Below, in pieces: positions 1 through 43,022 of a stretch of 43,022 nucleotides of DNA. The stretch is taken from the IMG/VR virus record IMGVR_UViG_3300045988_043056; one strand, 5' to 3'. Every line of letters starts with the position of its first letter. Position 1 is the stretch's first letter. Position numbers and translations under genes: made by a program. The notes below the pieces were generated by a model. The model was not told where the DNA came from. It saw only the letters and a program-made list of their open reading frames with translations, and searched no databases. The DNA comes from a virus.

Positions 1-55
1 GCTCTTTCGGCGGCAGCTCTTTCGGCGGCAGCTCTTTCGGCGGCAGCTCTTTCGG
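1..55. repeat. 15-bp tandem repeat GCTCTTTCGGCGGCA (3 full units plus 10 nt)
   Basis: Units at 1-15, 16-30 and 31-45, with a partial unit at 46-55. The same unit ends the window. On the minus strand it encodes AAAER repeats. Confidence 0.95.
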
Positions 56-737
56 AAAGCAACAATCCACCGCCAAAAATGCTTTTTCCTTTTTTTCTTT
101 GCTCGTCCAGAGCTGATATTTTCAAGCACTCACCGCGATACACTTTCAGGTCTATGCCGTACTTGCTGTACCTTTGCAGCATTGCCGCCGTCATCACATG
201 ATCCGGATAAATGTATTTCGGGATTTTCTTTTTTTGATTCTCTCTTTTTTTCATCGCATCCGCAATCGCTTGTCCTAACCTTGGCGCTGTCTGTGCCACG
301 ACATCCGCACCATAGCTTGTGACAAATGCAGTGCGGACGACAGCTCCGTTTTCATACACAATATCCGCATCGCAAATGATGTGGTTCATCCGCAACACAG
401 TATCCTCCGAGCCAAACACCGTCAACGATGGCGCAAACAAGAAGAACTTGATTTTTCTGTCAAGGTAGAACCTGCAGATCTTTGTCAAGATCGAAAACGG
501 CGGATTGTCAAGCACAGTGCACCCCTCTGGATACTTGAAATTTTCATAATCTCCTCCCGGATAAAATGGCTGGACAATCGTTTGTGGGTCAATTTCATAT
601 TCCGCACAAGCCCAATCTCTGATTGCATCGTACACTAGCGGAGGTGTATAGCAATCATCTGTTGTCTTTTTTGGCTTGAATTTCTCGACAAATGCATCGT
701 ACTCAGCATTGTCTTGGAAAATCTCTAGTTGTTCCAT
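1..737 (-). CDS. N6-adenine DNA methyltransferase-like protein, 5' part (ORF exits the window at position 1 and resumes at 43022)
   Basis: ATG at 735-737 lies behind GGAGGTG. Hand translation: MEQLEIFQDNAEYDAFVEKFKPKKTTDDCYTPPLVYDAIRDW...CTVLDNPPFSILTKICRFY. NPPF is motif IV of amino-methyltransferases. There is no stop before position 1, where the frame reads LSERAAAERAAAER through the 15-bp repeats. It is absent from the ORF track because the segment has no stop. Confidence 0.8.
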   Translation of the reverse strand, partial: MEQLEIFQDNAEYDAFVEKFKPKKTTDDCYTPPLVYDAIRDWACAEYEIDPQTIVQPFYPGGDYENFKYPEGCTVLDNPPFSILTKICRFYLDRKIKFFLFAPSLTVFGSEDTVLRMNHIICDADIVYENGAVVRTAFVTSYGADVVAQTAPRLGQAIADAMKKRENQKKKIPKYIYPDHVMTAAMLQRYSKYGIDLKVYRGECLKISALDEQRKKGKSIFGGGLLLSERAAAERAAAERAAAER

Positions 738-740
738 GTG

Positions 741-1373
741 TCACACCTCCACAAATTTCCCGCCGACGCACTTGTACCACGTCTTTTCTTTGAGCGTTAC
801 GCCGTCCACGATTCCGGCCGCGACGGAGATAATTGGGTATGTATTGCCATCCCATTCGCCACGCTCCACGGCGAAGATCGCGCAGCCGATAGCGCCCATT
901 ACACTGCCATCACGTCCGGATGCCATAGCGGCCGACGCTTCGCCCGTCGCTGCGGCCGCCCCCTGATAGCCCGTCGCAGCGGCCGCCCTCTGAGTGCCCG
1001 TCGCATGCTTATCCGGAGACTCTTTCGCCTTTTTGATCTTTTCGTCGAAACCGATGGTGTTCTTGACCCAAGCGATCTGTGCTTCGACGAGGCCGGGGAT
1101 CCCGATTTCAGCGCCGATTTTTATCGTTTTCGCGCAAATCTTGCTGTCATCGCTTTTCTCGTCGCACACTTCGTCCAGTTCTACCATCCGGTAGATGCTT
1201 CCATCGCCCGGCGGATAGTATCCAAGCACATCCAGCGGCATTGTGCAGGCGTGCGCTCCCTCTTTGCAAAGGACCGCCCCAGGCATGTGATAGGTTTTGC
1301 CCTCTTCGTACTGGAAGCCTCTGCACTTCATGTCTTTGTCAAAGCCCTTGTAGGCGATAATTGGTTCGCTCAT
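741..1373 (-). CDS. Conserved phage protein, unknown function (DUF7666-like N-terminus)
   Basis: 210-aa ORF whose stop abuts the RBS of the MTase gene. The N-terminus MSEPIIAYKGFDKDMKCRGFQYEEGKTYHMP...CKEGAHACTMPLDVLGYY matches a pattern I recall for DUF7666-type phage proteins. A central A/G/T-rich imperfect repeat reads AAATGYQGAAAATGEASAA. Confidence 0.6.
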   Translation of the reverse strand: MSEPIIAYKGFDKDMKCRGFQYEEGKTYHMPGAVLCKEGAHACTMPLDVLGYYPPGDGSIYRMVELDEVCDEKSDDSKICAKTIKIGAEIGIPGLVEAQIAWVKNTIGFDEKIKKAKESPDKHATGTQRAAAATGYQGAAAATGEASAAMASGRDGSVMGAIGCAIFAVERGEWDGNTYPIISVAAGIVDGVTLKEKTWYKCVGGKFVEV

Positions 1374-1681
1374 GTGTTTTCCTCCATTTTCTCCAGCACC
1401 TCCCGCAGCTTGTCCTTCCCCGCTGCGGCAATCACTGCAGCCGCCGTCTCATAGCTGATCTCCGGCGCATCCAGCCCCAGCAGCCATGCCACGGATACAT
1501 TCAGTGCCTTTCCCACCGCCTTTGCAAGGTTCAGGCTCATTCTCGCCCGCCCCTGCTCCACATTGGCAATGGTTGACTGCTCGTAATAGCACCGAGCCGC
1601 CAGCCTGCTCTGGCCTAACCCCGCCGCCTTCCGCGCCGCAATCAACCTTTTCGCAGATGTCATGTCCTCTGCTTTTTTCAT
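1370..1681 (-). CDS. XRE-family helix-turn-helix regulator
   Basis: AKRLIAARKAAGLGQSRLAARCYYEQSTIANVEQGRARMSLNLAKAVGKALNVSVAWLLG is a classic HTH_3 pattern. The RBS is GAAGGGAGAAAGA before the ATG. ATGA overlaps the next gene. Confidence 0.85.
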   Translation of the reverse strand: MKKAEDMTSAKRLIAARKAAGLGQSRLAARCYYEQSTIANVEQGRARMSLNLAKAVGKALNVSVAWLLGLDAPEISYETAAAVIAAAGKDKLREVLEKMEENT

Positions 1682-1859
1682 TCTTTCTCCCTTCGCACCA
1701 AGCCGGTGCCTGACATATTTCCGCGCCCCGGTATCCCTCGGGGTAAACGCTCACCACGCGCCCGCGCACTCCGCGCAGCCCGCGCCGGGTGCATTTTAAG
1801 AGGCAGCCGCCCCGATGGTCGGTTTCCTCAATCGCTGCTCCGCACTCTGCGCAGTTCAT
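1449..1859 (-). CDS. Possible small Zn-ribbon ORF; only the 5' ~180 nt (1682-1859) is free of overlap and the 3' end is uncertain
   Basis: MNCAECGAAIEETDHRGGCLLKC carries CxxC...CxxxC. The rest of the ORF overlaps the well-supported HTH gene in another frame and has shadow-like G/A/C-rich composition. Confidence 0.25.
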   Translation of the reverse strand: MNCAECGAAIEETDHRGGCLLKCTRRGLRGVRGRVVSVYPEGYRGAEICQAPAWCEGRKNEKSRGHDICEKVDCGAEGGGVRPEQAGGSVLLRAVNHCQCGAGAGENEPEPCKGGGKGTECIRGMAAGAGCAGDQL

Positions 1860-2013
1860 CCTTGCATTCCTCCAGTGCCCTTGTCAGCCGGTCGATCTCC
1901 TTCGAGGCCGCCAGCATCAGGCTCAGCACGCCGCCGCAGGTCGGGTACGCCTCGCATTCGCTGCACCGCTTCGCCCCCGCGCACTCGATCAGCATCCGGG
2001 AAAGATCACCCAT
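1828..2013 (-). CDS. Small Cys-rich hypothetical protein
   Basis: 61-aa ORF in the early minus-strand operon: MGDLSRMLIECAGAKRCSECEAYPTCGG... Confidence 0.4.
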   Translation of the reverse strand: MGDLSRMLIECAGAKRCSECEAYPTCGGVLSLMLAASKEIDRLTRALEECKDELRRVRSSD

Positions 2014-2323
2014 TCTTCAGCCACCCGACCTTCCGCATTACCAGCAGCGCCCCCGCAAATGGGAAAGCCGCCGTCCATACGGGAGCCGCCGTCACGCACA
2101 CCGCCATCACGACCACCAGCGCAATCACCATCAGAAATGCGCCCAGCTCCCGCTTTTCCTTCCGTGCCTTCGCCCGCTCTGCCCGCAGCGTCCGTTCCGC
2201 CCGCTGCGCCCGCGCTTCCGCTGCTTCTCTTGCCGCGCGGTTTTTCCGCGCGTCCACTCTGTACGCCAAACGGCGAAGCTCCAGATCCTCCGCTTCGCCG
2301 TTGTAAAGAATGATTTCCTGCAT
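2006..2323 (-). CDS. Hypothetical membrane protein (charged coiled-coil N-terminus, two hydrophobic helices)
   Basis: AAREAAEARAQRAERTLRAERAKARKEKRE is followed by LGAFLMVIALVVVMAVCVTAAPVWTAAFPFAGALLV. Confidence 0.55.
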   Translation of the reverse strand: MQEIILYNGEAEDLELRRLAYRVDARKNRAAREAAEARAQRAERTLRAERAKARKEKRELGAFLMVIALVVVMAVCVTAAPVWTAAFPFAGALLVMRKVGWLKNG

Positions 2324-2336
2324 CGTTATGTCCTCC

Positions 2337-2603
2337 TCACAGATAATTTTTCCCGTATTCCCGCCGGAAGTCGTCCGTGCTGGCCTCGTGCTCGTACATC
2401 CACTTGCGTTCGCCGTACTTCTTTATCTCCAGCGCCGTCTCGGCGCATTGGTGCGCCGCCCTCGGGCCGTTGCGGTGGCAGCTCTCGCCGCACAGCAGCA
2501 CCACCAGCCCGTCCCGCTCCGATTTGTCGCGGTTCGACCCGCCAAAGATGTGGTGGCGCTCCACCGCGCCCACCTTTCCGCATAACCAGCACTTTCCGTA
2601 CAT
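2337..2603 (-). CDS. Small HNH/Zn-finger-like protein
   Basis: I place the start at the internal ATG 2601-2603 behind GGAGGAAAGACA. MYGKCWLCGKVGAVERHHIFGGSNRDKSERDGLVVLLCGESCHRNG shows the pattern CxxC...HH...CxxxCH. Confidence 0.7.
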   Translation of the reverse strand: MYGKCWLCGKVGAVERHHIFGGSNRDKSERDGLVVLLCGESCHRNGPRAAHQCAETALEIKKYGERKWMYEHEASTDDFRREYGKNYL

Positions 2604-2614
2604 TGTCTTTCCTC

Positions 2615-2878
2615 CTAAATTGCCCCGATCAGCCGCAGCAGAGCGTCCCGCCCCTCCTGCGTGCTGCACAGGTTCACACTTTTTACCAGCCCCCGGAGTT
2701 CCCCCACCGTCATTGTGGTTGGATCCTCACGTCTGCGGTAGTACGTTCCCCGCGTCATATGGCTCTCGTGCAGCAGCCGGTCCACGCCGACCTCTGCGTA
2801 TTGCCGCGCAGCGTCCAGCCGCTTCACAAATTCCTGCTCCACGCTGACCTTTGGCTTGCACCACGTTACCTTTGGCAC
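2615..2878 (-). CDS. Hypothetical early protein
   Basis: 87-aa ORF with a GTG start behind GGGAGGAAAGAGAA, packed tightly in the operon. Confidence 0.55.
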   Translation of the reverse strand: MPKVTWCKPKVSVEQEFVKRLDAARQYAEVGVDRLLHESHMTRGTYYRRREDPTTMTVGELRGLVKSVNLCSTQEGRDALLRLIGAI

Positions 2879-2936
2879 TTCTCTTTCCTCCCTTCGTTGA
2901 CTTCCCTCCCGCCGCGTTTTGCTTTCTTCTCGTGGC

Positions 2937-3146
2937 TCACACCTGCTCTAAGAAAATATCGTTCATCTGCTCCGGAGAAAGGCCCAGCAGATCGCGTAAT
3001 TTCGCGATTTCGGACACCTTGAATTCATGCTTATTGTTGATCTTGCCACTCAGCGTCCCCTGGCAGATTCCCAGAGCCTCGGCGGCTTTCTCCTGCGTGA
3101 GGCCACGGCGCAGCATTGCGACCTTGAGTTCTACCGTTTTTACCAC
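2937..3146 (-). CDS. XRE/Cro-like helix-turn-helix protein (GTG start)
   Basis: GTG at 3144-3146 lies behind AAGGAG. VVKTVELKVAMLRRGLTQEKAAEALGICQGTLSGKINNKHEFKVSEIAKLRDLLG is an HTH_3 pattern. The longer ORF-track start has no RBS and overlaps the upstream small ORF. Confidence 0.75.
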   Translation of the reverse strand: MVKTVELKVAMLRRGLTQEKAAEALGICQGTLSGKINNKHEFKVSEIAKLRDLLGLSPEQMNDIFLEQV

Positions 3147-3163
3147 CTTCGCCCGCTCCTTCC

Positions 3164-3298
3164 TTATGCAGTCTTTCGCATCTGCGCCACGGCGACCATT
3201 CCGTCGGCGTAGGCCGTCAGCACAGTCCATTCCTCTGCGGTCAGCTTCTCTGCCAGCTCAAAGAGCTTTGCAAGCATGCTCATTCTTTCCTCGGTCAT
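3164..3298 (-). CDS. Small hypothetical protein (44 aa), below the ORF-track cutoff
   Basis: Hand translation MTEERMSMLAKLFELAEKLTAEEWTVLTAYADGMVAVAQMRKTA. The RBS is AAAGGAAGTGAGAGAA before the ATG. It lies directly upstream of the HTH gene. Confidence 0.45.
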   Translation of the reverse strand: MTEERMSMLAKLFELAEKLTAEEWTVLTAYADGMVAVAQMRKTA

Positions 3299-3316
3299 TT
3301 CTCTCACTTCCTTTCA

Positions 3317-3346
3317 TTGACCTTCTCCCTCCCCCTGTGCTATACT
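3317..3346 (+). promoter_or_regulatory. Sigma-70-type promoter
   Basis: TTGACC (3317-3322), 18 nt, TATACT (3341-3346). AGGAGG follows at 3354-3359 and the ATG at 3369. Confidence 0.6.
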
Positions 3347-3368
3347 CTCATTTAGGAGGTGTTCTTAT

Positions 3369-3677
3369 ATGAAAAACAAACTAACCACCGTCTACATTCA
3401 CTTCCGGGATACGCTCGATCTTTCTGCCCTCGGTCAGGCGTTCCCGGAAAGCGCTACCTTCGGCCCCGTTATGGAAAATTCCTGCATCGTCAATTCCTAC
3501 TTGACCTACAAGTCCGTTCTTGACCTCATGTCGCACCATTTCCCAAACGAGCATTATTTCATCTGCGTCGCCGGGCGGCATTACGTTTGTGCCCCTTCTT
3601 CCGCAGGCCGAAGCCCGTCCACGTGTGAGGCCTCCGATGCTTCCGCCCCGCCCACTCTCCGTCATACCGACGGATGA
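3369..3677 (+). CDS. Small hypothetical protein, lysogeny-side strand; the C-terminal ~30 aa are doubtful
   Basis: Consensus promoter and AGGAGGTG RBS. MKNKLTTVYIHFRDTLDLSALGQAFPES...NEHYFICVAGRHYV looks protein-like. The tail APSSAGRSPSTCEASDASAPP is low-complexity and overlaps a convergent ORF. Confidence 0.5.
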   Translation: MKNKLTTVYIHFRDTLDLSALGQAFPESATFGPVMENSCIVNSYLTYKSVLDLMSHHFPNEHYFICVAGRHYVCAPSSAGRSPSTCEASDASAPPTLRHTDG

Positions 3678-3720
3678 ACTTGTCCTTCTTGATGTAGCTA
3701 ATGAGCCGCATACTGCGCAT
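3559..3720 (-). CDS. Possible small basic protein (53 aa), convergent with and overlapping 3369..3677
   Basis: ATG 3718-3720 lies behind GGAGGGGGTGATGGG. It shares its 23-nt 5' leader with gene 3981..4211. The composition is very basic and low-complexity, so coding status is uncertain. Confidence 0.3.
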   Translation of the reverse strand: MRSMRLISYIKKDKFIRRYDGEWAGRKHRRPHTWTGFGLRKKGHKRNAARRRR

Positions 3721-3729
3721 CCCATCACC

Positions 3730-3752
3730 CCCTCCTATCGCGTTTCGCTTTC
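3730..3752. repeat. 23-bp direct repeat, copy 1 (CCCTCCTATCGCGTTTCGCTTTC)
   Basis: Identical to 4220-4242. On the minus strand it reads GAAAGCGAAACGCGATAGGAGGG, which is the leader plus RBS of a minus-strand small ORF. Confidence 0.9.
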
Positions 3753-3757
3753 TATCG

Positions 3758-3787
3758 TTGACTTTCCTCTCTTTCACGTGCTACAAT
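3758..3787 (+). promoter_or_regulatory. Sigma-70-type promoter
   Basis: TTGACT (3758-3763), 18 nt, TACAAT (3782-3787). AAAGGAGGTG and ATG 3810 follow. Confidence 0.6.
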
Positions 3788-3809
3788 CACCGCGAAAGGA
3801 GGTGTTTTT

Positions 3810-4040
3810 ATGCAAGCTCTGTTGTCCTCTCCCGTCACATTCCGGGATGCCTGCGCCCTTGCGTGGGCGCAGGCGCATCTTTCCGCTTACCTCGCCAAGC
3901 ACCCCAATGCCAAGTATGAGGATAGCTTCAAGATCTTCGCCGAATACTATGATTCCGGTCGCTATGTTGCCGATCATCTCTCAGAGTTTATCAACAACAG
4001 CGATTCCCCGTCGGACGAACTCCGTGACGCAGACATTTGA
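3810..4040 (+). CDS. Small hypothetical protein (76 aa), lysogeny-side strand
   Basis: It has its own consensus promoter and RBS. MQALLSSPVTFRDACALAWAQAHLSAYLAKHPNAKYEDSFKIFAEYYDSGRY. The promoter/RBS block resembles the one at 3317-3368. Confidence 0.55.
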   Translation: MQALLSSPVTFRDACALAWAQAHLSAYLAKHPNAKYEDSFKIFAEYYDSGRYVADHLSEFINNSDSPSDELRDADI

Positions 4041-4211
4041 TTGCGACATCTCATCCTCTGCGATCATCACGGCAAGCTCGCATGCACTTGAAAACTCCCT
4101 CAGCGTGGCCCCTTGTGTTGCCGCTGTCTCAAGCAGCGCAATAATAAGGGGCTTCATCTTCTTGTTGCATCGGATTGCCGAATCAACATTGATTTTTACT
4201 CCGCGCGTCAT
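3981..4211 (-). CDS. First gene of the minus-strand early operon (76 aa, unknown function; Cro/antirepressor position)
   Basis: Driven by consensus promoter 4264-4292 and RBS GGAGGGAGAAGCGA. Its last 60 nt overlap the 3' end of 3810..4040. Confidence 0.6.
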   Translation of the reverse strand: MTRGVKINVDSAIRCNKKMKPLIIALLETAATQGATLREFSSACELAVMIAEDEMSQSNVCVTEFVRRGIAVVDKL

Positions 4212-4219
4212 TCGCTTCT

Positions 4220-4242
4220 CCCTCCTATCGCGTTTCGCTTTC
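4220..4242. repeat. 23-bp direct repeat, copy 2
   Basis: Identical to 3730-3752. Confidence 0.9.
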
Positions 4243-4263
4243 CGCTTAACTATTTACGTTATC

Positions 4264-4292
4264 AGTATAGCGTGTATAGATAAATTTGTCAA
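4264..4292 (-). promoter_or_regulatory. Sigma-70-type early promoter (minus strand)
   Basis: In minus sense: TTGACA (4292-4287), 17 nt, TATACT (4269-4264). It sits back-to-back with the plus-strand repressor promoter, and the two -35 regions form a 7-bp inverted repeat, GTCAATA/TATTGAC. Confidence 0.7.
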
Positions 4293-4310
4293 TAGGTTTT
4301 CAAAAAAATA

Positions 4311-4339
4311 TTGACTTCCGTTAAAATTGTTGCTATACT
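4311..4339 (+). promoter_or_regulatory. Sigma-70-type promoter of the repressor gene
   Basis: TTGACT (4311-4316), 17 nt, TATACT (4334-4339). AGGAGGTGA and ATG 4365 follow. Confidence 0.7.
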
Positions 4340-4364
4340 CAATATGCAAGGAGGTGAGAACCCC

Positions 4365-4742
4365 ATGAACGAACGTATCAAGCAACTGCGCAAGCATCTC
4401 GGCCTTAATCAAACGGAGTTCGGCGCTCGCATCGGCGTGAAGCAAACAACCATTGCCGGATATGAGCGCGGCGCAAGCACTCCTCTCGACGCAGTTGTTT
4501 CAGCAATCTGCCGCGAGTTCAATGTCAGTGAGCGCTGGCTGCGTGAGGGCGAGGGCGAGATGTTCCTCCCGCAGGACGATGCCGACGAGCTGATGGCCTT
4601 GGCCGGTCGCTTCCTCGGCAGCAATCCGACCGAGACGCAGCTGCGGTTTGCCCGCGCTGTGTTCACCATGACCCCGCAGGAGCTTGAACTTATCACGCGC
4701 AAAGCCCGCGAACTTCTCGGTGAAACAAAAAAAGAGGACTGA
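4365..4742 (+). CDS. CI-like XRE-family repressor
   Basis: I place the start at ATG 4365 behind AGGAGGTGA. MNERIKQLRKHLGLNQTEFGARIGVKQTTIAGYERGASTPLDAVVSAICREFNVSERWLREGEGEMF is an HTH_3 domain, followed by a C-terminal extension. It is divergent from the early promoter. Confidence 0.85.
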   Translation: MNERIKQLRKHLGLNQTEFGARIGVKQTTIAGYERGASTPLDAVVSAICREFNVSERWLREGEGEMFLPQDDADELMALAGRFLGSNPTETQLRFARAVFTMTPQELELITRKARELLGETKKED

Positions 4743-4768
4743 CAGCACCCGCTGCCAGTCCTCTTTTT
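4733..4768. terminator. Bidirectional intrinsic terminator
   Basis: AGAGGACTG (4733-4741) pairs with CAGTCCTCT (4756-4764). An A-run lies upstream and TTTTT downstream. It sits between convergent genes. Confidence 0.7.
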
Positions 4769-4776
4769 CGCCCTTT

Positions 4777-4890
4777 TCATTCTTCCTCCCTGCCCGCTGC
4801 AAGGAATGCCAGGATAAACCAGTATAGCCGCCTCAATTGTCCCGCCGTCGCTGTCTCGATCAACCTCCGAATTTCTGCCGCATAGTTCAT
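4777..4890 (-). CDS. Small hypothetical protein (37 aa), below the ORF-track cutoff
   Basis: Hand translation MNYAAEIRRLIETATAGQLRRLYWFILAFLAAGREEE. The RBS is GGAAGGAGCGGAAAG. Confidence 0.4.
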   Translation of the reverse strand: MNYAAEIRRLIETATAGQLRRLYWFILAFLAAGREEE

Positions 4891-4936
4891 CTTTCCGCTC
4901 CTTCCGACATTTTTGTAGTGTTAGCTAAAATATTGC

Positions 4937-4965
4937 TTGACATTTTTCTTCCTACGCGGTAATAT
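4937..4965 (+). promoter_or_regulatory. Sigma-70-type promoter
   Basis: TTGACA (4937-4942), 17 nt, TAATAT (4960-4965). Confidence 0.65.
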
Positions 4966-4979
4966 AAAAGTATCAAATA
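4959..4979. repeat. 21-bp direct repeat GTAATATAAAAGTATCAAATA, copy 1
   Basis: Identical copy at 5488-5508. Copy 1 overlaps the -10 element of promoter 4937-4965. Confidence 0.9.
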
Positions 4980-4998
4980 CGAAACTTTTTTCTTGCAC

Positions 4999-5463
4999 AT
5001 GGTGGTGGTTGCTTTGGATCGTAAAAGGGCGCTTGCTTTCCTTGTGTCCTTCGCTTCCTCAACACTGCTTCTTCTCCTGTTTTTCCTGCTGTTATATGTA
5101 ATTGGGATCGTATATAATTTCTTCTCAGGTCTGTTTTCTCCTAACGATTCTTCAATTCTTTGTGTCTCTTTCCGGTTCTTTTTCAGTCGCAGAGACGGTT
5201 TGCTTCTGTTCCTTCTCTTTATACAGTTTTACAATATTGCTTTCCAGATTTCCGCTGCTATCGTTCGGAAGATTTTAGAATCCCGCTACTTACTGATTGT
5301 TTATACTTTTCGTGTTACAGCCGTTCTCTTTCTCTGCATTGCTATCGCAATGGTCGTACTCAGTTTTTTCGATTTGGCGAATTGGCGGCTATTCCTCCCT
5401 TATGCAATGCTAACCGGTCTTTCTCTTACCATTTCCGCAAGGTCGCTTGGGAAGTCCCATTAA
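4999..5463 (+). CDS. Multi-pass membrane protein, unknown function
   Basis: It is the only long ORF on either strand here. About 4 hydrophobic helices are visible (LAFLVSFASSTLLLLLFFLLLYVIGIV; LLLFLLFIQFYNIAF; VTAVLFLCIAIAMVVLSFF; LFLPYAMLTGLSLTI). The region is visibly T-rich and lower in GC than its surroundings. I see no clear Shine-Dalgarno sequence, which lowers confidence. Confidence 0.55.
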   Translation: MVVVALDRKRALAFLVSFASSTLLLLLFFLLLYVIGIVYNFFSGLFSPNDSSILCVSFRFFFSRRDGLLLFLLFIQFYNIAFQISAAIVRKILESRYLLIVYTFRVTAVLFLCIAIAMVVLSFFDLANWRLFLPYAMLTGLSLTISARSLGKSH

Positions 5464-5487
5464 GACGAGATTCTTATTTGCTCCGTC

Positions 5488-5508
5488 GTAATATAAAAGT
5501 ATCAAATA
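5488..5508. repeat. 21-bp direct repeat, copy 2
   Basis: Identical to 4959-4979. It lies 14 nt upstream of the -35 element of the next promoter. Confidence 0.9.
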
Positions 5509-5522
5509 TGGTATTTTTACTA

Positions 5523-5551
5523 TTGACTTTTCCCTCGCCATGGGTTATACT
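5523..5551 (+). promoter_or_regulatory. Sigma-70-type promoter
   Basis: TTGACT (5523-5528), 17 nt, TATACT (5546-5551). Confidence 0.65.
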
Positions 5552-5591
5552 GAGCCTGCAATGAGATATTCTCTCTCGTTGCCTTTATGCA

Positions 5592-5648
5592 GCCCTTGGC
5601 AGTACGCCGCCCACGAATCCGGGTTTGGCCGATCCCAAGGGCTTTTTT
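5592..5648 (+). terminator. Intrinsic-terminator-like hairpin inside the 5' leader of the NYN gene (attenuator or small-RNA end)
   Basis: GCCCTTGG (5592-5599) pairs with CCAAGGGC (5635-5642) and is followed by TTTTTT (5643-5648). The 35-nt GC-rich interior could fold further. It sits between promoter 5523-5551 and ATG 5677. Confidence 0.55.
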
Positions 5649-5676
5649 ATACCCATAGATAGAAGGGAGCTTTCGT

Positions 5677-6348
5677 ATGTCCGTTACTGCCATTCTCGTG
5701 GACGGTGCATTCTATCGTGCAAGGTTTGCCAAGTCCGGTGAGCATTCCCCGCAGGAAGCTGCCGATGCCTTGGTGCGTTATTGCTCCCGTCACTTGCACG
5801 AGCGCTCCCTAAGCCACACGCTATACCGTATTTTTTATTACGATTGCCCTCCCAGCAGAAAGAAAATATTTCATCCGCTGCAAAACAGAACCTACGATCT
5901 TTCCAAAACACCGCAATATCAGTGGATGTGTGACTTCTTGGATGCCCTCCGCCAGAAGCGGAAGGTCGCGCTTCGGCTTGGCTATCTGGATGAAGTGAAC
6001 GCGGCCTATACGCTCCGCCCCGATGTAGCTCGTGATCTGGTCTTGAAAAAAAGATCGCTTGATTCTCTCACGGATTCTGATTTTATCCCGTCGTTCAAGC
6101 AAAAAGGCGTAGATATGCGCATCGGTATGGACATTGCTTCCCTTGCATACAAGCGTCAGGTTTCTCAGATCGTTTTAATTGCCGGGGATGCGGACTTCGT
6201 TCCCGCTTCCAAACTTGCACGCCGCGAAGGTATCGATTTTGTTCTCGATCCTCTCGGTCATCCAATCAAAAACGATCTCTTTGAGCATATCGACGGAAAG
6301 CGTTCCTGCGGCGATCCTTATCTGGAATCCTCCAGAAAAGGCAGATAG
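5677..6348 (+). CDS. NYN-domain (LabA-like) predicted ribonuclease
   Basis: TAILVDGAFYRARF at the N-terminus, then KQKGVDMRIGMDIASLAYKRQVSQIVLIAGDADFVPASKLARREGIDFVL. These are the conserved acidic motifs of PF01936-type NYN domains. The RBS is AGAAGGGAG. Confidence 0.9.
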   Translation: MSVTAILVDGAFYRARFAKSGEHSPQEAADALVRYCSRHLHERSLSHTLYRIFYYDCPPSRKKIFHPLQNRTYDLSKTPQYQWMCDFLDALRQKRKVALRLGYLDEVNAAYTLRPDVARDLVLKKRSLDSLTDSDFIPSFKQKGVDMRIGMDIASLAYKRQVSQIVLIAGDADFVPASKLARREGIDFVLDPLGHPIKNDLFEHIDGKRSCGDPYLESSRKGR

Positions 6349-6349
6349 C

Positions 6350-6529
6350 TCAGTTAACCAGTCTCGGTTTTTCCTCCCGCGTCCCTGTTCCCACGTCGGC
6401 CACGCAGGAGAACAGCAGCGGTGCACCCTCGATATAGTCCACCGAGAAGCTGTGCAGCCGTTTTAATTCCGCCCCGTCTATAATCACGCGGACCTTTCCG
6501 TTTTCGGAAATAATGTGGATAGATTGCAT
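6350..6529 (-). CDS. Small hypothetical protein (59 aa), convergent with the NYN gene, below the ORF-track cutoff
   Basis: Hand translation MQSIHIISENGKVRVIIDGAELKRLHSFSVDYIEGAPLLFSCVADVGTGTREEKPRLVN. The RBS is GGGGAGGG. Its stop is 1 nt from the NYN stop. Confidence 0.45.
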   Translation of the reverse strand: MQSIHIISENGKVRVIIDGAELKRLHSFSVDYIEGAPLLFSCVADVGTGTREEKPRLVN

Positions 6530-6568
6530 GGTGCGCCCTCCCCAATATTGTAGTTATTCTGTTTTGAC

Positions 6569-6603
6569 GAGCCGTGCCGGTTGTACCAGAACCGACACGG
6601 CTC
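6569..6603. promoter_or_regulatory. 14-bp-arm inverted repeat (operator- or structure-like)
   Basis: GAGCCGTGCCGGTT (6569-6582), a 7-nt loop, then AACCGACACGGCTC (6590-6603), with one mismatch. No U-run follows on either strand, so it is not a canonical terminator. Confidence 0.5.
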
Positions 6604-6695
6604 TATCGCAGATACCCGCAAATCACTTCGTCTGCTGCACCTCTATCGTAGCAGGAATGCCGGAGTTTGTCCACGCGCAGTTCTGCTTTTCCCGC

Positions 6696-6728
6696 GCAGC
6701 CGCTGCAAAAACAGCCTGCAGCCGCTGC
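6696..6728. promoter_or_regulatory. Two copies of the near-palindromic 11-mer GCAGCCGCTGC, 22 bp apart
   Basis: Copies at 6696-6706 and 6718-6728, upstream of the HTH-membrane gene. Confidence 0.4.
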
Positions 6729-6762
6729 GAATTCCGCACAAGCACGAAAGGAGCCGTGAGAA

Positions 6763-7347
6763 ATGACCGAATACCAGAAGCTGTACCCCAAATTTGAATC
6801 CTACCCCGAGGCCGTCCGTCAGGCAAAGCGTCTCAAGGGCCTCACCATCGACGCGCTGGTCGAATCGGCCGGCGTTTCCTATTCCTCCGTATCCCGCCTC
6901 TGCGACGGCACGCAGCTCGATCCCAAGCTCTATAATTCCGTTGCCCTCTGCAAAGTCCTCGGTCTTTCCATGGACGAGATTTTCGGTCTATCCGCGTCCG
7001 AGGCCAGCGTCGAGGAATTGCAGTCGAAGCTCCACGCCGCCGAGTTGGAAAACGCCCACCTTGCCGAGGAAACCAAGCGTCTGCACGAGGTCAACCGCCT
7101 CCGCGCCGAGCAGCTTGCCGCCCGCGCCCCCGTTATCTATATTCTTCTCTTTGCCTGCGCGCTCCAGTCCTGCGCCTTGATCTTTTATCTGTTCGTCGAT
7201 GCGCAGATCAAGGATGCCGGCCTCATCCGCTTCGGCGATGTCGGCCTTGTCGCGTGGCTTCTGATCTTCCTTGTCCTCTCCGCAACTTCCGCCTGCGTCT
7301 GGGCGACCATGCGCTTCGCCCGTAAATTCAGCAAAAAGGAGCGCTGA
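6763..7347 (+). CDS. Membrane-anchored XRE-type HTH protein (HTH, then coiled coil, then two TM helices)
   Basis: LKGLTIDALVESAGVSYSSVSRLCDGTQ is the HTH. ELQSKLHAAELENAHLAEETKRLHEVNRLRAEQLAA is the coiled coil. VIYILLFACALQSCALIFYLFV and VGLVAWLLIFLVLSATSACVWA are the TM helices. The stop lies 2 nt before the integrase ATG. Confidence 0.8.
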   Translation: MTEYQKLYPKFESYPEAVRQAKRLKGLTIDALVESAGVSYSSVSRLCDGTQLDPKLYNSVALCKVLGLSMDEIFGLSASEASVEELQSKLHAAELENAHLAEETKRLHEVNRLRAEQLAARAPVIYILLFACALQSCALIFYLFVDAQIKDAGLIRFGDVGLVAWLLIFLVLSATSACVWATMRFARKFSKKER

Positions 7348-7349
7348 CC

Positions 7350-8399
7350 ATGTACATCCCCGATCCGAAAGAAACCCCCTCCGGCTGGCGCATCCAGCTC
7401 CGCATCAACGGCCAGTCTATCCCCGTGCTGGCCGACACGCCCAAGGAGTGCAAGCGTCAGGCCGCACTTATCAAGGCGCAGGCGCAGGCCGCCGGAAAGC
7501 CCGTCAAAAAATGCGACCTCACCCTCTCTCAGGCCATTGATGCCTATATCGCCGAGCGCAGTAACACGCTTTCCCCCTCTACCGTTCGCGGCTATCGCAT
7601 CATCCAGCGCACACGCTTCCAGTCCACCATGCCGCGCGTACTCTCCCGCATCAGCCCCTCCGAATGGCGCGGCATCGTCAATGACGAGCTGGGCATCGTC
7701 TCCCGAAAGACCGTCAAAAACGCATGGGCTTTCATCAAGTCCGTTCTATCTGCACAGGGCATCGACGTTGACAATGCAGTCAAGGTCTCGCAGCCCCGAA
7801 AAAAGCGCGACGCGAACTGGCTGGAGCCGGACGAAATCAAGAAATTTGTCGCAGCCGCCGCAGACGATCCGCTCTGCGTTCCCATGCTTCTGGCCCTTAT
7901 GTCCATGCGTATCTCCGAGATCGATGCGCTCCGCTGGGAGAATATCAACCCCCACGCCGATTTTATCCACACCACCGGTGCACGCATCCGCAATGAGAAT
8001 AACGAGTATGTCCTCAAAGCCGAGCAAAAGAATCTGGAATCCGACCGAAACGTTCCCCTGCTGATTCCCGAGCTTCGCGCGGCCATCCTCCGTGACTGGA
8101 AGCCGGAGGGCAAGGTCCTTTCCGTTTGCCAGACAACCCTTCGCTGCGCGGTCGAGCGCACCTGTGCGCGTGCCGGTGTTCGGCGCGTCACCGTTCACCA
8201 GCTCCGTCACAGCTTCGCCTCCCTTTCCGCGCATCTCCGCATCCCCGCCGAAATTTCCATGGAGATCGGCGGCTGGAACAATGACAAAATCATGAAAGAG
8301 ATTTACACCCACATTGCCCGCTCCGACATTGAGCGCTATAAAAACGAGATGTGGAACTTCTACAACAGTACACCCGCCGCACCGCCCGAAAACGCATAA
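7350..8399 (+). CDS. int: Tyrosine integrase (phage integrase family)
   Basis: An N-terminal SAM-like region is followed by LALMSMRISEIDALRWENI (box I Arg), HQLRHSFASL (HxxR) and GGWNNDKIMKEIYTHI (catalytic Tyr). Confidence 0.95.
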   Translation: MYIPDPKETPSGWRIQLRINGQSIPVLADTPKECKRQAALIKAQAQAAGKPVKKCDLTLSQAIDAYIAERSNTLSPSTVRGYRIIQRTRFQSTMPRVLSRISPSEWRGIVNDELGIVSRKTVKNAWAFIKSVLSAQGIDVDNAVKVSQPRKKRDANWLEPDEIKKFVAAAADDPLCVPMLLALMSMRISEIDALRWENINPHADFIHTTGARIRNENNEYVLKAEQKNLESDRNVPLLIPELRAAILRDWKPEGKVLSVCQTTLRCAVERTCARAGVRRVTVHQLRHSFASLSAHLRIPAEISMEIGGWNNDKIMKEIYTHIARSDIERYKNEMWNFYNSTPAAPPENA

Positions 8400-8420
8400 G
8401 CATTTTCATAAGCATTTACT
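8395..8420. repeat. CATAAGCAT x2, plus copy 1 of the 16-bp direct repeat TTCATAAGCATTTACT
   Basis: CATAAGCAT at 8395-8403 and 8407-8415. The 16-mer at 8405-8420 recurs at 8636-8651. These are candidate integrase arm-type sites. Confidence 0.6.
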
Positions 8421-8516
8421 GTTCCCGAACCCGATATTTTCTTTCCCGTTCCCTGTTATTTCGCTCCCATATCTGGGACTTTCAAAGCCCCGTTTCCCCT
8501 TGCAAATACAAGAAAA

Positions 8517-8543
8517 GCCCTGCAAACGTACTGTTTGCAGGGC
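8517..8543 (+). terminator. Hairpin downstream of int
   Basis: GCCCTGCAAAC, GTACT, GTTTGCAGGGC forms a perfect 11-bp stem. TTCACTATTT follows. Confidence 0.5.
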
Positions 8544-8552
8544 TTCACTATT

Positions 8553-8582
8553 TGGTGCCGGTGGCGGGGGTCGAACCCCACC
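8553..8582 (-). other. tRNA/tmRNA 3'-end-like fragment: putative attP core
   Basis: In minus sense: GGTGGGGTTCGACCCCCGCCACCGGCACCA. This contains the T-loop TTCGACC, the T-stem 3' arm CCCGC, the acceptor arm CACCGGC, the discriminator A and CCA. The matching 5' T-stem arm and the rest of a tRNA are absent, as expected for an attP core rather than a gene. Confidence 0.55.
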
Positions 8583-8600
8583 TATACGCTCTTAAAATCC

Positions 8601-8651
8601 AGTGTTTTCAATGCTTTTATGAAACCGCAAGCAATTTCATAAGCATTTACT
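8601..8651. repeat. Inverted copy (ATGCTTTTATGAAA) plus copy 2 of the 16-bp direct repeat
   Basis: 8601-8614 is an imperfect reverse complement of 8635-8646. The 16-mer at 8636-8651 is identical to 8405-8420. Together these flank the tRNA-like core. Confidence 0.6.
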
Positions 8652-9027
8652 CTCTTCCGATGCTCTCCATGCACCGCCGGATCGCATCTCTCGACGCATC
8701 GTCCTCAGCACAGCGCATCAGCTCTTCGAGCTTTTCCTTCATGTCTGCGCCTCGGCTATAATGCCCGCGTACATAATGCGCACCGCTTCGCCCGTAGGAG
8801 CTGCCGCGCCCGTAGGTGCCTCGCATGTCAGCCTGCCATTCGCCGTCTCGGCTGTATCCCTCGCGGCTATAGCCATTTTCGGAGCGTCCCTCGCGCATCA
8901 TGATCTTGTCGATGTTCTTGACCGTGCTTGCCAGCTTGTGCAGCACGTCCAGATCGCCCGCGCTCAGATTTTCCTTGCGGGAATACCGTTCCAGCTCCTC
9001 GCAGAGCTTTTCTCTCAGTTCGTACAT
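8647..9027 (-). CDS. Hypothetical protein with a Y/G/S/R-rich centre
   Basis: Helical ends (MYELREKLCEELERYS...; MKEKLEELMRCAEDDASRDAIRRCMESIG) surround GYSREGYSRDGEWQADMRGTYGRGSSYGRSGAHYVRGHYSRG. It is the last gene before attP. The RBS is AAAGGAGGAAGG. Confidence 0.6.
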   Translation of the reverse strand: MYELREKLCEELERYSRKENLSAGDLDVLHKLASTVKNIDKIMMREGRSENGYSREGYSRDGEWQADMRGTYGRGSSYGRSGAHYVRGHYSRGADMKEKLEELMRCAEDDASRDAIRRCMESIGRE

Positions 9028-9041
9028 TGTCCTTCCTCCTT

Positions 9042-9464
9042 TCAGGAAATCCGGTCAACGGTCATGTTGGAGTTTGCGAAGCTGACCGCCTGTGCGCTGG
9101 TGTTCTTCATCGCCACCGTCACGCAGCAGCCCTTCGGCACCTCCACAATCGCGCTGACGTAGATATTGAAATAGTTCTCCACGGCTGCCGGTGTCACGAT
9201 TGCCGTCGCGCTGTTCAGTGCCTCGCCGTTGATTGCCAGTGCTGCGGTGATGGCCTCCACCGTTCCGCCGGTCGGAATCGCAATGTTCGCGCCGAACGCC
9301 ACGCGGAATCTCGCCTTGCACTGCTGTGTCAGTCCCCGCAGCGTGACGATCCCGGCACCCTCTCTGTGAACGATGCACGGCTTACCGGTGACCGCCGTTT
9401 CCGTCAGCGGCACATTCTGCCCTGCTGCCACGCTCACGATATTTGCATTTGTAAATTCTGCCAT
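9042..9464 (-). CDS. All-beta protein, C1q/TNF-like (BclA C-terminal-domain-like) by pattern
   Basis: 140 aa. RFRVAFGANIAIPTGGTVEAITAALAINGEALNSATAIVTPAAVENYFNIYVSAIVEVPKGCCVTVAMKNTSAQAVSFANSNMTVDRI resembles the strand pattern of BclA-CTD/C1q jelly rolls. The RBS is GAGAGGAGAA. It is preceded by its own terminator. Confidence 0.5.
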   Translation of the reverse strand: MAEFTNANIVSVAAGQNVPLTETAVTGKPCIVHREGAGIVTLRGLTQQCKARFRVAFGANIAIPTGGTVEAITAALAINGEALNSATAIVTPAAVENYFNIYVSAIVEVPKGCCVTVAMKNTSAQAVSFANSNMTVDRIS

Positions 9465-9480
9465 TTGTTAATTCTCCTCT

Positions 9481-9513
9481 CAAATAAAACTACGGCGGGA
9501 CGATTGCCCCGCC
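9481..9513 (-). terminator. Intrinsic terminator (minus strand) between 9584..10297 and 9042..9464
   Basis: In minus sense: GGCGGG, 8 nt, CCCGCC, then GTAGTTTTATTTG. Confidence 0.6.
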
Positions 9514-9583
9514 GCGTCGCGTCAGTATCCGCATGGGGCGGACCATTTTCGTGAGTTCACGAAAAAGCTGAAATGTTTGGTTG

Positions 9584-10297
9584 TCAGGCGCAGCTTCCGC
9601 AGCCCGCGTACTGGAACGGTGCCGGAACGCTGAAGGCCGGAACCGGGCGCGGATTGTTGAGCGCAAACTGGCTTCCGATGTAGCTCTTGAGGCCGTCCGT
9701 CTGCACCGCCTGCGAGGCCGCAAGCTGATAGCCGAACAGAAGCTGATTCTGCTCTGCGATCTTCGCGTCCTTCGCGGCCATCTCCTGCGCGGTCAGTCTC
9801 TGCTCGATGCCGCGCATCCCGCAGTTGAACGCCTCGATGATGTCGCGGGTGTTGTTCTGCATCAGGTTGCGCGTCTGGCAGTCCTGTGTTGCCATGTCGT
9901 ATCGCACCTGTGCGATGGCCTCGCGGTTTTCGCAGCAGCAGTTGGAAATCTGCTGCTGCAGCGCAAAGAGCTGCTGCATGAACTGCATCTGCGCGTTGCA
10001 CCGTGCCAGCTCTGCGGCCGAGAAGCCGTCCTTGATGCTGTTGTTCAGCGCGAAGGTGCTGTCGCAGATCCCGTTGTTGATGCCGTCGAGCTTGCGTTCG
10101 ATGTTTGCGAAGTCGGAAGCCAGCACATAGCCGTCCGAAACGCCGCCGTTGTTCCCGCCGAAGCCGTTGCGGCCCCAGCCGAACAGGAACAGCACGATGA
10201 TCCAGATCCAGCTGTCTCCGAACATTCCGCCGCCGTATCCGTTATAGGCCGGCTGCACGGGCATCGTCACCATGGGGTTTCCTTCCTGAAAAGACAT
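9584..10297 (-). CDS. Membrane-anchored Gly- and Cys-rich protein, unknown function
   Basis: The N-terminus has GYGGGMFGDSWIWIIVLFLFGWGRNGFGGNNGG (a TM helix flanked by Gly runs). The Q/N-rich body carries Cys clusters (ISNCCCENRE, ATQDCQ, FNCGMRG, and a C-terminal YAGCGSCA). Confidence 0.6.
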   Translation of the reverse strand: MSFQEGNPMVTMPVQPAYNGYGGGMFGDSWIWIIVLFLFGWGRNGFGGNNGGVSDGYVLASDFANIERKLDGINNGICDSTFALNNSIKDGFSAAELARCNAQMQFMQQLFALQQQISNCCCENREAIAQVRYDMATQDCQTRNLMQNNTRDIIEAFNCGMRGIEQRLTAQEMAAKDAKIAEQNQLLFGYQLAASQAVQTDGLKSYIGSQFALNNPRPVPAFSVPAPFQYAGCGSCA

Positions 10298-10353
10298 TTC
10301 GCTTTTTCTCCTTTCTCAAGTATTTATATCAATTCGTGGCCACGAGATTGATC

Positions 10354-10569
10354 TCACAAAAAAGCCCGGAACTGCTGCGCCATTTCCTGAAGCTGGTCAA
10401 GCTGCTGCTGATTGATTTTCCCGGACTGCACCAGCTTCATGACCTCCGCTTTCGGGTCTCCCTGAAAACTCGCCTGAAACTGTCGGAAATCCTGTACCAT
10501 CTTCTGAAACTGTCCCATCTGGCCGCCCATGCGATTCCCGCCGAGCTGCTGAAATAAGCTATTGCTCAT
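10354..10569 (-). CDS. Small Q-rich hypothetical protein
   Basis: 71 aa: MSNSLFQQLGGNRMGGQMGQFQKMVQDFRQFQASFQGDPKAEV...QQQLDQLQEMAQQFRAFL. Confidence 0.5.
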   Translation of the reverse strand: MSNSLFQQLGGNRMGGQMGQFQKMVQDFRQFQASFQGDPKAEVMKLVQSGKINQQQLDQLQEMAQQFRAFL

Positions 10570-10936
10570 CCCGCTTTCCCTCCATCAGCGCCGATATTCT
10601 CTCCTCCAGTGCCTTCAATTCTTCCCGTGTCGCGTATTCCTCCGGCTTTTTCTTCGGCTGCTCGTTTCTCTCCGTGTAGTCGAAGATTCTGAGCGGCATC
10701 GGCATTCCGCTCTGGTCTGTCGATTTGATGTAGAACGAATGCTTTTCGCTGTCCATCAGCAGCACGGAGTTCCCCGCCGCCACCATATAGGCTTTTGCTC
10801 CTTCTTCGCCCTGCACCCAGATCACGCCGTTTTGCGTCGTCGCCTGCTGCGTCGGCTGGTATTGCTGCCGCATCTGCATCAGATTGTCCTGCATCGGTGC
10901 AGGATAGTACGGATTTCCGTAGTATGGGTATGGCAT
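10559..10936 (-). CDS. Hypothetical protein (Y/P/Q-rich N-terminus plus beta-rich core)
   Basis: I place the start at ATG 10934-10936 behind AAAGGAG. MPYPYYGNPYYPAPMQDNLMQMRQQYQPTQQ...GVIWVQGEEGAKAYMVAAGNSVLLMDSEKHSFYIKSTDQSGMPMPLRIF. The longer ORF-track version is an RBS-less upstream extension. Confidence 0.6.
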   Translation of the reverse strand: MPYPYYGNPYYPAPMQDNLMQMRQQYQPTQQATTQNGVIWVQGEEGAKAYMVAAGNSVLLMDSEKHSFYIKSTDQSGMPMPLRIFDYTERNEQPKKKPEEYATREELKALEERISALMEGKRDEQ

Positions 10937-10937
10937 T

Positions 10938-11324
10938 TTAATTGCTCCTTTCCTTTTCCCAGAAGTAGATCGGCGTTTCGCCGCTGGAATCCCAGCTATC
11001 AAACAGCTTTCCGTCCTCCACGCACACCGCGTGGCCGGACAGCGCCAGAATGAACGTCCCCGTCGGGTGCTCCTGCGCAAAATCCGCTACCGTGTAGCAC
11101 TCCGGGCAGTCCTCCCGCACAAGGCTGCGCCGGAATCCTTGCTTCTTCAGGTACGCGCCCCACACGGCATTGCTTGACGGCATGTCCGCTGCCAGATTCC
11201 CCTCGATGCAAAGTCCCCAGTAAACGCTGTCCCAGTCCTTGCCGGTCGCCTTGGCGATTGCCCGCACCGTGCAGTCTCCGACCGCTTTCCCCCTCGGATT
11301 CGGCTGAAAATACGAATATGCCAT
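10938..11324 (-). CDS. Putative papain-fold (Cys-His) peptidase-like protein
   Basis: I place the start at ATG 11322-11324 behind AGAGGTG. MAYSYFQPNPRGKAVGDCTVRAIAKATG carries a candidate nucleophile Cys. ILALSGHAVCVEDGKLFDSWDS carries a candidate His/Asp. Confidence 0.55.
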   Translation of the reverse strand: MAYSYFQPNPRGKAVGDCTVRAIAKATGKDWDSVYWGLCIEGNLAADMPSSNAVWGAYLKKQGFRRSLVREDCPECYTVADFAQEHPTGTFILALSGHAVCVEDGKLFDSWDSSGETPIYFWEKERSN

Positions 11325-11375
11325 ACTGAACACCTCTTTTCTGTGTCCAGTATGGCATATTTCCGTTTTCATTGT

Positions 11376-11419
11376 GGGTCACTTAGGGGTCATTTAGGGG
11401 TCACTTGCGGGTCAACTCC
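11376..11419. repeat. 11-bp tandem repeat x4 (GGGTCAYTTRS)
   Basis: GGGTCACTTAG, GGGTCATTTAG, GGGTCACTTGC, GGGTCAACTCC. The last unit overlaps the stop codon (11412-11414) of the giant ORF. Confidence 0.9.
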
Positions 11420-14400
11420 ACGGCATCATCCACCAGTCATAGCTTTTATACTTCTGGCCCATGATCCAGTCCTTCTGTTCTGCGGTCAGGCTCAGGCTGT
11501 CGATCAGCTCGATGACCTTTTCTCTCTTGCTGCCGGAAATAAACTCTCCGTCCTCGTCCCTGTCGGATTCCAGCTCCGCTTGAGCCAGCCAGAACTTTGT
11601 GTACTCCTTTGCTGGGATTCCTGCCTCGTGAGCCTCCTTGAACTTCTCCGCCGTTCCATCGGAATAGATTGCACACAGCGCTTTATAGGCTTCATTTTCG
11701 GAAAGTCCCGCCTGCGCAACAGCTCTGGCCTGATATGCCTCCGAAAAGTTCTTTCCATCAGCTTTTGCGGCCTTGCGGGCAATTTCCTCTATCTTTATTG
11801 CGCTGTTTTTCCCAACGCCCGCTGCGGTCATTTTGTTGTAGAAGCTCGCGGATTGCGGCACGAGCGCCTCGTTGATCGCCTCTCGGTTCTTCCCGGAATA
11901 CTTCTTTCCGTCCAACCAGCTTGCAAACTCCGCCGCCCATTCGCTTTCGGTCTTTCCCGCTTTCAGCTCGCCGCGCTTGTCGAGGATTTCGGAAATATTT
12001 TTCCACTTCATCCCGGCGTCGAGCAGCTTGTCAATCGCGTCGTTTTTCCCGCTTTCGACCATCGCGCTGTAGATTCTCATTCTCTGCCCGTCGGTCAGAC
12101 CCTCCTGCGCTGCCAGCTCGGCGCGTGCCTTTTTGCGGTGCTCCTCCTTCTGCTGCAAGCGCTTTGCCTTTTCCTCTTCGCTCTCGTCGTCCTTTGGCTC
12201 CGGTATGTCGGAGTAATTCATTGCATCGTCCATCCGCATCATCAGGCCGTAGAGCGCATACCCGTTCACGCCCTCGTCCCGCAGCTCTTTCCAGAGTTTC
12301 GTCTGGTCGGCATTCAGCCCGTAGCTGTCCCCGGCATAATACCGATTCGCCTCCGGTGTCGCGTTTGTCCCGAACAGCACCGTCCGAATATCGTTCCACA
12401 CATTGTCCGTGTCCAGCGCGTAGAGCAGCCGTTCGTTATCTCCGTATCCCTTGGTTTTTCCTCCCTGCGCGATTGCCTTAATGCCGTACCCGGTTTTCTT
12501 GGCCTGTCTGCCGCCCGGAACCAGCTCTGCAAGGAACTCCAGCCCCTTCTCCAGCACTTCCTGTCCATTGGCGCTTTTGCCGTTTCCGGGAAACAGCGCA
12601 TCATAGAAGTTTTTCCCGGTTCCGAAGATGTTCGGGAACGGCATTGACCGGTCGCCCACACCCAGCAGTCCGGAAAGATTCGAGGCAAACGGGATCTCGT
12701 TCATCAGGTTGTAGCCCGTGTCCTTGATCGCCGCCGACGTGTCAAATCCTTCCTTCGGCTTCTGCACGTCGAAGATTTCCGAGCCGACCACCTTGTTGAT
12801 AAGGTTCTTGATGTAGTCATTCGTCGGCAGCCCCTTGCCGGATGCAAAGAAGTTTGCCGTCAGTCCGGCAATGTCCAGCGGTGCAGGCGTGCCGCCGTAA
12901 AGCTCATCCGTCAGCCGGTTCAGCACGAACGCCGCAATCAGGTACCCGAAGATCGTCCGCAGCAGCATTCGCGCCGCGCTTTTCTTTCCGTGCTCTCTGG
13001 CCTCCCGCTTTATCTCCAGCGGCATGTCCTGCGTGACAAACTCCACCGTGTTCAGCGGCTCGATCTGGAACACGTTCAGCATTTGCACCACAACGCCCTT
13101 GCTGTGGAACTTCAGCGGCTTTGCCCCCTTCGTCCGGTCTCCCATCAAGGCTCTGCCGTACCAGTCTGCAAACCGCATGGCCTCCTCGTGGCTCTTCCCG
13201 TTGCGGATCGCGTCCCAATAGGCCGCACGTGTCGCGATGGTCGAGAGCATCGAATCCATAAATTCCGCCGGTGCAAACATGCCGGAAATGAACTTATCCG
13301 TCCCGCTCTGCACCAGATAGTCTATTCCCTTCTTTCCGGTCAGGAAGTCGATCTCTTTTCGGAATTCCCCCAGCTTTCCCGTGCAGAACTCCTGTGTCGC
13401 TTTCAGGATCGCCCGCTGGCTTCTCGTGGCCTGAAGCATCGCAAGCTGGGCGCTCTGGTTCAGCACCGAGGAGAGGTTTCCTGCAACATTGGCCTTTGCA
13501 AACGCGCCGACCAGTTTGTTTCCGATGTTCAGCCATTCGCGCCCGCCGCCGTACTCCGTGCCTCTGTCGCCGCCGAACTGCTTCCCGGCCAGAATGTCGC
13601 CGTAGTTTTTCAGCCATACGACCAGCGGAGAATATCGCGTCTTGTTTGTTTCTTCCCCAACCAGCTCGGAGATCAGCCGGTCGAACACCTGCATCATTTC
13701 CGCATCGGATAGGTCGTAGTCGTCTGCCCCGATCTGCCCCATTTCCTGCAAGTATTCGATCTTTTCCTCTGCGTCCGAGCTTCGGCTCATGTCGATTGCC
13801 TTTTGCAGATCGTCCACGAAGTTTCCGCGCAGGCCCTTGCGCAGATAGCTTTCCGCCGCTCGTACCTTCTGGATGTCGTCTGTGTGGAACAGAATGTCGC
13901 TGAGATACTGCACATAGCTCTGGAATGCCTCCTCGATGTCATAGGCCGTCTTGTCGGTCTTACGTTCCAGCAGGAACGGGTTCCATCTTCTCTGCGGCCG
14001 GAATCCCTCCGTCCGTCCGGAGATCTCCGCGGGCAGTGTCGTCACGGTCTCGTTCAGGCCCAGCACTTCAAGCGCCTTGCTCATTAGGTTGAACTTTTCC
14101 GCCAGAGGCATATGCGGCGTATACCCTTGGATCCTGCCGATGGGCTGCATTCCGTGCGCCACGAGGAAATCGTTGATTGCCTCAAAATACAGGTCGAATT
14201 TTTTCCGGTATTCCTGCATCGCGTTCTCGCATTTCTTCTTGTCGATGCCCTCGGTGTCCTTTCCGTTGATCCACTGCGCATATTTCTCAACGATTTTCGC
14301 TTCCTCGCTGTTCAGCGCAAATTCTATGGTCTCGTTGGAAATGCTTTCGCCCTTGGCCACCTTCTTGGCCGCGTCCTTCAGGATGTCGCCTCTGTCGCTG

Positions 14401-17400
14401 CGCTCCGCCTTTTCCACATATCCTTCCACGTCCAGCATCATGTGCACATAGGCGCGTTCGGTCTCGTTCAGGCGTGACTTCTTCCCGCTGCTGTCTGTAA
14501 ATTCCTTCACGTCGTCAAACTGCTGATTCGTCCAGCGGTAGCTCTCCGCCGTGTTTCGGATGACCGGCGCGAACAGATAGTTGTAGATCTCCATGCCCCG
14601 TTCTTCTCCGAAGATATTCACCATCGACCGCAGCGCCGTCCGGTAGTTCAGCACCAGCAGCTTTTCCGCCTTGAACAGCTCCGGGTTTGCCATGATCTCG
14701 TTTTCCGTCGGGAAAAGCTCCATCATCTTGTAGAACAGGCCGTCGCGGATCTCGCTCTTGCGCACTTGGATCAGATCCTCTCCGGTCATGCGCTCGTTCA
14801 GGTACAGGGCAGAAAGCTGCGAGACAACCTCCGGCCGGCACTTGTCCGGCAGCCTGTAATACTCCTGCTTCCCCTGCGCGATTTTTTTCGCTGCGCGGAT
14901 CTCCTGTTTTGTCGCCTCCATCCGCTGGATGGTCTTGTCGATCTGCCATTTCACGCTCCTGCGCGTCTCCGCGCCCTTGCGCATGGTTTCCACCTGACCG
15001 TAGTCCGCGATTCCGCCGTCGATCTTCACGCCCGCCTTTTCCAGTGCCGGAGAACCCTTGAAGTTCTCTTTTGCAATGCCTTCCGGATGCACGCCCGGAA
15101 TTTGCTGCCCATAGGTTTTCTTGGCCGCCTCCAGTCTCTCAAGCGCTTCTTTGGGGCTGATGCTCGTTTTCGGCGCGGGATCTTTCGTCATGGTCGCTTT
15201 CCATGTGCCGTCTGCATTGTTGGTCAGTGCCCACTTGGTTCCGGTCATCGCCTGCAAGAGGCTCAGTGCCTCGCCCGGCTGCAAGGTCGTGAATCTGGAC
15301 TGCATCGGTCTGTCCTTGCCATACGGCAGCTTCGGCTCCGTTGTCCCGAAGCTCTCAAGATACGCCTTTCGGATTCCCTCTATGCGTTCCGCCTTTTTCT
15401 GCTCGTAGGCTTCCTGTTCCTCCAGTGCACTCTCCCCGCGCTGCTTTTCGATCTCCTGCGCGGCCTGTCTTGATTTCTCCGCACGTTCCTCCGCCACCGG
15501 CCGCAGATCGTTTGTCTCTCTGCCCTCCGTCTGGCCGTCGTACCACTCGTAGAATGCCCCGAGATCCTCTGCGTCCGCCGCGTCCTCCAGCTTCTCCGGC
15601 GGCATACTCGCAAGCAGAGCCGCCGTCTCCTGCACGCTCGGCTGATATTTCGGCTCCACCGCCGTCAGCAGCTTCGTCTCCATGTCCTTCACGCTGGAAA
15701 GGCCGGTCTCCTTGTTCGTGAACAGCACCGTGAGCATGCCCTTCTTCGTGCTCTTGTCCAGCACAAGGCCGTAGTTGCCCATGTCCGCCGCCTTGACCCA
15801 CGTCCGCAGGGGATACACCTGTTTCCCGTTCAGGAAGGGGAAGCCGCGCTTCTGCGCCGCCGCCTCCGAGATCGTCCACGGCTCCACAACGCCCTCGGCC
15901 TTTTTCGTCGGCTGCACGCCGTCGGCCTCTCGGAGGATTGATTCCAGCCGCTCGTCCGTTTCCGTTCTTGCCCGCGCTTCTCTCGCCTCCGCGCCTGCCT
16001 GCTTTTCGTACCGGTTCAGCAGCTTTTCAAATTCCTGCCTCTGGTATTCCAGCTGCTCCTCCCGCTTCAGTCCGAAGCGCTTTTCGTTTTCCTCCATGGC
16101 CTGCCGGTAGGGCAGCTTCGTGTCCATGCCCTTGTCGGCCATGTCCTCCATGCGCCGCAGCATTTCCGTCATGTCATAGGTGCCCGGGAATGCCCCCGGG
16201 TACTGCTCCGCCAGCTCCTTGTAAAGCTGGTCGATGCCCTGCTTGCCCTCGTCCTCCACAAAGTAGAACTTGTGCCGTCCCATGGCGCGCTTCTTAAAGC
16301 TGTTCCAGTCGTCCCCGAATTCCGTCCTGACCCACTCCGGCACGAACACCTTCTGCCCGTAGATCGTGTCGCGGATTTCTCTGTAATAGTCGTCCGCTGG
16401 CATCGTCTCCGTCCCAAGGTTCATCACCGCCTCAAACAGGTCGTCCTTTTCCGCCTTCAGCAGCTTCACGCCCTGCTGCATTTCCAGCATCGGCGTTTCC
16501 AGCAGCCCGTTTAATTCCTTGCTGTCATAGCTCTGGATGTTGAAAAGCCTCCGCATGCCGCTTGTCAGGTCGCGCTTGTATCGCTCCTGCGCCTTTTCCT
16601 TCTCCTGCTCCAGCTTTTCTTGCGCGGCGGTCAGCTTGTTTTCCGCCCGCTGCACCTTTTCCTCCGGCGAGAGAGAAAACCGCTTCTTCGGCTCCAGCAG
16701 CTTTTCGGCATCTGCCTCGGCCTCCTGCCGCGCCTGCTCGTTTCCGGCCCTGTATTCCACCACGTTCAGGCCGTTCATTTTCAGCCTTTCCACAAGCCAC
16801 CAGTCCACGCTCGACGGAATCACCGCTGCCATGTTCTCAAGGTGCGCGTTGTTGTTCCGCGCATCCTCGTTCTTCACGATCAGCGACACGTCGCCCGCGC
16901 CCTCGGTGTTCGTCAGCAGCTCCTGCACCGGAATCCGCGCCGACCCGTACAGCACCTCAAGATCATCCTCGTTCAGATTCCGAATGGTCGTGAGATTTTC
17001 GTTGCCTGTTTCTTTGGTCTCCTGCAAGAATTCAGAAAATTGCTTTCCTGTTATGTTGACATTCTTCCCTCGGTATGTTATACTACCAATGTAGCCGCTA
17101 GGTGGAAGGGAACCGGGACGTAGTTGCAAGCCCGTGGAACGAAGGAGCCTGGCGGCTCTTTTTTTATCCACAAACATTGCCTCGCTGTTTTTCAGAAAAC
17201 CTGCCGGGTTTCCTGTTTTTACATACGCGCTGACGACCTTCTGCATGTCCTCAATCAGAAGATTTCCTTCCACTGGCCTTAAATCCAGCACAGCCAGCAT
17301 GGGTGCGCCATTTGTATTCTTCATGCTGCCAAACACGACCACGCGGCTGTTCCCTCTTTTGGAATCCGATTGTCTACTTTTCAGTACCAGCACCGGATCG

Positions 17401-20400
17401 TTCAGCACGCTCGGTATCTTCTTGATTTCCTCTAGCGACATTTCCGGATGCTGCTTGAGAATTGTCTCGATTTTCTCGCTGCGCATATATACATCGCTCT
17501 CAATCGCTCCAAGTCCTTGCAGCACTTCTCCGGTACTCCCCAGAATGAAATCTGTCTTTCTTCTTCCGTCTGCGTCCCACTGAGTTATTGCCTCTGCAAA
17601 CCCTTCCGGATTATCAACGGAAAGCTGTACTTTCGATGTTCCTTCTCCGTCCTCCGTCAGCAGCGCTCTGTTCCATCCAAGGTCTGGCATTTTGTTTTTC
17701 CGTTCCTCTGCGGTCAGGTTCCGGCGGCTGGCCGTTTCTCTCGCCTCGATCTCTCCTGCGGAATTGATGTACTGCCCCAGATAGACCTCGCCGGGGTTTT
17801 CCATCTGCCGTTTCAGATCGATCAGCTTTCCGAACCACTCGTTCGGATAGAGCTTTTCATAGAGTCTGTCGTGCTCTGCGTCCATCCGGTCGTATTTCTC
17901 AGTGTCACCCGGCTTTTCGGAGTAGAACAGGCGCTCCAGCTCCCCGTCGATCTCCTGATAGCGGATATAGTCGTTCTGTTCTTCCTTTGTCAGGCCGTTC
18001 AGAATGTCGCTGTACTCCCGCTGCAAGCGCTCCTGCAACCTGTCTCCGCTTTCATAGTCGCGCCGCGCCCAGTATTCCGGGCTTGTCCCGCCCTGGAAGC
18101 CCTCGTATTTCTGGATGATGTGCTGAATCTCGTGCAGCAGCGTCTCCGGCCCCTTGCCGAACAGGCTGTCGGAAAGAACAATGGCATTGCTTCTCTTGTC
18201 AAACTTTCCCTTCACGCCGGGATCCAGCTTTTCAAAGCGCAGCGTCGTGTGCCGCAGCAGAGGATACGCCTCATAGAGTTCGTCGTGCTTCAGGAAATCC
18301 TGAAGCTCGTATTTTTTCTCCCATACCCTGTCGCTGTATTCCTCCTGAAGCGCTTCCATTTCCGCTTCCTCTGCCTCTGTCAGCGGTTCTCCGCCCTTTT
18401 CAAAGCTGTCGCCCCATTTGTCTGTCAGTTCTTCCAGTCTGCGGTATCTCGGCTCGCCCAGCAGCCTTGCGTCCCCGTTCGGTCGGAATTCCGCCTTGCT
18501 GTCGTCCACCTCAAACCGCCACTGGCCGTCCGCACCGCGAATCCATCCGGTTTTCCGCCAGATTTCCTCTCGGCTTGCGCCGTCCTCCTCCATGGCCTCC
18601 GCAAGCGCAAGGTTTTTGGAGCTGGCCGTCTTGGCCTTCGGGCCTGCCATACTCGCCCTTTTGCCGCCCTCTCGGGCGGTTTTTTCGTTTCCGTCGCTGT
18701 CCTGCGTCCGGCGCACGGCCTGTGAGACCTCTGCCGTCGGTGCGTTGCTCTCCCGCTGGCTTTGCATGCCGGCCGCATGCGTCCGCATTGCGTCGATCAG
18801 CTTCTTGAAGCTCCGATTGGCAAAGCGGTTCAGCCCCGCATAGGCGTCGGCCAGAATTTCCTCATAGACCGCCGTGTCGCTGTCATATGCCCCTCGGTAC
18901 GCCTTCATGTACTGCTCGACGATCTCGGTGTATTCCTCCGCCGTCATGTTTTCGCTCACGCTTTCCAGCGCCGTGACAAGGTCGATCTCCGCCGCGTGCA
19001 CCTTGGCGTGGAAAAGCTCATGCTCCATCAGCACCTCCGGCTCGTAGATGCTCGAAACGCTCACGAAAATACGCCCGCTTTCCGCATCAAACATCGCGTC
19101 CGTGTTGTGGTACTCTCCGTCCTCGCCCTTGATGGACATCGTGCCCACCACGAAGGTCGTTTTCACGCCCTGCTCCTTCGCCTCGCGCTGTGCCTGCTTC
19201 ATGGCCTGCGTGTACTTCCGCACCGGCACGATCCCGACCATCACGTCAGGGTCTCCGTCTGCGGTCAGTTTGTCCATGCCGGTGTCCAGCACGGTGCCCT
19301 TGAAGCGCTCTACTCTTTCGTTGAGCTTCTGCCGGCGAAGATTTTCGCTTTCATTTCCTCCAGCTTCGCCCGTTCCTCCTCTGTCAGCGGCGATTCGTGA
19401 TCCGCTTTCGACCACGCCGCCAGTCTGTCCCTCGGCACCCACACGCTCATTCCGCTCTTGGTTTTCATTAACACTCTGGGATTGCTCATTGCTCATTCCT
19501 CCTTCGGTTTCCTGCGCCGCCGGCGCATTGATTTCCTCTGCCTGTTCGACCGTCGCTGCCGCGCTCTGGTCGGTCTCCTGCGCCGCCTGCGGCGTTTCCT
19601 GCGCGGTTTGCTCTGCGGTCGGTATGTTTTCCTGTGCTGCGCTTTCTGCGGCTCTCTGCGCCCTCTCTGCGGCTCTCGCGCTCTTTTCCGCGTCCAGCAC
19701 GTCCAGATAGCTCTGCGCAGATTCCGCCACGAAGATATCCGTCGCATCCGTGCTGCCGCGCAGGGCCTCTATGGTCGCCCGCTGCGTGATGATCTGAATA
19801 TCCAGCGCACGGTCTGTCATCAGCGCCGCATTGCTCTGCTGCTCTGCGCGGATGATGTTCTGCATCTCCACGTCCACAAAGCCGCCGTTCGCCTGCGGCG
19901 GCGTGTACCGCTCGAAGCTCTCCGAGATATTCTGTGCGCTTTCCAGACGGTCTGCCAGCGTGTTGAACTCCCGCACGATGGTGTTCCACTCGCCCTTGGC
20001 TTTCTTGATCTGGCTCTCGCTCCATCCGTTGAAGCGCATCAGGTTTTCGTCGCCTGCATAGTATTGCGCCGTGTACTGCGCCATGGTGCCGTAGAGCACG
20101 TCCAGATTGCTCTGCGCCTGCTTGCCGAAGCGCGTGATCACCTTCGACTGCACATAGCTTTTCGCTCTGGCCGTCAGGTCCACAATGTCCTCCGGTGCGC
20201 TCATGACCATGGAAAGCAGCACGCCCACGGTAAACTCGTCCACCAGCTCTTTTGCCGTCAGGTCGGTTTCGCCCGTCAGCGCGTAGTCCAGCGCCGCGCC
20301 CGCAACGGCCGAGGCCACCTCCTCCATGCCTTCGCCGATGCGGTCGAACACCTTGCTCGATACGATCTTCCGGATGGTCTCATTGTCTGTCAGGTCGGTG

Positions 20401-22691
20401 ATATATTTGGAGATCAGCCCCGCATTCTCCGGGTCAACAATCGGGTTGCCGCCGAACAGTCCGTTCGTCCCGTATTCGATCAGGCCGCCCGCGATCAGCT
20501 TCACGGCCCGCTCCGGCATGCTCTTTCCCGCGTCCTCCGCTTCGCCGTAGCTGTTCAGCGCCGCGTTGGCCGAGATCAGCACGTTCGAGCTGTTTTTCAT
20601 CAGGTTCGCCATCTGTCCGGCAAACTTCGTGTAGCCGCTCACCCTTTTCTGTGCATTGGCAAGGCTCGAAGCGTACTTTCCCCCTTGGGAAAGCTGCGAG
20701 AGCGCCGTGTTCCCCGCGCTGATCTGCCCGGCTATCGCGCCCGCTGCGGCCATCTCCAGCGCCGCCTGCGTCAGGTCGCGCGTCATGTTCGCCGTGAACT
20801 TTGTGAATTTGCTTCCGTTCTGCGTCAGCTCCGAGGCGTACCGTCCCGCCTCGTACTCTCTCTGTTTTCCCGCCTGCCAGTCCTTGTTTTCGTAGTCTAT
20901 GCCCTGCTGGCCGCCCTCAACGAAGTAGTTTCCCACCGGATTTTCCGCAAGGCCGAACAGATTCAGCGTCTTGCCTGCCGCCTTTGTGAGATAGCCGAGG
21001 CCGCGCATAAGCACCTGCTCCATGCCGCCCGCGTATTTGGTCATCACATTTTCCATCGCGTTTACCGCGCCGGTTCCCGCCATGTCCGCATAGGTCTTTT
21101 CGTCGATCTTCCGGTACATTTCCAGTGCCGCCTGCATTCCGGCTTCGTTCGCGTTCAGGCCGTTTGCCTCTCTGGTCGCCCGCAGCTCTGCGGCATTCGG
21201 CGCGTCCGCAATCTGCTGCATGAATGCGTCATACTGCTCCTGCGTCATTTCCGTGTTGGCCAGATACTCCGGCAGCACCTCCTCGCTCAGGAACGTCACC
21301 GCTCTTCGCTCCGCGTCCGAGGTTCCCCAGTCTGTTCCGCCGTGGTCAAAGCCCATCTTTCCCAGCAGTTCATCCACCGGCGTGTATGCGATGTTCTCCC
21401 GCGTCAGATTTCCGCTCTGATACCGGAATTCCTTCATCGCGTCGCCCTTGCTCGGCAGCAGGCTCTTTGCCTCCTTGCGAATGTCGTCTATGCCGGAATT
21501 TGCCCACATCATGTCGGATTTCGGCAGGCCGGAAAGATACTCCTTCTTCCACTGCTCCACCTTGTCCAGCAGCGCCTCGTATTCGCTCTCCGTGCACTTC
21601 CCGCTGAGCGCAAGGTAATTCAGACGTTCGGCGATCTCCGTAAAGATTCCCGCGTGAATGTTCTGCGCCTGACTGTCCGACACGTCTCCGTGCGTGAATG
21701 CCTTCAGCTCCTCGAAGTCCTGCCGGATGTAGTCCTCGTGCTGCTGCACGGTCTGGTTCTGCCAGTCCGCCTTTTCGGCCTTTCTCTCCATGCCGGCCGC
21801 AAGCGTGCGTTCCTCCTGCTGGCCTAACCGGCGGTCGTAGGCCGAGCCGTATCCGGTCTGCACCTTCCCGTCCGCCGTGTATCGCGGCAGACGCATTCTT
21901 CCGCTGATCGCCACGTCCGGCATGGCCTTTCCGGTCAGCGGATTCGTAAGCTGTGCGCCCTTCGCGCTCGTCTGCATGTCCTCCAGTGCTTTCCGGTACT
22001 CCGCCATCTGCGTCATGAGCGTCTGCGCCGCAGGCGTGTTTTTCTTCTTCAGGTAAGCTTCGATCTCCTGCGCCTCGGTCAGGAGCGTCTGCGCCCCGCT
22101 GACCCACTGGTTCGCCCGCTCCGGCTCCGACATCCCCGCCGTGGTCTCCTGCGCCTTTTTGAAGTACGCATCCGCCTCCGTCTGGAACCGCGCAATGCCG
22201 CTTCCGAGCGCCAGACTGCCCTCGTCGTCCTCTTGTCCGTTCATTGCCTTCTGGTAGCGCTTGAGCTGCGTCTCCCACGCATTGAGCTGCTTCTGATAGC
22301 TCTGCGCGTCCTCGCCCATCACGTCCGCATAGCGGTTGAAGTAGTCGCGCTCCTTCTCCACGGCGCTGAGCATTGAGCGAACGCGCAGCTTGTAGCCATC
22401 GTTTCCCGAGCCTGCGCGATGTGCCTTGCTGAAGTAACCGTCCATTGTGCCGAACAGCGTTCCCATGTCCGTCTGCATCTGCGACCATCCCGAGGCGCTC
22501 ACGCAGCGCTCACGCTCTGCTTTCAGTGCATTTGCTTGCTGGCTCTGCATCTGCGCTTCATTTTTTCTGTACTCCGCCATGGTCGCCGGATAAGAAAAGC
22601 CGCCGGAGACCGCAGGGGTGTTCCCTGCGGTCTGCCGGTTTTCTTCTTGCTGCTTTCTGTATTCAGCCATTGTTTTCGGGTAGTTCATCAT
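11412..22691 (-). CDS. Giant 3,759-aa multi-domain virion-type protein (polyvalent-protein-like)
   Basis: A single open frame with ATGATG behind AGGGAGGAAAT. HExxH motifs lie at nt 19008-19022 (VLMEHELFHAKV) and nt 18120-18134 (LLHEIQHIIQKYEGF). A polyvalent-protein module lies at ~nt 17140-17600 (ILGSTGEVLQGLG...LNDPVLVLKS...VSAYVK...FVDKKR). A hydrophobic helix lies at nt 12911-12968. The ORF sits after the portal and a 341-aa protein. Confidence 0.85.
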   Translation of the reverse strand: MMNYPKTMAEYRKQQEENRQTAGNTPAVSGGFSYPATMAEYRKNEAQMQSQQANALKAERERCVSASGWSQMQTDMGTLFGTMDGYFSKAHRAGSGNDGYKLRVRSMLSAVEKERDYFNRYADVMGEDAQSYQKQLNAWETQLKRYQKAMNGQEDDEGSLALGSGIARFQTEADAYFKKAQETTAGMSEPERANQWVSGAQTLLTEAQEIEAYLKKKNTPAAQTLMTQMAEYRKALEDMQTSAKGAQLTNPLTGKAMPDVAISGRMRLPRYTADGKVQTGYGSAYDRRLGQQEERTLAAGMERKAEKADWQNQTVQQHEDYIRQDFEELKAFTHGDVSDSQAQNIHAGIFTEIAERLNYLALSGKCTESEYEALLDKVEQWKKEYLSGLPKSDMMWANSGIDDIRKEAKSLLPSKGDAMKEFRYQSGNLTRENIAYTPVDELLGKMGFDHGGTDWGTSDAERRAVTFLSEEVLPEYLANTEMTQEQYDAFMQQIADAPNAAELRATREANGLNANEAGMQAALEMYRKIDEKTYADMAGTGAVNAMENVMTKYAGGMEQVLMRGLGYLTKAAGKTLNLFGLAENPVGNYFVEGGQQGIDYENKDWQAGKQREYEAGRYASELTQNGSKFTKFTANMTRDLTQAALEMAAAGAIAGQISAGNTALSQLSQGGKYASSLANAQKRVSGYTKFAGQMANLMKNSSNVLISANAALNSYGEAEDAGKSMPERAVKLIAGGLIEYGTNGLFGGNPIVDPENAGLISKYITDLTDNETIRKIVSSKVFDRIGEGMEEVASAVAGAALDYALTGETDLTAKELVDEFTVGVLLSMVMSAPEDIVDLTARAKSYVQSKVITRFGKQAQSNLDVLYGTMAQYTAQYYAGDENLMRFNGWSESQIKKAKGEWNTIVREFNTLADRLESAQNISESFERYTPPQANGGFVDVEMQNIIRAEQQSNAALMTDRALDIQIITQRATIEALRGSTDATDIFVAESAQSYLDVLDAEKSARAAERAQRAAESAAQENIPTAEQTAQETPQAAQETDQSAAATVEQAEEINAPAAQETEGGMSNEQSQSVNENQERNERVGAEGQTGGVVESGSRIAADRGGTGEAGGNESENLRRQKLNERVERFKGTVLDTGMDKLTADGDPDVMVGIVPVRKYTQAMKQAQREAKEQGVKTTFVVGTMSIKGEDGEYHNTDAMFDAESGRIFVSVSSIYEPEVLMEHELFHAKVHAAEIDLVTALESVSENMTAEEYTEIVEQYMKAYRGAYDSDTAVYEEILADAYAGLNRFANRSFKKLIDAMRTHAAGMQSQRESNAPTAEVSQAVRRTQDSDGNEKTAREGGKRASMAGPKAKTASSKNLALAEAMEEDGASREEIWRKTGWIRGADGQWRFEVDDSKAEFRPNGDARLLGEPRYRRLEELTDKWGDSFEKGGEPLTEAEEAEMEALQEEYSDRVWEKKYELQDFLKHDELYEAYPLLRHTTLRFEKLDPGVKGKFDKRSNAIVLSDSLFGKGPETLLHEIQHIIQKYEGFQGGTSPEYWARRDYESGDRLQERLQREYSDILNGLTKEEQNDYIRYQEIDGELERLFYSEKPGDTEKYDRMDAEHDRLYEKLYPNEWFGKLIDLKRQMENPGEVYLGQYINSAGEIEARETASRRNLTAEERKNKMPDLGWNRALLTEDGEGTSKVQLSVDNPEGFAEAITQWDADGRRKTDFILGSTGEVLQGLGAIESDVYMRSEKIETILKQHPEMSLEEIKKIPSVLNDPVLVLKSRQSDSKRGNSRVVVFGSMKNTNGAPMLAVLDLRPVEGNLLIEDMQKVVSAYVKTGNPAGFLKNSEAMFVDKKRAARLLRSTGLQLRPGSLPPSGYIGSITYRGKNVNITGKQFSEFLQETKETGNENLTTIRNLNEDDLEVLYGSARIPVQELLTNTEGAGDVSLIVKNEDARNNNAHLENMAAVIPSSVDWWLVERLKMNGLNVVEYRAGNEQARQEAEADAEKLLEPKKRFSLSPEEKVQRAENKLTAAQEKLEQEKEKAQERYKRDLTSGMRRLFNIQSYDSKELNGLLETPMLEMQQGVKLLKAEKDDLFEAVMNLGTETMPADDYYREIRDTIYGQKVFVPEWVRTEFGDDWNSFKKRAMGRHKFYFVEDEGKQGIDQLYKELAEQYPGAFPGTYDMTEMLRRMEDMADKGMDTKLPYRQAMEENEKRFGLKREEQLEYQRQEFEKLLNRYEKQAGAEAREARARTETDERLESILREADGVQPTKKAEGVVEPWTISEAAAQKRGFPFLNGKQVYPLRTWVKAADMGNYGLVLDKSTKKGMLTVLFTNKETGLSSVKDMETKLLTAVEPKYQPSVQETAALLASMPPEKLEDAADAEDLGAFYEWYDGQTEGRETNDLRPVAEERAEKSRQAAQEIEKQRGESALEEQEAYEQKKAERIEGIRKAYLESFGTTEPKLPYGKDRPMQSRFTTLQPGEALSLLQAMTGTKWALTNNADGTWKATMTKDPAPKTSISPKEALERLEAAKKTYGQQIPGVHPEGIAKENFKGSPALEKAGVKIDGGIADYGQVETMRKGAETRRSVKWQIDKTIQRMEATKQEIRAAKKIAQGKQEYYRLPDKCRPEVVSQLSALYLNERMTGEDLIQVRKSEIRDGLFYKMMELFPTENEIMANPELFKAEKLLVLNYRTALRSMVNIFGEERGMEIYNYLFAPVIRNTAESYRWTNQQFDDVKEFTDSSGKKSRLNETERAYVHMMLDVEGYVEKAERSDRGDILKDAAKKVAKGESISNETIEFALNSEEAKIVEKYAQWINGKDTEGIDKKKCENAMQEYRKKFDLYFEAINDFLVAHGMQPIGRIQGYTPHMPLAEKFNLMSKALEVLGLNETVTTLPAEISGRTEGFRPQRRWNPFLLERKTDKTAYDIEEAFQSYVQYLSDILFHTDDIQKVRAAESYLRKGLRGNFVDDLQKAIDMSRSSDAEEKIEYLQEMGQIGADDYDLSDAEMMQVFDRLISELVGEETNKTRYSPLVVWLKNYGDILAGKQFGGDRGTEYGGGREWLNIGNKLVGAFAKANVAGNLSSVLNQSAQLAMLQATRSQRAILKATQEFCTGKLGEFRKEIDFLTGKKGIDYLVQSGTDKFISGMFAPAEFMDSMLSTIATRAAYWDAIRNGKSHEEAMRFADWYGRALMGDRTKGAKPLKFHSKGVVVQMLNVFQIEPLNTVEFVTQDMPLEIKREAREHGKKSAARMLLRTIFGYLIAAFVLNRLTDELYGGTPAPLDIAGLTANFFASGKGLPTNDYIKNLINKVVGSEIFDVQKPKEGFDTSAAIKDTGYNLMNEIPFASNLSGLLGVGDRSMPFPNIFGTGKNFYDALFPGNGKSANGQEVLEKGLEFLAELVPGGRQAKKTGYGIKAIAQGGKTKGYGDNERLLYALDTDNVWNDIRTVLFGTNATPEANRYYAGDSYGLNADQTKLWKELRDEGVNGYALYGLMMRMDDAMNYSDIPEPKDDESEEEKAKRLQQKEEHRKKARAELAAQEGLTDGQRMRIYSAMVESGKNDAIDKLLDAGMKWKNISEILDKRGELKAGKTESEWAAEFASWLDGKKYSGKNREAINEALVPQSASFYNKMTAAGVGKNSAIKIEEIARKAAKADGKNFSEAYQARAVAQAGLSENEAYKALCAIYSDGTAEKFKEAHEAGIPAKEYTKFWLAQAELESDRDEDGEFISGSKREKVIELIDSLSLTAEQKDWIMGQKYKSYDWWMMPWS

Positions 22692-22705
22692 ATTTCCTCC
22701 CTGCT

Positions 22706-23731
22706 TTATCGGTTTTCATCCCATCGGCCTGTATAACGACCTGACCCCGGTGTCTTTGTGTTTGGCTTTTTGGTGTATATCTTTTCACGGTTATTCTTTG
22801 CATTTTCGTACCCGCCGTTGTAGCTGTTTCCGCCGTAGGTCGTCATGGTCTTAAGCCACTGCAAGAGTTCCTCCTCGTCATATCCAAGGTCGCCCCAGCT
22901 CCGGATATCCTGAATAACAGATTCCGGGCCGTACTTGTTTGCTTTCTTCAGCAGCGTCTGCCGCACATCGTCGCCCACGGTCTTTAATTTTCTGCTGCTC
23001 GAGCTTCCCCCTCCGGAGTAGCTTCTCGAGTACGCCGCGCTCTGTGCTGCCGATGCGATTTTCTGCGCGTCTCCCGCCGAGATTCCCGCCGCCGCCAGAA
23101 GATCGCTTGATGGCATCTGCCCGTTCTGCAGCAGCGTCAGCGCCAGCGTGTAGGAGTCGCTTCTTGCCTGCTGCTCCTTCTGCCAGGCGAATTGATCCTC
23201 CTGCATCTTCCTGCTCCACTCCTGATAGGCCTGATCCGCCGTCTGCGCGCCCACCTGCACGCCGAGGATCTGCGCCACGCGGTCGTCCGCTGCGCCCAGC
23301 TCCTTCCAGCGCGTCATGGCCGCATCGATCTGCTGCTGGTAGAGGCTCGGCAGCGTCTCTGCAAGCTTGCTTTTCTGGTAGTCTGCCGCCTGTGAGGCCG
23401 CTGCCACCGCCTGCGTCGAGGGGATGCCGCCCGTCATCGTCGCGTACTGTCCCAGTGTGTCGCGTCCGGTTCTGTCCGCTTCCCGCAGATACGCCTTTTT
23501 GTAGGCCGAGATCACGTCGTCCCCCAGCAGATAGTCCACCGTCGATTTCTGCGTTCCCATCACCTTGTCCAGCTCCGCCGCATAGGGGCTGACCCCCTGC
23601 GCCGTGGGCTGCGCCCCCGTCACGCTGTTCAGCTCCGCCACATACGGATTTGTCGGCTGCGTCTGCTGCACGTTCAGCAGCTTTGCCAGCTCCTCGGCTG
23701 ACAGCTTCGTATAGTCAATTTCGTTTGCCAT
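22706..23731 (-). CDS. Hypothetical virion-module protein (341 aa)
   Basis: It lies between the portal and the giant ORF. It is helical and A/Q-rich with an S/G-rich linker (YSRSYSGGGSSSSRK). I see no motif I can name. Confidence 0.6.
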   Translation of the reverse strand: MANEIDYTKLSAEELAKLLNVQQTQPTNPYVAELNSVTGAQPTAQGVSPYAAELDKVMGTQKSTVDYLLGDDVISAYKKAYLREADRTGRDTLGQYATMTGGIPSTQAVAAASQAADYQKSKLAETLPSLYQQQIDAAMTRWKELGAADDRVAQILGVQVGAQTADQAYQEWSRKMQEDQFAWQKEQQARSDSYTLALTLLQNGQMPSSDLLAAAGISAGDAQKIASAAQSAAYSRSYSGGGSSSSRKLKTVGDDVRQTLLKKANKYGPESVIQDIRSWGDLGYDEEELLQWLKTMTTYGGNSYNGGYENAKNNREKIYTKKPNTKTPGSGRYTGRWDENR

Positions 23732-23734
23732 GTC

Positions 23735-25822
23735 TTAACCTCCCATCTCCGTCGGCTTCTGCATCGCCATTTGTGCCTGCATCATCAGCATCTGCTGCTG
23801 AAGCTGCTCCTCTCTGCGCTGCTCCATCAAGGTCTTGATCTTACCCGCACCCGGGAAATGATCCTCCTCCATCTTCGTCCAGTATAGGATCAGCGTGTCA
23901 ATGCTGTTCGGGTCTCCGAAAGCGCCGGACTGCAGGTGCGCCGTGGTCTCCTGCCACATCGCCTCGCGGTTCGTGGCAAGGCCGGACGCATCGTCGCAGG
24001 AGAACAGGAATTGGTCGTTCCAGTAAAGCTCCCCGGCATCGTCCATTCTCAAAAATGCGTAGGAATTCCATTCCTCGTATTCCTGATTGCCCTTCTCGTC
24101 CCGGAAGCGCAGCGGCCGCTTCTCTTCGCAGTATGCCAGTTGGTTTTTGAACATCCGCTCGAAGATTCGCGCATACGCCGCTTTCTTCAGCACGCGCTTA
24201 CTCTCCAAGCGTCCCGCCGACTGTGCTGCCGCAAATTCCTTTGCCTTGCCGGACTGCGCCGTCGGGTCTGTCCGTCCCTGATAGCTGTCCGTCATGCCGA
24301 TCAAGCGTCTGGATTCCTCGTAGGCCTGCGTCAGCATCGCCATGTTCGGGGTGATGTCCGCCTGAAAGTCTCTCACCGCGATCAGGCTTGCATCCGCTGC
24401 ATTGCCCACATACCAGATGCCGTTGTCCTGCGGGTCAACTCTCAGGTGCGTCGAATCCGGCAGTGTGATCTTGCTGCCCGCCTTCATCAGCCGGTCTATG
24501 GTTTTCTGCTCCAGGCGGTTGATGGTGTTCTGCTGGTCTGCGATCTTGTCGCAGTCCGATTCGCCTAAGAATTTTCCGTGCGCCGTGACGTTCCGCCGCA
24601 GCACCGCCATGAAAATATCCGGCTTATAATACGGGATTTCGATTTCCTCGTCTCCCTGCTCCTGCTCTGTCGGCAGTTCCTGCGCTGCCGGTGGCTGCAT
24701 TTCCGGCGTCGGCATTGTCTGCATCGCCGGAACCTCCTGCGCGCCGAGGCTTCCCATCGGCTCCTGCTCCGTCGGCATTCCCGTCGGCTCCTGCGGCATT
24801 GCCTGTTCTTCCGGCTGGTAGAAGATTCTCCCGAATCCGTGCTCCGCTCTCAGCCGCTCCACGATCATCGGGTCAATGCCCAGCGTGTCCAGCTCACTCA
24901 GCCGCACCCTGCGCGAGGTCTCCACCACGTCCTCCCAGCTTCTCGACCCGCAGAACGAACACACGCCCTTTCTCGGCTTCCGCTTCTCTGCATCGTCCGG
25001 GTATGTTCCGTCCTGCGTCGGCTCGCTCAGGTCTATGTATGCGCTGTCGGCTTCGGTCTGTCCGCACTTCTTGCAGCGCCGCAGGATGCGTGCCTGGCAA
25101 TCCTTCAGGTCCTCAACCTCCATATCGCCCACCCACGCAAAGCGGCCAATGCCGCCCTCGTCGTTCCGGTATTCCGCGATCTTCAGCGTGACCACGTCCT
25201 CGGCGTTGCTTTCCTCCGCACCTCTGACCTCCGGCATTTCCTCCTGAAGGTCTCCCACGTCTACGCCGTAGCGTCTGCGCAGATAGTCCTTTGTCACCGG
25301 AATCAGCCAGAAGTAGTAGGCCATTTCGTCCACTTCCTTCACGCCGTCCTGCGGTATAAACTGCATTGGGTGGACGCATTTCAGCGTGTTCTCGCCCACG
25401 GTCGTGTGCGTCCGCTTGCTCGTGTCCCACTCCGGCAGATACAGGCAGCCGCCCTGCTTGTAGGTGATGCGCTCGGATTCGTCGTTCAGCTCCTCCGTCG
25501 GCAGCCGGTCCAGCTCGTTTCGCAGCATGTTTTCGATCATCCGCGCCAGATGCTCGTCCTCGCGGCGCATCGGCGTGACCTTCGGCATCGGGATAGAGCT
25601 GTCGATCTCCGATTCGATGTTTTCTGCCGTGATGTTCCAGACGTGGCTTGTCTCCTTCTGGTATCCGTACTTTCTGTCGTTTTCCGTCAGCGGTGTCAGC
25701 GTGCGGTCGCCCGCATACTGCGCTTCGCGCCGGTGCATTCTTTCGCGCTCTGCCTCGTAGGCCGTCAGGTTCTTTTCCAGCCTGCTCTGCCACAGGCTCA
25801 CGCCGTCTTTTCTGTCTTTCAT
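23735..25822 (-). CDS. Portal protein (with a Zn-ribbon and P/Q/E-rich insertion)
   Basis: 695 aa, immediately downstream of TerL. The size and position are typical of a portal. CKKCG...CSFCG lies at nt 24944-25075. The low-complexity run QPEEQAMPQEPTGMPTEQEPMG...QELPTEQEQGDEE follows it. Confidence 0.75.
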   Translation of the reverse strand: MKDRKDGVSLWQSRLEKNLTAYEAERERMHRREAQYAGDRTLTPLTENDRKYGYQKETSHVWNITAENIESEIDSSIPMPKVTPMRREDEHLARMIENMLRNELDRLPTEELNDESERITYKQGGCLYLPEWDTSKRTHTTVGENTLKCVHPMQFIPQDGVKEVDEMAYYFWLIPVTKDYLRRRYGVDVGDLQEEMPEVRGAEESNAEDVVTLKIAEYRNDEGGIGRFAWVGDMEVEDLKDCQARILRRCKKCGQTEADSAYIDLSEPTQDGTYPDDAEKRKPRKGVCSFCGSRSWEDVVETSRRVRLSELDTLGIDPMIVERLRAEHGFGRIFYQPEEQAMPQEPTGMPTEQEPMGSLGAQEVPAMQTMPTPEMQPPAAQELPTEQEQGDEEIEIPYYKPDIFMAVLRRNVTAHGKFLGESDCDKIADQQNTINRLEQKTIDRLMKAGSKITLPDSTHLRVDPQDNGIWYVGNAADASLIAVRDFQADITPNMAMLTQAYEESRRLIGMTDSYQGRTDPTAQSGKAKEFAAAQSAGRLESKRVLKKAAYARIFERMFKNQLAYCEEKRPLRFRDEKGNQEYEEWNSYAFLRMDDAGELYWNDQFLFSCDDASGLATNREAMWQETTAHLQSGAFGDPNSIDTLILYWTKMEEDHFPGAGKIKTLMEQRREEQLQQQMLMMQAQMAMQKPTEMGG

Positions 25823-25831
25823 ACTGCCTCC

Positions 25832-27343
25832 TTAAAATGGGTTTCCCCAAAGTCTGATCAGCTCGGCGCGCTCTGCGTCGCCCGCTGCGTAATAGTCCTC
25901 CCATTGGTCGTCGTGCCACCGGGCTTTCCTTCCCTCCGGCTCTGCAATGCGCGTCTCCTGCTGGTCCCGGATGTAGTAGGTAATTGCAAGCGCCATCACG
26001 CAGTCGTCGTGCGCGCCCTCTATCGCCTCCGGCCGTCCTTTTTCGTTTCTGGCAAAGGTCAGCATTTCCTGCAGCGTGTCCTCGTCGTCCACCAGTTCCG
26101 GATGCTCTCGCATAATGCCCACCAGCCCCGCGATGATCGTCGGCCTTGTCAGCCGGTCGGTGCGGAAGCCGTAGGACATCTTCACTTCCTTCGTGATTCT
26201 GTCCTCCACCTCTCGCAGATAGAGCTTCGGGTATTTCAGCCGCTGCAGCTCCTTTGTCGGGTGCGTCGAGAAGTTGATCTCTATCCCGATAAGCGCGGTG
26301 TTGTAGTACATTCCGAGGCAGTAGAGATTCCGCGCAAACAGATCCTCGTCCGTCCTCGTTCGGTACTTTGCCACGAGCCGCCCCGTGGCATTGTCTATCA
26401 CCTGCGCCACGAACCAGTCGCAGCCTTCGCCCGCCGTGTCCGCGCCGATCACATACGGGTGTCCCTTTTCCGGCCTCCTGTAAATGATCGTCTCGCCCGC
26501 TGCGTCCTCGCGGAATTTCCAGCCCGTCACGGCAAGCTCGTTGTAGGTGTAGTCGAACTCCCCGCGCGTCTCCGGCTTTCCGAGGTTCTGCAGCTTCTCC
26601 ATCAGGATTTCGCGGTTGAAGATCGTCGCCGAGAGCACGCCCCACTGTCCAAGGCAGTACACCTGATAGTAGTAGGGGTCTGTCTCCTTCATGGCCTCCA
26701 GCGTCAGCCTGTCCTCCTCCGGCAGGAACCGGTTGTCCGTGTATACGCTCTTGTGCGTCAGCACGCGCGGGTCTTTCCGGTCAAAGAAGCGCTTTTTCAG
26801 CCAGTGCGTGATGCTGATGGGGTTAAACGTCAGGATGATCTGCTTGTAGTATCTCGTGTTGCCGCGCAGTCGGATGTCCAACTGGTTAAAATCCTGTTCC
26901 TCGATCTCCGTGGCTTCCTCGATCCAGATTCCCGTGATGTTGTAGATGGACTTCAGCTTTTCCGCGTCGTCCAGCCCCGCAAAGATGATCTCCGAGCCGT
27001 TTTTGAATTGCAGATACATGTCCGAGCCTTTCCCCTTCGGGATTTTCTCGATCATCTCCGGATACAGCTCCTGCGCCTGCCGCTTGAGCTGGTCAAAGCA
27101 GCTTTCCCGCAGGGTCTTTGCGACCTTCCGCACCACCAGAAAGCGGTGCTTTTCCTCCGTCGCGCAGCGGTCTATGATCTTCTGACCGGCGAAAATGCTC
27201 TTTCCCGAGCCGCCGCCGCCCATCAGCACCAGGTGCTTGTGCTTGTCAAAAAGCAGCGGCAGGAACTTCTCGTTCATGATCTCCCGCATTTTCTTGAACC
27301 ACAGCATTGCCCGATATTGCTCTTCTGTGATCTTCGCCTTCAT
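25832..27343 (-). CDS. terL: Terminase large subunit
   Basis: I place the start at ATG 27341-27343 (ATGA overlap with the upstream stop). MKAKITEEQYRAMLWFKKMREIMNEKFLPLLFDKHKHLVLMGGGGSGKS contains the Walker A motif. A nuclease-half pattern follows (GADTAGEG...DWFV...DDCVMALA). The ORF-track N-terminal extension has no RBS. Confidence 0.9.
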   Translation of the reverse strand: MKAKITEEQYRAMLWFKKMREIMNEKFLPLLFDKHKHLVLMGGGGSGKSIFAGQKIIDRCATEEKHRFLVVRKVAKTLRESCFDQLKRQAQELYPEMIEKIPKGKGSDMYLQFKNGSEIIFAGLDDAEKLKSIYNITGIWIEEATEIEEQDFNQLDIRLRGNTRYYKQIILTFNPISITHWLKKRFFDRKDPRVLTHKSVYTDNRFLPEEDRLTLEAMKETDPYYYQVYCLGQWGVLSATIFNREILMEKLQNLGKPETRGEFDYTYNELAVTGWKFREDAAGETIIYRRPEKGHPYVIGADTAGEGCDWFVAQVIDNATGRLVAKYRTRTDEDLFARNLYCLGMYYNTALIGIEINFSTHPTKELQRLKYPKLYLREVEDRITKEVKMSYGFRTDRLTRPTIIAGLVGIMREHPELVDDEDTLQEMLTFARNEKGRPEAIEGAHDDCVMALAITYYIRDQQETRIAEPEGRKARWHDDQWEDYYAAGDAERAELIRLWGNPF

Positions 27344-29217
27344 CAATGGATCTCGCTTCCCTCGTACTGCTCCCGCGCCATCGCGTAGAGCCTCCACATG
27401 CCCGTGCCCGTGATCTTGATGCGGTAGTAGTCGCAGCGCGTCGGCAGGATCGGGATCTGCACGCTCCGTTTCCTCCCAGCCTCCATCGTCCACAGCGGCT
27501 TCCATGCGCCTCCGTCATACCGGATGCTGATCTGCACGCTTGCGCCCTCCTCCAGCTCCATCCGAAGCTGCAGCTTGCTCACGGCCTTGCGGTTCAGCGT
27601 CCCCGCCGTGAAGTCCCCGAACTCCGCGAAGCTCTCCACCGCCGCCGTCTCCTTCGTGGCCGGAGAGAACATCCCTCCGTCTCCGATCAGGTCAATCACG
27701 CCGTTGCCGCCCTGCTCGTCGATCTTTATCAGTCCATAGATCGTTCCCTGATCGTAGGTCATGCAGAACAGGTTTTGGTCGTCCTCCTTCATCCACAGGC
27801 CGTGCTTGCTGTCATAGCAGTAGATCGCCCGCTCTCCGTCCACGGTCATCTGCGCATAGTACCGCGTCCCGTCCGAGCACGCCATCACATGCTCGATCTT
27901 TCCCGTGCCGAAAACGCTTGTCTGGCTCACCGGGTACTCGTCCGCGTAGATCATCATGCCCTCGCGGGAGAGATACAGCAGCATGCCGCCCGCTGCGGCA
28001 ATGCTCTCGTGCTCTCCCGTTTTCACGCCCGGCATCGCAATCTCCGAGACTTGGAAGGTCTGCGGTGTCGCGCCGTAGATGCGCACCATCGCGTCCTCGC
28101 GGAAGAACGTCGGGTATCCGCCGTAGCTCACGCCGCCGGTCAGTTCGCCCTTTTTCTGCGTCGCAAGGCTCCATGCGTCCGTGCTCAGGCCCTCAAACAC
28201 GTTCCAGTTATTCGGGTCTCCCAGCTTGCTTGCATAGATGGTCTTTCCCTTTGCGCCCCAGAGGCGGTTGTCATGCTCAAAGCAGAAGTCCATATCCGGT
28301 ACGCTCCGCTTCAGTGTCACCGTGCCCTTAATTGTGACCTCCGTCACCGGCTCCCCGTTCTCGCCCAGCGGCATTTTGAAGCAGTTGTCCGAGAAGAACA
28401 GCACGCCGCCCATACCGCTTTCGCGCACGCCTGTCACAACCGCCGTCTTGTCGTTTCCCGGCGCTTCGGTCAGCCCTGAAATTTCCAGTCCGTCTCCGAT
28501 ATGAATCGCAGCGAGCAGATCCTCTGTTAGTCCGTATCCCTCGCTATATCCGGAAAAAGAAGTGAACGACAGAGCATTGGCCGTCGCTTTCTCCCCGTAT
28601 ACGGTTCCGTCCTCGATCTTCACTCCCGAAAGCTGAAACGTTGCTTCCATGCGGGTATAAAGCTCGTCGATGTACTTCCATTCCGTTCCTGTCCACTGGT
28701 ATAATTTCTGCTTGAGACCTTCCTGCAAGGAGCGAATCTGCCCCTTTTCTGCTTCCGTCAGTACCGGGAAGTCGCTTTTGCTGCTGATATACCCCTCGAT
28801 TTTGTACTGTGTCTTTACCACGATTTTGTCCGGCATCAGGATCAGGCGATTGCCGAAGCGCACCATCTTCACCTCGTGGACATCCTCCGAGATATAGACA
28901 TTTGCCGTTCCGCTCCATGCCGTCGATCTCATGACCATTCTTTTCTTTCCGCTGCTGAGAGGAAGAATCAGCACATACCAGATTTCCCCGTTGTCCGCAT
29001 AAATTCCCGGATATCGTGTTGAGCTGCTGTTATTCCCTTGCAGGGCAATCATCCGTTTCTCCCTCGGCTGCAGGATCGGGTACTCCCTGCACGTCAGGTT
29101 TTTCATATCGTAAAGCTCGCCGTCTCCGCATGAAAGGCTGTGACGCAGACCGCCAAAGGCCACCTGCGTTGTCTTTTTGATCTTGTCCTCGTACTTCATG
29201 CTTGGCAGCTTGCTCAT
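27343..29217 (-). CDS. Large beta-rich virion (tail/adaptor?) protein, 624 aa
   Basis: Translationally coupled on both sides (ATGA overlaps). The repetitive beta-strand-like sequence suggests a propeller or sandwich fold. I recognise no family. Confidence 0.6.
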   Translation of the reverse strand: MSKLPSMKYEDKIKKTTQVAFGGLRHSLSCGDGELYDMKNLTCREYPILQPREKRMIALQGNNSSSTRYPGIYADNGEIWYVLILPLSSGKKRMVMRSTAWSGTANVYISEDVHEVKMVRFGNRLILMPDKIVVKTQYKIEGYISSKSDFPVLTEAEKGQIRSLQEGLKQKLYQWTGTEWKYIDELYTRMEATFQLSGVKIEDGTVYGEKATANALSFTSFSGYSEGYGLTEDLLAAIHIGDGLEISGLTEAPGNDKTAVVTGVRESGMGGVLFFSDNCFKMPLGENGEPVTEVTIKGTVTLKRSVPDMDFCFEHDNRLWGAKGKTIYASKLGDPNNWNVFEGLSTDAWSLATQKKGELTGGVSYGGYPTFFREDAMVRIYGATPQTFQVSEIAMPGVKTGEHESIAAAGGMLLYLSREGMMIYADEYPVSQTSVFGTGKIEHVMACSDGTRYYAQMTVDGERAIYCYDSKHGLWMKEDDQNLFCMTYDQGTIYGLIKIDEQGGNGVIDLIGDGGMFSPATKETAAVESFAEFGDFTAGTLNRKAVSKLQLRMELEEGASVQISIRYDGGAWKPLWTMEAGRKRSVQIPILPTRCDYYRIKITGTGMWRLYAMAREQYEGSEIH

Positions 29218-29369
29218 TTCTTCTCCTCCAATTTCTGGTCGATCTGCCCCAGCAGATAGTCCAGCGCCCGCAAAAGCTGCTTGTTGAACCTCTGCTGCGC
29301 CTCCAGATCCGTCTTTGTATTGCCGGTCATCTCCGGCGCTTTGACCAAAATGTTAATATTCTGCAGCAT
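29214..29369 (-). CDS. Small hypothetical protein (51 aa)
   Basis: MLQNINILVKAPEMTGNTKTDLEAQQRFNKQLLRALDYLLGQIDQKLEEKK. The ATG lies behind GGAAAGGAAGGGCAGAG. The remainder of ORF-track entry 29214..29738 is intergenic read-through. Confidence 0.5.
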   Translation of the reverse strand: MLQNINILVKAPEMTGNTKTDLEAQQRFNKQLLRALDYLLGQIDQKLEEKK

Positions 29370-29397
29370 CTCTGCCCTTCCTTTCCGCCTTGCGTAG

Positions 29398-29474
29398 GGG
29401 CCGATTCCCTCGTCGGCCCGCTGCTGGCACTTCCTTATGCCGTTTCCGGCGGGACGTGTTGCGCGCCCCGCCGG
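29398..29474 (-). promoter_or_regulatory. X-box element copy 2: hairpin, conserved 24-mer, hairpin
   Basis: In minus sense: CCGGCGGG, 13 nt, CCCGCCGG (29474-29446). Then CGGCATAAGGAAGTGCCAGCAGCG (29442-29419). Then GGGCCGA, 8 nt, TCGGCCC (29419-29398). The 24-mer is identical to 32155-32178. Confidence 0.6.
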
Positions 29475-29482
29475 AGGATGTA

Positions 29483-30493
29483 TTAAAGACTGCTGCCGAA
29501 GCTCAGGCCGCCCGCCGCAAAGCAGCGGAAGTCCACGAATGCGCCGGTGTATCTTGCTCTGCCCTTCCAGACGTTCGCATCGTTGTGCGCGATTTCGCTG
29601 GTCACGGTCAGATCCTTGCGCATCAGGTCGATTGCGCCTTCGTAGCGCTGGTTGAACTGGCTGTCCATCAGGATCCACGGCGTGTTCGTGCTGCCGGCGC
29701 AGTACTGGTTCAGCTCGTTCCACACGAGGACGTTCCACGCGCCGAACAGGTAGTTGAACTTGTTGCCCGCTGCGGTCGTCGGGTCGTTGTGTGCACCCAG
29801 CACACCGAAAACCGCTTCCTTGATGGCAGCGTCATTCGGTATGATGATGGTGTCCGGGTTCATCACCAGCATGTTGCCGTTGTCGTCGTAGAAGTTCTGC
29901 ATCTTCGTGGCCAGCTTGCCCAGCGCGGTCGCGCTGAACGCGTCCGAGAACGCATTGCACTGGTTCGCGCCCTTGATCTTGCAGGCGTGCGCCGTCGAAA
30001 AGAGCTTTGCTCCGTCTGCCGTGGTCGTCTCAAAGCTGAAATTGCCCTGCTTGTACGCCGCCTGATTCTTGATTGCCGCACCGAGCAGACCCGCAAAGAA
30101 CTTGCTGCGCCCGCGATGGTACGAATCGATAAAGTTCTGCGGCTTGCCGACGAGGACGTTGTCCATCTTGTCCTCCATCATCTCCTGCGAGATGGAGAAG
30201 CTGCCCTTCCACGTCACGGCGGTCACGTACTTTTCATAGAGCTGCTCCGTGCTGCTCTGCGGGTATGCGCCGTTTTCGCCCACAGGGTCAAAGGAATCCG
30301 TTGCCCCTAAGCCGGTAAAGGCCTCGGTGTGGTGCGTGGAGTTCACGCGCTTAAAGATCTTTGCGGCAATGTTGCTCTCGTCGTGCATCCATGCCTCGTC
30401 TCTTCGTTCCAGGAACGCCGCAATCGGGGCCTGAATCTCGCCGTATAGCGCCTTTGCATTGTTGCTGGATTCACTCAGGATAATCTGTGCCAT
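29483..30493 (-). CDS. Major capsid protein
   Basis: 336 aa, directly after the scaffold and decoration-like genes. Size and composition are typical of HK97-fold capsid proteins. It has a strong RBS (AAAGGAGAGATGAAAC) before the ATG. Confidence 0.75.
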   Translation of the reverse strand: MAQIILSESSNNAKALYGEIQAPIAAFLERRDEAWMHDESNIAAKIFKRVNSTHHTEAFTGLGATDSFDPVGENGAYPQSSTEQLYEKYVTAVTWKGSFSISQEMMEDKMDNVLVGKPQNFIDSYHRGRSKFFAGLLGAAIKNQAAYKQGNFSFETTTADGAKLFSTAHACKIKGANQCNAFSDAFSATALGKLATKMQNFYDDNGNMLVMNPDTIIIPNDAAIKEAVFGVLGAHNDPTTAAGNKFNYLFGAWNVLVWNELNQYCAGSTNTPWILMDSQFNQRYEGAIDLMRKDLTVTSEIAHNDANVWKGRARYTGAFVDFRCFAAGGLSFGSSL

Positions 30494-30521
30494 GTTTCAT
30501 CTCTCCTTTCGTTCCGGCGGT

Positions 30522-30938
30522 TTAGCCGCCGCCTGTGGCCTTTGGAATGCGCGGGAAGCGCACGAGCATCTTACCGCCCGCTGCCGTGTCCAGCGCCTCC
30601 ACCACTTCCACGGCGGTTCCCGCCGTCGCGGTGATCTTTGTGCCGGTCGTGTCGATGGTCAGCCGGCTTCCCGCCGCTGCCGAGGTATTTGCTACGGAGT
30701 TTTCCGTCTCAAACACCGTTTCCTCGTCAACCTTGATGCACGGGATCACGTCGCCAGAGGCAACCGTGCCCTGATACATGCCGATGTACTCCGGCCGGTT
30801 GTCACCGGTACACTTTGCCAGCTTGCCGCCGGAGAAGTTCAGCGCCTGACCGGGCTTGATGCTGCCCAGTGCGCCCGCCTCCTTGTACTCCCACGGTGCC
30901 GGCTGGCCGTCGGCGTAGCTATAAGGGATAAATGCCAT
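30522..30938 (-). CDS. Putative head decoration / capsid accessory beta-protein
   Basis: I place the start at ATG 30936-30938. 138 aa, G/T/A-rich beta-type sequence, lying between the scaffold and capsid genes. Confidence 0.45.
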   Translation of the reverse strand: MAFIPYSYADGQPAPWEYKEAGALGSIKPGQALNFSGGKLAKCTGDNRPEYIGMYQGTVASGDVIPCIKVDEETVFETENSVANTSAAAGSRLTIDTTGTKITATAGTAVEVVEALDTAAGGKMLVRFPRIPKATGGG

Positions 30939-30949
30939 TTCTTTTAACC

Positions 30950-31858
30950 TCACTTTCTTTTCCGGTAATCGCGGGCGATTTCCTCGTCCGTGATATCGGG
31001 ATTAAATCTGCGGTACATCTCCTTTACCTGCTGCGGCACCACAAGCGCCTCTGCCTGATTTCCGGGTGTACCTCTCATGTGCGCCTGCGACATTGCGGCG
31101 TTTCTTGCCCGCTGCTCTCCCGCTGCGCGGTTTTTCTGCATGATCGCGTCAAAGTTTGCGGTCTTGTACGCCTGCACAAAGCTGCATCCCTTGCGCACCA
31201 GCTCTGCAAAGTCCGCGCCGGTGTCCATGCGGATGATGTCGTCCAGCGTCTTGATCTCCGGATTGAGCCTCCGGATCTCCGCCAGCTCCATTTCCCGCCG
31301 CGCCGTAAAGTCCTGTACCTCGGCGCTTTCCTGCGACTGCTTTGCATTTTGCAGGATTGCCTGCATCTCCGGCGAGGCCATCACCACGCTCTGCACGACC
31401 TCCGGGCTGAGCTTTCCGGCCTTCAGGTCCTGCTCTGCCTTGGCCTGCAGCTTTGCCTGCTTATATGCCGTGAGCTGCTCCATCGTCGTGACCGGCTGAC
31501 CCGTTTTCGGGTCCTTCAGTCCCAGCAGATTGAGAATCTCGGCGGCAGCGTCCTGCCGTCCCTTCTGCTCTGCCTGCTGTTCTCTGCGGTGGCGCTTCGC
31601 GGCCTCGCTTTCCTTGCTCGGCTTGTCCTTCCCCTCGAGTTCCTGCATGTCCGTTTCCGGCTGCGTCTCCCCCGACGGATTCCCATTGTCCTCGGCTGCC
31701 GGTTCGGTGACCTCCGGCGCATTACTACCTGTGTCCTCCCCCTGCGCGGGTTCGGGCTGCTCCTCGGCCTGCGCTGCCGGTTCGGTGACCTCCGGCTGAT
31801 TGCTACCTTCTTCCGGCTCGGGTACGCCGAAAAGCGCATAATATCGGTTTTCTGCCAT
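30950..31858 (-). CDS. Scaffolding protein
   Basis: An acidic, P/E/Q-rich N-terminus with an internal duplication is followed by a long helical charged region (AEQKGRQDAAAEILNLLGL...KQAKLQAKAEQDLKAGK). It lies immediately upstream of the capsid genes. Confidence 0.7.
   Translation of the reverse strand: MAENRYYALFGVPEPEEGSNQPEVTEPAAQAEEQPEPAQGEDTGSNAPEVTEPAAEDNGNPSGETQPETDMQELEGKDKPSKESEAAKRHRREQQAEQKGRQDAAAEILNLLGLKDPKTGQPVTTMEQLTAYKQAKLQAKAEQDLKAGKLSPEVVQSVVMASPEMQAILQNAKQSQESAEVQDFTARREMELAEIRRLNPEIKTLDDIIRMDTGADFAELVRKGCSFVQAYKTANFDAIMQKNRAAGEQRARNAAMSQAHMRGTPGNQAEALVVPQQVKEMYRRFNPDITDEEIARDYRKRK
31695..31796. repeat. 24-bp perfect direct repeat inside the scaffold gene
   Basis: GCTGCCGGTTCGGTGACCTCCGGC at 31695-31718 and 31773-31796, 78 bp apart. 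It encodes PEVTEPAA twice. Confidence 0.9.
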
Positions 31859-31895
31859 GCTTCCTCCATTGCCTTTTGGCTTGTTCTTTCGGCGG

Positions 31896-32033
31896 TCACT
31901 TCTTGCCGCCCGCTCTCGTTCTCAGGTCCGTGCCTCTGTGCACCTTGCCGCTGTCCTTGGTCTTGTGCTGATAAGCCGCCTTGACCTCCTGCGCACCGAC
32001 GTTTTTCACCTTGCCCTCATACGTCTTTTCCAT
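31896..32033 (-). CDS. Small basic protein (45 aa), below the ORF-track cutoff
   Basis: Hand translation MEKTYEGKVKNVGAQEVKAAYQHKTKDSGKVHRGTDLRTRAGGKK. A strong RBS (GAGGAGGTGAGAAGAA) precedes the ATG. It is the first gene after the P1 box. Confidence 0.5.
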   Translation of the reverse strand: MEKTYEGKVKNVGAQEVKAAYQHKTKDSGKVHRGTDLRTRAGGKK

Positions 32034-32067
32034 TTCTTCTCACCTCCTCGCGTCCTTCTTTTTCTCC

Positions 32068-32100
32068 ATTTTCTCAAAGTCACCCCCCGAGTTACTTCCA
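32068..32100 (-). promoter_or_regulatory. P-box copy 1: TGGAAGTAACTCGGGGGGT, then GAAAAT (candidate late promoter)
   Basis: In minus sense, the 19-mer at 32100-32082 is identical to 36956-36938. GAAAAT (32073-32068) lies exactly 17 nt after ...GTAAC in both copies. The start codon follows 34 nt later. Confidence 0.55.
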
Positions 32101-32130
32101 ACATTCCGGCTTGACCGCCTGAATGTCGGG

Positions 32131-32178
32131 CGAATTGCATTTCTGCAATTCGGTCGCTGCTGGCACTTCCTTATGCCG
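32131..32178 (-). promoter_or_regulatory. X-box element copy 1: conserved 24-mer plus downstream hairpin
   Basis: In minus sense: CGGCATAAGGAAGTGCCAGCAGCG (32178-32155), then the hairpin CGAATTGCA, 4 nt, TGCAATTCG (32152-32131). The upstream hairpin is the terminator at 32181-32212. Confidence 0.6.
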
Positions 32179-32180
32179 GC

Positions 32181-32212
32181 ATAAAAATGCCCGGCGGGTC
32201 TCCCCGTCGGGC
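32181..32212 (-). terminator. Intrinsic terminator after the sigma-like gene
   Basis: In minus sense: GCCCGACGGG, GAGA, CCCGCCGGGC (one mismatch), followed by ATTTTTAT. Confidence 0.65.
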
Positions 32213-32218
32213 TTGTCG

Positions 32219-32467
32219 CTAATTCTTCATGCGCTTCTGCGCGATCTGCATCTTTTCCATGATCTTCGGCAGCCGACGCTTTACCGTCGCCTGCGCCAGA
32301 TACACCTCTGCCGCCACTTCCACTTGCGGCATCCGGTCGATGTAGTAAAGCCGCGCGATCTTTTCGTTTTCCTCGCCGATGTTGGCCTGCGCGATTACCC
32401 GCTCCATTTCGCCCTTGGTCAGCTTTTGCAGCGCGGGCGGGAAGCTGATGCGGGCTTGCGGTGCCAT
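32219..32467 (-). CDS. Sigma-70 region-4-like HTH regulator (candidate late activator)
   Basis: LTKGEMERVIAQANIGEENEKIARLYYIDRMPQVEVAAEVYLAQATVKRRLPKIMEKM matches the region-4 / ArpU-RinA-type pattern. Confidence 0.65.
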   Translation of the reverse strand: MAPQARISFPPALQKLTKGEMERVIAQANIGEENEKIARLYYIDRMPQVEVAAEVYLAQATVKRRLPKIMEKMQIAQKRMKN

Positions 32468-33249
32468 TACTTCAGAAGATATGTCCAGCTATTGCGGCCG
32501 ATGATGCCGTCCACGCCGAGGTTGTGCTCGGCCTGCATCCTGCGCACGCCCGCCTCCATCTTCGGCCCGAACAGCTTGTCCGTCGCGGGGATGGCGTGGG
32601 GATAATAGCCCTTGTCCTTCATCAGCAGCATGGCCGCGCGGACATCATTGCCGCTCATGCCACGCTTAAGCATTCTCAGTTCCATCGTGATCGTATCCTC
32701 CTTTTTCGGTTCTTTGGGTGCCGGTGTTACCGGCTCGTCCTTGGTGGCCTTGCTGGCGTAGTCGGGCAGGCCGAAACCACGGATGTACCGGCCGTTGACC
32801 GCAATCTCGCGGTATCCGACCGCATCATTTTTGTTGCCTTCAATGACGGTGATGGTCTTGCCGTCGCAGGCCACCACGATGCCGACGTGGCTTGCGCCGC
32901 CGGTGCAGTCTCCCACGCCATTGTCGCCCCATGCGTACATGATGACGTCGCCGGGCTTCGGGATGTAGCTGTCGCTCTCCTTCCAGCGCCCCAGACGCTG
33001 GTAGAGCTTAATCATCTCGCCCACGCCGACCTCCGTCGGCATGATGTCCGTCAGTCCGAGCCTGATTGCCACCGCCGACACAAAGCCCGCGCACCATGCG
33101 TCGGTGTACTTCAGCGCATACCCGCGTGCCAGCGGCCGGTGCGAGTTGTACACGTCCACGATCTGGCGGTGACTGCCGTCGGATTCTTTGCAGCCGAGCC
33201 ACGTTTTGGCGGTGGCTACGACTTTTTCTCTGATTTGTGCCTCTGTCAT
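32467..33249 (-). CDS. Endolysin: CHAP-type peptidase plus PG_binding_1 domain
   Basis: YTDAWCAGFVS carries the Cys and GASHVGIVVACDGKTITVIEGN carries the His/IEGN. A P/K/E linker follows. The C-terminus LKRGMSGNDVRAAMLLMKDKGYY...FGPKMEAGVRRMQAEHNLGVDGIIGRNSWTYL is a peptidoglycan-binding repeat. Confidence 0.9.
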   Translation of the reverse strand: MTEAQIREKVVATAKTWLGCKESDGSHRQIVDVYNSHRPLARGYALKYTDAWCAGFVSAVAIRLGLTDIMPTEVGVGEMIKLYQRLGRWKESDSYIPKPGDVIMYAWGDNGVGDCTGGASHVGIVVACDGKTITVIEGNKNDAVGYREIAVNGRYIRGFGLPDYASKATKDEPVTPAPKEPKKEDTITMELRMLKRGMSGNDVRAAMLLMKDKGYYPHAIPATDKLFGPKMEAGVRRMQAEHNLGVDGIIGRNSWTYLLK

Positions 33250-33252
33250 GGC

Positions 33253-33531
33253 TTATTCGGCCTCCTTTGGGAATTTGATGCACTTGTTTTCCCACTTTTT
33301 GTATGCGTCAAAGTAGGCTTCGTTCTTCGCACCGTTGTATGTGATCTCGTAGTACATCCCATCCGGGACATTGGTAGACAGCAGCGCCTTGTTGTTCCCG
33401 AGCGTCTTGCAGCTCCACACGACATACACATCTTCTGGCGTGAGCTTGACCCGATTGGTCGTATCCACGATACCGTTGAAGTACTGTACCACCGCATCGA
33501 CCGCAAACTGCAAAAATTTCTGCGTATCCAT
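33253..33531 (-). CDS. Conserved small phage protein, unknown function
   Basis: 92 aa. VYVVWSCKTLGNNKALLSTNVPDGMYYEITYNGAKNEAYFDAYKK is a pattern I have seen in Firmicutes phage lysis regions. Confidence 0.6.
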   Translation of the reverse strand: MDTQKFLQFAVDAVVQYFNGIVDTTNRVKLTPEDVYVVWSCKTLGNNKALLSTNVPDGMYYEITYNGAKNEAYFDAYKKWENKCIKFPKEAE

Positions 33532-33544
33532 TTCTCATGCCTCC

Positions 33545-33898
33545 TCAAACGGTATGTGTACCTTCTACACCGCGCTGTACTCTTGCCTCTGTTCTCTTCC
33601 GCAGCCAGAGCAGCGCCTCTTCCAGCTTCGTGATGGCGATTGCATTCTCCCTGCAAGCGAACTCACTTTTCTGGAAGCATTCGAGCCGTTCGACGACCAT
33701 GTTGATGAGGTCTTCGTTTCCGACGCCGTTGGAGCCGCATTCGAGGACGGGGCCTTCTTGAAAATGGATGCTGCATACGATGGCATCGTCTTCGACCCGC
33801 CGTACCTCAAAGTTGTGCGGCGCATTGTACTTGTACTCCTCTTCGACCATTACCTTGGTGTACTTCGTGCGGAGCAAATCTCTTTTCAGCTCTTTCAT
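33545..33898 (-). CDS. Conserved small phage protein; tentatively N4-gp49/Sf6-gp66-like family
   Basis: IHFQEGPVLECGSNGVGNEDLINMVVERLECFQKSEFACRENAIAITKLEEALLWLRKRTEARVQRGVEGT. The family assignment is from memory only. Confidence 0.6.
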   Translation of the reverse strand: MKELKRDLLRTKYTKVMVEEEYKYNAPHNFEVRRVEDDAIVCSIHFQEGPVLECGSNGVGNEDLINMVVERLECFQKSEFACRENAIAITKLEEALLWLRKRTEARVQRGVEGTHTV

Positions 33899-33901
33899 GG
33901 C

Positions 33902-34105
33902 TCACGCCCCCTTTTTGTAGCTGGCGCTGCTGATGCCCAGCAGCACGCCGAGGAAGGTGTCCGCAGCCGTGATCGTGCCGACGACCTGCTCCCCGTAGGG
34001 AAGCCCCCAGATGCCGGACAGCGCAAAGTACAGCGTGCCCAGCGCGGGCAGCAGATACAGCGCGATCCACTTCAGGATGTCATAGACCTTGTTGCTCAGT
34101 TTCAT
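33902..34105 (-). CDS. Holin (phi LC3 / TIGR01598-like)
   Basis: I place the start at ATG 34103-34105, 8 nt after AAGGAG. MKLSNKVYDILKWIALYLLPALGTLYFALSGIWGLPYGEQVVGTITAADTFLGVLLGIS. Confidence 0.8.
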   Translation of the reverse strand: MKLSNKVYDILKWIALYLLPALGTLYFALSGIWGLPYGEQVVGTITAADTFLGVLLGISSASYKKGA

Positions 34106-34155
34106 TTCCATTTCTCCTTTCAAAATTCACCGGTTGCCCGGTTTTTTTCTTGCGG

Positions 34156-34440
34156 TCAGATCAGCCGCCCCAGCAGCGCGCCCACCAGCACCGAGATCAG
34201 CGCCGTCACGATTGCCGTCACCACGCTGTCCCAGCGCTTCGCGGGCTTTCCCAGCAGCTTATCGACGTTGGTTTTGATCGTCGATACGTCGCTCTTGGTG
34301 TGCTCCATGTCCTTTTGCAAGCCGCAAATCGCCGTCACCAGCTTGTCCTGCTCGTCCACGCGCTTTTCCAGCCTGTCCATCCGGTGCGTGTTGGATTTGC
34401 TCCGCTGCTCGTTCTCGATCACCTTTTCTTCAATCTCCAT
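34156..34440 (-). CDS. xhlA: XhlA-like lysis-associated protein
   Basis: A coiled-coil N-terminus (HRMDRLEKRVDEQDKLVTAICGLQKDMEHTKSDVSTIKTNVDKL) is followed by a C-terminal TM helix (WDSVVTAIVTALISVLVGALLG). It lies directly upstream of the holin. Confidence 0.7.
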   Translation of the reverse strand: MEIEEKVIENEQRSKSNTHRMDRLEKRVDEQDKLVTAICGLQKDMEHTKSDVSTIKTNVDKLLGKPAKRWDSVVTAIVTALISVLVGALLGRLI

Positions 34441-34467
34441 CCGCTTTCCTCCTTCCCTCCTTACTTC

Positions 34468-36357
34468 TCAGCTCACATAGAGGTAAAACCTCCGTGTGAT
34501 TGCCGAGAGCATTTTCACCGTCACAACTCCGGCCGAGGTCACGGTCAGCGTCGCGCGATAATAGTCCCCCGCTGCCGCAATGTAGATGTTCCATGTATCC
34601 GCCAGCAATGGGAAGCTGCATGTCTGGAAGTAGTTTTCTCCGCTGATTTCCGAGCCGATCAGCACATGCACCGTATGATACACGCTCATGTCCGCCGTAC
34701 CGCTTACCGTCCCGTTTTCGGTCAGCGTCTGAACGTCCAGCAGCAGCCACCCGACACTTTTTGCCGGTGTGTACCCCAGTGCCGCCGTGATTGCAGCCTT
34801 CGTCACGGTTGCATCCGTGCCCGGCTCTCCTTGCGGGCCTTGCGCGCCGGTCTCACCCTTCGGCCCCTGATCTCCCTGTGGTCCTTGCGCTCCTTTCTCG
34901 CCCTTTGCGCCGGTCTCACCCCTCGGCCCCTGATCTCCCTTCGGGCCTTGCGCGCCTGTCTCGCCCTTTGCGCCGGTCTCACCCTTCGGCCCCTGATCTC
35001 CCTTCGGTCCCTTGATGTTGACCGGTGTCGGATTTTCCAAGCCTCCGTCGTTTGTCCACGAGATCACGCCCGCTTCGCTCACGCTCGGGGTGAAGGTCGT
35101 GCCCGGCTCCCCCGCGCCGCCTCCGCCCGATGTCACGCCGATGTTGCTCCGTGCCTGTGCTTTCTGCGCCTCCGTCAGGGTCTGCGGCGTGTACTTTACG
35201 GCATCTGCACCGGCATTCTCCCGCGCCTGCTGCGCCCAGTGTTTGGCGTTGTTGTGGTAGGCCGGGTCGCTCTCCGGCACTTCCGTTCCGTTTCTCTTGC
35301 CGACCGCCCAGCTCTCCGCGTCCTGTGCAGAGAGCGCCGCATTGCTCGCTGCATTTTCCGCCGCGATTCCCTGCTGCTCCGCGCTGGCCGCCGAAAGCTG
35401 CGCACCGTTCTCTGCCGCCTCTGCCCCTGCCTTTGCCTGCACGGCATCTGCCGCAGCGCTCCCGGCTGTCCCCGCCGAGGTCTGTGCGGCACTTTTGGCC
35501 GCTTCTGCCGCCGCCTGTGCGCCCGCTGCGGCCGTGGCATAGTATTTCGCATTGTTGTGGTAGGTCACATCGTCCGCGCCTACGTCCTGCCCGCGCATCT
35601 GTCCGGTCGCCCAGCTCTCCGCATCATCCACATGCTGCAAAGCGCCCTGCTCGTGCTGTCCGGCTTCCAGCGCATCGGCGCTTGCCGACTGTGCCGCAGC
35701 CTCCGCCGCCGTCTTTGCCGCCTGTGCCGCTGCCGTGGCCGTCGCTGCTGCCTGTGTGGCCGTCGCTGTGATTGTCTCCTTGGCATTCTCCGTGATCTCG
35801 TCCTGAATGTTCTGCATGTTCACGAGGTCTACCCACTCCGCCGAGCCGTCCAGCGCCCACTGGATTTTCTTGCCCGCGTACTGCATCTTGGTTGCTTTGC
35901 CGTCTGCACCGTGCAGAGATGCAAGCCACTGCTCCTCCGTGCCTGTGTAGCCGTGCTTCTGCGCAATGGCATAGGCCGACAGGTAGTACTGCTTCAGTTC
36001 CGCGCGTCCGTCCGCCGGGGCCAGGACCTCCGCCACATAGTGCACATACTCCGTGTATGTCGCGTTGAACATCTGCATGCTGTTCTGGTACTTCGTGTAC
36101 TCGCCGTTTGCGTAGTCGATCTGTGCCAGCACATACTGCGTGTAGAGCTTATCGTAGGGGAAGGGTGCCGTCAGCTCTGCCGTCGGCAGGCTGCCGTCCG
36201 CTCCCAATGCAAAAGGCTCGATATCCGCCACGGATACCAGATGCACCTCGCTTAAAACCATCCCCTCGCACTCGCTCACCCACATCAGCAGGATCTCTTT
36301 GTCAAACGCCGGCGGCTTGAGCGTCTGCACCAGCTTGATCAGCTTGTCTACTTTCAT
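34468..36357 (-). CDS. Tail fibre / receptor-binding protein with a collagen-like triple-helix segment
   Basis: It contains A/S/E-rich fibre repeats with AESWA...YHNNAKYYA and AESWAVG...YHNNAKHWA motifs, 21 Gly-X-Y triplets, and a ~110-aa C-terminal beta-domain. The RBS is GAGAGGAG. Its 5' end overlaps TerS by 56 nt. Confidence 0.75.
34819..35010. repeat. Collagen-like GXY coding repeat (21 triplets) with near-identical DNA sub-repeats
   Basis: [64 protein letters not shown]. The DNA unit CGCCGGTCTCACCC(T/C)TCGGCCCCTGATCTCCCT recurs three times. Confidence 0.9.
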
Positions 36358-36901
36358 CGCTTTGCTCCTCTCCCGGTATGTCCATCTTTTTCAGCTCTGC
36401 CAGCAGCTCCAGCTTGCGCTGTGCGCTCTGCGGCTTGATCGCCTCCCGCGTCTCCCTGTCGAGGCTGATTTCCTGCCGCTCCTTCCAGCCGCAGTTATGC
36501 TGCAGGGAAAACTTCGCGCCCGCTGCCGAGGACTTTTCCAGCACCTTCCCGGCCAAAAAGTCCTCCACGCGCCCCCGCGCACGCTCCACCGTGTCGGCAT
36601 ACGCCTTTTTCTTCCCGTACTCCGCCCATGTCGAGCGGTGTATACCCAAAAAGAGGCACAGTCCCGCCATGCTCGGCTTCTTGATCCACAGCTCCTCGGT
36701 CGCGGGCGTGCCGTCAGCGGCCACCGGCCGGACGAATTTCTTCTTCGGGTGTCCGAAGGCATCCAACTCCACCAAAAATGTCCCGTCCGGCTGCTCCTGA
36801 TAGGCTATTTCCGCAAGGATAAGCGGCCGCACCACGCGGATTGAATCGAAATACTTATCCACCGCCTCCGCCAGCTCCTGCGGCTTGTATCGCTTCTGCA
36901 C
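36302..36901 (-). CDS. terS: Terminase small subunit
   Basis: GTG start behind [76 protein letters not shown] is the typical TerS (gp3-like) HTH core. Confidence 0.85.
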
Positions 36902-36923
36902 GCATTATCCCTCCTTTGGCTCT

Positions 36924-36956
36924 ATTTTCGCATCCCTACCCCCCGAGTTACTTCCA
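36924..36956 (-). promoter_or_regulatory. P-box copy 2 (candidate late promoter of TerS)
   Basis: In minus sense: TGGAAGTAACTCGGGGGGT (36956-36938), then GAAAAT (36929-36924) with the same 17-nt spacing as copy 1. The TerS GTG follows 22 nt later. Confidence 0.55.
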
Positions 36957-36969
36957 CTTTCTTCGGCGG

Positions 36970-37004
36970 AAAAAAATTCAAGCGCCGTCCGTGTGGGCGG
37001 CGCT
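36970..37004 (-). terminator. Intrinsic terminator after the regulator gene
   Basis: In minus sense: AGCGCCGCCC, ACAC, GGACGGCGCT (one mismatch), then TGAATTTTTTT. It starts 1 nt after the stop codon. Confidence 0.7.
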
Positions 37005-37005
37005 T

Positions 37006-37281
37006 TTACCATCTCTCGTAGATTTTCTTTCGCATCCTGCACAGCGTCTGGATGCTCACATAGTGCTCTGCGCTCACGCGCTGCACGTCTGTACCGTCAT
37101 GCAGCAGCCAGTCCCTCAGGGCGCAGATGTACGCACGGTCGCCGCCTGCCGCATCAGCGATCAGGCGGTCGATCCGCTTTTTCTGTTTTTCCCCCGCATC
37201 GTCGTAGTTGACGAGTGCAAAATAGATCTGCCCCTGCTTGCGGTATGGGATCCGCAGTCCTCGCTGCATCTTAAAGCCCAT
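37006..37281 (-). CDS. Sigma-like / HTH late regulator (start uncertain: 37281 or 37269)
   Basis: LRIPYRKQGQIYFALVNYDD...VQRVSAEHYVSIQTLCRMRKKIYERW has a C-terminal region-4-like HTH. GGAGG lies 5 nt before ATG 37281. Confidence 0.6.
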   Translation of the reverse strand: MGFKMQRGLRIPYRKQGQIYFALVNYDDAGEKQKKRIDRLIADAAGGDRAYICALRDWLLHDGTDVQRVSAEHYVSIQTLCRMRKKIYERW

Positions 37282-38155
37282 ACCCGCCTCCCGCTTTCCG
37301 CGCCTCCCGCTTTTTGGGCACATAGCGTATGTACTGCACCACCGTCTCCGGATTGTACTCCGAGCGTTCCATAATTTTTGCGCCAGCCGGGGCCTTGATC
37401 TCTGGATTTCCCAGCACCTCGCGCTCCGTGATCTCCGGCATCAGCATGCCGCGGCTCACGGAGTACTTTTTCGCATCCGGCTGACGGCGTACCTGACGCA
37501 TCAGATACACGGCTATCGGCGTGTAGTCCTGCTGGCCTCTCAGTCTGCGGATGTCCACAGAGCCGAGCTTCCACTGCTTTTGCAGCATGTCCCAGGAGAT
37601 GCCCTCCGCCGCCAGCACCAGATGATGGTGGATGCGCACCACCTCGCCGGTATCGCCGTCGATGTCCGATGTCACCGCGATGTACTTCACGGCCTGCTGC
37701 CGCTTCACTCTGCGGAGCCATAGATTCATCTGCTTTTCCGCCGCTGCGCGCAGCCTTGCGCATGCTTCTTCCGTATTCTCGTAGGGGTCTATGCCCACAT
37801 CGACCCGTTTCTCGCACTTCTTCGCGGCTTTCCACTCTCCGATCTCCGCTTTCTGCATGCCGAGTGCCCAGAGCTTTTCGCTTTCCGTCAGCCCGGCTTG
37901 TGCGCAGAGCTTTTCCATCCCCGCCGGATCGTAGTCCAGGGTGACCAGAATCCCGTTTTCGTGGTCGAAGTTGCAGTTCAGGAGGCGCGCCACTCTCCGC
38001 AGGGCAGCGTTGAAGTTTGCCTCCTGCTTCCGGAAGCTCGTGTTTCCCTTCTTCCGAGAGGATCGAGGGCGTGCGTTGTCGCGGACCGGGTATCTCGTCC
38101 GCTCGACCACGCCGTTTTTGCACAGATACTTTCGCTCCATGATCTTCACTCCCAT
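37271..38155 (-). CDS. HUH-superfamily rolling-circle replication initiator (Rep)
   Basis: Motif I-like ILVTLDY (nt 37931-37948). HUH motif VRIHHHLVL (nt 37613-37636). Tyr motif DYTPIAVYLMRQ (nt 37493-37513). Confidence 0.7.
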   Translation of the reverse strand: MGVKIMERKYLCKNGVVERTRYPVRDNARPRSSRKKGNTSFRKQEANFNAALRRVARLLNCNFDHENGILVTLDYDPAGMEKLCAQAGLTESEKLWALGMQKAEIGEWKAAKKCEKRVDVGIDPYENTEEACARLRAAAEKQMNLWLRRVKRQQAVKYIAVTSDIDGDTGEVVRIHHHLVLAAEGISWDMLQKQWKLGSVDIRRLRGQQDYTPIAVYLMRQVRRQPDAKKYSVSRGMLMPEITEREVLGNPEIKAPAGAKIMERSEYNPETVVQYIRYVPKKREARKAGGGYGL

Positions 38156-38202
38156 CTTTTCTTCTCCTTGGTCACAAACTTAGGGCTTTACCGAGCCGCG
38201 AA

Positions 38203-38222
38203 GATACGCGCGCGCGCGTATC
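38203..38222. promoter_or_regulatory. Perfect 20-bp palindrome GATACGCGCGCGCGCGTATC with an alternating CG core
   Basis: It lies 48 nt upstream of the Rep start, flanked by a T7/A7 run. Confidence 0.7.
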
Positions 38223-38347
38223 ATTTTTTTGGAAATCTCCGCCGTGCGTCCGCATCCATTCGGCGCGCATCTTTTTCGCCGTATCGCCACAGCCGCCCGG
38301 CTTCGCTTTCCTTGCTTCTTATTTTTAATATAGTGTATCGGTCGCTC

Positions 38348-38412
38348 TATTTTCCGCCCGCTGCGCGGGCAGAAAATACAATTCCCGAGTGCGGGCCGGT
38401 TTTCCGGCCCGC
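38348..38412. promoter_or_regulatory. Two adjacent strong hairpins in the Rep-upstream intergenic region (candidate origin or terminator structures)
   Basis: The first is TATTTTCCGCCCGC, TGC, GCGGGCAGAAAATA (38348-38378, one mismatch). The second is GCGGGCCGG, TTTT, CCGGCCCGC (38391-38412, perfect). Confidence 0.6.
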
Positions 38413-38416
38413 CGTT

Positions 38417-38641
38417 TCATCTCTGTTGCTTTTGCCACCGCCGGAGCGCCGCCGTCTCCACCGCGACCTTTGCTTTCAGCACTTCCTCGAAGTCCACCTC
38501 CAGCAGGCTCGCCGCCTGAAGCCGCGCATCGATCGTCGCATACGCTCTGACCTCCACCGGATCATGTCCGGGAAGGAGCACCTGCATCCGCACCGGCTCC
38601 CGGAAAACGTAGCCCCCCGTCTCCGCCGTGGCCTGCATCAT
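38417..38641 (-). CDS. Hypothetical protein (74 aa); my re-call of the 3' half of ORF-track 38417..38791
   Basis: ATGATG at 38641 overlaps the stop of the upstream small ORF. MMQATAETGGYVFREPVRMQVLLPGHDPVEVRAYATIDARLQAASLLEVDFEEVLKAKVAVETAALRRWQKQQR. Confidence 0.5.
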   Translation of the reverse strand: MMQATAETGGYVFREPVRMQVLLPGHDPVEVRAYATIDARLQAASLLEVDFEEVLKAKVAVETAALRRWQKQQR

Positions 38642-38802
38642 GCCCTTCGCAGCCGCAGCACGTCCATGTCCCGCGCCATTTTCGACCACTGCACGCCCAG
38701 CCCCTTTGCCGCCTGCTTCGTCGCGGCCAGCTTGTCCGCTGCTCTGACCTCCACGGTCTTTCCGTTCAATGTTACTTGCCATACATAGCACTCCTCACGC
38801 AT
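38638..38802 (-). CDS. Small hypothetical protein (54 aa) in an alternative frame
   Basis: Hand translation MREECYVWQVTLNGKTVEVRAADKLAATKQAAKGLGVQWSKMARDMDVLRLRRA. This is far more protein-like than the G/A/R-rich first half of the ORF-track call. Confidence 0.45.
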   Translation of the reverse strand: MREECYVWQVTLNGKTVEVRAADKLAATKQAAKGLGVQWSKMARDMDVLRLRRA

Positions 38803-39115
38803 TGTCCCGCTTCCTTTCCGGCAGTCTGCCCGTCATGTATACATAGCCCCGCAGCTTTCCGTAGCTTCCATAGCCCTCGCGCCGGTATGTCCACGCAAGC
38901 ACTGTGACCTCCTCCAGCGTCATCCCGTCCAGTGGGTTCAGGCCGCATTCCTGCCGCGCCCGCGCTACCGTCTCCAGCTCCGCGCCGTTGAGCGTCTCCG
39001 GAAGCCTGACCGTCCTTCCCTGCATCTGGCAGATCTCGCAGACCCACAGCCGCACCGGCGGCATCGGCTCTCCGCAGCACCTGCACCGCCGCACACTGCT
39101 TTTCCTCTTCCTCAT
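38795..39115 (-). CDS. Zn-ribbon hypothetical protein
   Basis: RRCRCCGEPMPPVRLWVCEICQ carries CxxC...CxxC. The C-terminal part is YRREGYGSYGKLRGYVY. Confidence 0.6.
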   Translation of the reverse strand: MRKRKSSVRRCRCCGEPMPPVRLWVCEICQMQGRTVRLPETLNGAELETVARARQECGLNPLDGMTLEEVTVLAWTYRREGYGSYGKLRGYVYMTGRLPERKRDNA

Positions 39116-39279
39116 GTCATGCCCTCCGTCGGTTCATCAGTCCCCAGCTCCCGCGCTTTCGCTTGGATCTCCGCCGCATCCACCACTGTCGCGTCCTCAA
39201 TCGCCCGCTTGACGATCGCCGGGTAAAATCCTTTTTCCAGCAGTCGCTTTTTCAGCGCGTCAGCGTCAATCAGTCGCAT
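39112..39279 (-). CDS. Small protein of the RLIDADAL family (55 aa), below the ORF-track cutoff
   Basis: Hand translation MRLIDADALKKRLLEKGFYPAIVKRAIEDATVVDAAEIQAKARELGTDEPTEGMT. The RBS is GGGGAGGACAAGC. Confidence 0.5.
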   Translation of the reverse strand: MRLIDADALKKRLLEKGFYPAIVKRAIEDATVVDAAEIQAKARELGTDEPTEGMT

Positions 39280-39418
39280 GCTTGTCCTCCCCGAAGTTCA
39301 TCACCGCTTCGACATCTCTGACCAGCGTTTCAAGCGCCGATACACTGTCAGGATCTGCGTATGTGTCATAGTTTCCAATCAACATTTTGCACAGCGCCAC
39401 TTTCTCGGTATCAGTCAT
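39266..39418 (-). CDS. Small hypothetical protein (50 aa), below the ORF-track cutoff
   Basis: Hand translation MTDTEKVALCKMLIGNYDTYADPDSVSALETLVRDVEAVMNFGEDKHATD. The RBS is GGGAGGAAGCCG. Confidence 0.45.
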   Translation of the reverse strand: MTDTEKVALCKMLIGNYDTYADPDSVSALETLVRDVEAVMNFGEDKHATD

Positions 39419-39719
39419 CGGCTTCCTCCCTTTTCACTCCATCCGCGCAGAAGAAGTCCTCCCGCACAATGCTACCCATGCAGACACCGTGATCGCACAT
39501 CAATCTTCCAAAGCACTTATATGCGTGCTCGCAGTCCTTGCACAGCACCACCGGCACTGCATCCACGGTGGTGGCAATATATTTCGCTATGTGGCTGGCC
39601 TCCGCAAACCCCTCTGCTAAAGTGTCAAGGTGCTTTTCCCCTTCCCATATCAGTTTCATCGTTTGTTTATATTCGGCATCTAACAGTTTTGGGAGCGCAT
39701 CCGCATCAATCAGTCTCAC
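39411..39719 (-). CDS. RLIDADAL-family protein with a Cys/His cluster (start probably GTG 39719)
   Basis: GGAGGTG lies 6 nt before the GTG. (M)RLIDADALPKLLDAEYK...VPVVLCKDCEHAYKCFGRLMCDHGVCMG. Confidence 0.55.
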   Translation of the reverse strand: MRLIDADALPKLLDAEYKQTMKLIWEGEKHLDTLAEGFAEASHIAKYIATTVDAVPVVLCKDCEHAYKCFGRLMCDHGVCMGSIVREDFFCADGVKREEADD

Positions 39720-40023
39720 CGTCAGCACCTCCATCCATCTTTGCCCCGCAGTTGGGGCAGTATGGCGACCTTAGTTTATTTTTTCTATTACACCAAGCGT
39801 AATCTTCCTTGTATACTTTTTTATGACAAATTGAACAATATACCCCCGCATTCGAGCAATCGGTTAACGATATCCAATGCCCATGCACCACCGGCGCAAC
39901 ATCGGCGGCAGGCATCTCCGCGATTTCCCGTTTTGCATCCGTCATTGTGGCCAGTCTGTTGGTCACTTCCACCTTGGTCAGGCGCGCTATCGCCATATCT
40001 CGGCTTATGTAACGGTCAGCCAT
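39706..40023 (-). CDS. Zn-ribbon hypothetical protein related to the RLIDADAL family
   Basis: I place the start at ATG 40021-40023 behind GGGAGGATGGGAA. MADRYISRDMAIARLTKVEV...VAPVVHGHW...YCSICHKKV...YCPNCGAKM. Confidence 0.55.
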   Translation of the reverse strand: MADRYISRDMAIARLTKVEVTNRLATMTDAKREIAEMPAADVAPVVHGHWISLTDCSNAGVYCSICHKKVYKEDYAWCNRKNKLRSPYCPNCGAKMDGGADGETD

Positions 40024-40331
40024 TTCCCATCCTCCCATTTTACTTTTGCGCCGAAGTACGTGCGCAGTTTCGGCTTGATGTCGTCCGGCACGTCCGGCTT
40101 TAGGATGTTTGCCCACGACAACACCCGCCAGAACGGGTTCTTCTCGCCGATGCTGTCGAAGTATCCTCTTTTGGCATCGTACCAGTCGGTGTAAATTTCG
40201 ACATCGCCCTTTCCTACAAGTAGCTTACCTGTCTCCGGGTCGCGCATGTTCTTCAGTGCTTCCACAATCACGTAGTGCTCGCCGCTCTCCGGCGGCGCGA
40301 TCTTGCCGTTAATCCAGTTTACTTTTGCCAT
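40005..40331 (-). CDS. Hypothetical protein
   Basis: I place the start at ATG 40329-40331 behind GAGGGGCAGA. MAKVNWINGKIAPPESGEHYVIVEALKNMRDPETGKLLVGKGDVEIYTDWYD. Confidence 0.55.
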   Translation of the reverse strand: MAKVNWINGKIAPPESGEHYVIVEALKNMRDPETGKLLVGKGDVEIYTDWYDAKRGYFDSIGEKNPFWRVLSWANILKPDVPDDIKPKLRTYFGAKVKWEDGKWLTVT

Positions 40332-40506
40332 TCTGCCCCTCCGTTGCTTCTCTCCGTTTTTTGGACTTGGCCTCATGTCCGAGCTTACTCAGGCCTCGCT
40401 CTTTTGCCTGCTCGCTGAGCCGTCGCTTCCTGCATTTCGGGCACAAGAATGCATTCGGCCCCGCGTTAAACACCTTCCCGCACTCGCAGCACATTTCTTT
40501 AACCAT
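40309..40506 (-). CDS. Small Zn-ribbon protein
   Basis: MVKEMCCECGKVFNAGPNAFLCPKCRKRR followed by a basic tail. Confidence 0.55.
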   Translation of the reverse strand: MVKEMCCECGKVFNAGPNAFLCPKCRKRRLSEQAKERGLSKLGHEAKSKKRREATEGQNGKSKLD

Positions 40507-40508
40507 TC

Positions 40509-40781
40509 TTACACACCAAGCCTTTCCGCAATCGACCGCAGCACGGCATCAATCTCATTCATGCGTTCCAAGTGCATTGCACACACGGCGCGTAGGCAGC
40601 GCGGCTCTTCCTCTTTTTCTTCTTTTGGCGTGCAGCCAAATAGATTGCTTTCCATTCGGCGCAAGGTTTCAACAATTCGCTTTTCGAGATCGTATGATTT
40701 CCCGATCAGCTCCATGACGCTCTCCGGCTCTCTGACCGCTGCTTCGCCAACACACGGCGCATTTGCCTCTCTGTAATTCAT
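40509..40781 (-). CDS. Hypothetical protein
   Basis: 90-aa ORF, tightly packed (ATGA-type junction with the upstream gene). Confidence 0.5.
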   Translation of the reverse strand: MNYREANAPCVGEAAVREPESVMELIGKSYDLEKRIVETLRRMESNLFGCTPKEEKEEEPRCLRAVCAMHLERMNEIDAVLRSIAERLGV

Positions 40782-41107
40782 TTTTCACTCCTCCTGTAAT
40801 CCTCAATTGTAGTGATGCCATACTCAATGGCACACTCGTGCTCGATTTTGCATCCGCGTGCGGCTTCCCAGCCCTCGGCAAAGTATGCAACATCCGCGCC
40901 GGACAGCAGCTTCAGCGATTCGCCAAGGAACCACAGCGGCCTTGATAAAACTGTCGATGGAACCACAGCGTCCTTGAAAAAGCTGTCGATCACCTCGACT
41001 TCCTCCTCCAGCACTCGCTCCGCACTCTGTATCGCCTGCGCACGCACCGCCAGAATCTCCTCGTCCGTCTTGTCCCGCATGGGCTGCGAAATGAATAACT
41101 TTTTCAT
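40778..41107 (-). CDS. Nucleoside 2-deoxyribosyltransferase-fold (DUF4406-related) protein, second copy
   Basis: I place the start at ATG 41105-41107 behind AGGAGGTAAACCG. MKKLFISQPMRDKTDEEI...LLSGADVAYFAEGWEAARGCKIEHECAIEYGI shows the GW..(S/A)RG...E...A..G signature shared with DUF4406. Confidence 0.5.
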   Translation of the reverse strand: MKKLFISQPMRDKTDEEILAVRAQAIQSAERVLEEEVEVIDSFFKDAVVPSTVLSRPLWFLGESLKLLSGADVAYFAEGWEAARGCKIEHECAIEYGITTIEDYRRSEK

Positions 41108-41111
41108 CGGT

Positions 41112-41456
41112 TTACCTCCTGATTTTTTGATCTTTGATAAACGGGTATCGCACTGCAAACGGCTGCAAATCCCCGCCAAAAACGTCCTTCAGCGCCCGGT
41201 CAAGCCTGTCCTGCTGGTAATCCTGCTCCGGGCCGGGAGACCATGCATCCGCAAACTCCTGCACAATCTCCTGTACGCGCCGGCACACGGTCTTGACCTT
41301 TGCCGGACCGAGTACGCCTTTCGCGCCCATGACCGCCGGATCGCGGAGTGCCAGCGCCAGCGCGTCAAAGACCTGCTGCTGCCCGACCTCCGTCCCAATT
41401 TTCAGCAGGCGATCCTGCACATCCGCCTGCCGCTTCAGATATCCGCTCTGTTTCAT
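41112..41456 (-). CDS. Hypothetical protein
   Basis: I place the start at ATG 41454-41456 (ATGA overlap). MKQSGYLKRQADVQDRLLKIGTEVGQQQVFDALALALRDPAVMG... Confidence 0.55.
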   Translation of the reverse strand: MKQSGYLKRQADVQDRLLKIGTEVGQQQVFDALALALRDPAVMGAKGVLGPAKVKTVCRRVQEIVQEFADAWSPGPEQDYQQDRLDRALKDVFGGDLQPFAVRYPFIKDQKIRR

Positions 41457-41761
41457 ACCTCCACCGTCGCCCAATCCTCGACGTATGCGCTGCCGATCAC
41501 GCGCTTGCGGCAGTAGCAGGCATACGACCATTCTACGTTTGCCCCTCTGCTTTCCGGCCATCCCGGCAGAAACGCCACCACGTCCGCAACGTCAATCATT
41601 GCAAAACAAATCCGCATATAGTCGCCCGGCTCCATTCCCTCCGGCAGCTCCGCCGGATTCAGGGCAATGTGCCCCGCCGCGCGGATTTTCTCTGCCTCTG
41701 CGGCAAATTTTCCCTTGTAGTTCGGGTCCCCGGTGATCTTACCGGCTATGTAGACCTTCAT
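41453..41761 (-). CDS. DUF4406 / nucleoside 2-deoxyribosyltransferase-like protein
   Basis: I place the start at ATG 41759-41761. MKVYIAGKITGDPNYKGKFAAEAEKIRAAGHIALNPAELPEG...DYMRICFAMIDVADVVAFLPGWPESRGANVEWSYA matches the DUF4406 consensus as I remember it. Confidence 0.7.
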   Translation of the reverse strand: MKVYIAGKITGDPNYKGKFAAEAEKIRAAGHIALNPAELPEGMEPGDYMRICFAMIDVADVVAFLPGWPESRGANVEWSYACYCRKRVIGSAYVEDWATVEV

Positions 41762-41952
41762 ACCTCCACCCCCGGCACCTGTGCTTTCAGTTTCTCGATC
41801 TCCGCCGCCTGCGCCTCGATCAGGTCGGCGGCATCCTTGTCTTTTTGATTGCACGGCAAATACGGCAATCCAATATTGAGGTAGATACAATCAATGCAGC
41901 TCTCCCCGTCAGCGCAATACCGCAGCGCCTTCACGATTTCTTCTTTGGTCAT
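41758..41952 (-). CDS. Small Cys-rich hypothetical protein (64 aa)
   Basis: I place the start at ATG 41950-41952 behind GGAGGAAACGAC (ATGA overlap with the dcm stop). MTKEEIVKALRYCADGESCIDCIYLNIGLPYLPCNQ. Confidence 0.5.
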   Translation of the reverse strand: MTKEEIVKALRYCADGESCIDCIYLNIGLPYLPCNQKDKDAADLIEAQAAEIEKLKAQVPGVEV

Positions 41953-42806
41953 GTCGTTTCCTCCATCCTCGTTAATTCCTCCCGCAATGCGCGGAAGATC
42001 GGATATGCCTGCTGCGGTACTACCGCGTTTCCGAGGCATTTAAGTCTGTCCACCCGATAGGGAATCCCATTAGCCACTCTACCCACATCGGGTTCAACTG
42101 CCCAGCAACCTCCGTTCGCAAGCTCCTGTGATTCTTTCCTCCGGTTGTTCCCGTCGCATCCGCCGCGCACGGTGTTGTGTAGAGTTTCACCGCGTTTGCC
42201 AGTTGTCCAACGTGGTGTTGGTTCCCCGGTTCCTTCGCCTGTTTTAGGTGCTCCATGCTGTTTGCGTCCTTGTGGTCTCTCGCCGTCGGCGTTGGCCACA
42301 TCCTGAATTCCTCCAACAAAGAACACCCTTGCTCTCCTGTGCCAAGCTCCGACAGCCGCAGCTTCAAAACAGAGCACGACGACGTGATACCCTGCCTGCT
42401 CCAGATCCTTGACCACTTGCCCGGCGGCAATCCTGAGGATTCCAGGAACGTTCTCACCGACAACGCAATGCGGGCGCAGCTCTCGGATAACTCGGAGCAT
42501 CTCAGGCCATAGGCAACGATCATCCTCTTTTCCTTTTTGCTTTCCTGCCACGGAAAACGGCTGGCAGGGGAATCCGCCGGAAATAACGTCAACTGTTCGT
42601 AATCCTGTGCGCTCATAGAAGCTCTCCTTTGTCAAAGTCCGGATGTCGCGCCAGCGCGGCACATCCGGCCAGTGCTTTTCCAGCACCTTTGTGGGATAGT
42701 CGGCAAATTCGCACTGTCCGACGGTTTCAAACCCGGCCCATTCCGCCGCCAGATCCAGACCTCCGATGCCGCTAAACAGGCTCAGATGCGTCAACCCCGG
42801 CATCAT
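41949..42806 (-). CDS. dcm: DNA (cytosine-5)-methyltransferase
   Basis: Motif I LFSGIGGLD, motif IV GGFPCQPFS, motif VI VVGENVPG, motif VIII HRRARVFFVG, motif X LGNAVVPQ. Confidence 0.9.
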   Translation of the reverse strand: MMPGLTHLSLFSGIGGLDLAAEWAGFETVGQCEFADYPTKVLEKHWPDVPRWRDIRTLTKESFYERTGLRTVDVISGGFPCQPFSVAGKQKGKEDDRCLWPEMLRVIRELRPHCVVGENVPGILRIAAGQVVKDLEQAGYHVVVLCFEAAAVGAWHRRARVFFVGGIQDVANADGERPQGRKQHGAPKTGEGTGEPTPRWTTGKRGETLHNTVRGGCDGNNRRKESQELANGGCWAVEPDVGRVANGIPYRVDRLKCLGNAVVPQQAYPIFRALREELTRMEETT

Positions 42807-43022
42807 CCATCCTCCTCACATAGTGACATTTGCCCGTCAGCATCGAGAATCGATGCCGTATTATTCCCACTGCTTGTACTCTTAATCGCCGCCGCGTCCT
42901 GCTCTTTGCTCAATGCTCTTATGGCCTCGTATTCTCGATGCGAAAGGCCCCATCTTTCGGCGGCAGCTCTTTCGGCGGCAGCTCTTTCGGCGGCAGCTCT
43001 TTCGGCGGCAGCTCTTTCGGCG
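42803..43022 (-). CDS. 3' part of the adenine-methyltransferase-like ORF that begins at 737
   Basis: The frame continues ...AAERAAAERAAAERWGLSHREYEAIRALSKEQDAAAIKSTSSGNNTASILDADGQMSLCEEDG. TGA at 42803-42805 overlaps the ATGATG start of dcm. 737 + 220 nt = 957 nt, which is divisible by 3. Confidence 0.75.
   Translation of the reverse strand, partial: AERAAAERAAAERAAAERAAAERWGLSHREYEAIRALSKEQDAAAIKSTSSGNNTASILDADGQMSLCEEDG
42951..43022. repeat. 15-bp tandem repeat (1 degenerate unit, 3 full units and 12 nt), the same unit as at 1-55
   Basis: CATCTTTCGGCGGCA at 42951-42965. GCTCTTTCGGCGGCA at 42966-42980, 42981-42995 and 42996-43010. A partial unit at 43011-43022. Confidence 0.95.

Follow-up and report, generated by a model that had tools for sequence, protein, structure and literature searches.

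The window, the whole 43,022-nt stretch of viral DNA analysed here, is an excised phage genome with attP and not an integrated prophage, so the term "prophage-side" used for this locus in the initial annotation does not apply. The elements named in that annotation are all present where it had placed them (Table 1): a promoter, a leader with a hairpin and a U tract, a gene for a NYN nuclease and, converging on it, a 59-aa gene.

Table 1. Features at the NYN locus of the window
Feature	Coordinates	Strand	Basis
Sigma-70-type promoter, TTGACT-17-TATACT	5523-5551	+	10/12 consensus matches
P0, 5′ leader hairpin, GCAATGAGA...TCTCGTTGC	5558-5582	+	9-bp stem in MFE and centroid structures
TEG147-like RNA motif (linker, P1, S-turn loop, P2, U tail)	5579-5653	+	Full covariance-model match
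P1 5′ arm, AGCCCTTGG	5591-5599	+	Fold; compensatory changes at 8/8 modelled P1 pairs
Internal loop 5′ strand, CAGTA (A-GUA, sarcin-ricin/S-turn-like)	5600-5604	+	Column conservation
P2: CGCC/GGC(C)G and GCCC/GGGT stems, loop ACGAATCC with invariant AU	5605-5631	+	Fold, covariation
Internal loop 3′ strand, GATC (consensus GAA position)	5631-5634	+	G 0.76, A 0.92
P1 3′ arm, CCAAGGGCT	5635-5643	+	Fold, covariation
U6 tract, intrinsic-terminator-like tail	5643-5648	+	T6 in sequence
RBS, AAGGGAG	5663-5669	+	7 nt ahead of NYN ATG
NYN (LabA-like, PIN-like) nuclease gene, 223 aa	5677-6348	+	Pfam NYN, phrog_5783
59-aa gene, phage backbone gene beside the module	6350-6529	-	66 homologous clusters, 57-59 aa

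Genes and genomic setting of the module

Homologous loci share the arrangement of promoter and leader. Of 122 distinct loci, 112 have a promoter with at least 9/12 consensus matches in the 130 nt that precede the hairpin, with the end of its −10 element 31-46 nt ahead of P1; in one sibling contig (L001), a second promoter is found just upstream. P0 begins a few nucleotides past the expected transcription start, and most homologous leaders carry a hairpin at this position (ACAACG...CGTTGT, TGTAAC...GTTACA), which is absent from the S. aureus-type copies of the RNA described below. The distance from the end of the terminator-like hairpin to the start codon has quartiles of 22-28 nt among homologs. 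A 40-aa ORF spanning the leader (5540-5662) was discounted as a leader peptide, given that its ATG falls within the −10 region, 5′ of the likely transcription start.

The annotated nuclease gene is borne out by Pfam PF01936 (35.1 bits against a cut-off of 24.2, E = 2.3e-8), which is also above cut-off for the E. coli, Burkholderia and Streptococcus phage homologs. The protein matches phrog_5783 over its full length (E = 5.1e-78, residues 2-211 on profile positions 2-220 of 246). The phage NYN subfamily comprises proteins of ~225 aa in 185 clusters (50% identity, E ≤ 1e-30) and lacks an OST-HTH domain; NYN identity across families is 55-80%. All 26 homologs compared (63-100% identity) have D9, D146, D152, D171 and D173. 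By analogy these acidic residues are probably catalytic, and their invariance makes the predicted nuclease look active. The AlphaFold model (pLDDT 84) has its best PDB fold match in 2qip (E = 1.1e-5, probability 1.0, TM 0.45/0.58), a LabA/COG1432 NYN protein that, at 13% identity and a TM of 0.45-0.58, is very distant. A PDB sequence search with NYN gave no match, NCBIfam gave domain-level noise only, and PADLOC-DB 2.0 gave weak partial matches only (NYN model, E = 6e-4 over 48 residues; HEC-09, E = 0.03). In the 2017 classification of the PIN-like superfamily, no member of the PF01936 NYN group had been studied for nuclease function (PMC5499597).

The NYN stop codon (TAG, 6346-6348) is 1 nt from that of the convergent 59-aa ORF and no terminator-like site lies between the two, as had been noted initially, so that in this phage the two transcripts probably overlap at their 3′ ends. 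The 59-aa ORF is a genuine gene and is conserved, but it lies outside the NYN module. Its homologs always occur with, and divergent from, an HTH-membrane gene and a recombinase/integrase; in L008, L009 and L086, the homolog lies 2.2 kb from NYN, past the recombinase. In sibling phages, the homologs converge on unrelated cargo genes of 207 aa or 266-268 aa, whose proteins have no Pfam or PADLOC match. Control of NYN by this gene, through overlapping antisense transcription or through its protein, would make sense of the closely spaced stops and the missing terminator, but it is largely refuted by the lack of co-occurrence, the 59-aa protein being found in only 4 of 160 NYN loci and, in 3 of these 4, at the 2.2-kb distance past the recombinase. 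Since the 59-aa ORF faces unrelated cargo in sibling phages, it is not the control partner of NYN that the initial annotation had envisaged, and we find such a role barely credible.

The placement on the lysogeny side proves to be a general feature of the family, which occupies the lysogeny module or a moron slot. The module usually lies between phage repressor and integrase (repressor and int in Bacillota phages); the NYN homolog directly follows cI and precedes N in E. coli lambdoid and Stx2a phages, and sits beside int in a P2-like phage. Sibling phages have a variable cargo slot at the module position. In lambda, rexAB lies between cI and N. In genomic position, the module corresponds to exclusion or defence cargo expressed by lysogens. 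Clustering of six neighbouring ORFs across 147 loci gave no conserved partner protein, only repressors, ImmA-like peptidases and recombinases.

Covariation and spread of the leader RNA

The stem proposed initially, in which GCCCTTGG (5592-5599) pairs with CCAAGGGC (5635-5642) around a 35-nt interior, is present, and the hairpin (5591-5643 plus U6) takes up the predicted fold, with −25.9 kcal/mol and a z of −2.36 when taken by itself; the entire leader gives a z of only −1.45. A GC-rich 9-bp stem with six G-C pairs is directly followed by U6, in the manner of an intrinsic terminator, although the 35-nt structured interior is atypical for one; a simple terminator scan overlooks the hairpin because this interior exceeds the loop limit of the scan. 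There is one motif copy per locus.

A hairpin with covariation precedes NYN homologs at ~150 loci, and the structured RNA lies ahead of the same NYN gene in well over 100 temperate phages. RNAalifold on a MAFFT alignment of 68 leaders, a result independent of the covariance model, gave 14 pairs, all with compensatory changes. The counts for 96 distinct sequences come from a model-fitted alignment, in which 96.2% of cells are paired and 13 of 14 pairs show compensatory changes. Double-change cells number 273 against 62 in shuffles, with 0 of 500 shuffles reaching 273, and the covariation score is 0.628 against 0.253 when shuffled and at most 0.164 when slid. Far from being a chance stem, the leader hairpin is a true structured RNA that ends like a terminator.

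The unpaired A-GUA...GA and AU nucleotides are near-invariant across homologous leaders (A 0.78, G 0.79, U 0.89 and A 0.98 in A-GUA; A43 0.98 and U44 1.00 in the P2 loop), and the C37-G51 pair is found in 95 of 96 sequences. Because near-invariant unpaired nucleotides are not needed for termination, the RNA appears to be more than a plain terminator. An ordinary terminator or insulator hairpin, shielding the NYN cassette from upstream transcription, would explain the GC-rich stem with its U tract and would suit L001, where the second promoter is just upstream. However, the hairpin is 3′ of the module's own promoter in ~90% of loci, and interior and loop nucleotides are conserved across phyla, far past the needs of termination, which makes a mere insulator very improbable. 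The U tail has at least five T in the 8 nt past P1 in 92 of 111 distinct homologs, and conservation at U75 and U76 is 95% or more; in the other 19 of 111 the tail has four T or fewer, so termination is perhaps not universal.

A covariance model built from NYN leaders only, with no staphylococcal sequences (R1), matches the window motif with 64.3 bits (E = 4.9e-15). Its matches lie directly 5′ of the NYN start in 97 of 100 loci, with almost none elsewhere in 760 kb, and include Streptococcus phage Javan85, a Dorea phage and Burkholderia phage phiE202; the linkage between RNA and NYN spans Bacillota, Treponema, Fibrobacter and a Burkholderia phage. A motif-first scan of IMG/VR yielded ~31 true motifs, with an intact NYN gene within 120 nt downstream in 22. 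Orphan RNA copies with intact promoter and structure occur without NYN in S. aureus and on several phage contigs, and two motif copies precede non-NYN genes. The E. coli phage homolog has no R1 match. It is preceded by an analogous hairpin and T7 with an unrelated interior, a likeness in shape only, and its leader is unsuited to covariation analysis because the E. coli genomes vary too little (identity of 99% or more).

Relation to the staphylococcal RNA TEG147

In primary and secondary structure, the leader RNA is related, though divergently, to Rfam RF03535 (TEG147). This family is the S. aureus sRNA Teg147 (srn_0960, sRNA85), annotated in HG003 as a 60-nt stand-alone sRNA at 386294-386353 (PMC5826253). 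TEG147 and the NYN leaders have in common a UUAAU-type linker at 5′, P1 (8-9 bp), the 5′-side A-GUA, a CCC/GGG stem capped by an AUA-containing loop, GAA ahead of the P1 3′ arm and a U tail, as seen when L005 is aligned to the Rfam consensus and in the consensus of the 96 leaders. Relative to TEG147, the window copy has an additional hairpin at its 5′ end, a C bulge in P2 and GAU in place of GAA. For RF03535, JAR3D gives a sarcin-ricin motif match with an acceptance rate of 100 (PMC13085918).

The Rfam TEG147 model gave no match on window positions 5500-5700 even at E ≤ 10; the link emerged only from an Rfam scan of homologous loci, the window scan having given nothing in the leader. Among the eight loci scanned with this model, L005 is the best related locus at 55.1 bits (the RF03535 gathering threshold is 56.1 bits), and the leaders of L111, L148 and L105 reach ~30 bits each. 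R1 in turn matches the S. aureus-type copies (L165-L168) with 52.9-60.1 bits (E = 2e-14 to 2.5e-12). These matches in both directions, of R1 to the S. aureus-type copies and of the Rfam model to L005, establish homology with the S. aureus seed. What comes after the RNA in the S. aureus-type copies is the decayed N-terminus of a NYN protein ('IDKVAILIYGVFIS*'); the S. aureus RNA is an orphan beside a decayed NYN remnant, whereas the window RNA precedes an intact NYN gene.

No published function for Teg147 was found in the literature. The kinship of the leader RNA to Teg147 and its conservation ahead of NYN point to an undescribed RNA-plus-nuclease module. The initial statement that no such system had been described needs to be narrowed, as the RNA is already in Rfam as TEG147 and the protein is phrog_5783; it holds in that we found no paper that links the two, or that connects a NYN-containing module to an sRNA, a leader, type III toxin-antitoxin (TA) systems or anti-phage defence.

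The RNA could instead be an independent trans-acting phage sRNA with targets of its own, NYN being merely the next gene, reached by leaky read-through. Teg147 is indeed listed as a bona fide stand-alone sRNA, and orphan copies exist, as do the two copies ahead of non-NYN genes. Against this stands the very tight and ancient NYN linkage from Bacillota to Treponema, Fibrobacter and the Burkholderia phage, and the conserved nucleotides lie in structured loops and not in a long single-stranded seed; we consider this explanation improbable.

A proposed RNA-nuclease module and related systems

The arrangement of RNA, terminator and read-through is shown or strongly implied by the sequence, the covariation and the S. 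aureus sRNA annotation. We propose that positions 5523-6348 form a cargo module of temperate phages that has two parts and is complete in itself. Its promoter, constitutive and of the sigma-70 type, would drive a transcript whose first ~90 nt hold the 5′ hairpin and the TEG147-type hairpin, the latter with P1, an A-GUA/GA S-turn-like loop, a CCC/GGG stem with an NNNAUAA loop and the U-tract terminator. The majority of transcripts would end at the U tract and release a free small RNA; the initial suggestion that the promoter chiefly makes an RNA of ~90 nt fits the annotation of Teg147 as a 60-nt stand-alone sRNA. A minority would read through into NYN, whose RBS and start codon come 22-28 nt further on. 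The RNA would presumably be a specific ligand of NYN, possibly a mimic of its RNA substrate, and its surplus would keep the nuclease scarce and inactive. If the RNA supply were lost, for example when an infecting phage shuts off transcription, NYN would be freed to cleave host or phage RNA. That the segment produces a terminator-capped RNA in excess over the nuclease, with the RNA as NYN ligand under a type III TA/Abi logic, is our preferred but tentative reading, to which we give somewhat less than an even chance. The RNA bound by NYN may alternatively serve as an autoregulatory operator. The orphan copies with promoters may mean that the RNA acts apart from the gene.

Some observations weigh against this reading. 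For a defence gene, NYN shows unusually high conservation, and its PADLOC match is weak and at the domain level; the hairpin of the E. coli homolog has an unrelated interior, as described above, and the tails with four T or fewer also count here. The orphan RNAs could be relics of cassette exchange, and the constant spacing between hairpin and RBS suits plain translational autoregulation equally well.

Autoregulation purely in cis would have NYN bind the hairpin in its own read-through mRNA and either block the ribosome site or cleave the leader, keeping the nuclease low, with the short RNA as a by-product and no TA pair. S-turn loops are typical protein-binding platforms, and the leader has such a loop. 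The constant spacing from hairpin to start codon, the cis-regulatory typing of TEG147 in Rfam and the lack of a conserved partner protein also agree with it. However, orphans with intact promoter and structure survive without NYN in S. aureus and on several phage contigs, and translational repression needs no strong U-tailed terminator right after the operator. We regard a cis-only role as unlikely.

The hairpin could also act as a conditional terminator, a riboswitch or factor-dependent attenuator at which a small molecule or a host or phage antitermination factor switches read-through into NYN. It has the shape of a promoter-proximal terminator, its conserved unpaired nucleotides could make a pocket, and the analogous lambdoid hairpin lies in an operon under antitermination. 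Yet no segment complementary to the P1 arms was seen upstream or downstream, in this leader or in homologs, by eye and in MFE folds, so classical attenuator or riboswitch gating, which had been raised initially, is not favoured. Furthermore, the hairpin, one element of 52 nt, has neither a multi-helix junction nor an Rfam riboswitch match, and a nuclease would be an unusual gene for riboswitch control. We give conditional termination little probability.

The RNA-ligand reading can be taken further, with the TEG147-type RNA as a substrate-mimicking antitoxin of a PIN-like (NYN) toxin. The pair would form a new type III-like TA/Abi class, lysogen-expressed cargo in phages of Bacillota, Spirochaetes, Fibrobacteres and Proteobacteria with a structural analogue in the Stx2a phages of E. 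coli O157, and Teg147 and the other orphans would be stand-alone 'anti-NYN' immunity RNAs. This extension is speculative and somewhat unlikely. Teg147, catalogued since 2010 as an S. aureus sRNA with no role, would gain a function and a genomic origin, and there would be a first functional handle on the large phage NYN/LabA-like family (phrog_5783, thousands of members), which includes relatives in Stx2a-converting phages of E. coli O157:H7. Direct control of the nuclease by the RNA would, if it occurs, extend protein-RNA TA logic from ToxN-type to PIN-like nucleases, in a compact and easily testable pair of a ~90-nt RNA and a 223-aa protein. Given its strong covariation, the RNA is a well-defined target for structural and binding studies.

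Lambda rexAB and other exclusion morons occupy the same genomic position as the NYN module and have no sequence relation to it; the likeness is one of position alone. Type III TA systems (ToxIN, CptIN, TenpIN) resemble the window in having one promoter, a structured RNA, a Rho-independent terminator and an endoribonuclease-type gene, a layout seen here in the sequence as promoter (5523-5551), hairpin plus U6 (to 5648) and ATG (5677), and general among the homologous loci. Both reside on mobile elements, and in both a surplus of RNA over toxin mRNA would be expected. They differ in the toxin, which is ToxN/AbiQ-like in type III systems and a NYN/PIN-like candidate here (Pfam gave NYN only, and no PADLOC type III or Abi model matched), and in the RNA, which is a single copy in the window and a set of tandem direct repeats in type III antitoxins; a tandem-repeat antitoxin was rejected, as there is no tandem repeat in 4900-5700.

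VapC toxins share with NYN a PIN-like metal-dependent nuclease fold. VapC reportedly cuts the anticodon loop of tRNA-fMet or the sarcin-ricin loop of 23S rRNA. By eye, the S-turn (sarcin-ricin-type) loop of the leader and its three-G-C stem with an xxNAUAA loop resemble these substrates, which suggests substrate mimicry; the leader stem has CCC on the 5′ side and GGG on the 3′ side, a polarity opposite to that of tRNA-fMet. VapC is neutralised by protein antitoxins (type II), unlike the nuclease here, for which we propose an RNA.

Phage genome and NYN protein

The 43-kb window is a nearly complete temperate phage genome, and its closest record, IMG/VR UViG_3300045988_029530, is near-identical to it. 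The initial annotation had listed a consensus promoter, a leader stem, a U tract and an NYN gene, and all of these elements were found at the coordinates it gave. A tRNA fragment, comprising the 3′ part, follows shortly after the integrase, and no whole tRNA gene was found around it. Since this 3′ part stands alone beside the integrase, the region 8398-8651 is the probable attP, and the window would thus represent the excised phage form, not an integrated prophage. A 23-nt direct repeat, AAGCA(T/A)TTTCATAAGCATTTACT, occurs at 8398-8420 and 8629-8651 and may provide integrase arm sites; a perfect 13-bp hairpin is present at 8515-8545. Upstream of the NYN promoter, the stretch 4949-5518 contains a 529-bp cassette with the 156-aa membrane ORF; the two copies of a perfect 21-nt direct repeat, GTAATATAAAAGTATCAAATA, that bracket it are at 4958-4978 and 5488-5508. 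Sibling contig L001 does not have this cassette, and there a promoter equivalent to 4937-4965 directly precedes the NYN promoter, giving tandem promoters.

Features of the phage genome and of the NYN module
Feature	Position	Strand	Remarks
CI-like HTH repressor	4311-4742	+	lysogeny block
Small membrane ORF	4993-5463	+	lysogeny block; 156 aa
Promoter TTGACT-17-TATACT	5523-5551	+	10/12 matches
P1 (outer stem) arms GCCCTTGG / CCAAGGGC	5592-5599 / 5635-5642	+	pair round a 35-nt interior
T6 tract	5643-5648	+	after the hairpin
RBS AAGGGAG		+	followed by NYN ATG at 5677
NYN gene	5677-6348	+	lysogeny block
59-aa ORF	6350-6529	-	convergent with NYN
HTH protein with membrane C-terminus	6763-7347	+	lysogeny block
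Tyrosine integrase	7350-8399	+	lysogeny block
tRNA 3′ part	8551-8590	-	T-arm, acceptor strand, ACCA
Giant polyvalent phage protein	11412-22691	-	single ORF, 3759 aa; MuF C-terminal and LPD23 domains
Large terminase	25832-27505	-	

The window protein is an NYN domain protein (Pfam E = 2.3e-8; phrog_5783, E = 5e-78) and is a member of a phage family that is both large and tightly conserved: a word-indexed search gave at least 8000 relatives, the best 120 listed being 64-100% identical, and an exhaustive search gave 185 clusters (50% identity, E <= 1e-30). The structure nearest to its AlphaFold model (pLDDT 84) is the LabA-like NYN 2qip (E = 1e-5), with no other convincing match in the structure search. 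Residues D9, D146, D152, D171 and D173 are invariant, so the protein is likely to be an active metal-dependent nuclease. According to a PIN-like superfamily classification of 2017, studies of nuclease function had covered none of the representatives of the PF01936 NYN groups (PMC5499597). The protein has no significant match among known defence-system models.

Conservation and covariation of the leader RNA

The isolated hairpin folds at -25.9 kcal/mol (z = -2.36), the full leader is unremarkable (z = -1.45), and folding energy by itself is therefore insufficient to decide. Comparison across homologous loci, which the initial annotation had called for, gives strong support. Among 160 loci encoding NYN relatives, taken from viral and genome collections, the layout upstream of NYN is alike almost everywhere: promoter, variable 5′ hairpin, UUAAU-like linker and a conserved hairpin with the consensus GCCCUUGG-cAGUAnGCC-uCCC-AnnAUAA-GGGa-nnnGCCGAAc-CCAAGGGC-UUUUU. 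With 68 non-redundant leaders aligned by MAFFT, RNAalifold predicted 14 pairs, all 14 with compensatory changes. Searched against 100 loci, the covariance model built from this alignment (R1) has a match just before the NYN start in 97 of them, with essentially no further matches elsewhere in the 760 kb; its score on the window copy is 64.3 bits (E = 5e-15). In 96 distinct sequences, standard pairs occupy 96.2% of cells and 13 of the 14 pairs show double changes. Compensatory cells number 273; shuffling gives 62, and none of 500 shuffles equals the real count. In addition, the covariation score is 0.628, falling to at most 0.164 with partners slid by one to three columns. Furthermore, unpaired nucleotides are near-invariant: A-GUA (0.78-0.98) and GA (0.76, 0.92) on the 5′ and 3′ sides of the internal loop, and AU in the terminal loop (0.98, 1.00). 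A plain terminator, to which the U tract might point, would not keep these nucleotides, and we give it smaller weight.

Of 122 distinct loci, 112 have a sigma-70-type promoter (at least 9/12 matches) in the 130 nt preceding the hairpin. The end of its -10 element and P1 are 31-46 nt apart, so that a primary transcript through the U tract would be ~85-95 nt long. At least five T are found in the eight bases past P1 in 92 of 111 distinct copies, and the spacing from hairpin end to start codon is remarkably constant (quartiles 22-28 nt). The RNA accompanies NYN in the cultured Streptococcus phage Javan85 (67.9 bits with R1), Dorea phage DO134P1 (60.7 bits) and P2-like Burkholderia phage phiE202 (38.8 bits; P2b, CGC/GCG). 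A 285-aa NYN homolog (39% identity) occurs in E. coli lambdoid and Stx2a-converting phages, and 275 of the 5426 complete E. coli genomes carry it; RefSeq labels it hypothetical or PIN domain protein and annotates no ncRNA there. A like-shaped hairpin, AAGCCCAGCC...GGCTCTGGGCT, with T7 stands 11 nt before its ATG (at 3420-3500 in Escherichia phage ev099), and R1 gives no match on this hairpin, whose interior is unrelated.

When IMG/VR was scanned for the motif itself with a loose pattern, 36 matches were obtained; five of these were chance occurrences inside genes, with P1 missing. The ~31 true motifs comprise 22 with an intact NYN gene within 120 nt downstream, one before a frameshifted NYN, two cut at contig ends and six without NYN; orphan RNA copies thus exist. 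Motifs without NYN were seen in L075, L187, L192, L194 (two copies), L181, L182, L205 and L199/L203, the copy in L075 being a second, convergent one at 4995-5067(-). In L199/L203 both ends of a single contig cut the motif within its P1 3′ arm, a possible sign of a boundary set by recombination or packaging. Two RNA copies precede non-NYN genes, a 288-aa ORF and a 155-aa P-loop ORF.

Genomic position and the convergent 59-aa gene

In 147 distinct loci, clustering of three ORFs on each side of NYN showed a same-strand XRE-type repressor upstream in 54 and, directly downstream, a tyrosine integrase in 47 or a large serine recombinase in 28; ImmA-like peptidases occur in some loci, and no other neighbour family recurs. 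The homolog lies between repressor and int in Javan85, adjoins int and a toxin-antitoxin pair in phiE202, and in ev099 sits between cI and N, the place of rexAB in lambda. The module is therefore lysogeny-side cargo with its own promoter, and the RNA is its sole constant companion.

The initial annotation had proposed the convergent 59-aa ORF, whose stop is 1 nt from that of NYN with no terminator-like site between them, as a control partner. The ORF is a real gene, with a good RBS and homologs in 66 clusters (57-59 aa, save one 85-aa outlier). As a partner we reject it, and the reading carries smaller weight: the gene is present in 4 of 160 NYN loci, in three of which (L008, L009, L086) it lies 2.2 kb away, past a recombinase, and in sibling phages unrelated 207-aa or 266-268-aa proteins converge on it. 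Its constant neighbours are a divergent HTH-membrane gene and an integrase or recombinase. Since the gene is not tied to NYN, the terminator-less junction is a boundary between phage backbone and variable cargo slot, not a regulatory pairing. In siblings L169-L176 the slot equivalent to window 5500-6349 holds 207-aa, 266-268-aa and 299-304-aa proteins 3′ of the 59-aa gene, none with a Pfam or PADLOC match. With the repressor on one side and the 59-aa/HTH/integrase backbone on the other, this slot resembles a hotspot for variable moron or defence genes. An AcrIC5-family ORF is found near it in L169-L172. The divergent region between the 59-aa and HTH-membrane genes (6530-6762) contains a 14-bp inverted repeat, GAGCCGTGCCGGTT/AACCGACACGGCTC (~6571-6605), and a minus-strand promoter-like site (6673-6645), and may serve as an operator for another switch next to the integrase.

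Relation to Teg147 and to toxin-antitoxin systems

Rfam has no match in the window leader, including when a 200-nt slice is scanned at E <= 10. Among eight loci scanned, the leader of L005 scores 55.1 bits against TEG147 (RF03535; gathering score 56.1) and three more reach ~30 bits. The relationship is reciprocal, since R1, which contains no staphylococcal sequence, scores 53-60 bits on S. aureus-type copies. TEG147 is a 60-nt S. aureus RNA of a genomic island, counted among the bona fide stand-alone sRNAs of HG003 and remarked for its high GC content (PMC5826253, PMC3053349, PMC7779021). In a JAR3D survey it is listed as matching a 3D motif of sarcin-ricin type (PMC13085918), in agreement with the A-GUA/GA loop of NYN leaders. 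In the S. aureus-type copies (L165-L168), a promoter TTGAAA-17-TAATAT directly upstream of the hairpin would start the transcript right at the motif, which would explain the annotated 60-nt RNA; that this copy makes a short terminated transcript is shown or strongly implied. The hairpin is followed by AAAGGA-N8-ATA GAT AAA GTA GCC ATT CTA ATA TAT GGA GTA TTT ATC AGC TGA, whose translation, IDKVAILIYGVFIS*, to be compared with the NYN N-terminal consensus KTAILVDGGFY, is a decayed NYN N-terminus. Teg147 thus seems to be a leader left orphaned when its NYN gene was lost; the stand-alone status of TEG147 would suit an independent sRNA, a reading to which we give smaller weight.

RNA and protein are already catalogued singly, as RF03535 and as Pfam NYN/phrog_5783. 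In the literature searched we found no proposal of Teg147 as an orphan NYN leader and none tying the RNA to NYN genes, and the obligate pairing over ~150 phage loci, the strong covariation, the explanation of Teg147 and the reading as an RNA-plus-nuclease cargo module all appear undescribed there. The finding is real and reaches further than is visible from the window alone; its RNA half is strengthened and its 59-aa half rejected on co-occurrence.

It is shown or strongly implied that one promoter would yield a conserved structured RNA ending at a terminator-like U tract, followed by an RBS and the nuclease. We infer that the RNA is the ligand of NYN, on four grounds: the pair recurs in several phyla and has no further constant companion; the nucleotides conserved in the loops make up a platform of S-turn type, of a kind that is typically protein-binding; orphan RNAs keep their promoters after gene loss; and the order of elements mirrors type III toxin-antitoxin loci, in which a terminator sets the excess of RNA over toxin mRNA. 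Pure cis autoregulation of NYN by its leader is less likely; a ligand- or factor-dependent attenuator, as the initial annotation had suggested, has smaller weight. An RNA-controlled nuclease with toxin-antitoxin-like behaviour is the reading we tentatively adopt. PIN-domain VapC toxins cleave the initiator tRNA anticodon loop and the 23S rRNA sarcin-ricin loop; the leader carries a sarcin-ricin-type loop and a three-G-C stem capped by xxNAUAA, and by this analogy it is an attractive idea that the RNA might mimic a nuclease substrate. The module differs from type III toxin-antitoxin systems proper in two features, its toxin family being NYN and the repeat RNA of those systems being absent, and the claim is therefore that it works like such a system, not that it is one.

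Follow-up and report, generated by a model that had tools for sequence, protein, structure and literature searches.

The window analysed here, a stretch of viral DNA 43,022 nucleotides long, is the genome of a temperate phage of gut Oscillospiraceae. Because its first 55 nt are identical to positions 42966-43020, it can be taken as a circularly assembled complete genome of ~42,965 bp. TerL (25832-27505), the portal protein (23735..25822; phrog_156, E = 5.8e-32), the capsid protein, a 624-aa "internal virion protein" (27343..29217; phrog_511), and TerS are all encoded on one strand, the minus strand. Past the portal, also on the minus strand, lie a 341-aa gene without a family match (22706..23731) and, 14 nt further on, the giant ORF (11412..22691), which is co-oriented and tightly packed with these late head genes. 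Downstream of the giant ORF are genes for conserved small phage proteins, with no obvious immunity gene among them, and the phage encodes a separate endolysin with CHAP and PG_binding domains.

The neighbourhood recurs in related phages. In L007, L009, L020, L024, L030, and L033 a homologue of the 341-aa gene precedes the giant gene, and the 624-aa protein has homologues in L007, L008, L020, L024, L030, and L033; in L036 and L037, genes of a similar size, 626/627 aa, directly precede the counterpart of the giant gene. Comparison of both neighbours with PDB sequences returned nothing meaningful, and the 341-aa gene has no match to an N-terminal MuF domain. No tail tube, sheath, chaperone, tape-measure, distal tail, or baseplate genes were detected in the genome by Pfam, PHROGs, or NCBIfam, suggesting that the phage is probably short-tailed.

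The giant ORF comprises 3,759 codons plus a stop and encodes a polyvalent protein of 421 kDa with a pI of 5.1. It starts with an ATG (22691-22689) preceded at a distance of 4 nt by the Shine-Dalgarno sequence GGAGG (22696..22700, minus strand), and a second in-frame ATG (22688-22686) lies 7 nt downstream of the same GGAGG. The ORF listing and the translation are free of internal stops. The initial annotation, made from the letters of the DNA, had described a single uninterrupted frame of 11,280 nt with a canonical ribosome-binding site and start, about a quarter of the genome in length and two genes downstream of the portal. All of this was borne out: the ORF takes up ~26% of the ~42,965 bp, in the order TerL, portal, 341-aa gene, giant ORF. 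The strand, minus, had gone unmentioned there.

JGI/IMG contains the identical protein, and its 90% cluster includes two further versions from independent assemblies: a contig of 40.2 kb encodes one with 3,762 aa, and a contig of 42,980 bp one with 3,758 aa. A collinear full-length relative, P0154, has 3,745 aa and is 88.7% identical. Intact frames of 3,745-3,762 aa are therefore present in four independent assemblies, the window and three others, and the splitting of the ORF against which the initial annotation had cautioned was seen in none of them. Relatives at a greater distance, 3,397 aa and 3,277 aa long, retain the same ends, and stop-to-stop frames of 2,739-3,199 aa with the same design occur in six genomes. 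Segments of the ORF are neither repeated internally nor present as second copies in the window. In every 250-codon segment dN/dS is 0.07-0.5 (at least one comparison per segment); the whole giant ORF is under purifying selection.

In some relatives the frame is broken. A 2-bp deletion in the acidic linker, at an A-rich site near position 19625, splits the gene of L003, with homology running on across the frame change, and the gene calls are 1067+59+2606 aa in L003, 1470+1125 aa in L002, and 519+/780/1769 aa in L004. Since the break points differ, these are independent lesions, and the existence of natural frameshifted variants indicates that the protein need not strictly be made as one polypeptide. 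The split calls are also what would speak for the single frame being an artefact, either of mis-assembly or of two or three neighbouring genes having fused by chance. Such an artefact is extremely improbable, given the four intact assemblies, the same design in the 3,277-3,397 aa relatives and in the six genomes, the homology continuing past the L003 deletion, the independence of the lesions, and dN/dS below 1 in all segments.

Modules of the giant protein

From its N-terminus, the protein consists of a variable extension, a conserved module termed the N-core, an acidic linker, a first HExxH module, LPD23, a second HExxH module, MuF_C, ~550 further residues, and a C-module; all coordinates below refer to the minus strand. 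The whole protein has no match in PHROGs or NCBIfam; megablast against GenBank phages found none, and tblastn gave only sparse, distant ones. Matches to PDB sequences were confined to low-complexity noise. Pfam detected no lysozyme, transglycosylase, or CHAP domain, and no RNA polymerase family was found by Pfam or NCBIfam, nor a PDB sequence match. The expectation that most of the sequence would match nothing nameable proved accurate: ~2,600 of the 3,759 residues are without a match in Pfam, PHROGs, NCBIfam, or PDB.

The N-terminal extension (aa 1-310; 21762..22691) is variable, with P0155 and P0158 aligning only from aa ~311-348 on; the motif MAEYRK occurs in it three times (aa 8, 38, and 229). 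Measured against L003, dN falls from 0.196 in the extension to 0.003 in the segment that follows. Neither a signal peptide nor a domain of a secretion system could be recognised at this end of the protein. The N-core (aa ~650-915; 19947..20744) is rich in G and A and is followed by a low-complexity Q/E/T/A linker (aa ~1000-1110; 19362..19694), the site of the L003 deletion. Over aa 1001-1100 this linker contains 21% A, 19% D+E, and 13% Q, with zero aromatics and a net charge of -12.

The two HExxH motifs, at aa 1224 and 1520, belong to modules without mutual similarity, both of them putatively metallopeptidase-like as judged from motifs and structural models. HExxH-1 (aa ~1120-1310; 18762..19334) is a putative metallopeptidase of the gluzincin type with the signature HExxH...EExxxDA; residues H1224, E1225, H1228, Y1261, E1277, E1278, D1282, and A1283 are invariant in an alignment of 11 diverged homologues (A4). 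Its AlphaFold2 model (pLDDT 83-93) has the order helix, beta-sheet, HExxH helix, a zincin-like topology. The best Foldseek match in the PDB, jannalysin, is not significant (E = 0.87); the profile found nothing meaningful among PDB sequences, and Pfam returned no MPTase match. LPD23 (aa 1347-1402; 18486..18653) was identified by Pfam (PF18838, E = 4.3e-22, 78 bits against a cut-off of 27). It is always followed by the HExxH-2 block (aa ~1403-1690; 17622..18485), conserved in alignment A3, which carries the motif H1520-E1521-x-x-H1524 and is likewise a putative metallopeptidase. This block resembles Pfam DUF6782 below the cut-off (E = 3e-4, 20.6 bits against 27); relatives carry PF20573, and the AlphaFold2 model has a pLDDT of 75-97.

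MuF-C domains belong to the PBECR class of predicted, metal-independent endoRNases, with a His and a Ser/Thr in the active site (Iyer et al. 2017, PMC5512222). The initial annotation had seen no MuF signature in the protein. This stands for the N-terminal MuF head-morphogenesis domain, for which the whole giant protein has no Pfam match at E <= 0.1, but not for MuF_C, a predicted RNase of the PBECR type that Pfam places at aa 1741-1846 (17154..17471; PF18819, 54.7 bits with the cut-off at 27.6, E = 1.2e-14). Every homologue that reaches across His1748 and Ser1821 (12 of the 13 aligned) has kept both residues, which fits the published active-site rule. The AlphaFold2 model of the region is poor (pLDDT ~30), and the residues cannot be placed on a structure. 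Beyond MuF_C, aa ~1900-2450 (15342..16994) form a coiled-coil-like region with small beta-rich stretches and no Pfam match; it varies among the giant relatives and is absent or diverged in P0155 and P0158.

The C-module (aa ~2450-3759; 11415..15344) spans ~1,300 residues, is nearly all alpha-helical, and ends in a helical-repeat tail with a near-invariant ...PW terminus. It contains a single strongly hydrophobic helix (aa 3239-3257; 12921..12977), conserved and followed by an invariant N-R...E-x-Y-G-G-T-P-A-P; the helix is hydrophobic in 83% of 47 family members. The AlphaFold2 model of the C-module has a pLDDT of 71.8 and a pTM of 0.55. Foldseek matched it to 50 BFVD entries at E < 1e-3, in each case to the C-terminal segment of a large phage protein. 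The TM-scores, 0.15-0.43, are low; flexible helical models can be expected to give such values, yet they weaken the structural claim. Against the PDB, Foldseek gave no match at E < 0.3 for the C-module or HExxH model, and the C-module profile found nothing meaningful among PDB sequences. Several features that had been recognised by eye were thus recovered: the acidic linker in the composition of aa 1001-1100, two unrelated HExxH modules, one with an invariant gluzincin signature and the other weakly DUF6782-like, one strongly hydrophobic helix, and a helical-repeat C-terminus, visible in the AlphaFold2 model.

Constant ends and a variable centre

Three segments of the giant protein were searched against a database of 5.8 billion proteins to collect homologues. 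The C-module has at least 379, typically ~1,800 aa long, with 47 invariant columns in alignment A1. In these proteins the domains N-terminal to the C-module are LPD3, PBECR3, PBECR5, ART-PolyVal, ddrB-ParB, ADPrib_exo_Tox, or MuF_C. A local iterated profile placed the N-core at residues ~185-460 of most of the ~1,800-aa members (E ~1e-38 to 1e-68, mostly ~1e-64 to 1e-68). The family is defined here by an N-core upstream of a variable slot and, behind it, a C-module with invariant YGGTPAP and HTDD motifs. The giant protein has this N-core, slot, and C-module arrangement and is the longest member seen; in its relatives of 3,277-3,745 aa both ends are retained and the centre differs. Cultured bacteria that carry family members include Oscillibacter sp. 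MSJ-31 (L018) and the Oscillospiraceae isolates CM74B_53B and CM710M_45 (L012, L013). Sequence comparison identifies the N-core and the C-module as constant parts of a large protein family in Oscillospiraceae prophages, and the blueprint, in which the two bracket a swappable slot, is a new element.

Several observations point to exchange within the region between the N-core and the C-module. A cassette of MuF_C plus ~250 aa (aa ~1652-2101; 16387..17735), which adjoins an integrase in L002 and L004, has a GC content of 0.546-0.552 against ~0.60 in its flanks. In L003 an LPD3 module replaces aa 1693-1896 of the giant protein, and dS against L003 leaps from 0.02-0.1 to 1.3-2.7 within the giant gene. 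L036 and L037, inserted at the same chromosomal site, share 95-98% identity across 25 kb; their sole difference is a clean replacement of ~200 aa in the slot, LPD3 in one and PBECR3 in the other. An orphan MuF_C cassette was found beside an integrase, with flanking repeats matching the slot. The region between the constant parts can accordingly be described, from these alignments, as an exchangeable effector slot.

An attP inside the giant gene was considered as an explanation for the fragments that lie beside recombinases in L001, L002, and L004. L002 contains a collinear triple repeat that includes the 3' end of the integrase, and a decayed second copy or segmental duplication fits this repeat at least as well. 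The motif [FY]-S-[LIVT]-[DESN], considered as a border or cleavage signal, occurs 68 times in 146 family proteins, where shuffling leads one to expect 59, and is not enriched. In the giant protein, sequences resembling it occur at aa 1346, 1690, and 2005, the latter two near recombination break points.

Comparison with known systems

The polyvalent proteins of Iyer et al. 2017 (PMC5512222) combine unrelated domains on one polypeptide beside portal or terminase genes, as the giant protein does. LPD23 and MuF-C/PBECR are shared, the HExxH modules are putative counterparts of the hub domain of the class, a zincin-like metallopeptidase with an HExxH helix and a downstream Glu on a beta-sheet/helix core, and the architectures are mosaic among orthologues, as for Helicobacter jhp1044. 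The giant protein differs in having no MuF N-terminal domain, no SNF2 or methylase modules, and no Pfam-defined structural domain, and ~70% of it, including the N-core and the C-module, lies outside LPD/Pfam models.

A second giant MuF-C polyvalent protein, phi24B gp47 (vb_24B_48; 2,807-2,811 aa), is encoded by a Stx phage, was detected in virions by proteomics, and has been proposed to be an ejection protein (bioRxiv 10.64898/2026.04.10.717836). Its phage is likewise temperate, and is short-tailed, as the present one probably is; its gene too lies at the genome end. In contrast, only MuF_C aligns between the two (aa 1717-1857 against 1732-1868, 22% identity, E = 0.003); the other domains of gp47 are LPD5, LPD1, and LPD38, and its host is Gram-negative. 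A C-module common to both was considered, but the C-module profile has no match in gp47.

Prophages phi1 and phi4 of Clostridium clostridioforme LM41 are temperate and ~41 kb long. Each carries an 8-kb ORF with LPD3 similarity, a tape-measure gene was detected in neither, and podovirus-like particles are released by the strain (PMC11318856). Likened by description, they resemble the present phage as prophages of gut Clostridia with one huge ORF at the 3' end, ~20% of the genome; their ORFs are of ~2,700 aa, against 3,759 for the giant protein. In Pseudomonas phage AF, gp16 (2,213 aa, annotated as hypothetical) shares the LPD23 and HExxH-2 block (aa 1340-1661 of the giant protein, 27% identity, E = 3e-12) and is a giant podovirus protein, encoded directly after internal virion protein genes. 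It differs in having LPD22 in place of the other modules, and AF is a lytic phage of a Gram-negative host. No similarity of gp16 to the C-module was found by tblastn, and the literature yielded no accessible virion proteome of AF covering gp16.

The virion RNA polymerase of phage N4 carries a zincin-like metallopeptidase domain in a region required for encapsidation (Iyer et al. 2017, PMC5512222). That protein, likewise giant at ~3,500 aa, is carried in the head of a podovirus and ejected from there into the host. The giant protein has no match to an RNA polymerase domain, in N4-like proteins a T7-like single-subunit module, and its phage is temperate with a genome of 43 kb, unlike the lytic N4 with 72 kb. 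Polymorphic toxins of the Rhs/CDI type likewise combine conserved delivery parts with exchangeable toxin-type modules (RNases, ARTs) and store orphan cassettes with matching flanks elsewhere. In the giant protein, however, the variable module is internal rather than C-terminal, no immunity gene or secretion signal is seen, and the delivery vehicle would be the virion.

A probable carrier of effector domains and its alternatives

The giant ORF is a very large example of the known polyvalent class, built on an uncharacterised scaffold. This agrees with the proposal of the initial annotation, a polyvalent protein by the portal: LPD23 and MuF_C lie above Pfam cut-offs, the homologues of each segment carry further domains typical of polyvalent proteins, and the gene belongs to the head-gene block. 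With LPD23 and MuF_C, the protein has at least two unrelated effector-type domains. The best explanation, to which we assign a probability of roughly 0.6, is that the 421-kDa product is a structural carrier scaffold with several effector domains attached. Analogy and synteny suggest that it is probably packaged in the virion and enters the host with the DNA. The indirect indications are the order TerL, portal, 341-aa gene, giant ORF, the conserved neighbouring "internal virion protein", the failure to find long-tail genes, the placement of AF gp16, the detection of the phi24B protein in virions, the LM41 prophages, and the BFVD matches of the C-module. Counting against packaging, the canonical MuF N-terminal packaging domain was not matched by Pfam at E <= 0.1, and the C-module is absent from phi24B gp47, the one analogue that experiment places in virions.

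A model can be proposed on this basis. A few copies would be built into the procapsid and, at infection, would exit through the portal and the short tail alongside the DNA, with the helical scaffold and the hydrophobic helix aiding in forming or crossing a conduit through the envelope. In the new host cell the effector domains would become active: the two metallopeptidase-like modules may cut the polyprotein into working units, and the PBECR domain may cleave host or defence RNAs. Cassettes in the slot would be swapped by recombination, in an arms race with host defences. Both the self-cleavage and the RNase activity of the giant protein are inferred here.

The protein might instead be chiefly structural, serving as an ejectosome or for penetration of the cell envelope in the manner of T7 gp14-16 and the P22 ejection proteins, rather than a counter-defence weapon acting in the cytoplasm; the scaffold would then be the conduit, and the metallopeptidase-like modules would cut peptidoglycan cross-links. 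A helical scaffold conserved over ~2,000 aa, its one conserved hydrophobic helix, the conserved neighbouring "internal virion protein", and the position of AF gp16 within an internal-virion-protein block are consistent with this, and exactly such a role has been proposed by the phi24B authors for their polyvalent protein, gp47 (bioRxiv 10.64898/2026.04.10.717836). However, the domains found in the slot across the family, PBECR RNases, ADP-ribosyltransferases, and ParB-like DNA binders, act inside cells, the phage already encodes its own CHAP and PG_binding endolysin, and the giant protein is devoid of lysozyme, transglycosylase, and CHAP domains. We regard a chiefly structural role as unlikely; it overlaps with the carrier explanation, in which the scaffold may do the work of a conduit as well. 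That the giant protein helps to build the tail of a long-tailed phage, as its tape measure or otherwise, and has acquired extra domains is quite improbable. The G/A-rich helical segments, the long all-alpha C-module, and the want of another tape-measure candidate in the genome can be reconciled with it, and tape-measure proteins at times bear peptidase or lysin domains. Yet none of the tiles matched a tape-measure or tail protein in Pfam, PHROGs, or NCBIfam, an outcome that the initial annotation had named as telling against its own proposal, and the genes of a long tail, from tube, sheath, and chaperone pair to distal tail and baseplate, were not found. In L036/L037 the homologue closes the prophage, behind the lysis genes, and is not part of a tail module. 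The comparable LM41 prophages, which also have no tape-measure gene, are predicted podoviruses, and most released particles are podovirus-like by EM. Moreover, close relatives range in length from ~1,860 to 3,760 aa because enzymatic domains have been inserted, unlike a tape measure, whose length tracks that of the tail.

A further alternative takes its strength from the slot. Cassette replacement between isogenic prophages, the orphan MuF_C cassette by an integrase with matching flanking repeats, the location of the gene at the prophage end in L036/L037, and RNase and ART domains, which are classic toxin modules, would all suit a prophage-borne protein of the polymorphic-toxin or superinfection-exclusion kind, expressed in the lysogen, unpackaged, and directing swappable toxin modules against competitors or incoming phages. 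The layout argues against this: the variable part is central and the C-terminus the most conserved, the reverse of polymorphic toxins, the N-terminus shows neither signal peptide nor secretion-system domain, no obvious immunity gene follows, and the ORF is packed among late head genes. We therefore consider this explanation very improbable.

Going beyond the carrier explanation, we tentatively raise the possibility that the N-core and the C-module form a previously undescribed protein-delivery chassis, widespread in phages, that builds the ejection path across the envelope and carries at least one hot-swappable slot. Orphan cassettes kept beside the integrase, between repeats like those around the slot, would enable a phage lineage to change its injected weapon by homologous recombination. 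If so, the family would correspond to polymorphic toxin systems, but borne by the virion, and the 3,759-aa version would be its multi-slot form.

With these results the concept of polyvalent proteins reaches a specific family that is open to experiment; current understanding is not overturned. Gut Oscillospiraceae are abundant and difficult to cultivate, and hardly any work exists on their phages. The constant parts of the family, ~2,000 aa with no match in Pfam, PHROGs, NCBIfam, or PDB, offer a large, well-conserved structural target for understanding how large proteins pass through the portal in short-tailed phages of Gram-positive hosts. Cassette swaps in near-identical prophages provide a tractable test of which host factors each effector counters. 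The N-core/C-module family appears to be the main vehicle by which Oscillospiraceae phages inject RNases, ADP-ribosyltransferases, and peptidases, and the contents of its slot are a natural catalogue of candidate effectors for anti-defence and host takeover.

Integrity and genomic setting of the giant ORF

The giant ORF (11412..22691, minus strand) runs for 3,759 sense codons from an ATG start and encodes a product of 421 kDa with a pI of 5.1. A Shine-Dalgarno sequence (GGAGG, 22696-22700) lies 4 nt 5' of this ATG and 7 nt 5' of a second in-frame ATG. Nucleotides 1-55 of the window are identical to 42966-43020, indicating a circularly assembled complete genome of ~42,965 bp, ~26% of which is taken up by this one gene. 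The exact protein is present in JGI/IMG under the name "hypothetical protein", and its 90% cluster contains two further independent assemblies, encoding 3,762 aa (40,224-bp contig) and 3,758 aa (42,980-bp contig). When the N-terminal 1,100 aa served as query in an exhaustive HMMER search, P0154 was recovered, a 3,745-aa relative that aligns collinearly with our protein from end to end (88.7% identity), as well as diverged giants of 3,397 and 3,277 aa; stop-to-stop frames of 2,739-3,199 aa with the same C-terminal module were found in six Oscillospiraceae/Clostridia genomes. The frame is intact in four assemblies, which for practical purposes excludes an artefact and bears out the uninterrupted frame with ribosome-binding site and start described in the initial annotation.

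Comparison with four related loci gave dN/dS values of 0.07-0.5 in every 250-codon segment (in at least one comparison each), and therefore all parts of the ORF are coding and constrained. At the related locus L003, whose head genes share 98% DNA identity with the window, a 2-bp deletion in the low-complexity linker yields products of 1067 and 2606 aa, with homology running on past the frame change; the split product occurs on three contigs, identifying it as a natural variant. The homologues at two further loci, L002 and L004, are broken too, at positions unlike that in L003, and these differing break points argue for independent lesions in an ancestrally single gene. An internal AAGGAGG with an in-frame ATG (…ETEGGMSNEQ…; window 19480-19500, aa ~1066-1070) lies just 3' of the L003 frameshift site and could allow translation restart in split variants, although its spacing to the ATG is only 1 nt.

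The minus strand carries, in order, a replication initiator (37271-38155), TerS (36302-36901), a collagen-like tail fibre (34468-36357), small lysis-type genes, a CHAP + PG_binding endolysin (32467-33249), two conserved unknown genes, the capsid (29483-30493), a 624-aa "internal virion protein" (phrog_511), TerL (25832-27505), the portal (23735-25822), a 341-aa unknown gene, the giant ORF, which was thus correctly placed two genes downstream of the portal, and five small conserved genes. Beyond these, on the strand opposite to the late block, lies a tyrosine integrase (7350-8399), preceded on its own strand by HTH (6763-7347) and NYN (5677-6348) genes. No tail tube, sheath, chaperone or tape-measure genes were detected in the genome. 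The phage is temperate and probably short-tailed, a morphology that we infer from the absence of tail-gene matches. The late-gene order is unusual (25832-36901, minus strand): TerS lies ~9 kb from TerL, with the tail fibre, lysis genes and capsid between them, and the capsid gene is upstream of TerL and portal.

Several repeats were observed elsewhere in the genome. A tandem 15-nt repeat, GCTCTTTCGGCGGCA, present in at least 4-7 copies (a number that may be assembler-collapsed), spans the circular junction (1-70 and 42936-43022); one minus-strand frame is predicted to give a proline-rich LPPKE-like peptide repeat. Two copies of a 47-nt repeat (79% identical, end CCCCCCGAGTTACTTCCA; 32054-32100 and 36910-36956) lie directly 5' of two minus-strand starts, those of TerS and of a 302-aa gene or the small ORF upstream of it, and may act as a late promoter or leader common to both. 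The low-GC region for lysogeny and regulation, close to the NYN and HTH genes, contains two copies of a 41-nt AT-rich repeat (TAATATAAAAGTATCAAATA core; 4949-4989 and 5478-5518) at a distance of 529 nt, which could be operators or origin-like sites. Within the tail-fibre gene, a degenerate array (34820-35031) with start-to-start spacing alternating between 45 and 18 nt codes for collagen-like Gly-X-Y triplets (Pfam Collagen, aa 449-501 of 629). A C-5 cytosine DNA methylase (41949-42806) and the NYN-domain RNase-like protein (5677-6348) are candidates for further counter-defence or regulatory functions beyond the giant ORF.

Domain architecture of the giant protein

The protein opens with a variable extension (aa 1-310), followed by a conserved N-scaffold (aa ~310-1000) with a G/A-rich core at aa ~650-915 and by an acidic Q/E/T/A linker (aa ~1000-1110). 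The extension carries three MAEYRK motifs, at aa 8, 38 and 229 (window 22571-22670 and 21987-22007), each in a Y-P-x-T-MAEYRK or similar context.

Both HExxH modules seen by eye were recovered. The first, a putative metallopeptidase (aa ~1120-1310), retains H1224, E1225, H1228, Y1261, E1277, E1278, D1282 and A1283 in all 11 homologues, at identities down to 19%, the gluzincin pattern given for polyvalent-protein metallopeptidases by Iyer et al. (PMC5512222). Its confident AlphaFold2 model (pLDDT 83-93) consists of a helix, a beta-sheet, the HExxH helix and more helices. The second (aa ~1403-1690; H1520-E1521-x-x-H1524) is conserved and always follows LPD23 (aa 1347-1402, Pfam E = 4e-22); it matches DUF6782, a putative metallopeptidase family, below the Pfam cut-off (E = 3e-4), and DUF6782 appears in the precomputed annotation of relatives. 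Comparison with the PDB did not confirm the metallopeptidase folds, which stay putative.

The initial annotation saw no MuF signature, which holds for the N-terminal MuF domain but not for MuF_C, matched at aa 1741-1846 (Pfam E = 1e-14); lacking the N-terminal domain, the protein stands outside the MuF/gp7 family. Iyer et al. (PMC5512222) place MuF-C among the PBECR metal-independent RNases, in which a His and a Ser/Thr mark the active members. His1748 and Ser1821 are kept in all aligned homologues covering both positions; AlphaFold2 modeled this region poorly. A region without assigned domain (aa ~1900-2450) leads to the C-module.

The C-module (aa ~2450-3759; query aa 2651-3759) has homologues in at least 379 proteins, most of ~1,800 aa, in which it forms the C-terminal 1,000-1,200 residues. 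Almost all of these relatives come from gut Oscillospiraceae or other Clostridia, some of them cultured (Oscillibacter and Oscillospiraceae isolates). Across 47 aligned members, 47 columns are invariant, among them those of HTDD-type and YGGTPAP motifs. The AlphaFold2 model (pLDDT 71.8, pTM 0.55) is nearly all helical and ends in a helical-repeat array; this array and the sole strongly hydrophobic helix (aa 3239-3257) agree with what had been noticed in the sequence. The helix is hydrophobic in 83% of members and is followed by an invariant N-R...E-x-Y-G-G-T-P-A-P motif. No relatives of the module were found in the PDB by sequence profile or by fold (best E = 1.0), the empty PDB result serving as a control for 50 matches at E < 1e-3 (best 1.6e-47) among predicted viral structures (BFVD). 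All 50 fall in the C-terminal segments of very large proteins from uncultured phages; these proteins are named for mixed effector domains (LPD3, ART-PolyVal, nuclease, MuF-C, LPD38, methylase, helicase, zeta toxin), and we read the C-module as a carrier part common to phage polyvalent proteins.

A constant framework with an exchangeable slot

A locally iterated profile placed the N-core at residues ~185-460 in most ~1,800-aa members, and therefore the family design is N-core, slot and C-module. Member by member, the slot holds LPD3, PBECR3, PBECR5, MuF_C, ddrB-ParB, ART-PolyVal, ADPrib_exo_Tox or LPD23. The giant protein enlarges on this family design: it has an extended N-terminus and lines up several effector modules one after another.

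The cleanest case of slot exchange is a pair of loci, L036 and L037, which represent a single prophage, integrated at one and the same place in the chromosome (95-98% identity across 25 kb). A clean ~700-nt replacement (L036 11286-12028, L037 11286-11968) substitutes PBECR3 (aa 434-626) in the latter for LPD3 (aa 434-644) in the former. In our lineage, L003 has LPD3 at the position of our MuF_C. In L002 (14522-15871) and L004 (13819-15166), a sequence 92% identical to our MuF_C cassette (aa 1652-2101, window 16387-17735) lies just past the tyrosine integrase as two small ORFs, and the giant gene carries another module of ~258 aa at the cassette position. In L002, the direct repeats that flank the slot also flank the orphan cassette (89 nt at 93%, 290 nt at 98%); one more repeat of 199 nt, collinear with these two, takes in the integrase 3' end, so that the orphan may serve to store a cassette or may be a duplicate that has decayed. 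GC content falls to 0.546-0.552 over our cassette region vs ~0.60 in the flanks, a sign of exchange. Relative to L003, dS is 0.02-0.1 over aa 251-1500 and climbs to 1.3-2.7 over aa 2501-3250, which indicates that the C-module has been exchanged between lineages as well.

In L001 (10001-11692), which is from a bacterial genome, a 563-aa fragment with MuF_C, 98-100% identical to our aa ~1640-2000, has a transposase remnant on one side and, on the other, the serine recombinase of a prophage that is unrelated. Fragments of polyvalent genes adjoin recombinase genes in repeated cases.

Class, proposed mechanism and alternatives

As judged by predicted domain content and context, the giant protein is a phage-type polyvalent protein; the earlier polyvalent-protein proposal holds in these respects. 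An N4-type polymerase identity was considered and rejected. Among known systems, gp16 of the Pseudomonas podovirus AF (2,213 aa, LPD22 and LPD23), encoded directly after the AF internal virion protein genes, has the LPD23/HExxH-2 block in common with our protein. A 2,811-aa MuF-C-bearing polyvalent protein of phi24B was detected in virions by proteomics (bioRxiv 10.64898/2026.04.10.717836); only MuF_C is shared with ours. LM41 phi1/phi4, prophages that lack a tape-measure gene, carry an 8-kb LPD3-like ORF, and podovirus-like particles are shed by the strain (PMC11318856).

Computational evidence establishes the domain content of the protein, its conservation and mosaicism, the synteny of its gene and the selective constraint on it. 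Given the framework of Iyer et al. (PMC5512222), the location of the gene in the head block beside the conserved "internal virion protein" gene, and the AF gp16, phi24B and LM41 phi1/phi4 analogues, we propose that the protein would be packaged in the phage head and exit with the DNA. The scaffold and hydrophobic helix may aid envelope crossing, the metallopeptidase-like modules may cleave the polyprotein, and the PBECR domain and other modules would act in the cytoplasm.

A mainly structural ejectosome, whose peptidases cut peptidoglycan, fits much of the evidence and is compatible with this proposal, with which it overlaps; as the whole story it is at odds with the intracellular type of the slot domains and with the separately encoded endolysin. 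A tape-measure identity is disfavoured, and was rejected, since no tail-module genes were detected in the genome, the L036/L037 homologue gene sits after the lysis genes, and length varies through inserted enzymatic domains. The cassette behaviour would suit a polymorphic-toxin-like protein expressed by the lysogen, but that reading is contradicted by the conserved C-terminus, the lack of secretion signals or immunity genes, and the tight packing of the gene with late genes.

Giant LPD-bearing ORFs in gut Clostridia prophages have been remarked on before (PMC11318856), and many of the relatives matched in BFVD are already labelled by LPD or ART domains. What is new here is that the constant N-core and C-module are defined, that the slot is delimited exactly and shown to swap alleles in nature, and that an orphan cassette is described whose flanks match; the protein itself, 3,759 aa long and encoded by 26% of its genome, exceeds in length every other member found in these searches. 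The family would matter more widely if its scaffold proved to be a general protein-ejection chassis with programmed cassette exchange.

Follow-up and report, generated by a model that had tools for sequence, protein, structure and literature searches.

Among the late activators of the Ltr type in Gram-positive temperate phages are RinA, ArpU, LtrA (Sigma70_r4), LtrB (DUF1492), LtrC and the Alt protein of TP901-1 (PMC3753634, PMC3152322, PMC13123087). In the published layout of an Ltr locus, the regulator gene is followed by a terminator, an operator, a -10 element and terS, and the position of last early gene before terS has been assigned to late transcriptional regulators (PMC3753634, PMC13123087). 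A second kind of promoter that invites comparison is that of the ECF (group IV) sigma factors, which carries AAC in the -35 element and a -10 element of the CGTx type (PMC5758882, PMC1540707).

We analysed a 43,022-nt stretch of viral DNA (IMG/VR record IMGVR_UViG_3300045988_043056; hereafter, the window), which by appearance is a complete temperate phage genome of ~43 kb. Its plus strand carries a repressor gene (4311-4742), further helix-turn-helix (HTH) genes and an integrase gene (7350-8399); a gene for an NYN-domain (RNase-like) protein (5677-6348, plus strand) lies among the repressor-type HTH genes of this lysogeny region. The early genes of the minus strand start at a Cro-like gene (2937-3230) and apparently run across the window ends to a methylase gene, a rolling-circle Rep-like gene (37271-38155) and the gene for a small protein, ORF91. 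Two late operons follow, and the genes of interest are listed here in the order in which they would be transcribed:

37006..37281, minus strand: ORF91, 91 aa, basic (pI 9.7), with a C-terminal HTH; last gene of the early/replication block
36302..36901, minus strand: terS, with a GTG start; first gene of late operon 1 (Pfam GP3_package, 2.7e-13; phrog_606)
34468-36357, minus strand: collagen-repeat tail fibre gene, late operon 1
34156-34440, minus strand: XhlA-like gene, late operon 1
32467-33249, minus strand: CHAP endolysin gene, late operon 1
32219..32467, minus strand: ORF82, 82 aa, basic (pI 9.9), with sigma-70 region 4 only; last gene of late operon 1
31896..32033, minus strand: 45-aa ORF, first gene of late operon 2; its homologues head the capsid operon behind the second box of a sister genus (see below)
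30950-31858, minus strand: scaffold-like gene, late operon 2
30522-30953, minus strand: gene between the scaffold-like and capsid genes, late operon 2
29483-30493, minus strand: major capsid gene, late operon 2
25832-27505, minus strand: TerL gene, late operon 2

In full, late operon 1 encodes TerS, the fibre, the XhlA-like protein, two small proteins, the CHAP endolysin and ORF82, and late operon 2 continues after the capsid gene with an internal virion protein, TerL, the portal protein and a giant protein of 3759 aa. TerL had been expected to follow TerS; the collagen-repeat tail fibre gene occupies that place, and TerL belongs to operon 2. The terS (36302-36901) and terL (25832-27505) genes are thus ~9 kb apart in separate operons, with the tail fibre gene and a lysis cassette between terS and the head genes, an order that the sister genus shares minus the CHAP lysin and ORF82. 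The giant protein is encoded by a single ORF (11412-22691, minus strand) with coding-like GC3 at the end of the structural block.

A preliminary description of this DNA had pointed to an identical 19-mer in front of TerS and of the capsid operon, each copy followed at a fixed distance by GAAAAT. We refer to these elements as P-boxes; their parts and the hairpins that precede them are as follows:

36970..37005, minus strand: terminator-like hairpin with T-run between ORF91 and P-box 1 (RNA fold and sequence)
36924..36956, minus strand: P-box 1, conserved 5' of terS in three clades, in clade B with GATAAT
36956-36946, minus strand: P-box 1 core, TGGAAGTAACT, at about -39 to -29
36945-36938, minus strand: P-box 1 G-run, CGGGGGGT
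36937-36930, minus strand: P-box 1 variable spacer, AGGGATGC
36929-36924, minus strand: P-box 1 -10-like hexamer, GAAAAT
32182..32212, minus strand: terminator-like hairpin with T-run after ORF82 and 5' of P-box 2 (RNA fold z = -3.6)
32068..32101, minus strand: P-box 2, retained by every relative in front of the 45-aa ORF, scaffold and capsid genes
32101-32090, minus strand: P-box 2, a T and the core TGGAAGTAACT
32089-32082, minus strand: P-box 2 G-run, CGGGGGGT
32081-32074, minus strand: P-box 2 spacer, GACTTTGA
32073-32068, minus strand: P-box 2 -10-like hexamer, GAAAAT

Two exact copies of the 19-mer, TGGAAGTAACTCGGGGGGT, are present on the minus strand of the window (36956-36938 and 32100-32082). 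Scans allowing up to three mismatches gave no further copies in the window and none in 100 shuffles, relaxed-pattern scans of the window found no extra P-box, and we estimate that ~0.003 exact same-strand 19-mer repeats would arise by chance per 43 kb. Both boxes read GTAAC-N17-GAAAAT with the same spacing, and the 8-nt tails of their spacers are unequal (AGGGATGC in box 1 versus GACTTTGA in box 2). From the end of GAAAAT in box 1 (36924), the GTG start of TerS at 36901 is 22 nt on; from the end of GAAAAT in box 2 (32068), the ATG of the 45-aa ORF at 32033 is 34 nt on. The preliminary description was therefore accurate in all three respects: exactly two copies in front of these operons, a constant distance despite differing spacers, and start codons 22 and 34 nt further on.

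When the -10 hexamer is set at -12 to -7, GTAACT falls at about -34 to -29 and TTGGAA at about -40 to -35. The element accordingly combines AAC in a non-canonical -35, a fixed spacing and a -10 of the form GAWAAT. The identity between the two boxes of the genome spans about -40 to -21, a shared stretch that suggests a footprint of ~20 bp overlapping the -35 position. Each box stands in the same order of elements, namely a small ORF, a hairpin with a T-run, the box and an operon. The purine-rich DNA just 5' of the core is loosely repeat-like, with an inconsistent spacing of 9-10 bp.

This arrangement bears on the idea that the 19-mer is not a transcription signal but serves in packaging (as a pac site), in recombination or as an RNA element. 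One copy does lie beside terS, a frequent location of pac sites; the second, however, is far from the terminase genes, and the idea is weakened by the presence of two copies, both intergenic and both set at a constant distance from an RBS and a -10-like hexamer. The window has no Rfam match, the surroundings of box 1 fold no more stably than shuffles (z = -0.7), and the structured DNA 5' of box 2 belongs to a variable insert, missing from several relatives in which the box is kept. We consider a role of this kind extremely unlikely; most likely, the 19-mer would be the upstream half of a duplicated phage late promoter.

We located relatives of the phage in IMG/VR and metagenomes by exact and degenerate pattern scans and by protein-anchored searches. 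About a dozen relatives were found; the phages come from human-gut metagenomes, with one relative inside an uncultured Clostridiales genome bin, and a megablast search of INPHARED with the 9-kb region gave no match. These genomes provide independent versions of box 1 (clades A, B and L200) and of box 2 (clades A, B and L004). Across clades A, B, L004 and L200 the core TGGAAGTAACT is invariant, a G-rich octamer comes next, and the -10-like hexamer is GAAAAT or GATAAT (GAWAAT) at an unchanged N16 spacing. The 8 nt preceding the hexamer take five unrelated forms across the relatives (among them the box 2 spacers TGATGCGG and AAACCTGA), insertions and deletions are frequent in the stretch from terminator to box, and the upstream DNA drifts. 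Clade B has gained two opposite-strand genes in the interval that separates ORF91 from box 1, with the box itself left intact. All this points to a bipartite DNA signal kept by selection, and not to a recent duplication: core, spacing and hexamer are fixed, and the spacer and flanks vary.

Two variable segments near the boxes deserve description. The clade B insert (L062 8316-8872, corresponding to L022 1761-2317) occupies the equivalent of window positions ~36957-37005; its genes have their own TTTACA/TATAAT-like promoter, and a 66-aa product carries a precomputed Pfam match to AcrIC5 (anti-CRISPR). The segment abutting box 2 (32101-32150, minus strand) is strongly structured (z = -4.8), with a hairpin, GAATTGCAGAAATGCAATTC, and an inverted repeat, ACATTC-N14-GAATGT, next to the box. 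Some relatives in each of the two clades have it, and others (L007, L010, L011 and L004) lack it but keep the box; the segment may be a small mobile insert or an optional operator.

A sister genus (ORF91 49%, TerS 41%, MCP 55% and TerL 70% identical to the window) has its own pair of boxes at both equivalent places, of the form TTGACGG(C/T)AACT-N16-TATCCT or TAAAAT. The two read TTGACGGCAACTAACACGGCT...TATCCT and TTGACGG(T/C)AACTAACACGGCT...TAAAAT and have TTGACGG(C/T)AACTAACACGGCT in common. Box 1 lies 12 nt past ORF91; box 2 is preceded by a terminator and followed by the scaffold and capsid genes, with the 45-aa ORF's homologue at their head. Per genus, the two boxes are alike over about 19-23 nt, whereas the spacer-proximal 8 nt differ between genera, as would be expected of a genome-specific factor acting in trans. 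In related phages of the L106 type, each contig carries their own promoter motif only once, so that a duplicated, concertedly evolving promoter is a trait of the window genus and its sister genus.

These comparisons make a further alternative very unlikely, in which each box is an ordinary weak promoter of the host, or a read-through junction, that works without any phage factor, and the two copies are identical through recent duplication. GAWAAT would be acceptable as a -10, and TTGGAA partly resembles TTGACA. However, the 22 nt between TTGGAA and the -10 exceed what sigma-A can span; the bases that never vary (GTAACT and 8 nt into the spacer) are not ones that sigma-A contacts; the copies match within each of the two genera while the genera are unlike each other; and a prophage would be harmed if its lysis genes were expressed constitutively. 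The lysogeny region is enriched in canonical TTGACA/TATAcT sites (11 versus 5.0 +/- 1.9 expected), which implies that the host sigma-A consensus is ordinary and that the P-box deviates only at the -35. The contrast drawn earlier with the TTGACA/TATAAT promoters of the lysogeny genes consequently holds for the -35 and fails for the -10, which is housekeeping-like (GAWAAT, and TATAAT in relatives). The earlier reading of the geometry as of the -35/-10 type gains support, since core, spacing and -10 hexamer are kept in several clades and in the sister genus; the motif was likewise found 5' of terS and scaffold genes when we looked for it in related phages.

The preliminary description had flagged two genes, 37006..37281 and 32219..32467, as potential sources of a phage factor. 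We compared both with known regulators and asked what DNA accompanies their homologues. ORF91 has no match in Pfam, PHROG or NCBIfam and no significant match to any characterised regulator; PDB profile searches with the small proteins returned only weak TrfB/KorA and GerE matches, and the AlphaFold model of ORF91 is poor (pLDDT 53). An exhaustive profile search defined a family of 167 clusters at 50% identity, nearly all of ~90 aa, with a conserved N-terminal half (FK.RG..PY..QG.IYFT.NY) and a C-terminal HTH. Two of 103 members match RinA (TIGR01636), weakly (1.2e-3). Without exception, genes of this family are found after the replication genes and ahead of terS or terL; in the window and 8 distant loci the gene comes after a Rep gene and before terS.

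We scanned for promoters 3' of ORF91-family genes in 44 clusters sampled out of the 167, the loci having been found with sub-alignments of the family. The motif G(T/C/A)AACT-N15-17-(TAnnnT or GAWAAT) occurs in 12 of the 44 clusters, convincingly in 9, against 0 on the reverse strand and a mean of 1.07 (maximum 5) in shuffles. Examples 3' of the homologue are GGTAACT-N16-TACAAT in L076, TTGATAGTAACT-N16-TATAAT in L259, GATAACT-N15/16 followed by TAGAAT or TATAAT in L245, L250, L251 and L255, and TTGACGGCAACT-N16-TATCCT in the L207 group. Another subgroup has TTGnnACTC-N19-TAnnnT with a spacing that is invariant in 8 lineages; this form is absent from a subgroup with a different recognition helix (STLER). 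The N16 motif is thus found in about a fifth of the family's clusters, and other subgroups show other downstream architectures. For the 'TLYR' subgroup the register relative to the window box is ambiguous, as the two can be aligned on TTG (N22) or on ACT (N16 versus N20), and our conclusions on the distant motif rest on the N16 group and not on this subgroup. The earlier proposal of a phage-specific late promoter class is supported both by the conservation across clades and by the recurrence of the same design in these distant phages.

ORF82 matches phrog_36 and, across profile positions 116-162 of 165, TIGR02937 (E=9e-8), with weak matches to RinA, Pfam Sigma70_r4 and GerE; the Sigma70_r4/ECF region 4 match is below curated cut-offs. 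Its structural model is weak (pLDDT 70), and a fold search gave nothing significant, with KorA and ECF region 4 at E>1 only. Outside the HTH, a profile comparison of ORF91 with ORF82 reached no significance (E=0.0023, probability 12.6%), and the two are not taken to be homologues. Homologues of ORF82, in relatives and in distant phages, always lie behind the endolysin gene. A P-box was expected 3' of the distant homologues, but GAAGTGAT-type triple repeats stand there instead: these loci show a terminator, then 2-3 direct repeats of the GAAGTGATGCG type at a spacing of 11 bp, and then a -10 ahead of a conserved accessory gene. The window has an element of the same kind:

11349..11406, minus strand: ORF82-type three-repeat promoter-like element, conserved in clade A relatives
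11406-11400, 11395-11389 and 11384-11378, minus strand: direct repeats AAGTGAC, AAATGAC and AAGTGAC, 11 bp apart
11354-11349, minus strand: -10-like hexamer CATACT, N23 after the repeats

The first of these repeats begins 6 nt past the stop codon of the giant gene, and the gene 3' of the element (10938-11324) is 66% identical to the accessory gene that follows ORF82 homologues (L027).

It follows from these observations that ORF82 is unlikely to read the P-boxes, whether alone or together with ORF91, with ORF91 otherwise employed. Four points speak for ORF82: its match to sigma-70/ECF region 4; its gene directly 5' of box 2; the operator unit AAGTGAC/AAATGAC, one base off (AAGTGAC) the AAGTAAC of the box; and its presence in every phage with an exact P-box, all of which encode both ORF91 and ORF82. 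Yet ORF82 is a product of the box-1 operon only and would be unable to start that operon; it has a separate operator, of the form repeat-N23-TAnnnT, conserved with distant homologues that lack the box; the sister genus has both boxes, and no ORF82 or CHAP homologue was detected in its ORF91-to-TerL stretch (L265); and distant phages of the ORF91 family carry promoters of the box type beside ORF91 and not beside ORF82. Position, distant motifs, the sister genus and ORF82's own operator together assign the P-box to ORF91 and ORF82 elsewhere. Of the two flagged genes, 37006-37281 is therefore the likely regulator of the P-boxes, as judged from sequence comparison. ORF82 is probably not the P-box factor and is a candidate regulator of the promoter at 11.4 kb, with the three-repeat element (11406-11349) probably its true, predicted target. 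A sigma region-4-like protein, a terminator, repeats spaced by 11 bp and a -10 make up the classic Ltr operator design; unlike a terS promoter, the ORF82-type element is predicted to control accessory genes at the end of the late region, and it is separate from the P-box.

The preliminary description had favoured a phage-encoded sigma-like factor, and we considered more broadly whether an alternative-sigma promoter (read by a phage sigma, a two-subunit phage sigma or a host ECF factor) uses GTAAC and GAAAAT in place of sigma-A. The AAC of the -35 is typical of ECF promoters and the spacing of 16-17 nt fits them (PMC5758882), ORF82 is region-4-like, and the box is unlike the TTGACA/TATAcT sites of the lysogeny region. 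Nevertheless, a scan of roughly 40 ORFs of the window revealed no region 2 domain (no match to Sigma70_r2), the -10 elements of relatives are housekeeping-like (TATAAT, TACAAT, TAGAAT, GATAAT) and not CGTx, and the core differs between phage genera, which speaks against an unchanging ECF sigma of the host. The consensus sequences of sigma-54, sigma-H, sigma-B and sporulation-sigma promoters fit the box neither in spacing nor in key bases. An alternative sigma thus seems improbable here. Dependence on a phage factor is the part of the earlier proposal that gains support; a sigma-like nature of this factor is only half right. The absence of region 2 from the scanned ORFs and the housekeeping-like -10 make host sigma-A together with a small HTH activator likelier.

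Our preferred reading, with a probability of roughly 0.6, is that the boxes are two copies of one ORF91-dependent late promoter at which host sigma-A polymerase reads the -10; from the DNA and its comparison we infer the starts of transcription, the binding of ORF91 and the use of host sigma-A. The core TGGAAGTAACT and the adjoining G-run (about -40 to -21) would form an operator overlapping the -35 position, and GAAAAT, 16 nt past ...AACT, would serve as a weak housekeeping-type -10. ORF91 would bind the operator through its C-terminal HTH and recruit or stabilise host sigma-A RNA polymerase, which would read the -10. On this simplest model, such a protein would be a class-II-type activator, its place over the -35 making up for the missing contact of sigma region 4. 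Late operon 1 (TerS, fibre, lysis genes and ORF82) and late operon 2 (scaffold, capsid, TerL, portal and tail) would both depend strictly on ORF91, because each has a weak -10 and a terminator-like hairpin before its box. ORF82 made from operon 1 would then drive a third promoter (11406-11349) for accessory genes at the end of the late region, giving a putative three-step cascade from ORF91 through the late operons and ORF82 to the accessory genes.

The best reading of the system is that of an Ltr-type late activator and not a phage sigma factor. As in Ltr loci, ORF91 is small, basic, encoded by the last gene of the early cluster and directly 5' of the promoter that it putatively controls; a terminator separates the regulator gene from terS (here the hairpin and T-run at 37005-36970); a sigma-A-type -10 occurs without a usable -35 (GAAAAT/GATAAT here; TATAAT, TACAAT and TAGAAT in relatives); and packaging, morphogenesis and lysis genes lie under the promoter, here as judged from gene layout. 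Three departures from the Ltr scheme are new: (i) the protein family, since ORF91 is outside the RinA, ArpU, LtrA/Sigma70_r4, LtrB/DUF1492 and LtrC families; (ii) the operator, since known operators consist of 2-4 direct repeats upstream whereas the P-box is one ~20-bp site over the -35, 16 nt from the -10; and (iii) the duplication of the promoter, as a result of which the late genes fall into two operons. At the middle promoters of phage T4, the MotA/AsiA system works with a phage protein at the -35 box while region 2 of the host sigma reads a normal -10. The likeness to ORF91 is one of proposed mechanism; in contrast to T4, no AsiA-like partner was identified here, and there is no homology.

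The resemblance to ECF promoters extends to an AAC of the P-box type (GTAAC, GCAAC, ATAAC), a strict spacing of 16-17 nt and close adherence to a consensus. In contrast to ECF systems, the -10 here is TAnnnT/GAWAAT and never CGTx, ORF91 is half the size of an ECF sigma, and a region 2 protein is missing among the ORFs scanned. We tentatively entertain, as a doubtful variant, that proteins of the ORF91 family are free-standing surrogates of sigma region 4 that sit on the sigma-A holoenzyme or displace its own region 4. If true, such surrogates would give ECF-like -35 specificity (TTGnnnGYAACT) while sigma-A region 2 reads the -10, and gut Firmicute phages would then share a widespread means of splitting or appropriating sigma, unlike the activators that bind upstream repeats.

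An ORF91-dependent promoter would be a candidate switch for the late genes of a large set of uncultured phages of the gut, represented by the 167 ORF91-family clusters, with a group promoter consensus of TTGnnnG(T/C/A)AACT-N16-TAnnnT and a candidate regulator that is currently without annotation. It would extend the Ltr model to another protein family and another operator design, with one site over the -35, and would offer a genomic example of late genes split between two operons that are predicted to be co-regulated. The motif could also mark the early/late boundary and help to annotate ~90-aa 'hypothetical proteins' in metagenomic phage genomes.

Finally, a perfect GC palindrome, GATACGCGCGCGCGCGTATC, lies at 38203-38222, just 5' of the Rep-like gene; it may act as an origin of replication, as a nick site or in packaging. 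Similar palindromes of the form CGCGCG..CGCGCG are found in distant phages (L068, L070, L073-L075, L109 and L142-L156) 3' of the ORF91-family gene and ahead of terS, in many cases with 'gggcttggttagggcctaagt' next to them on the 3' side.
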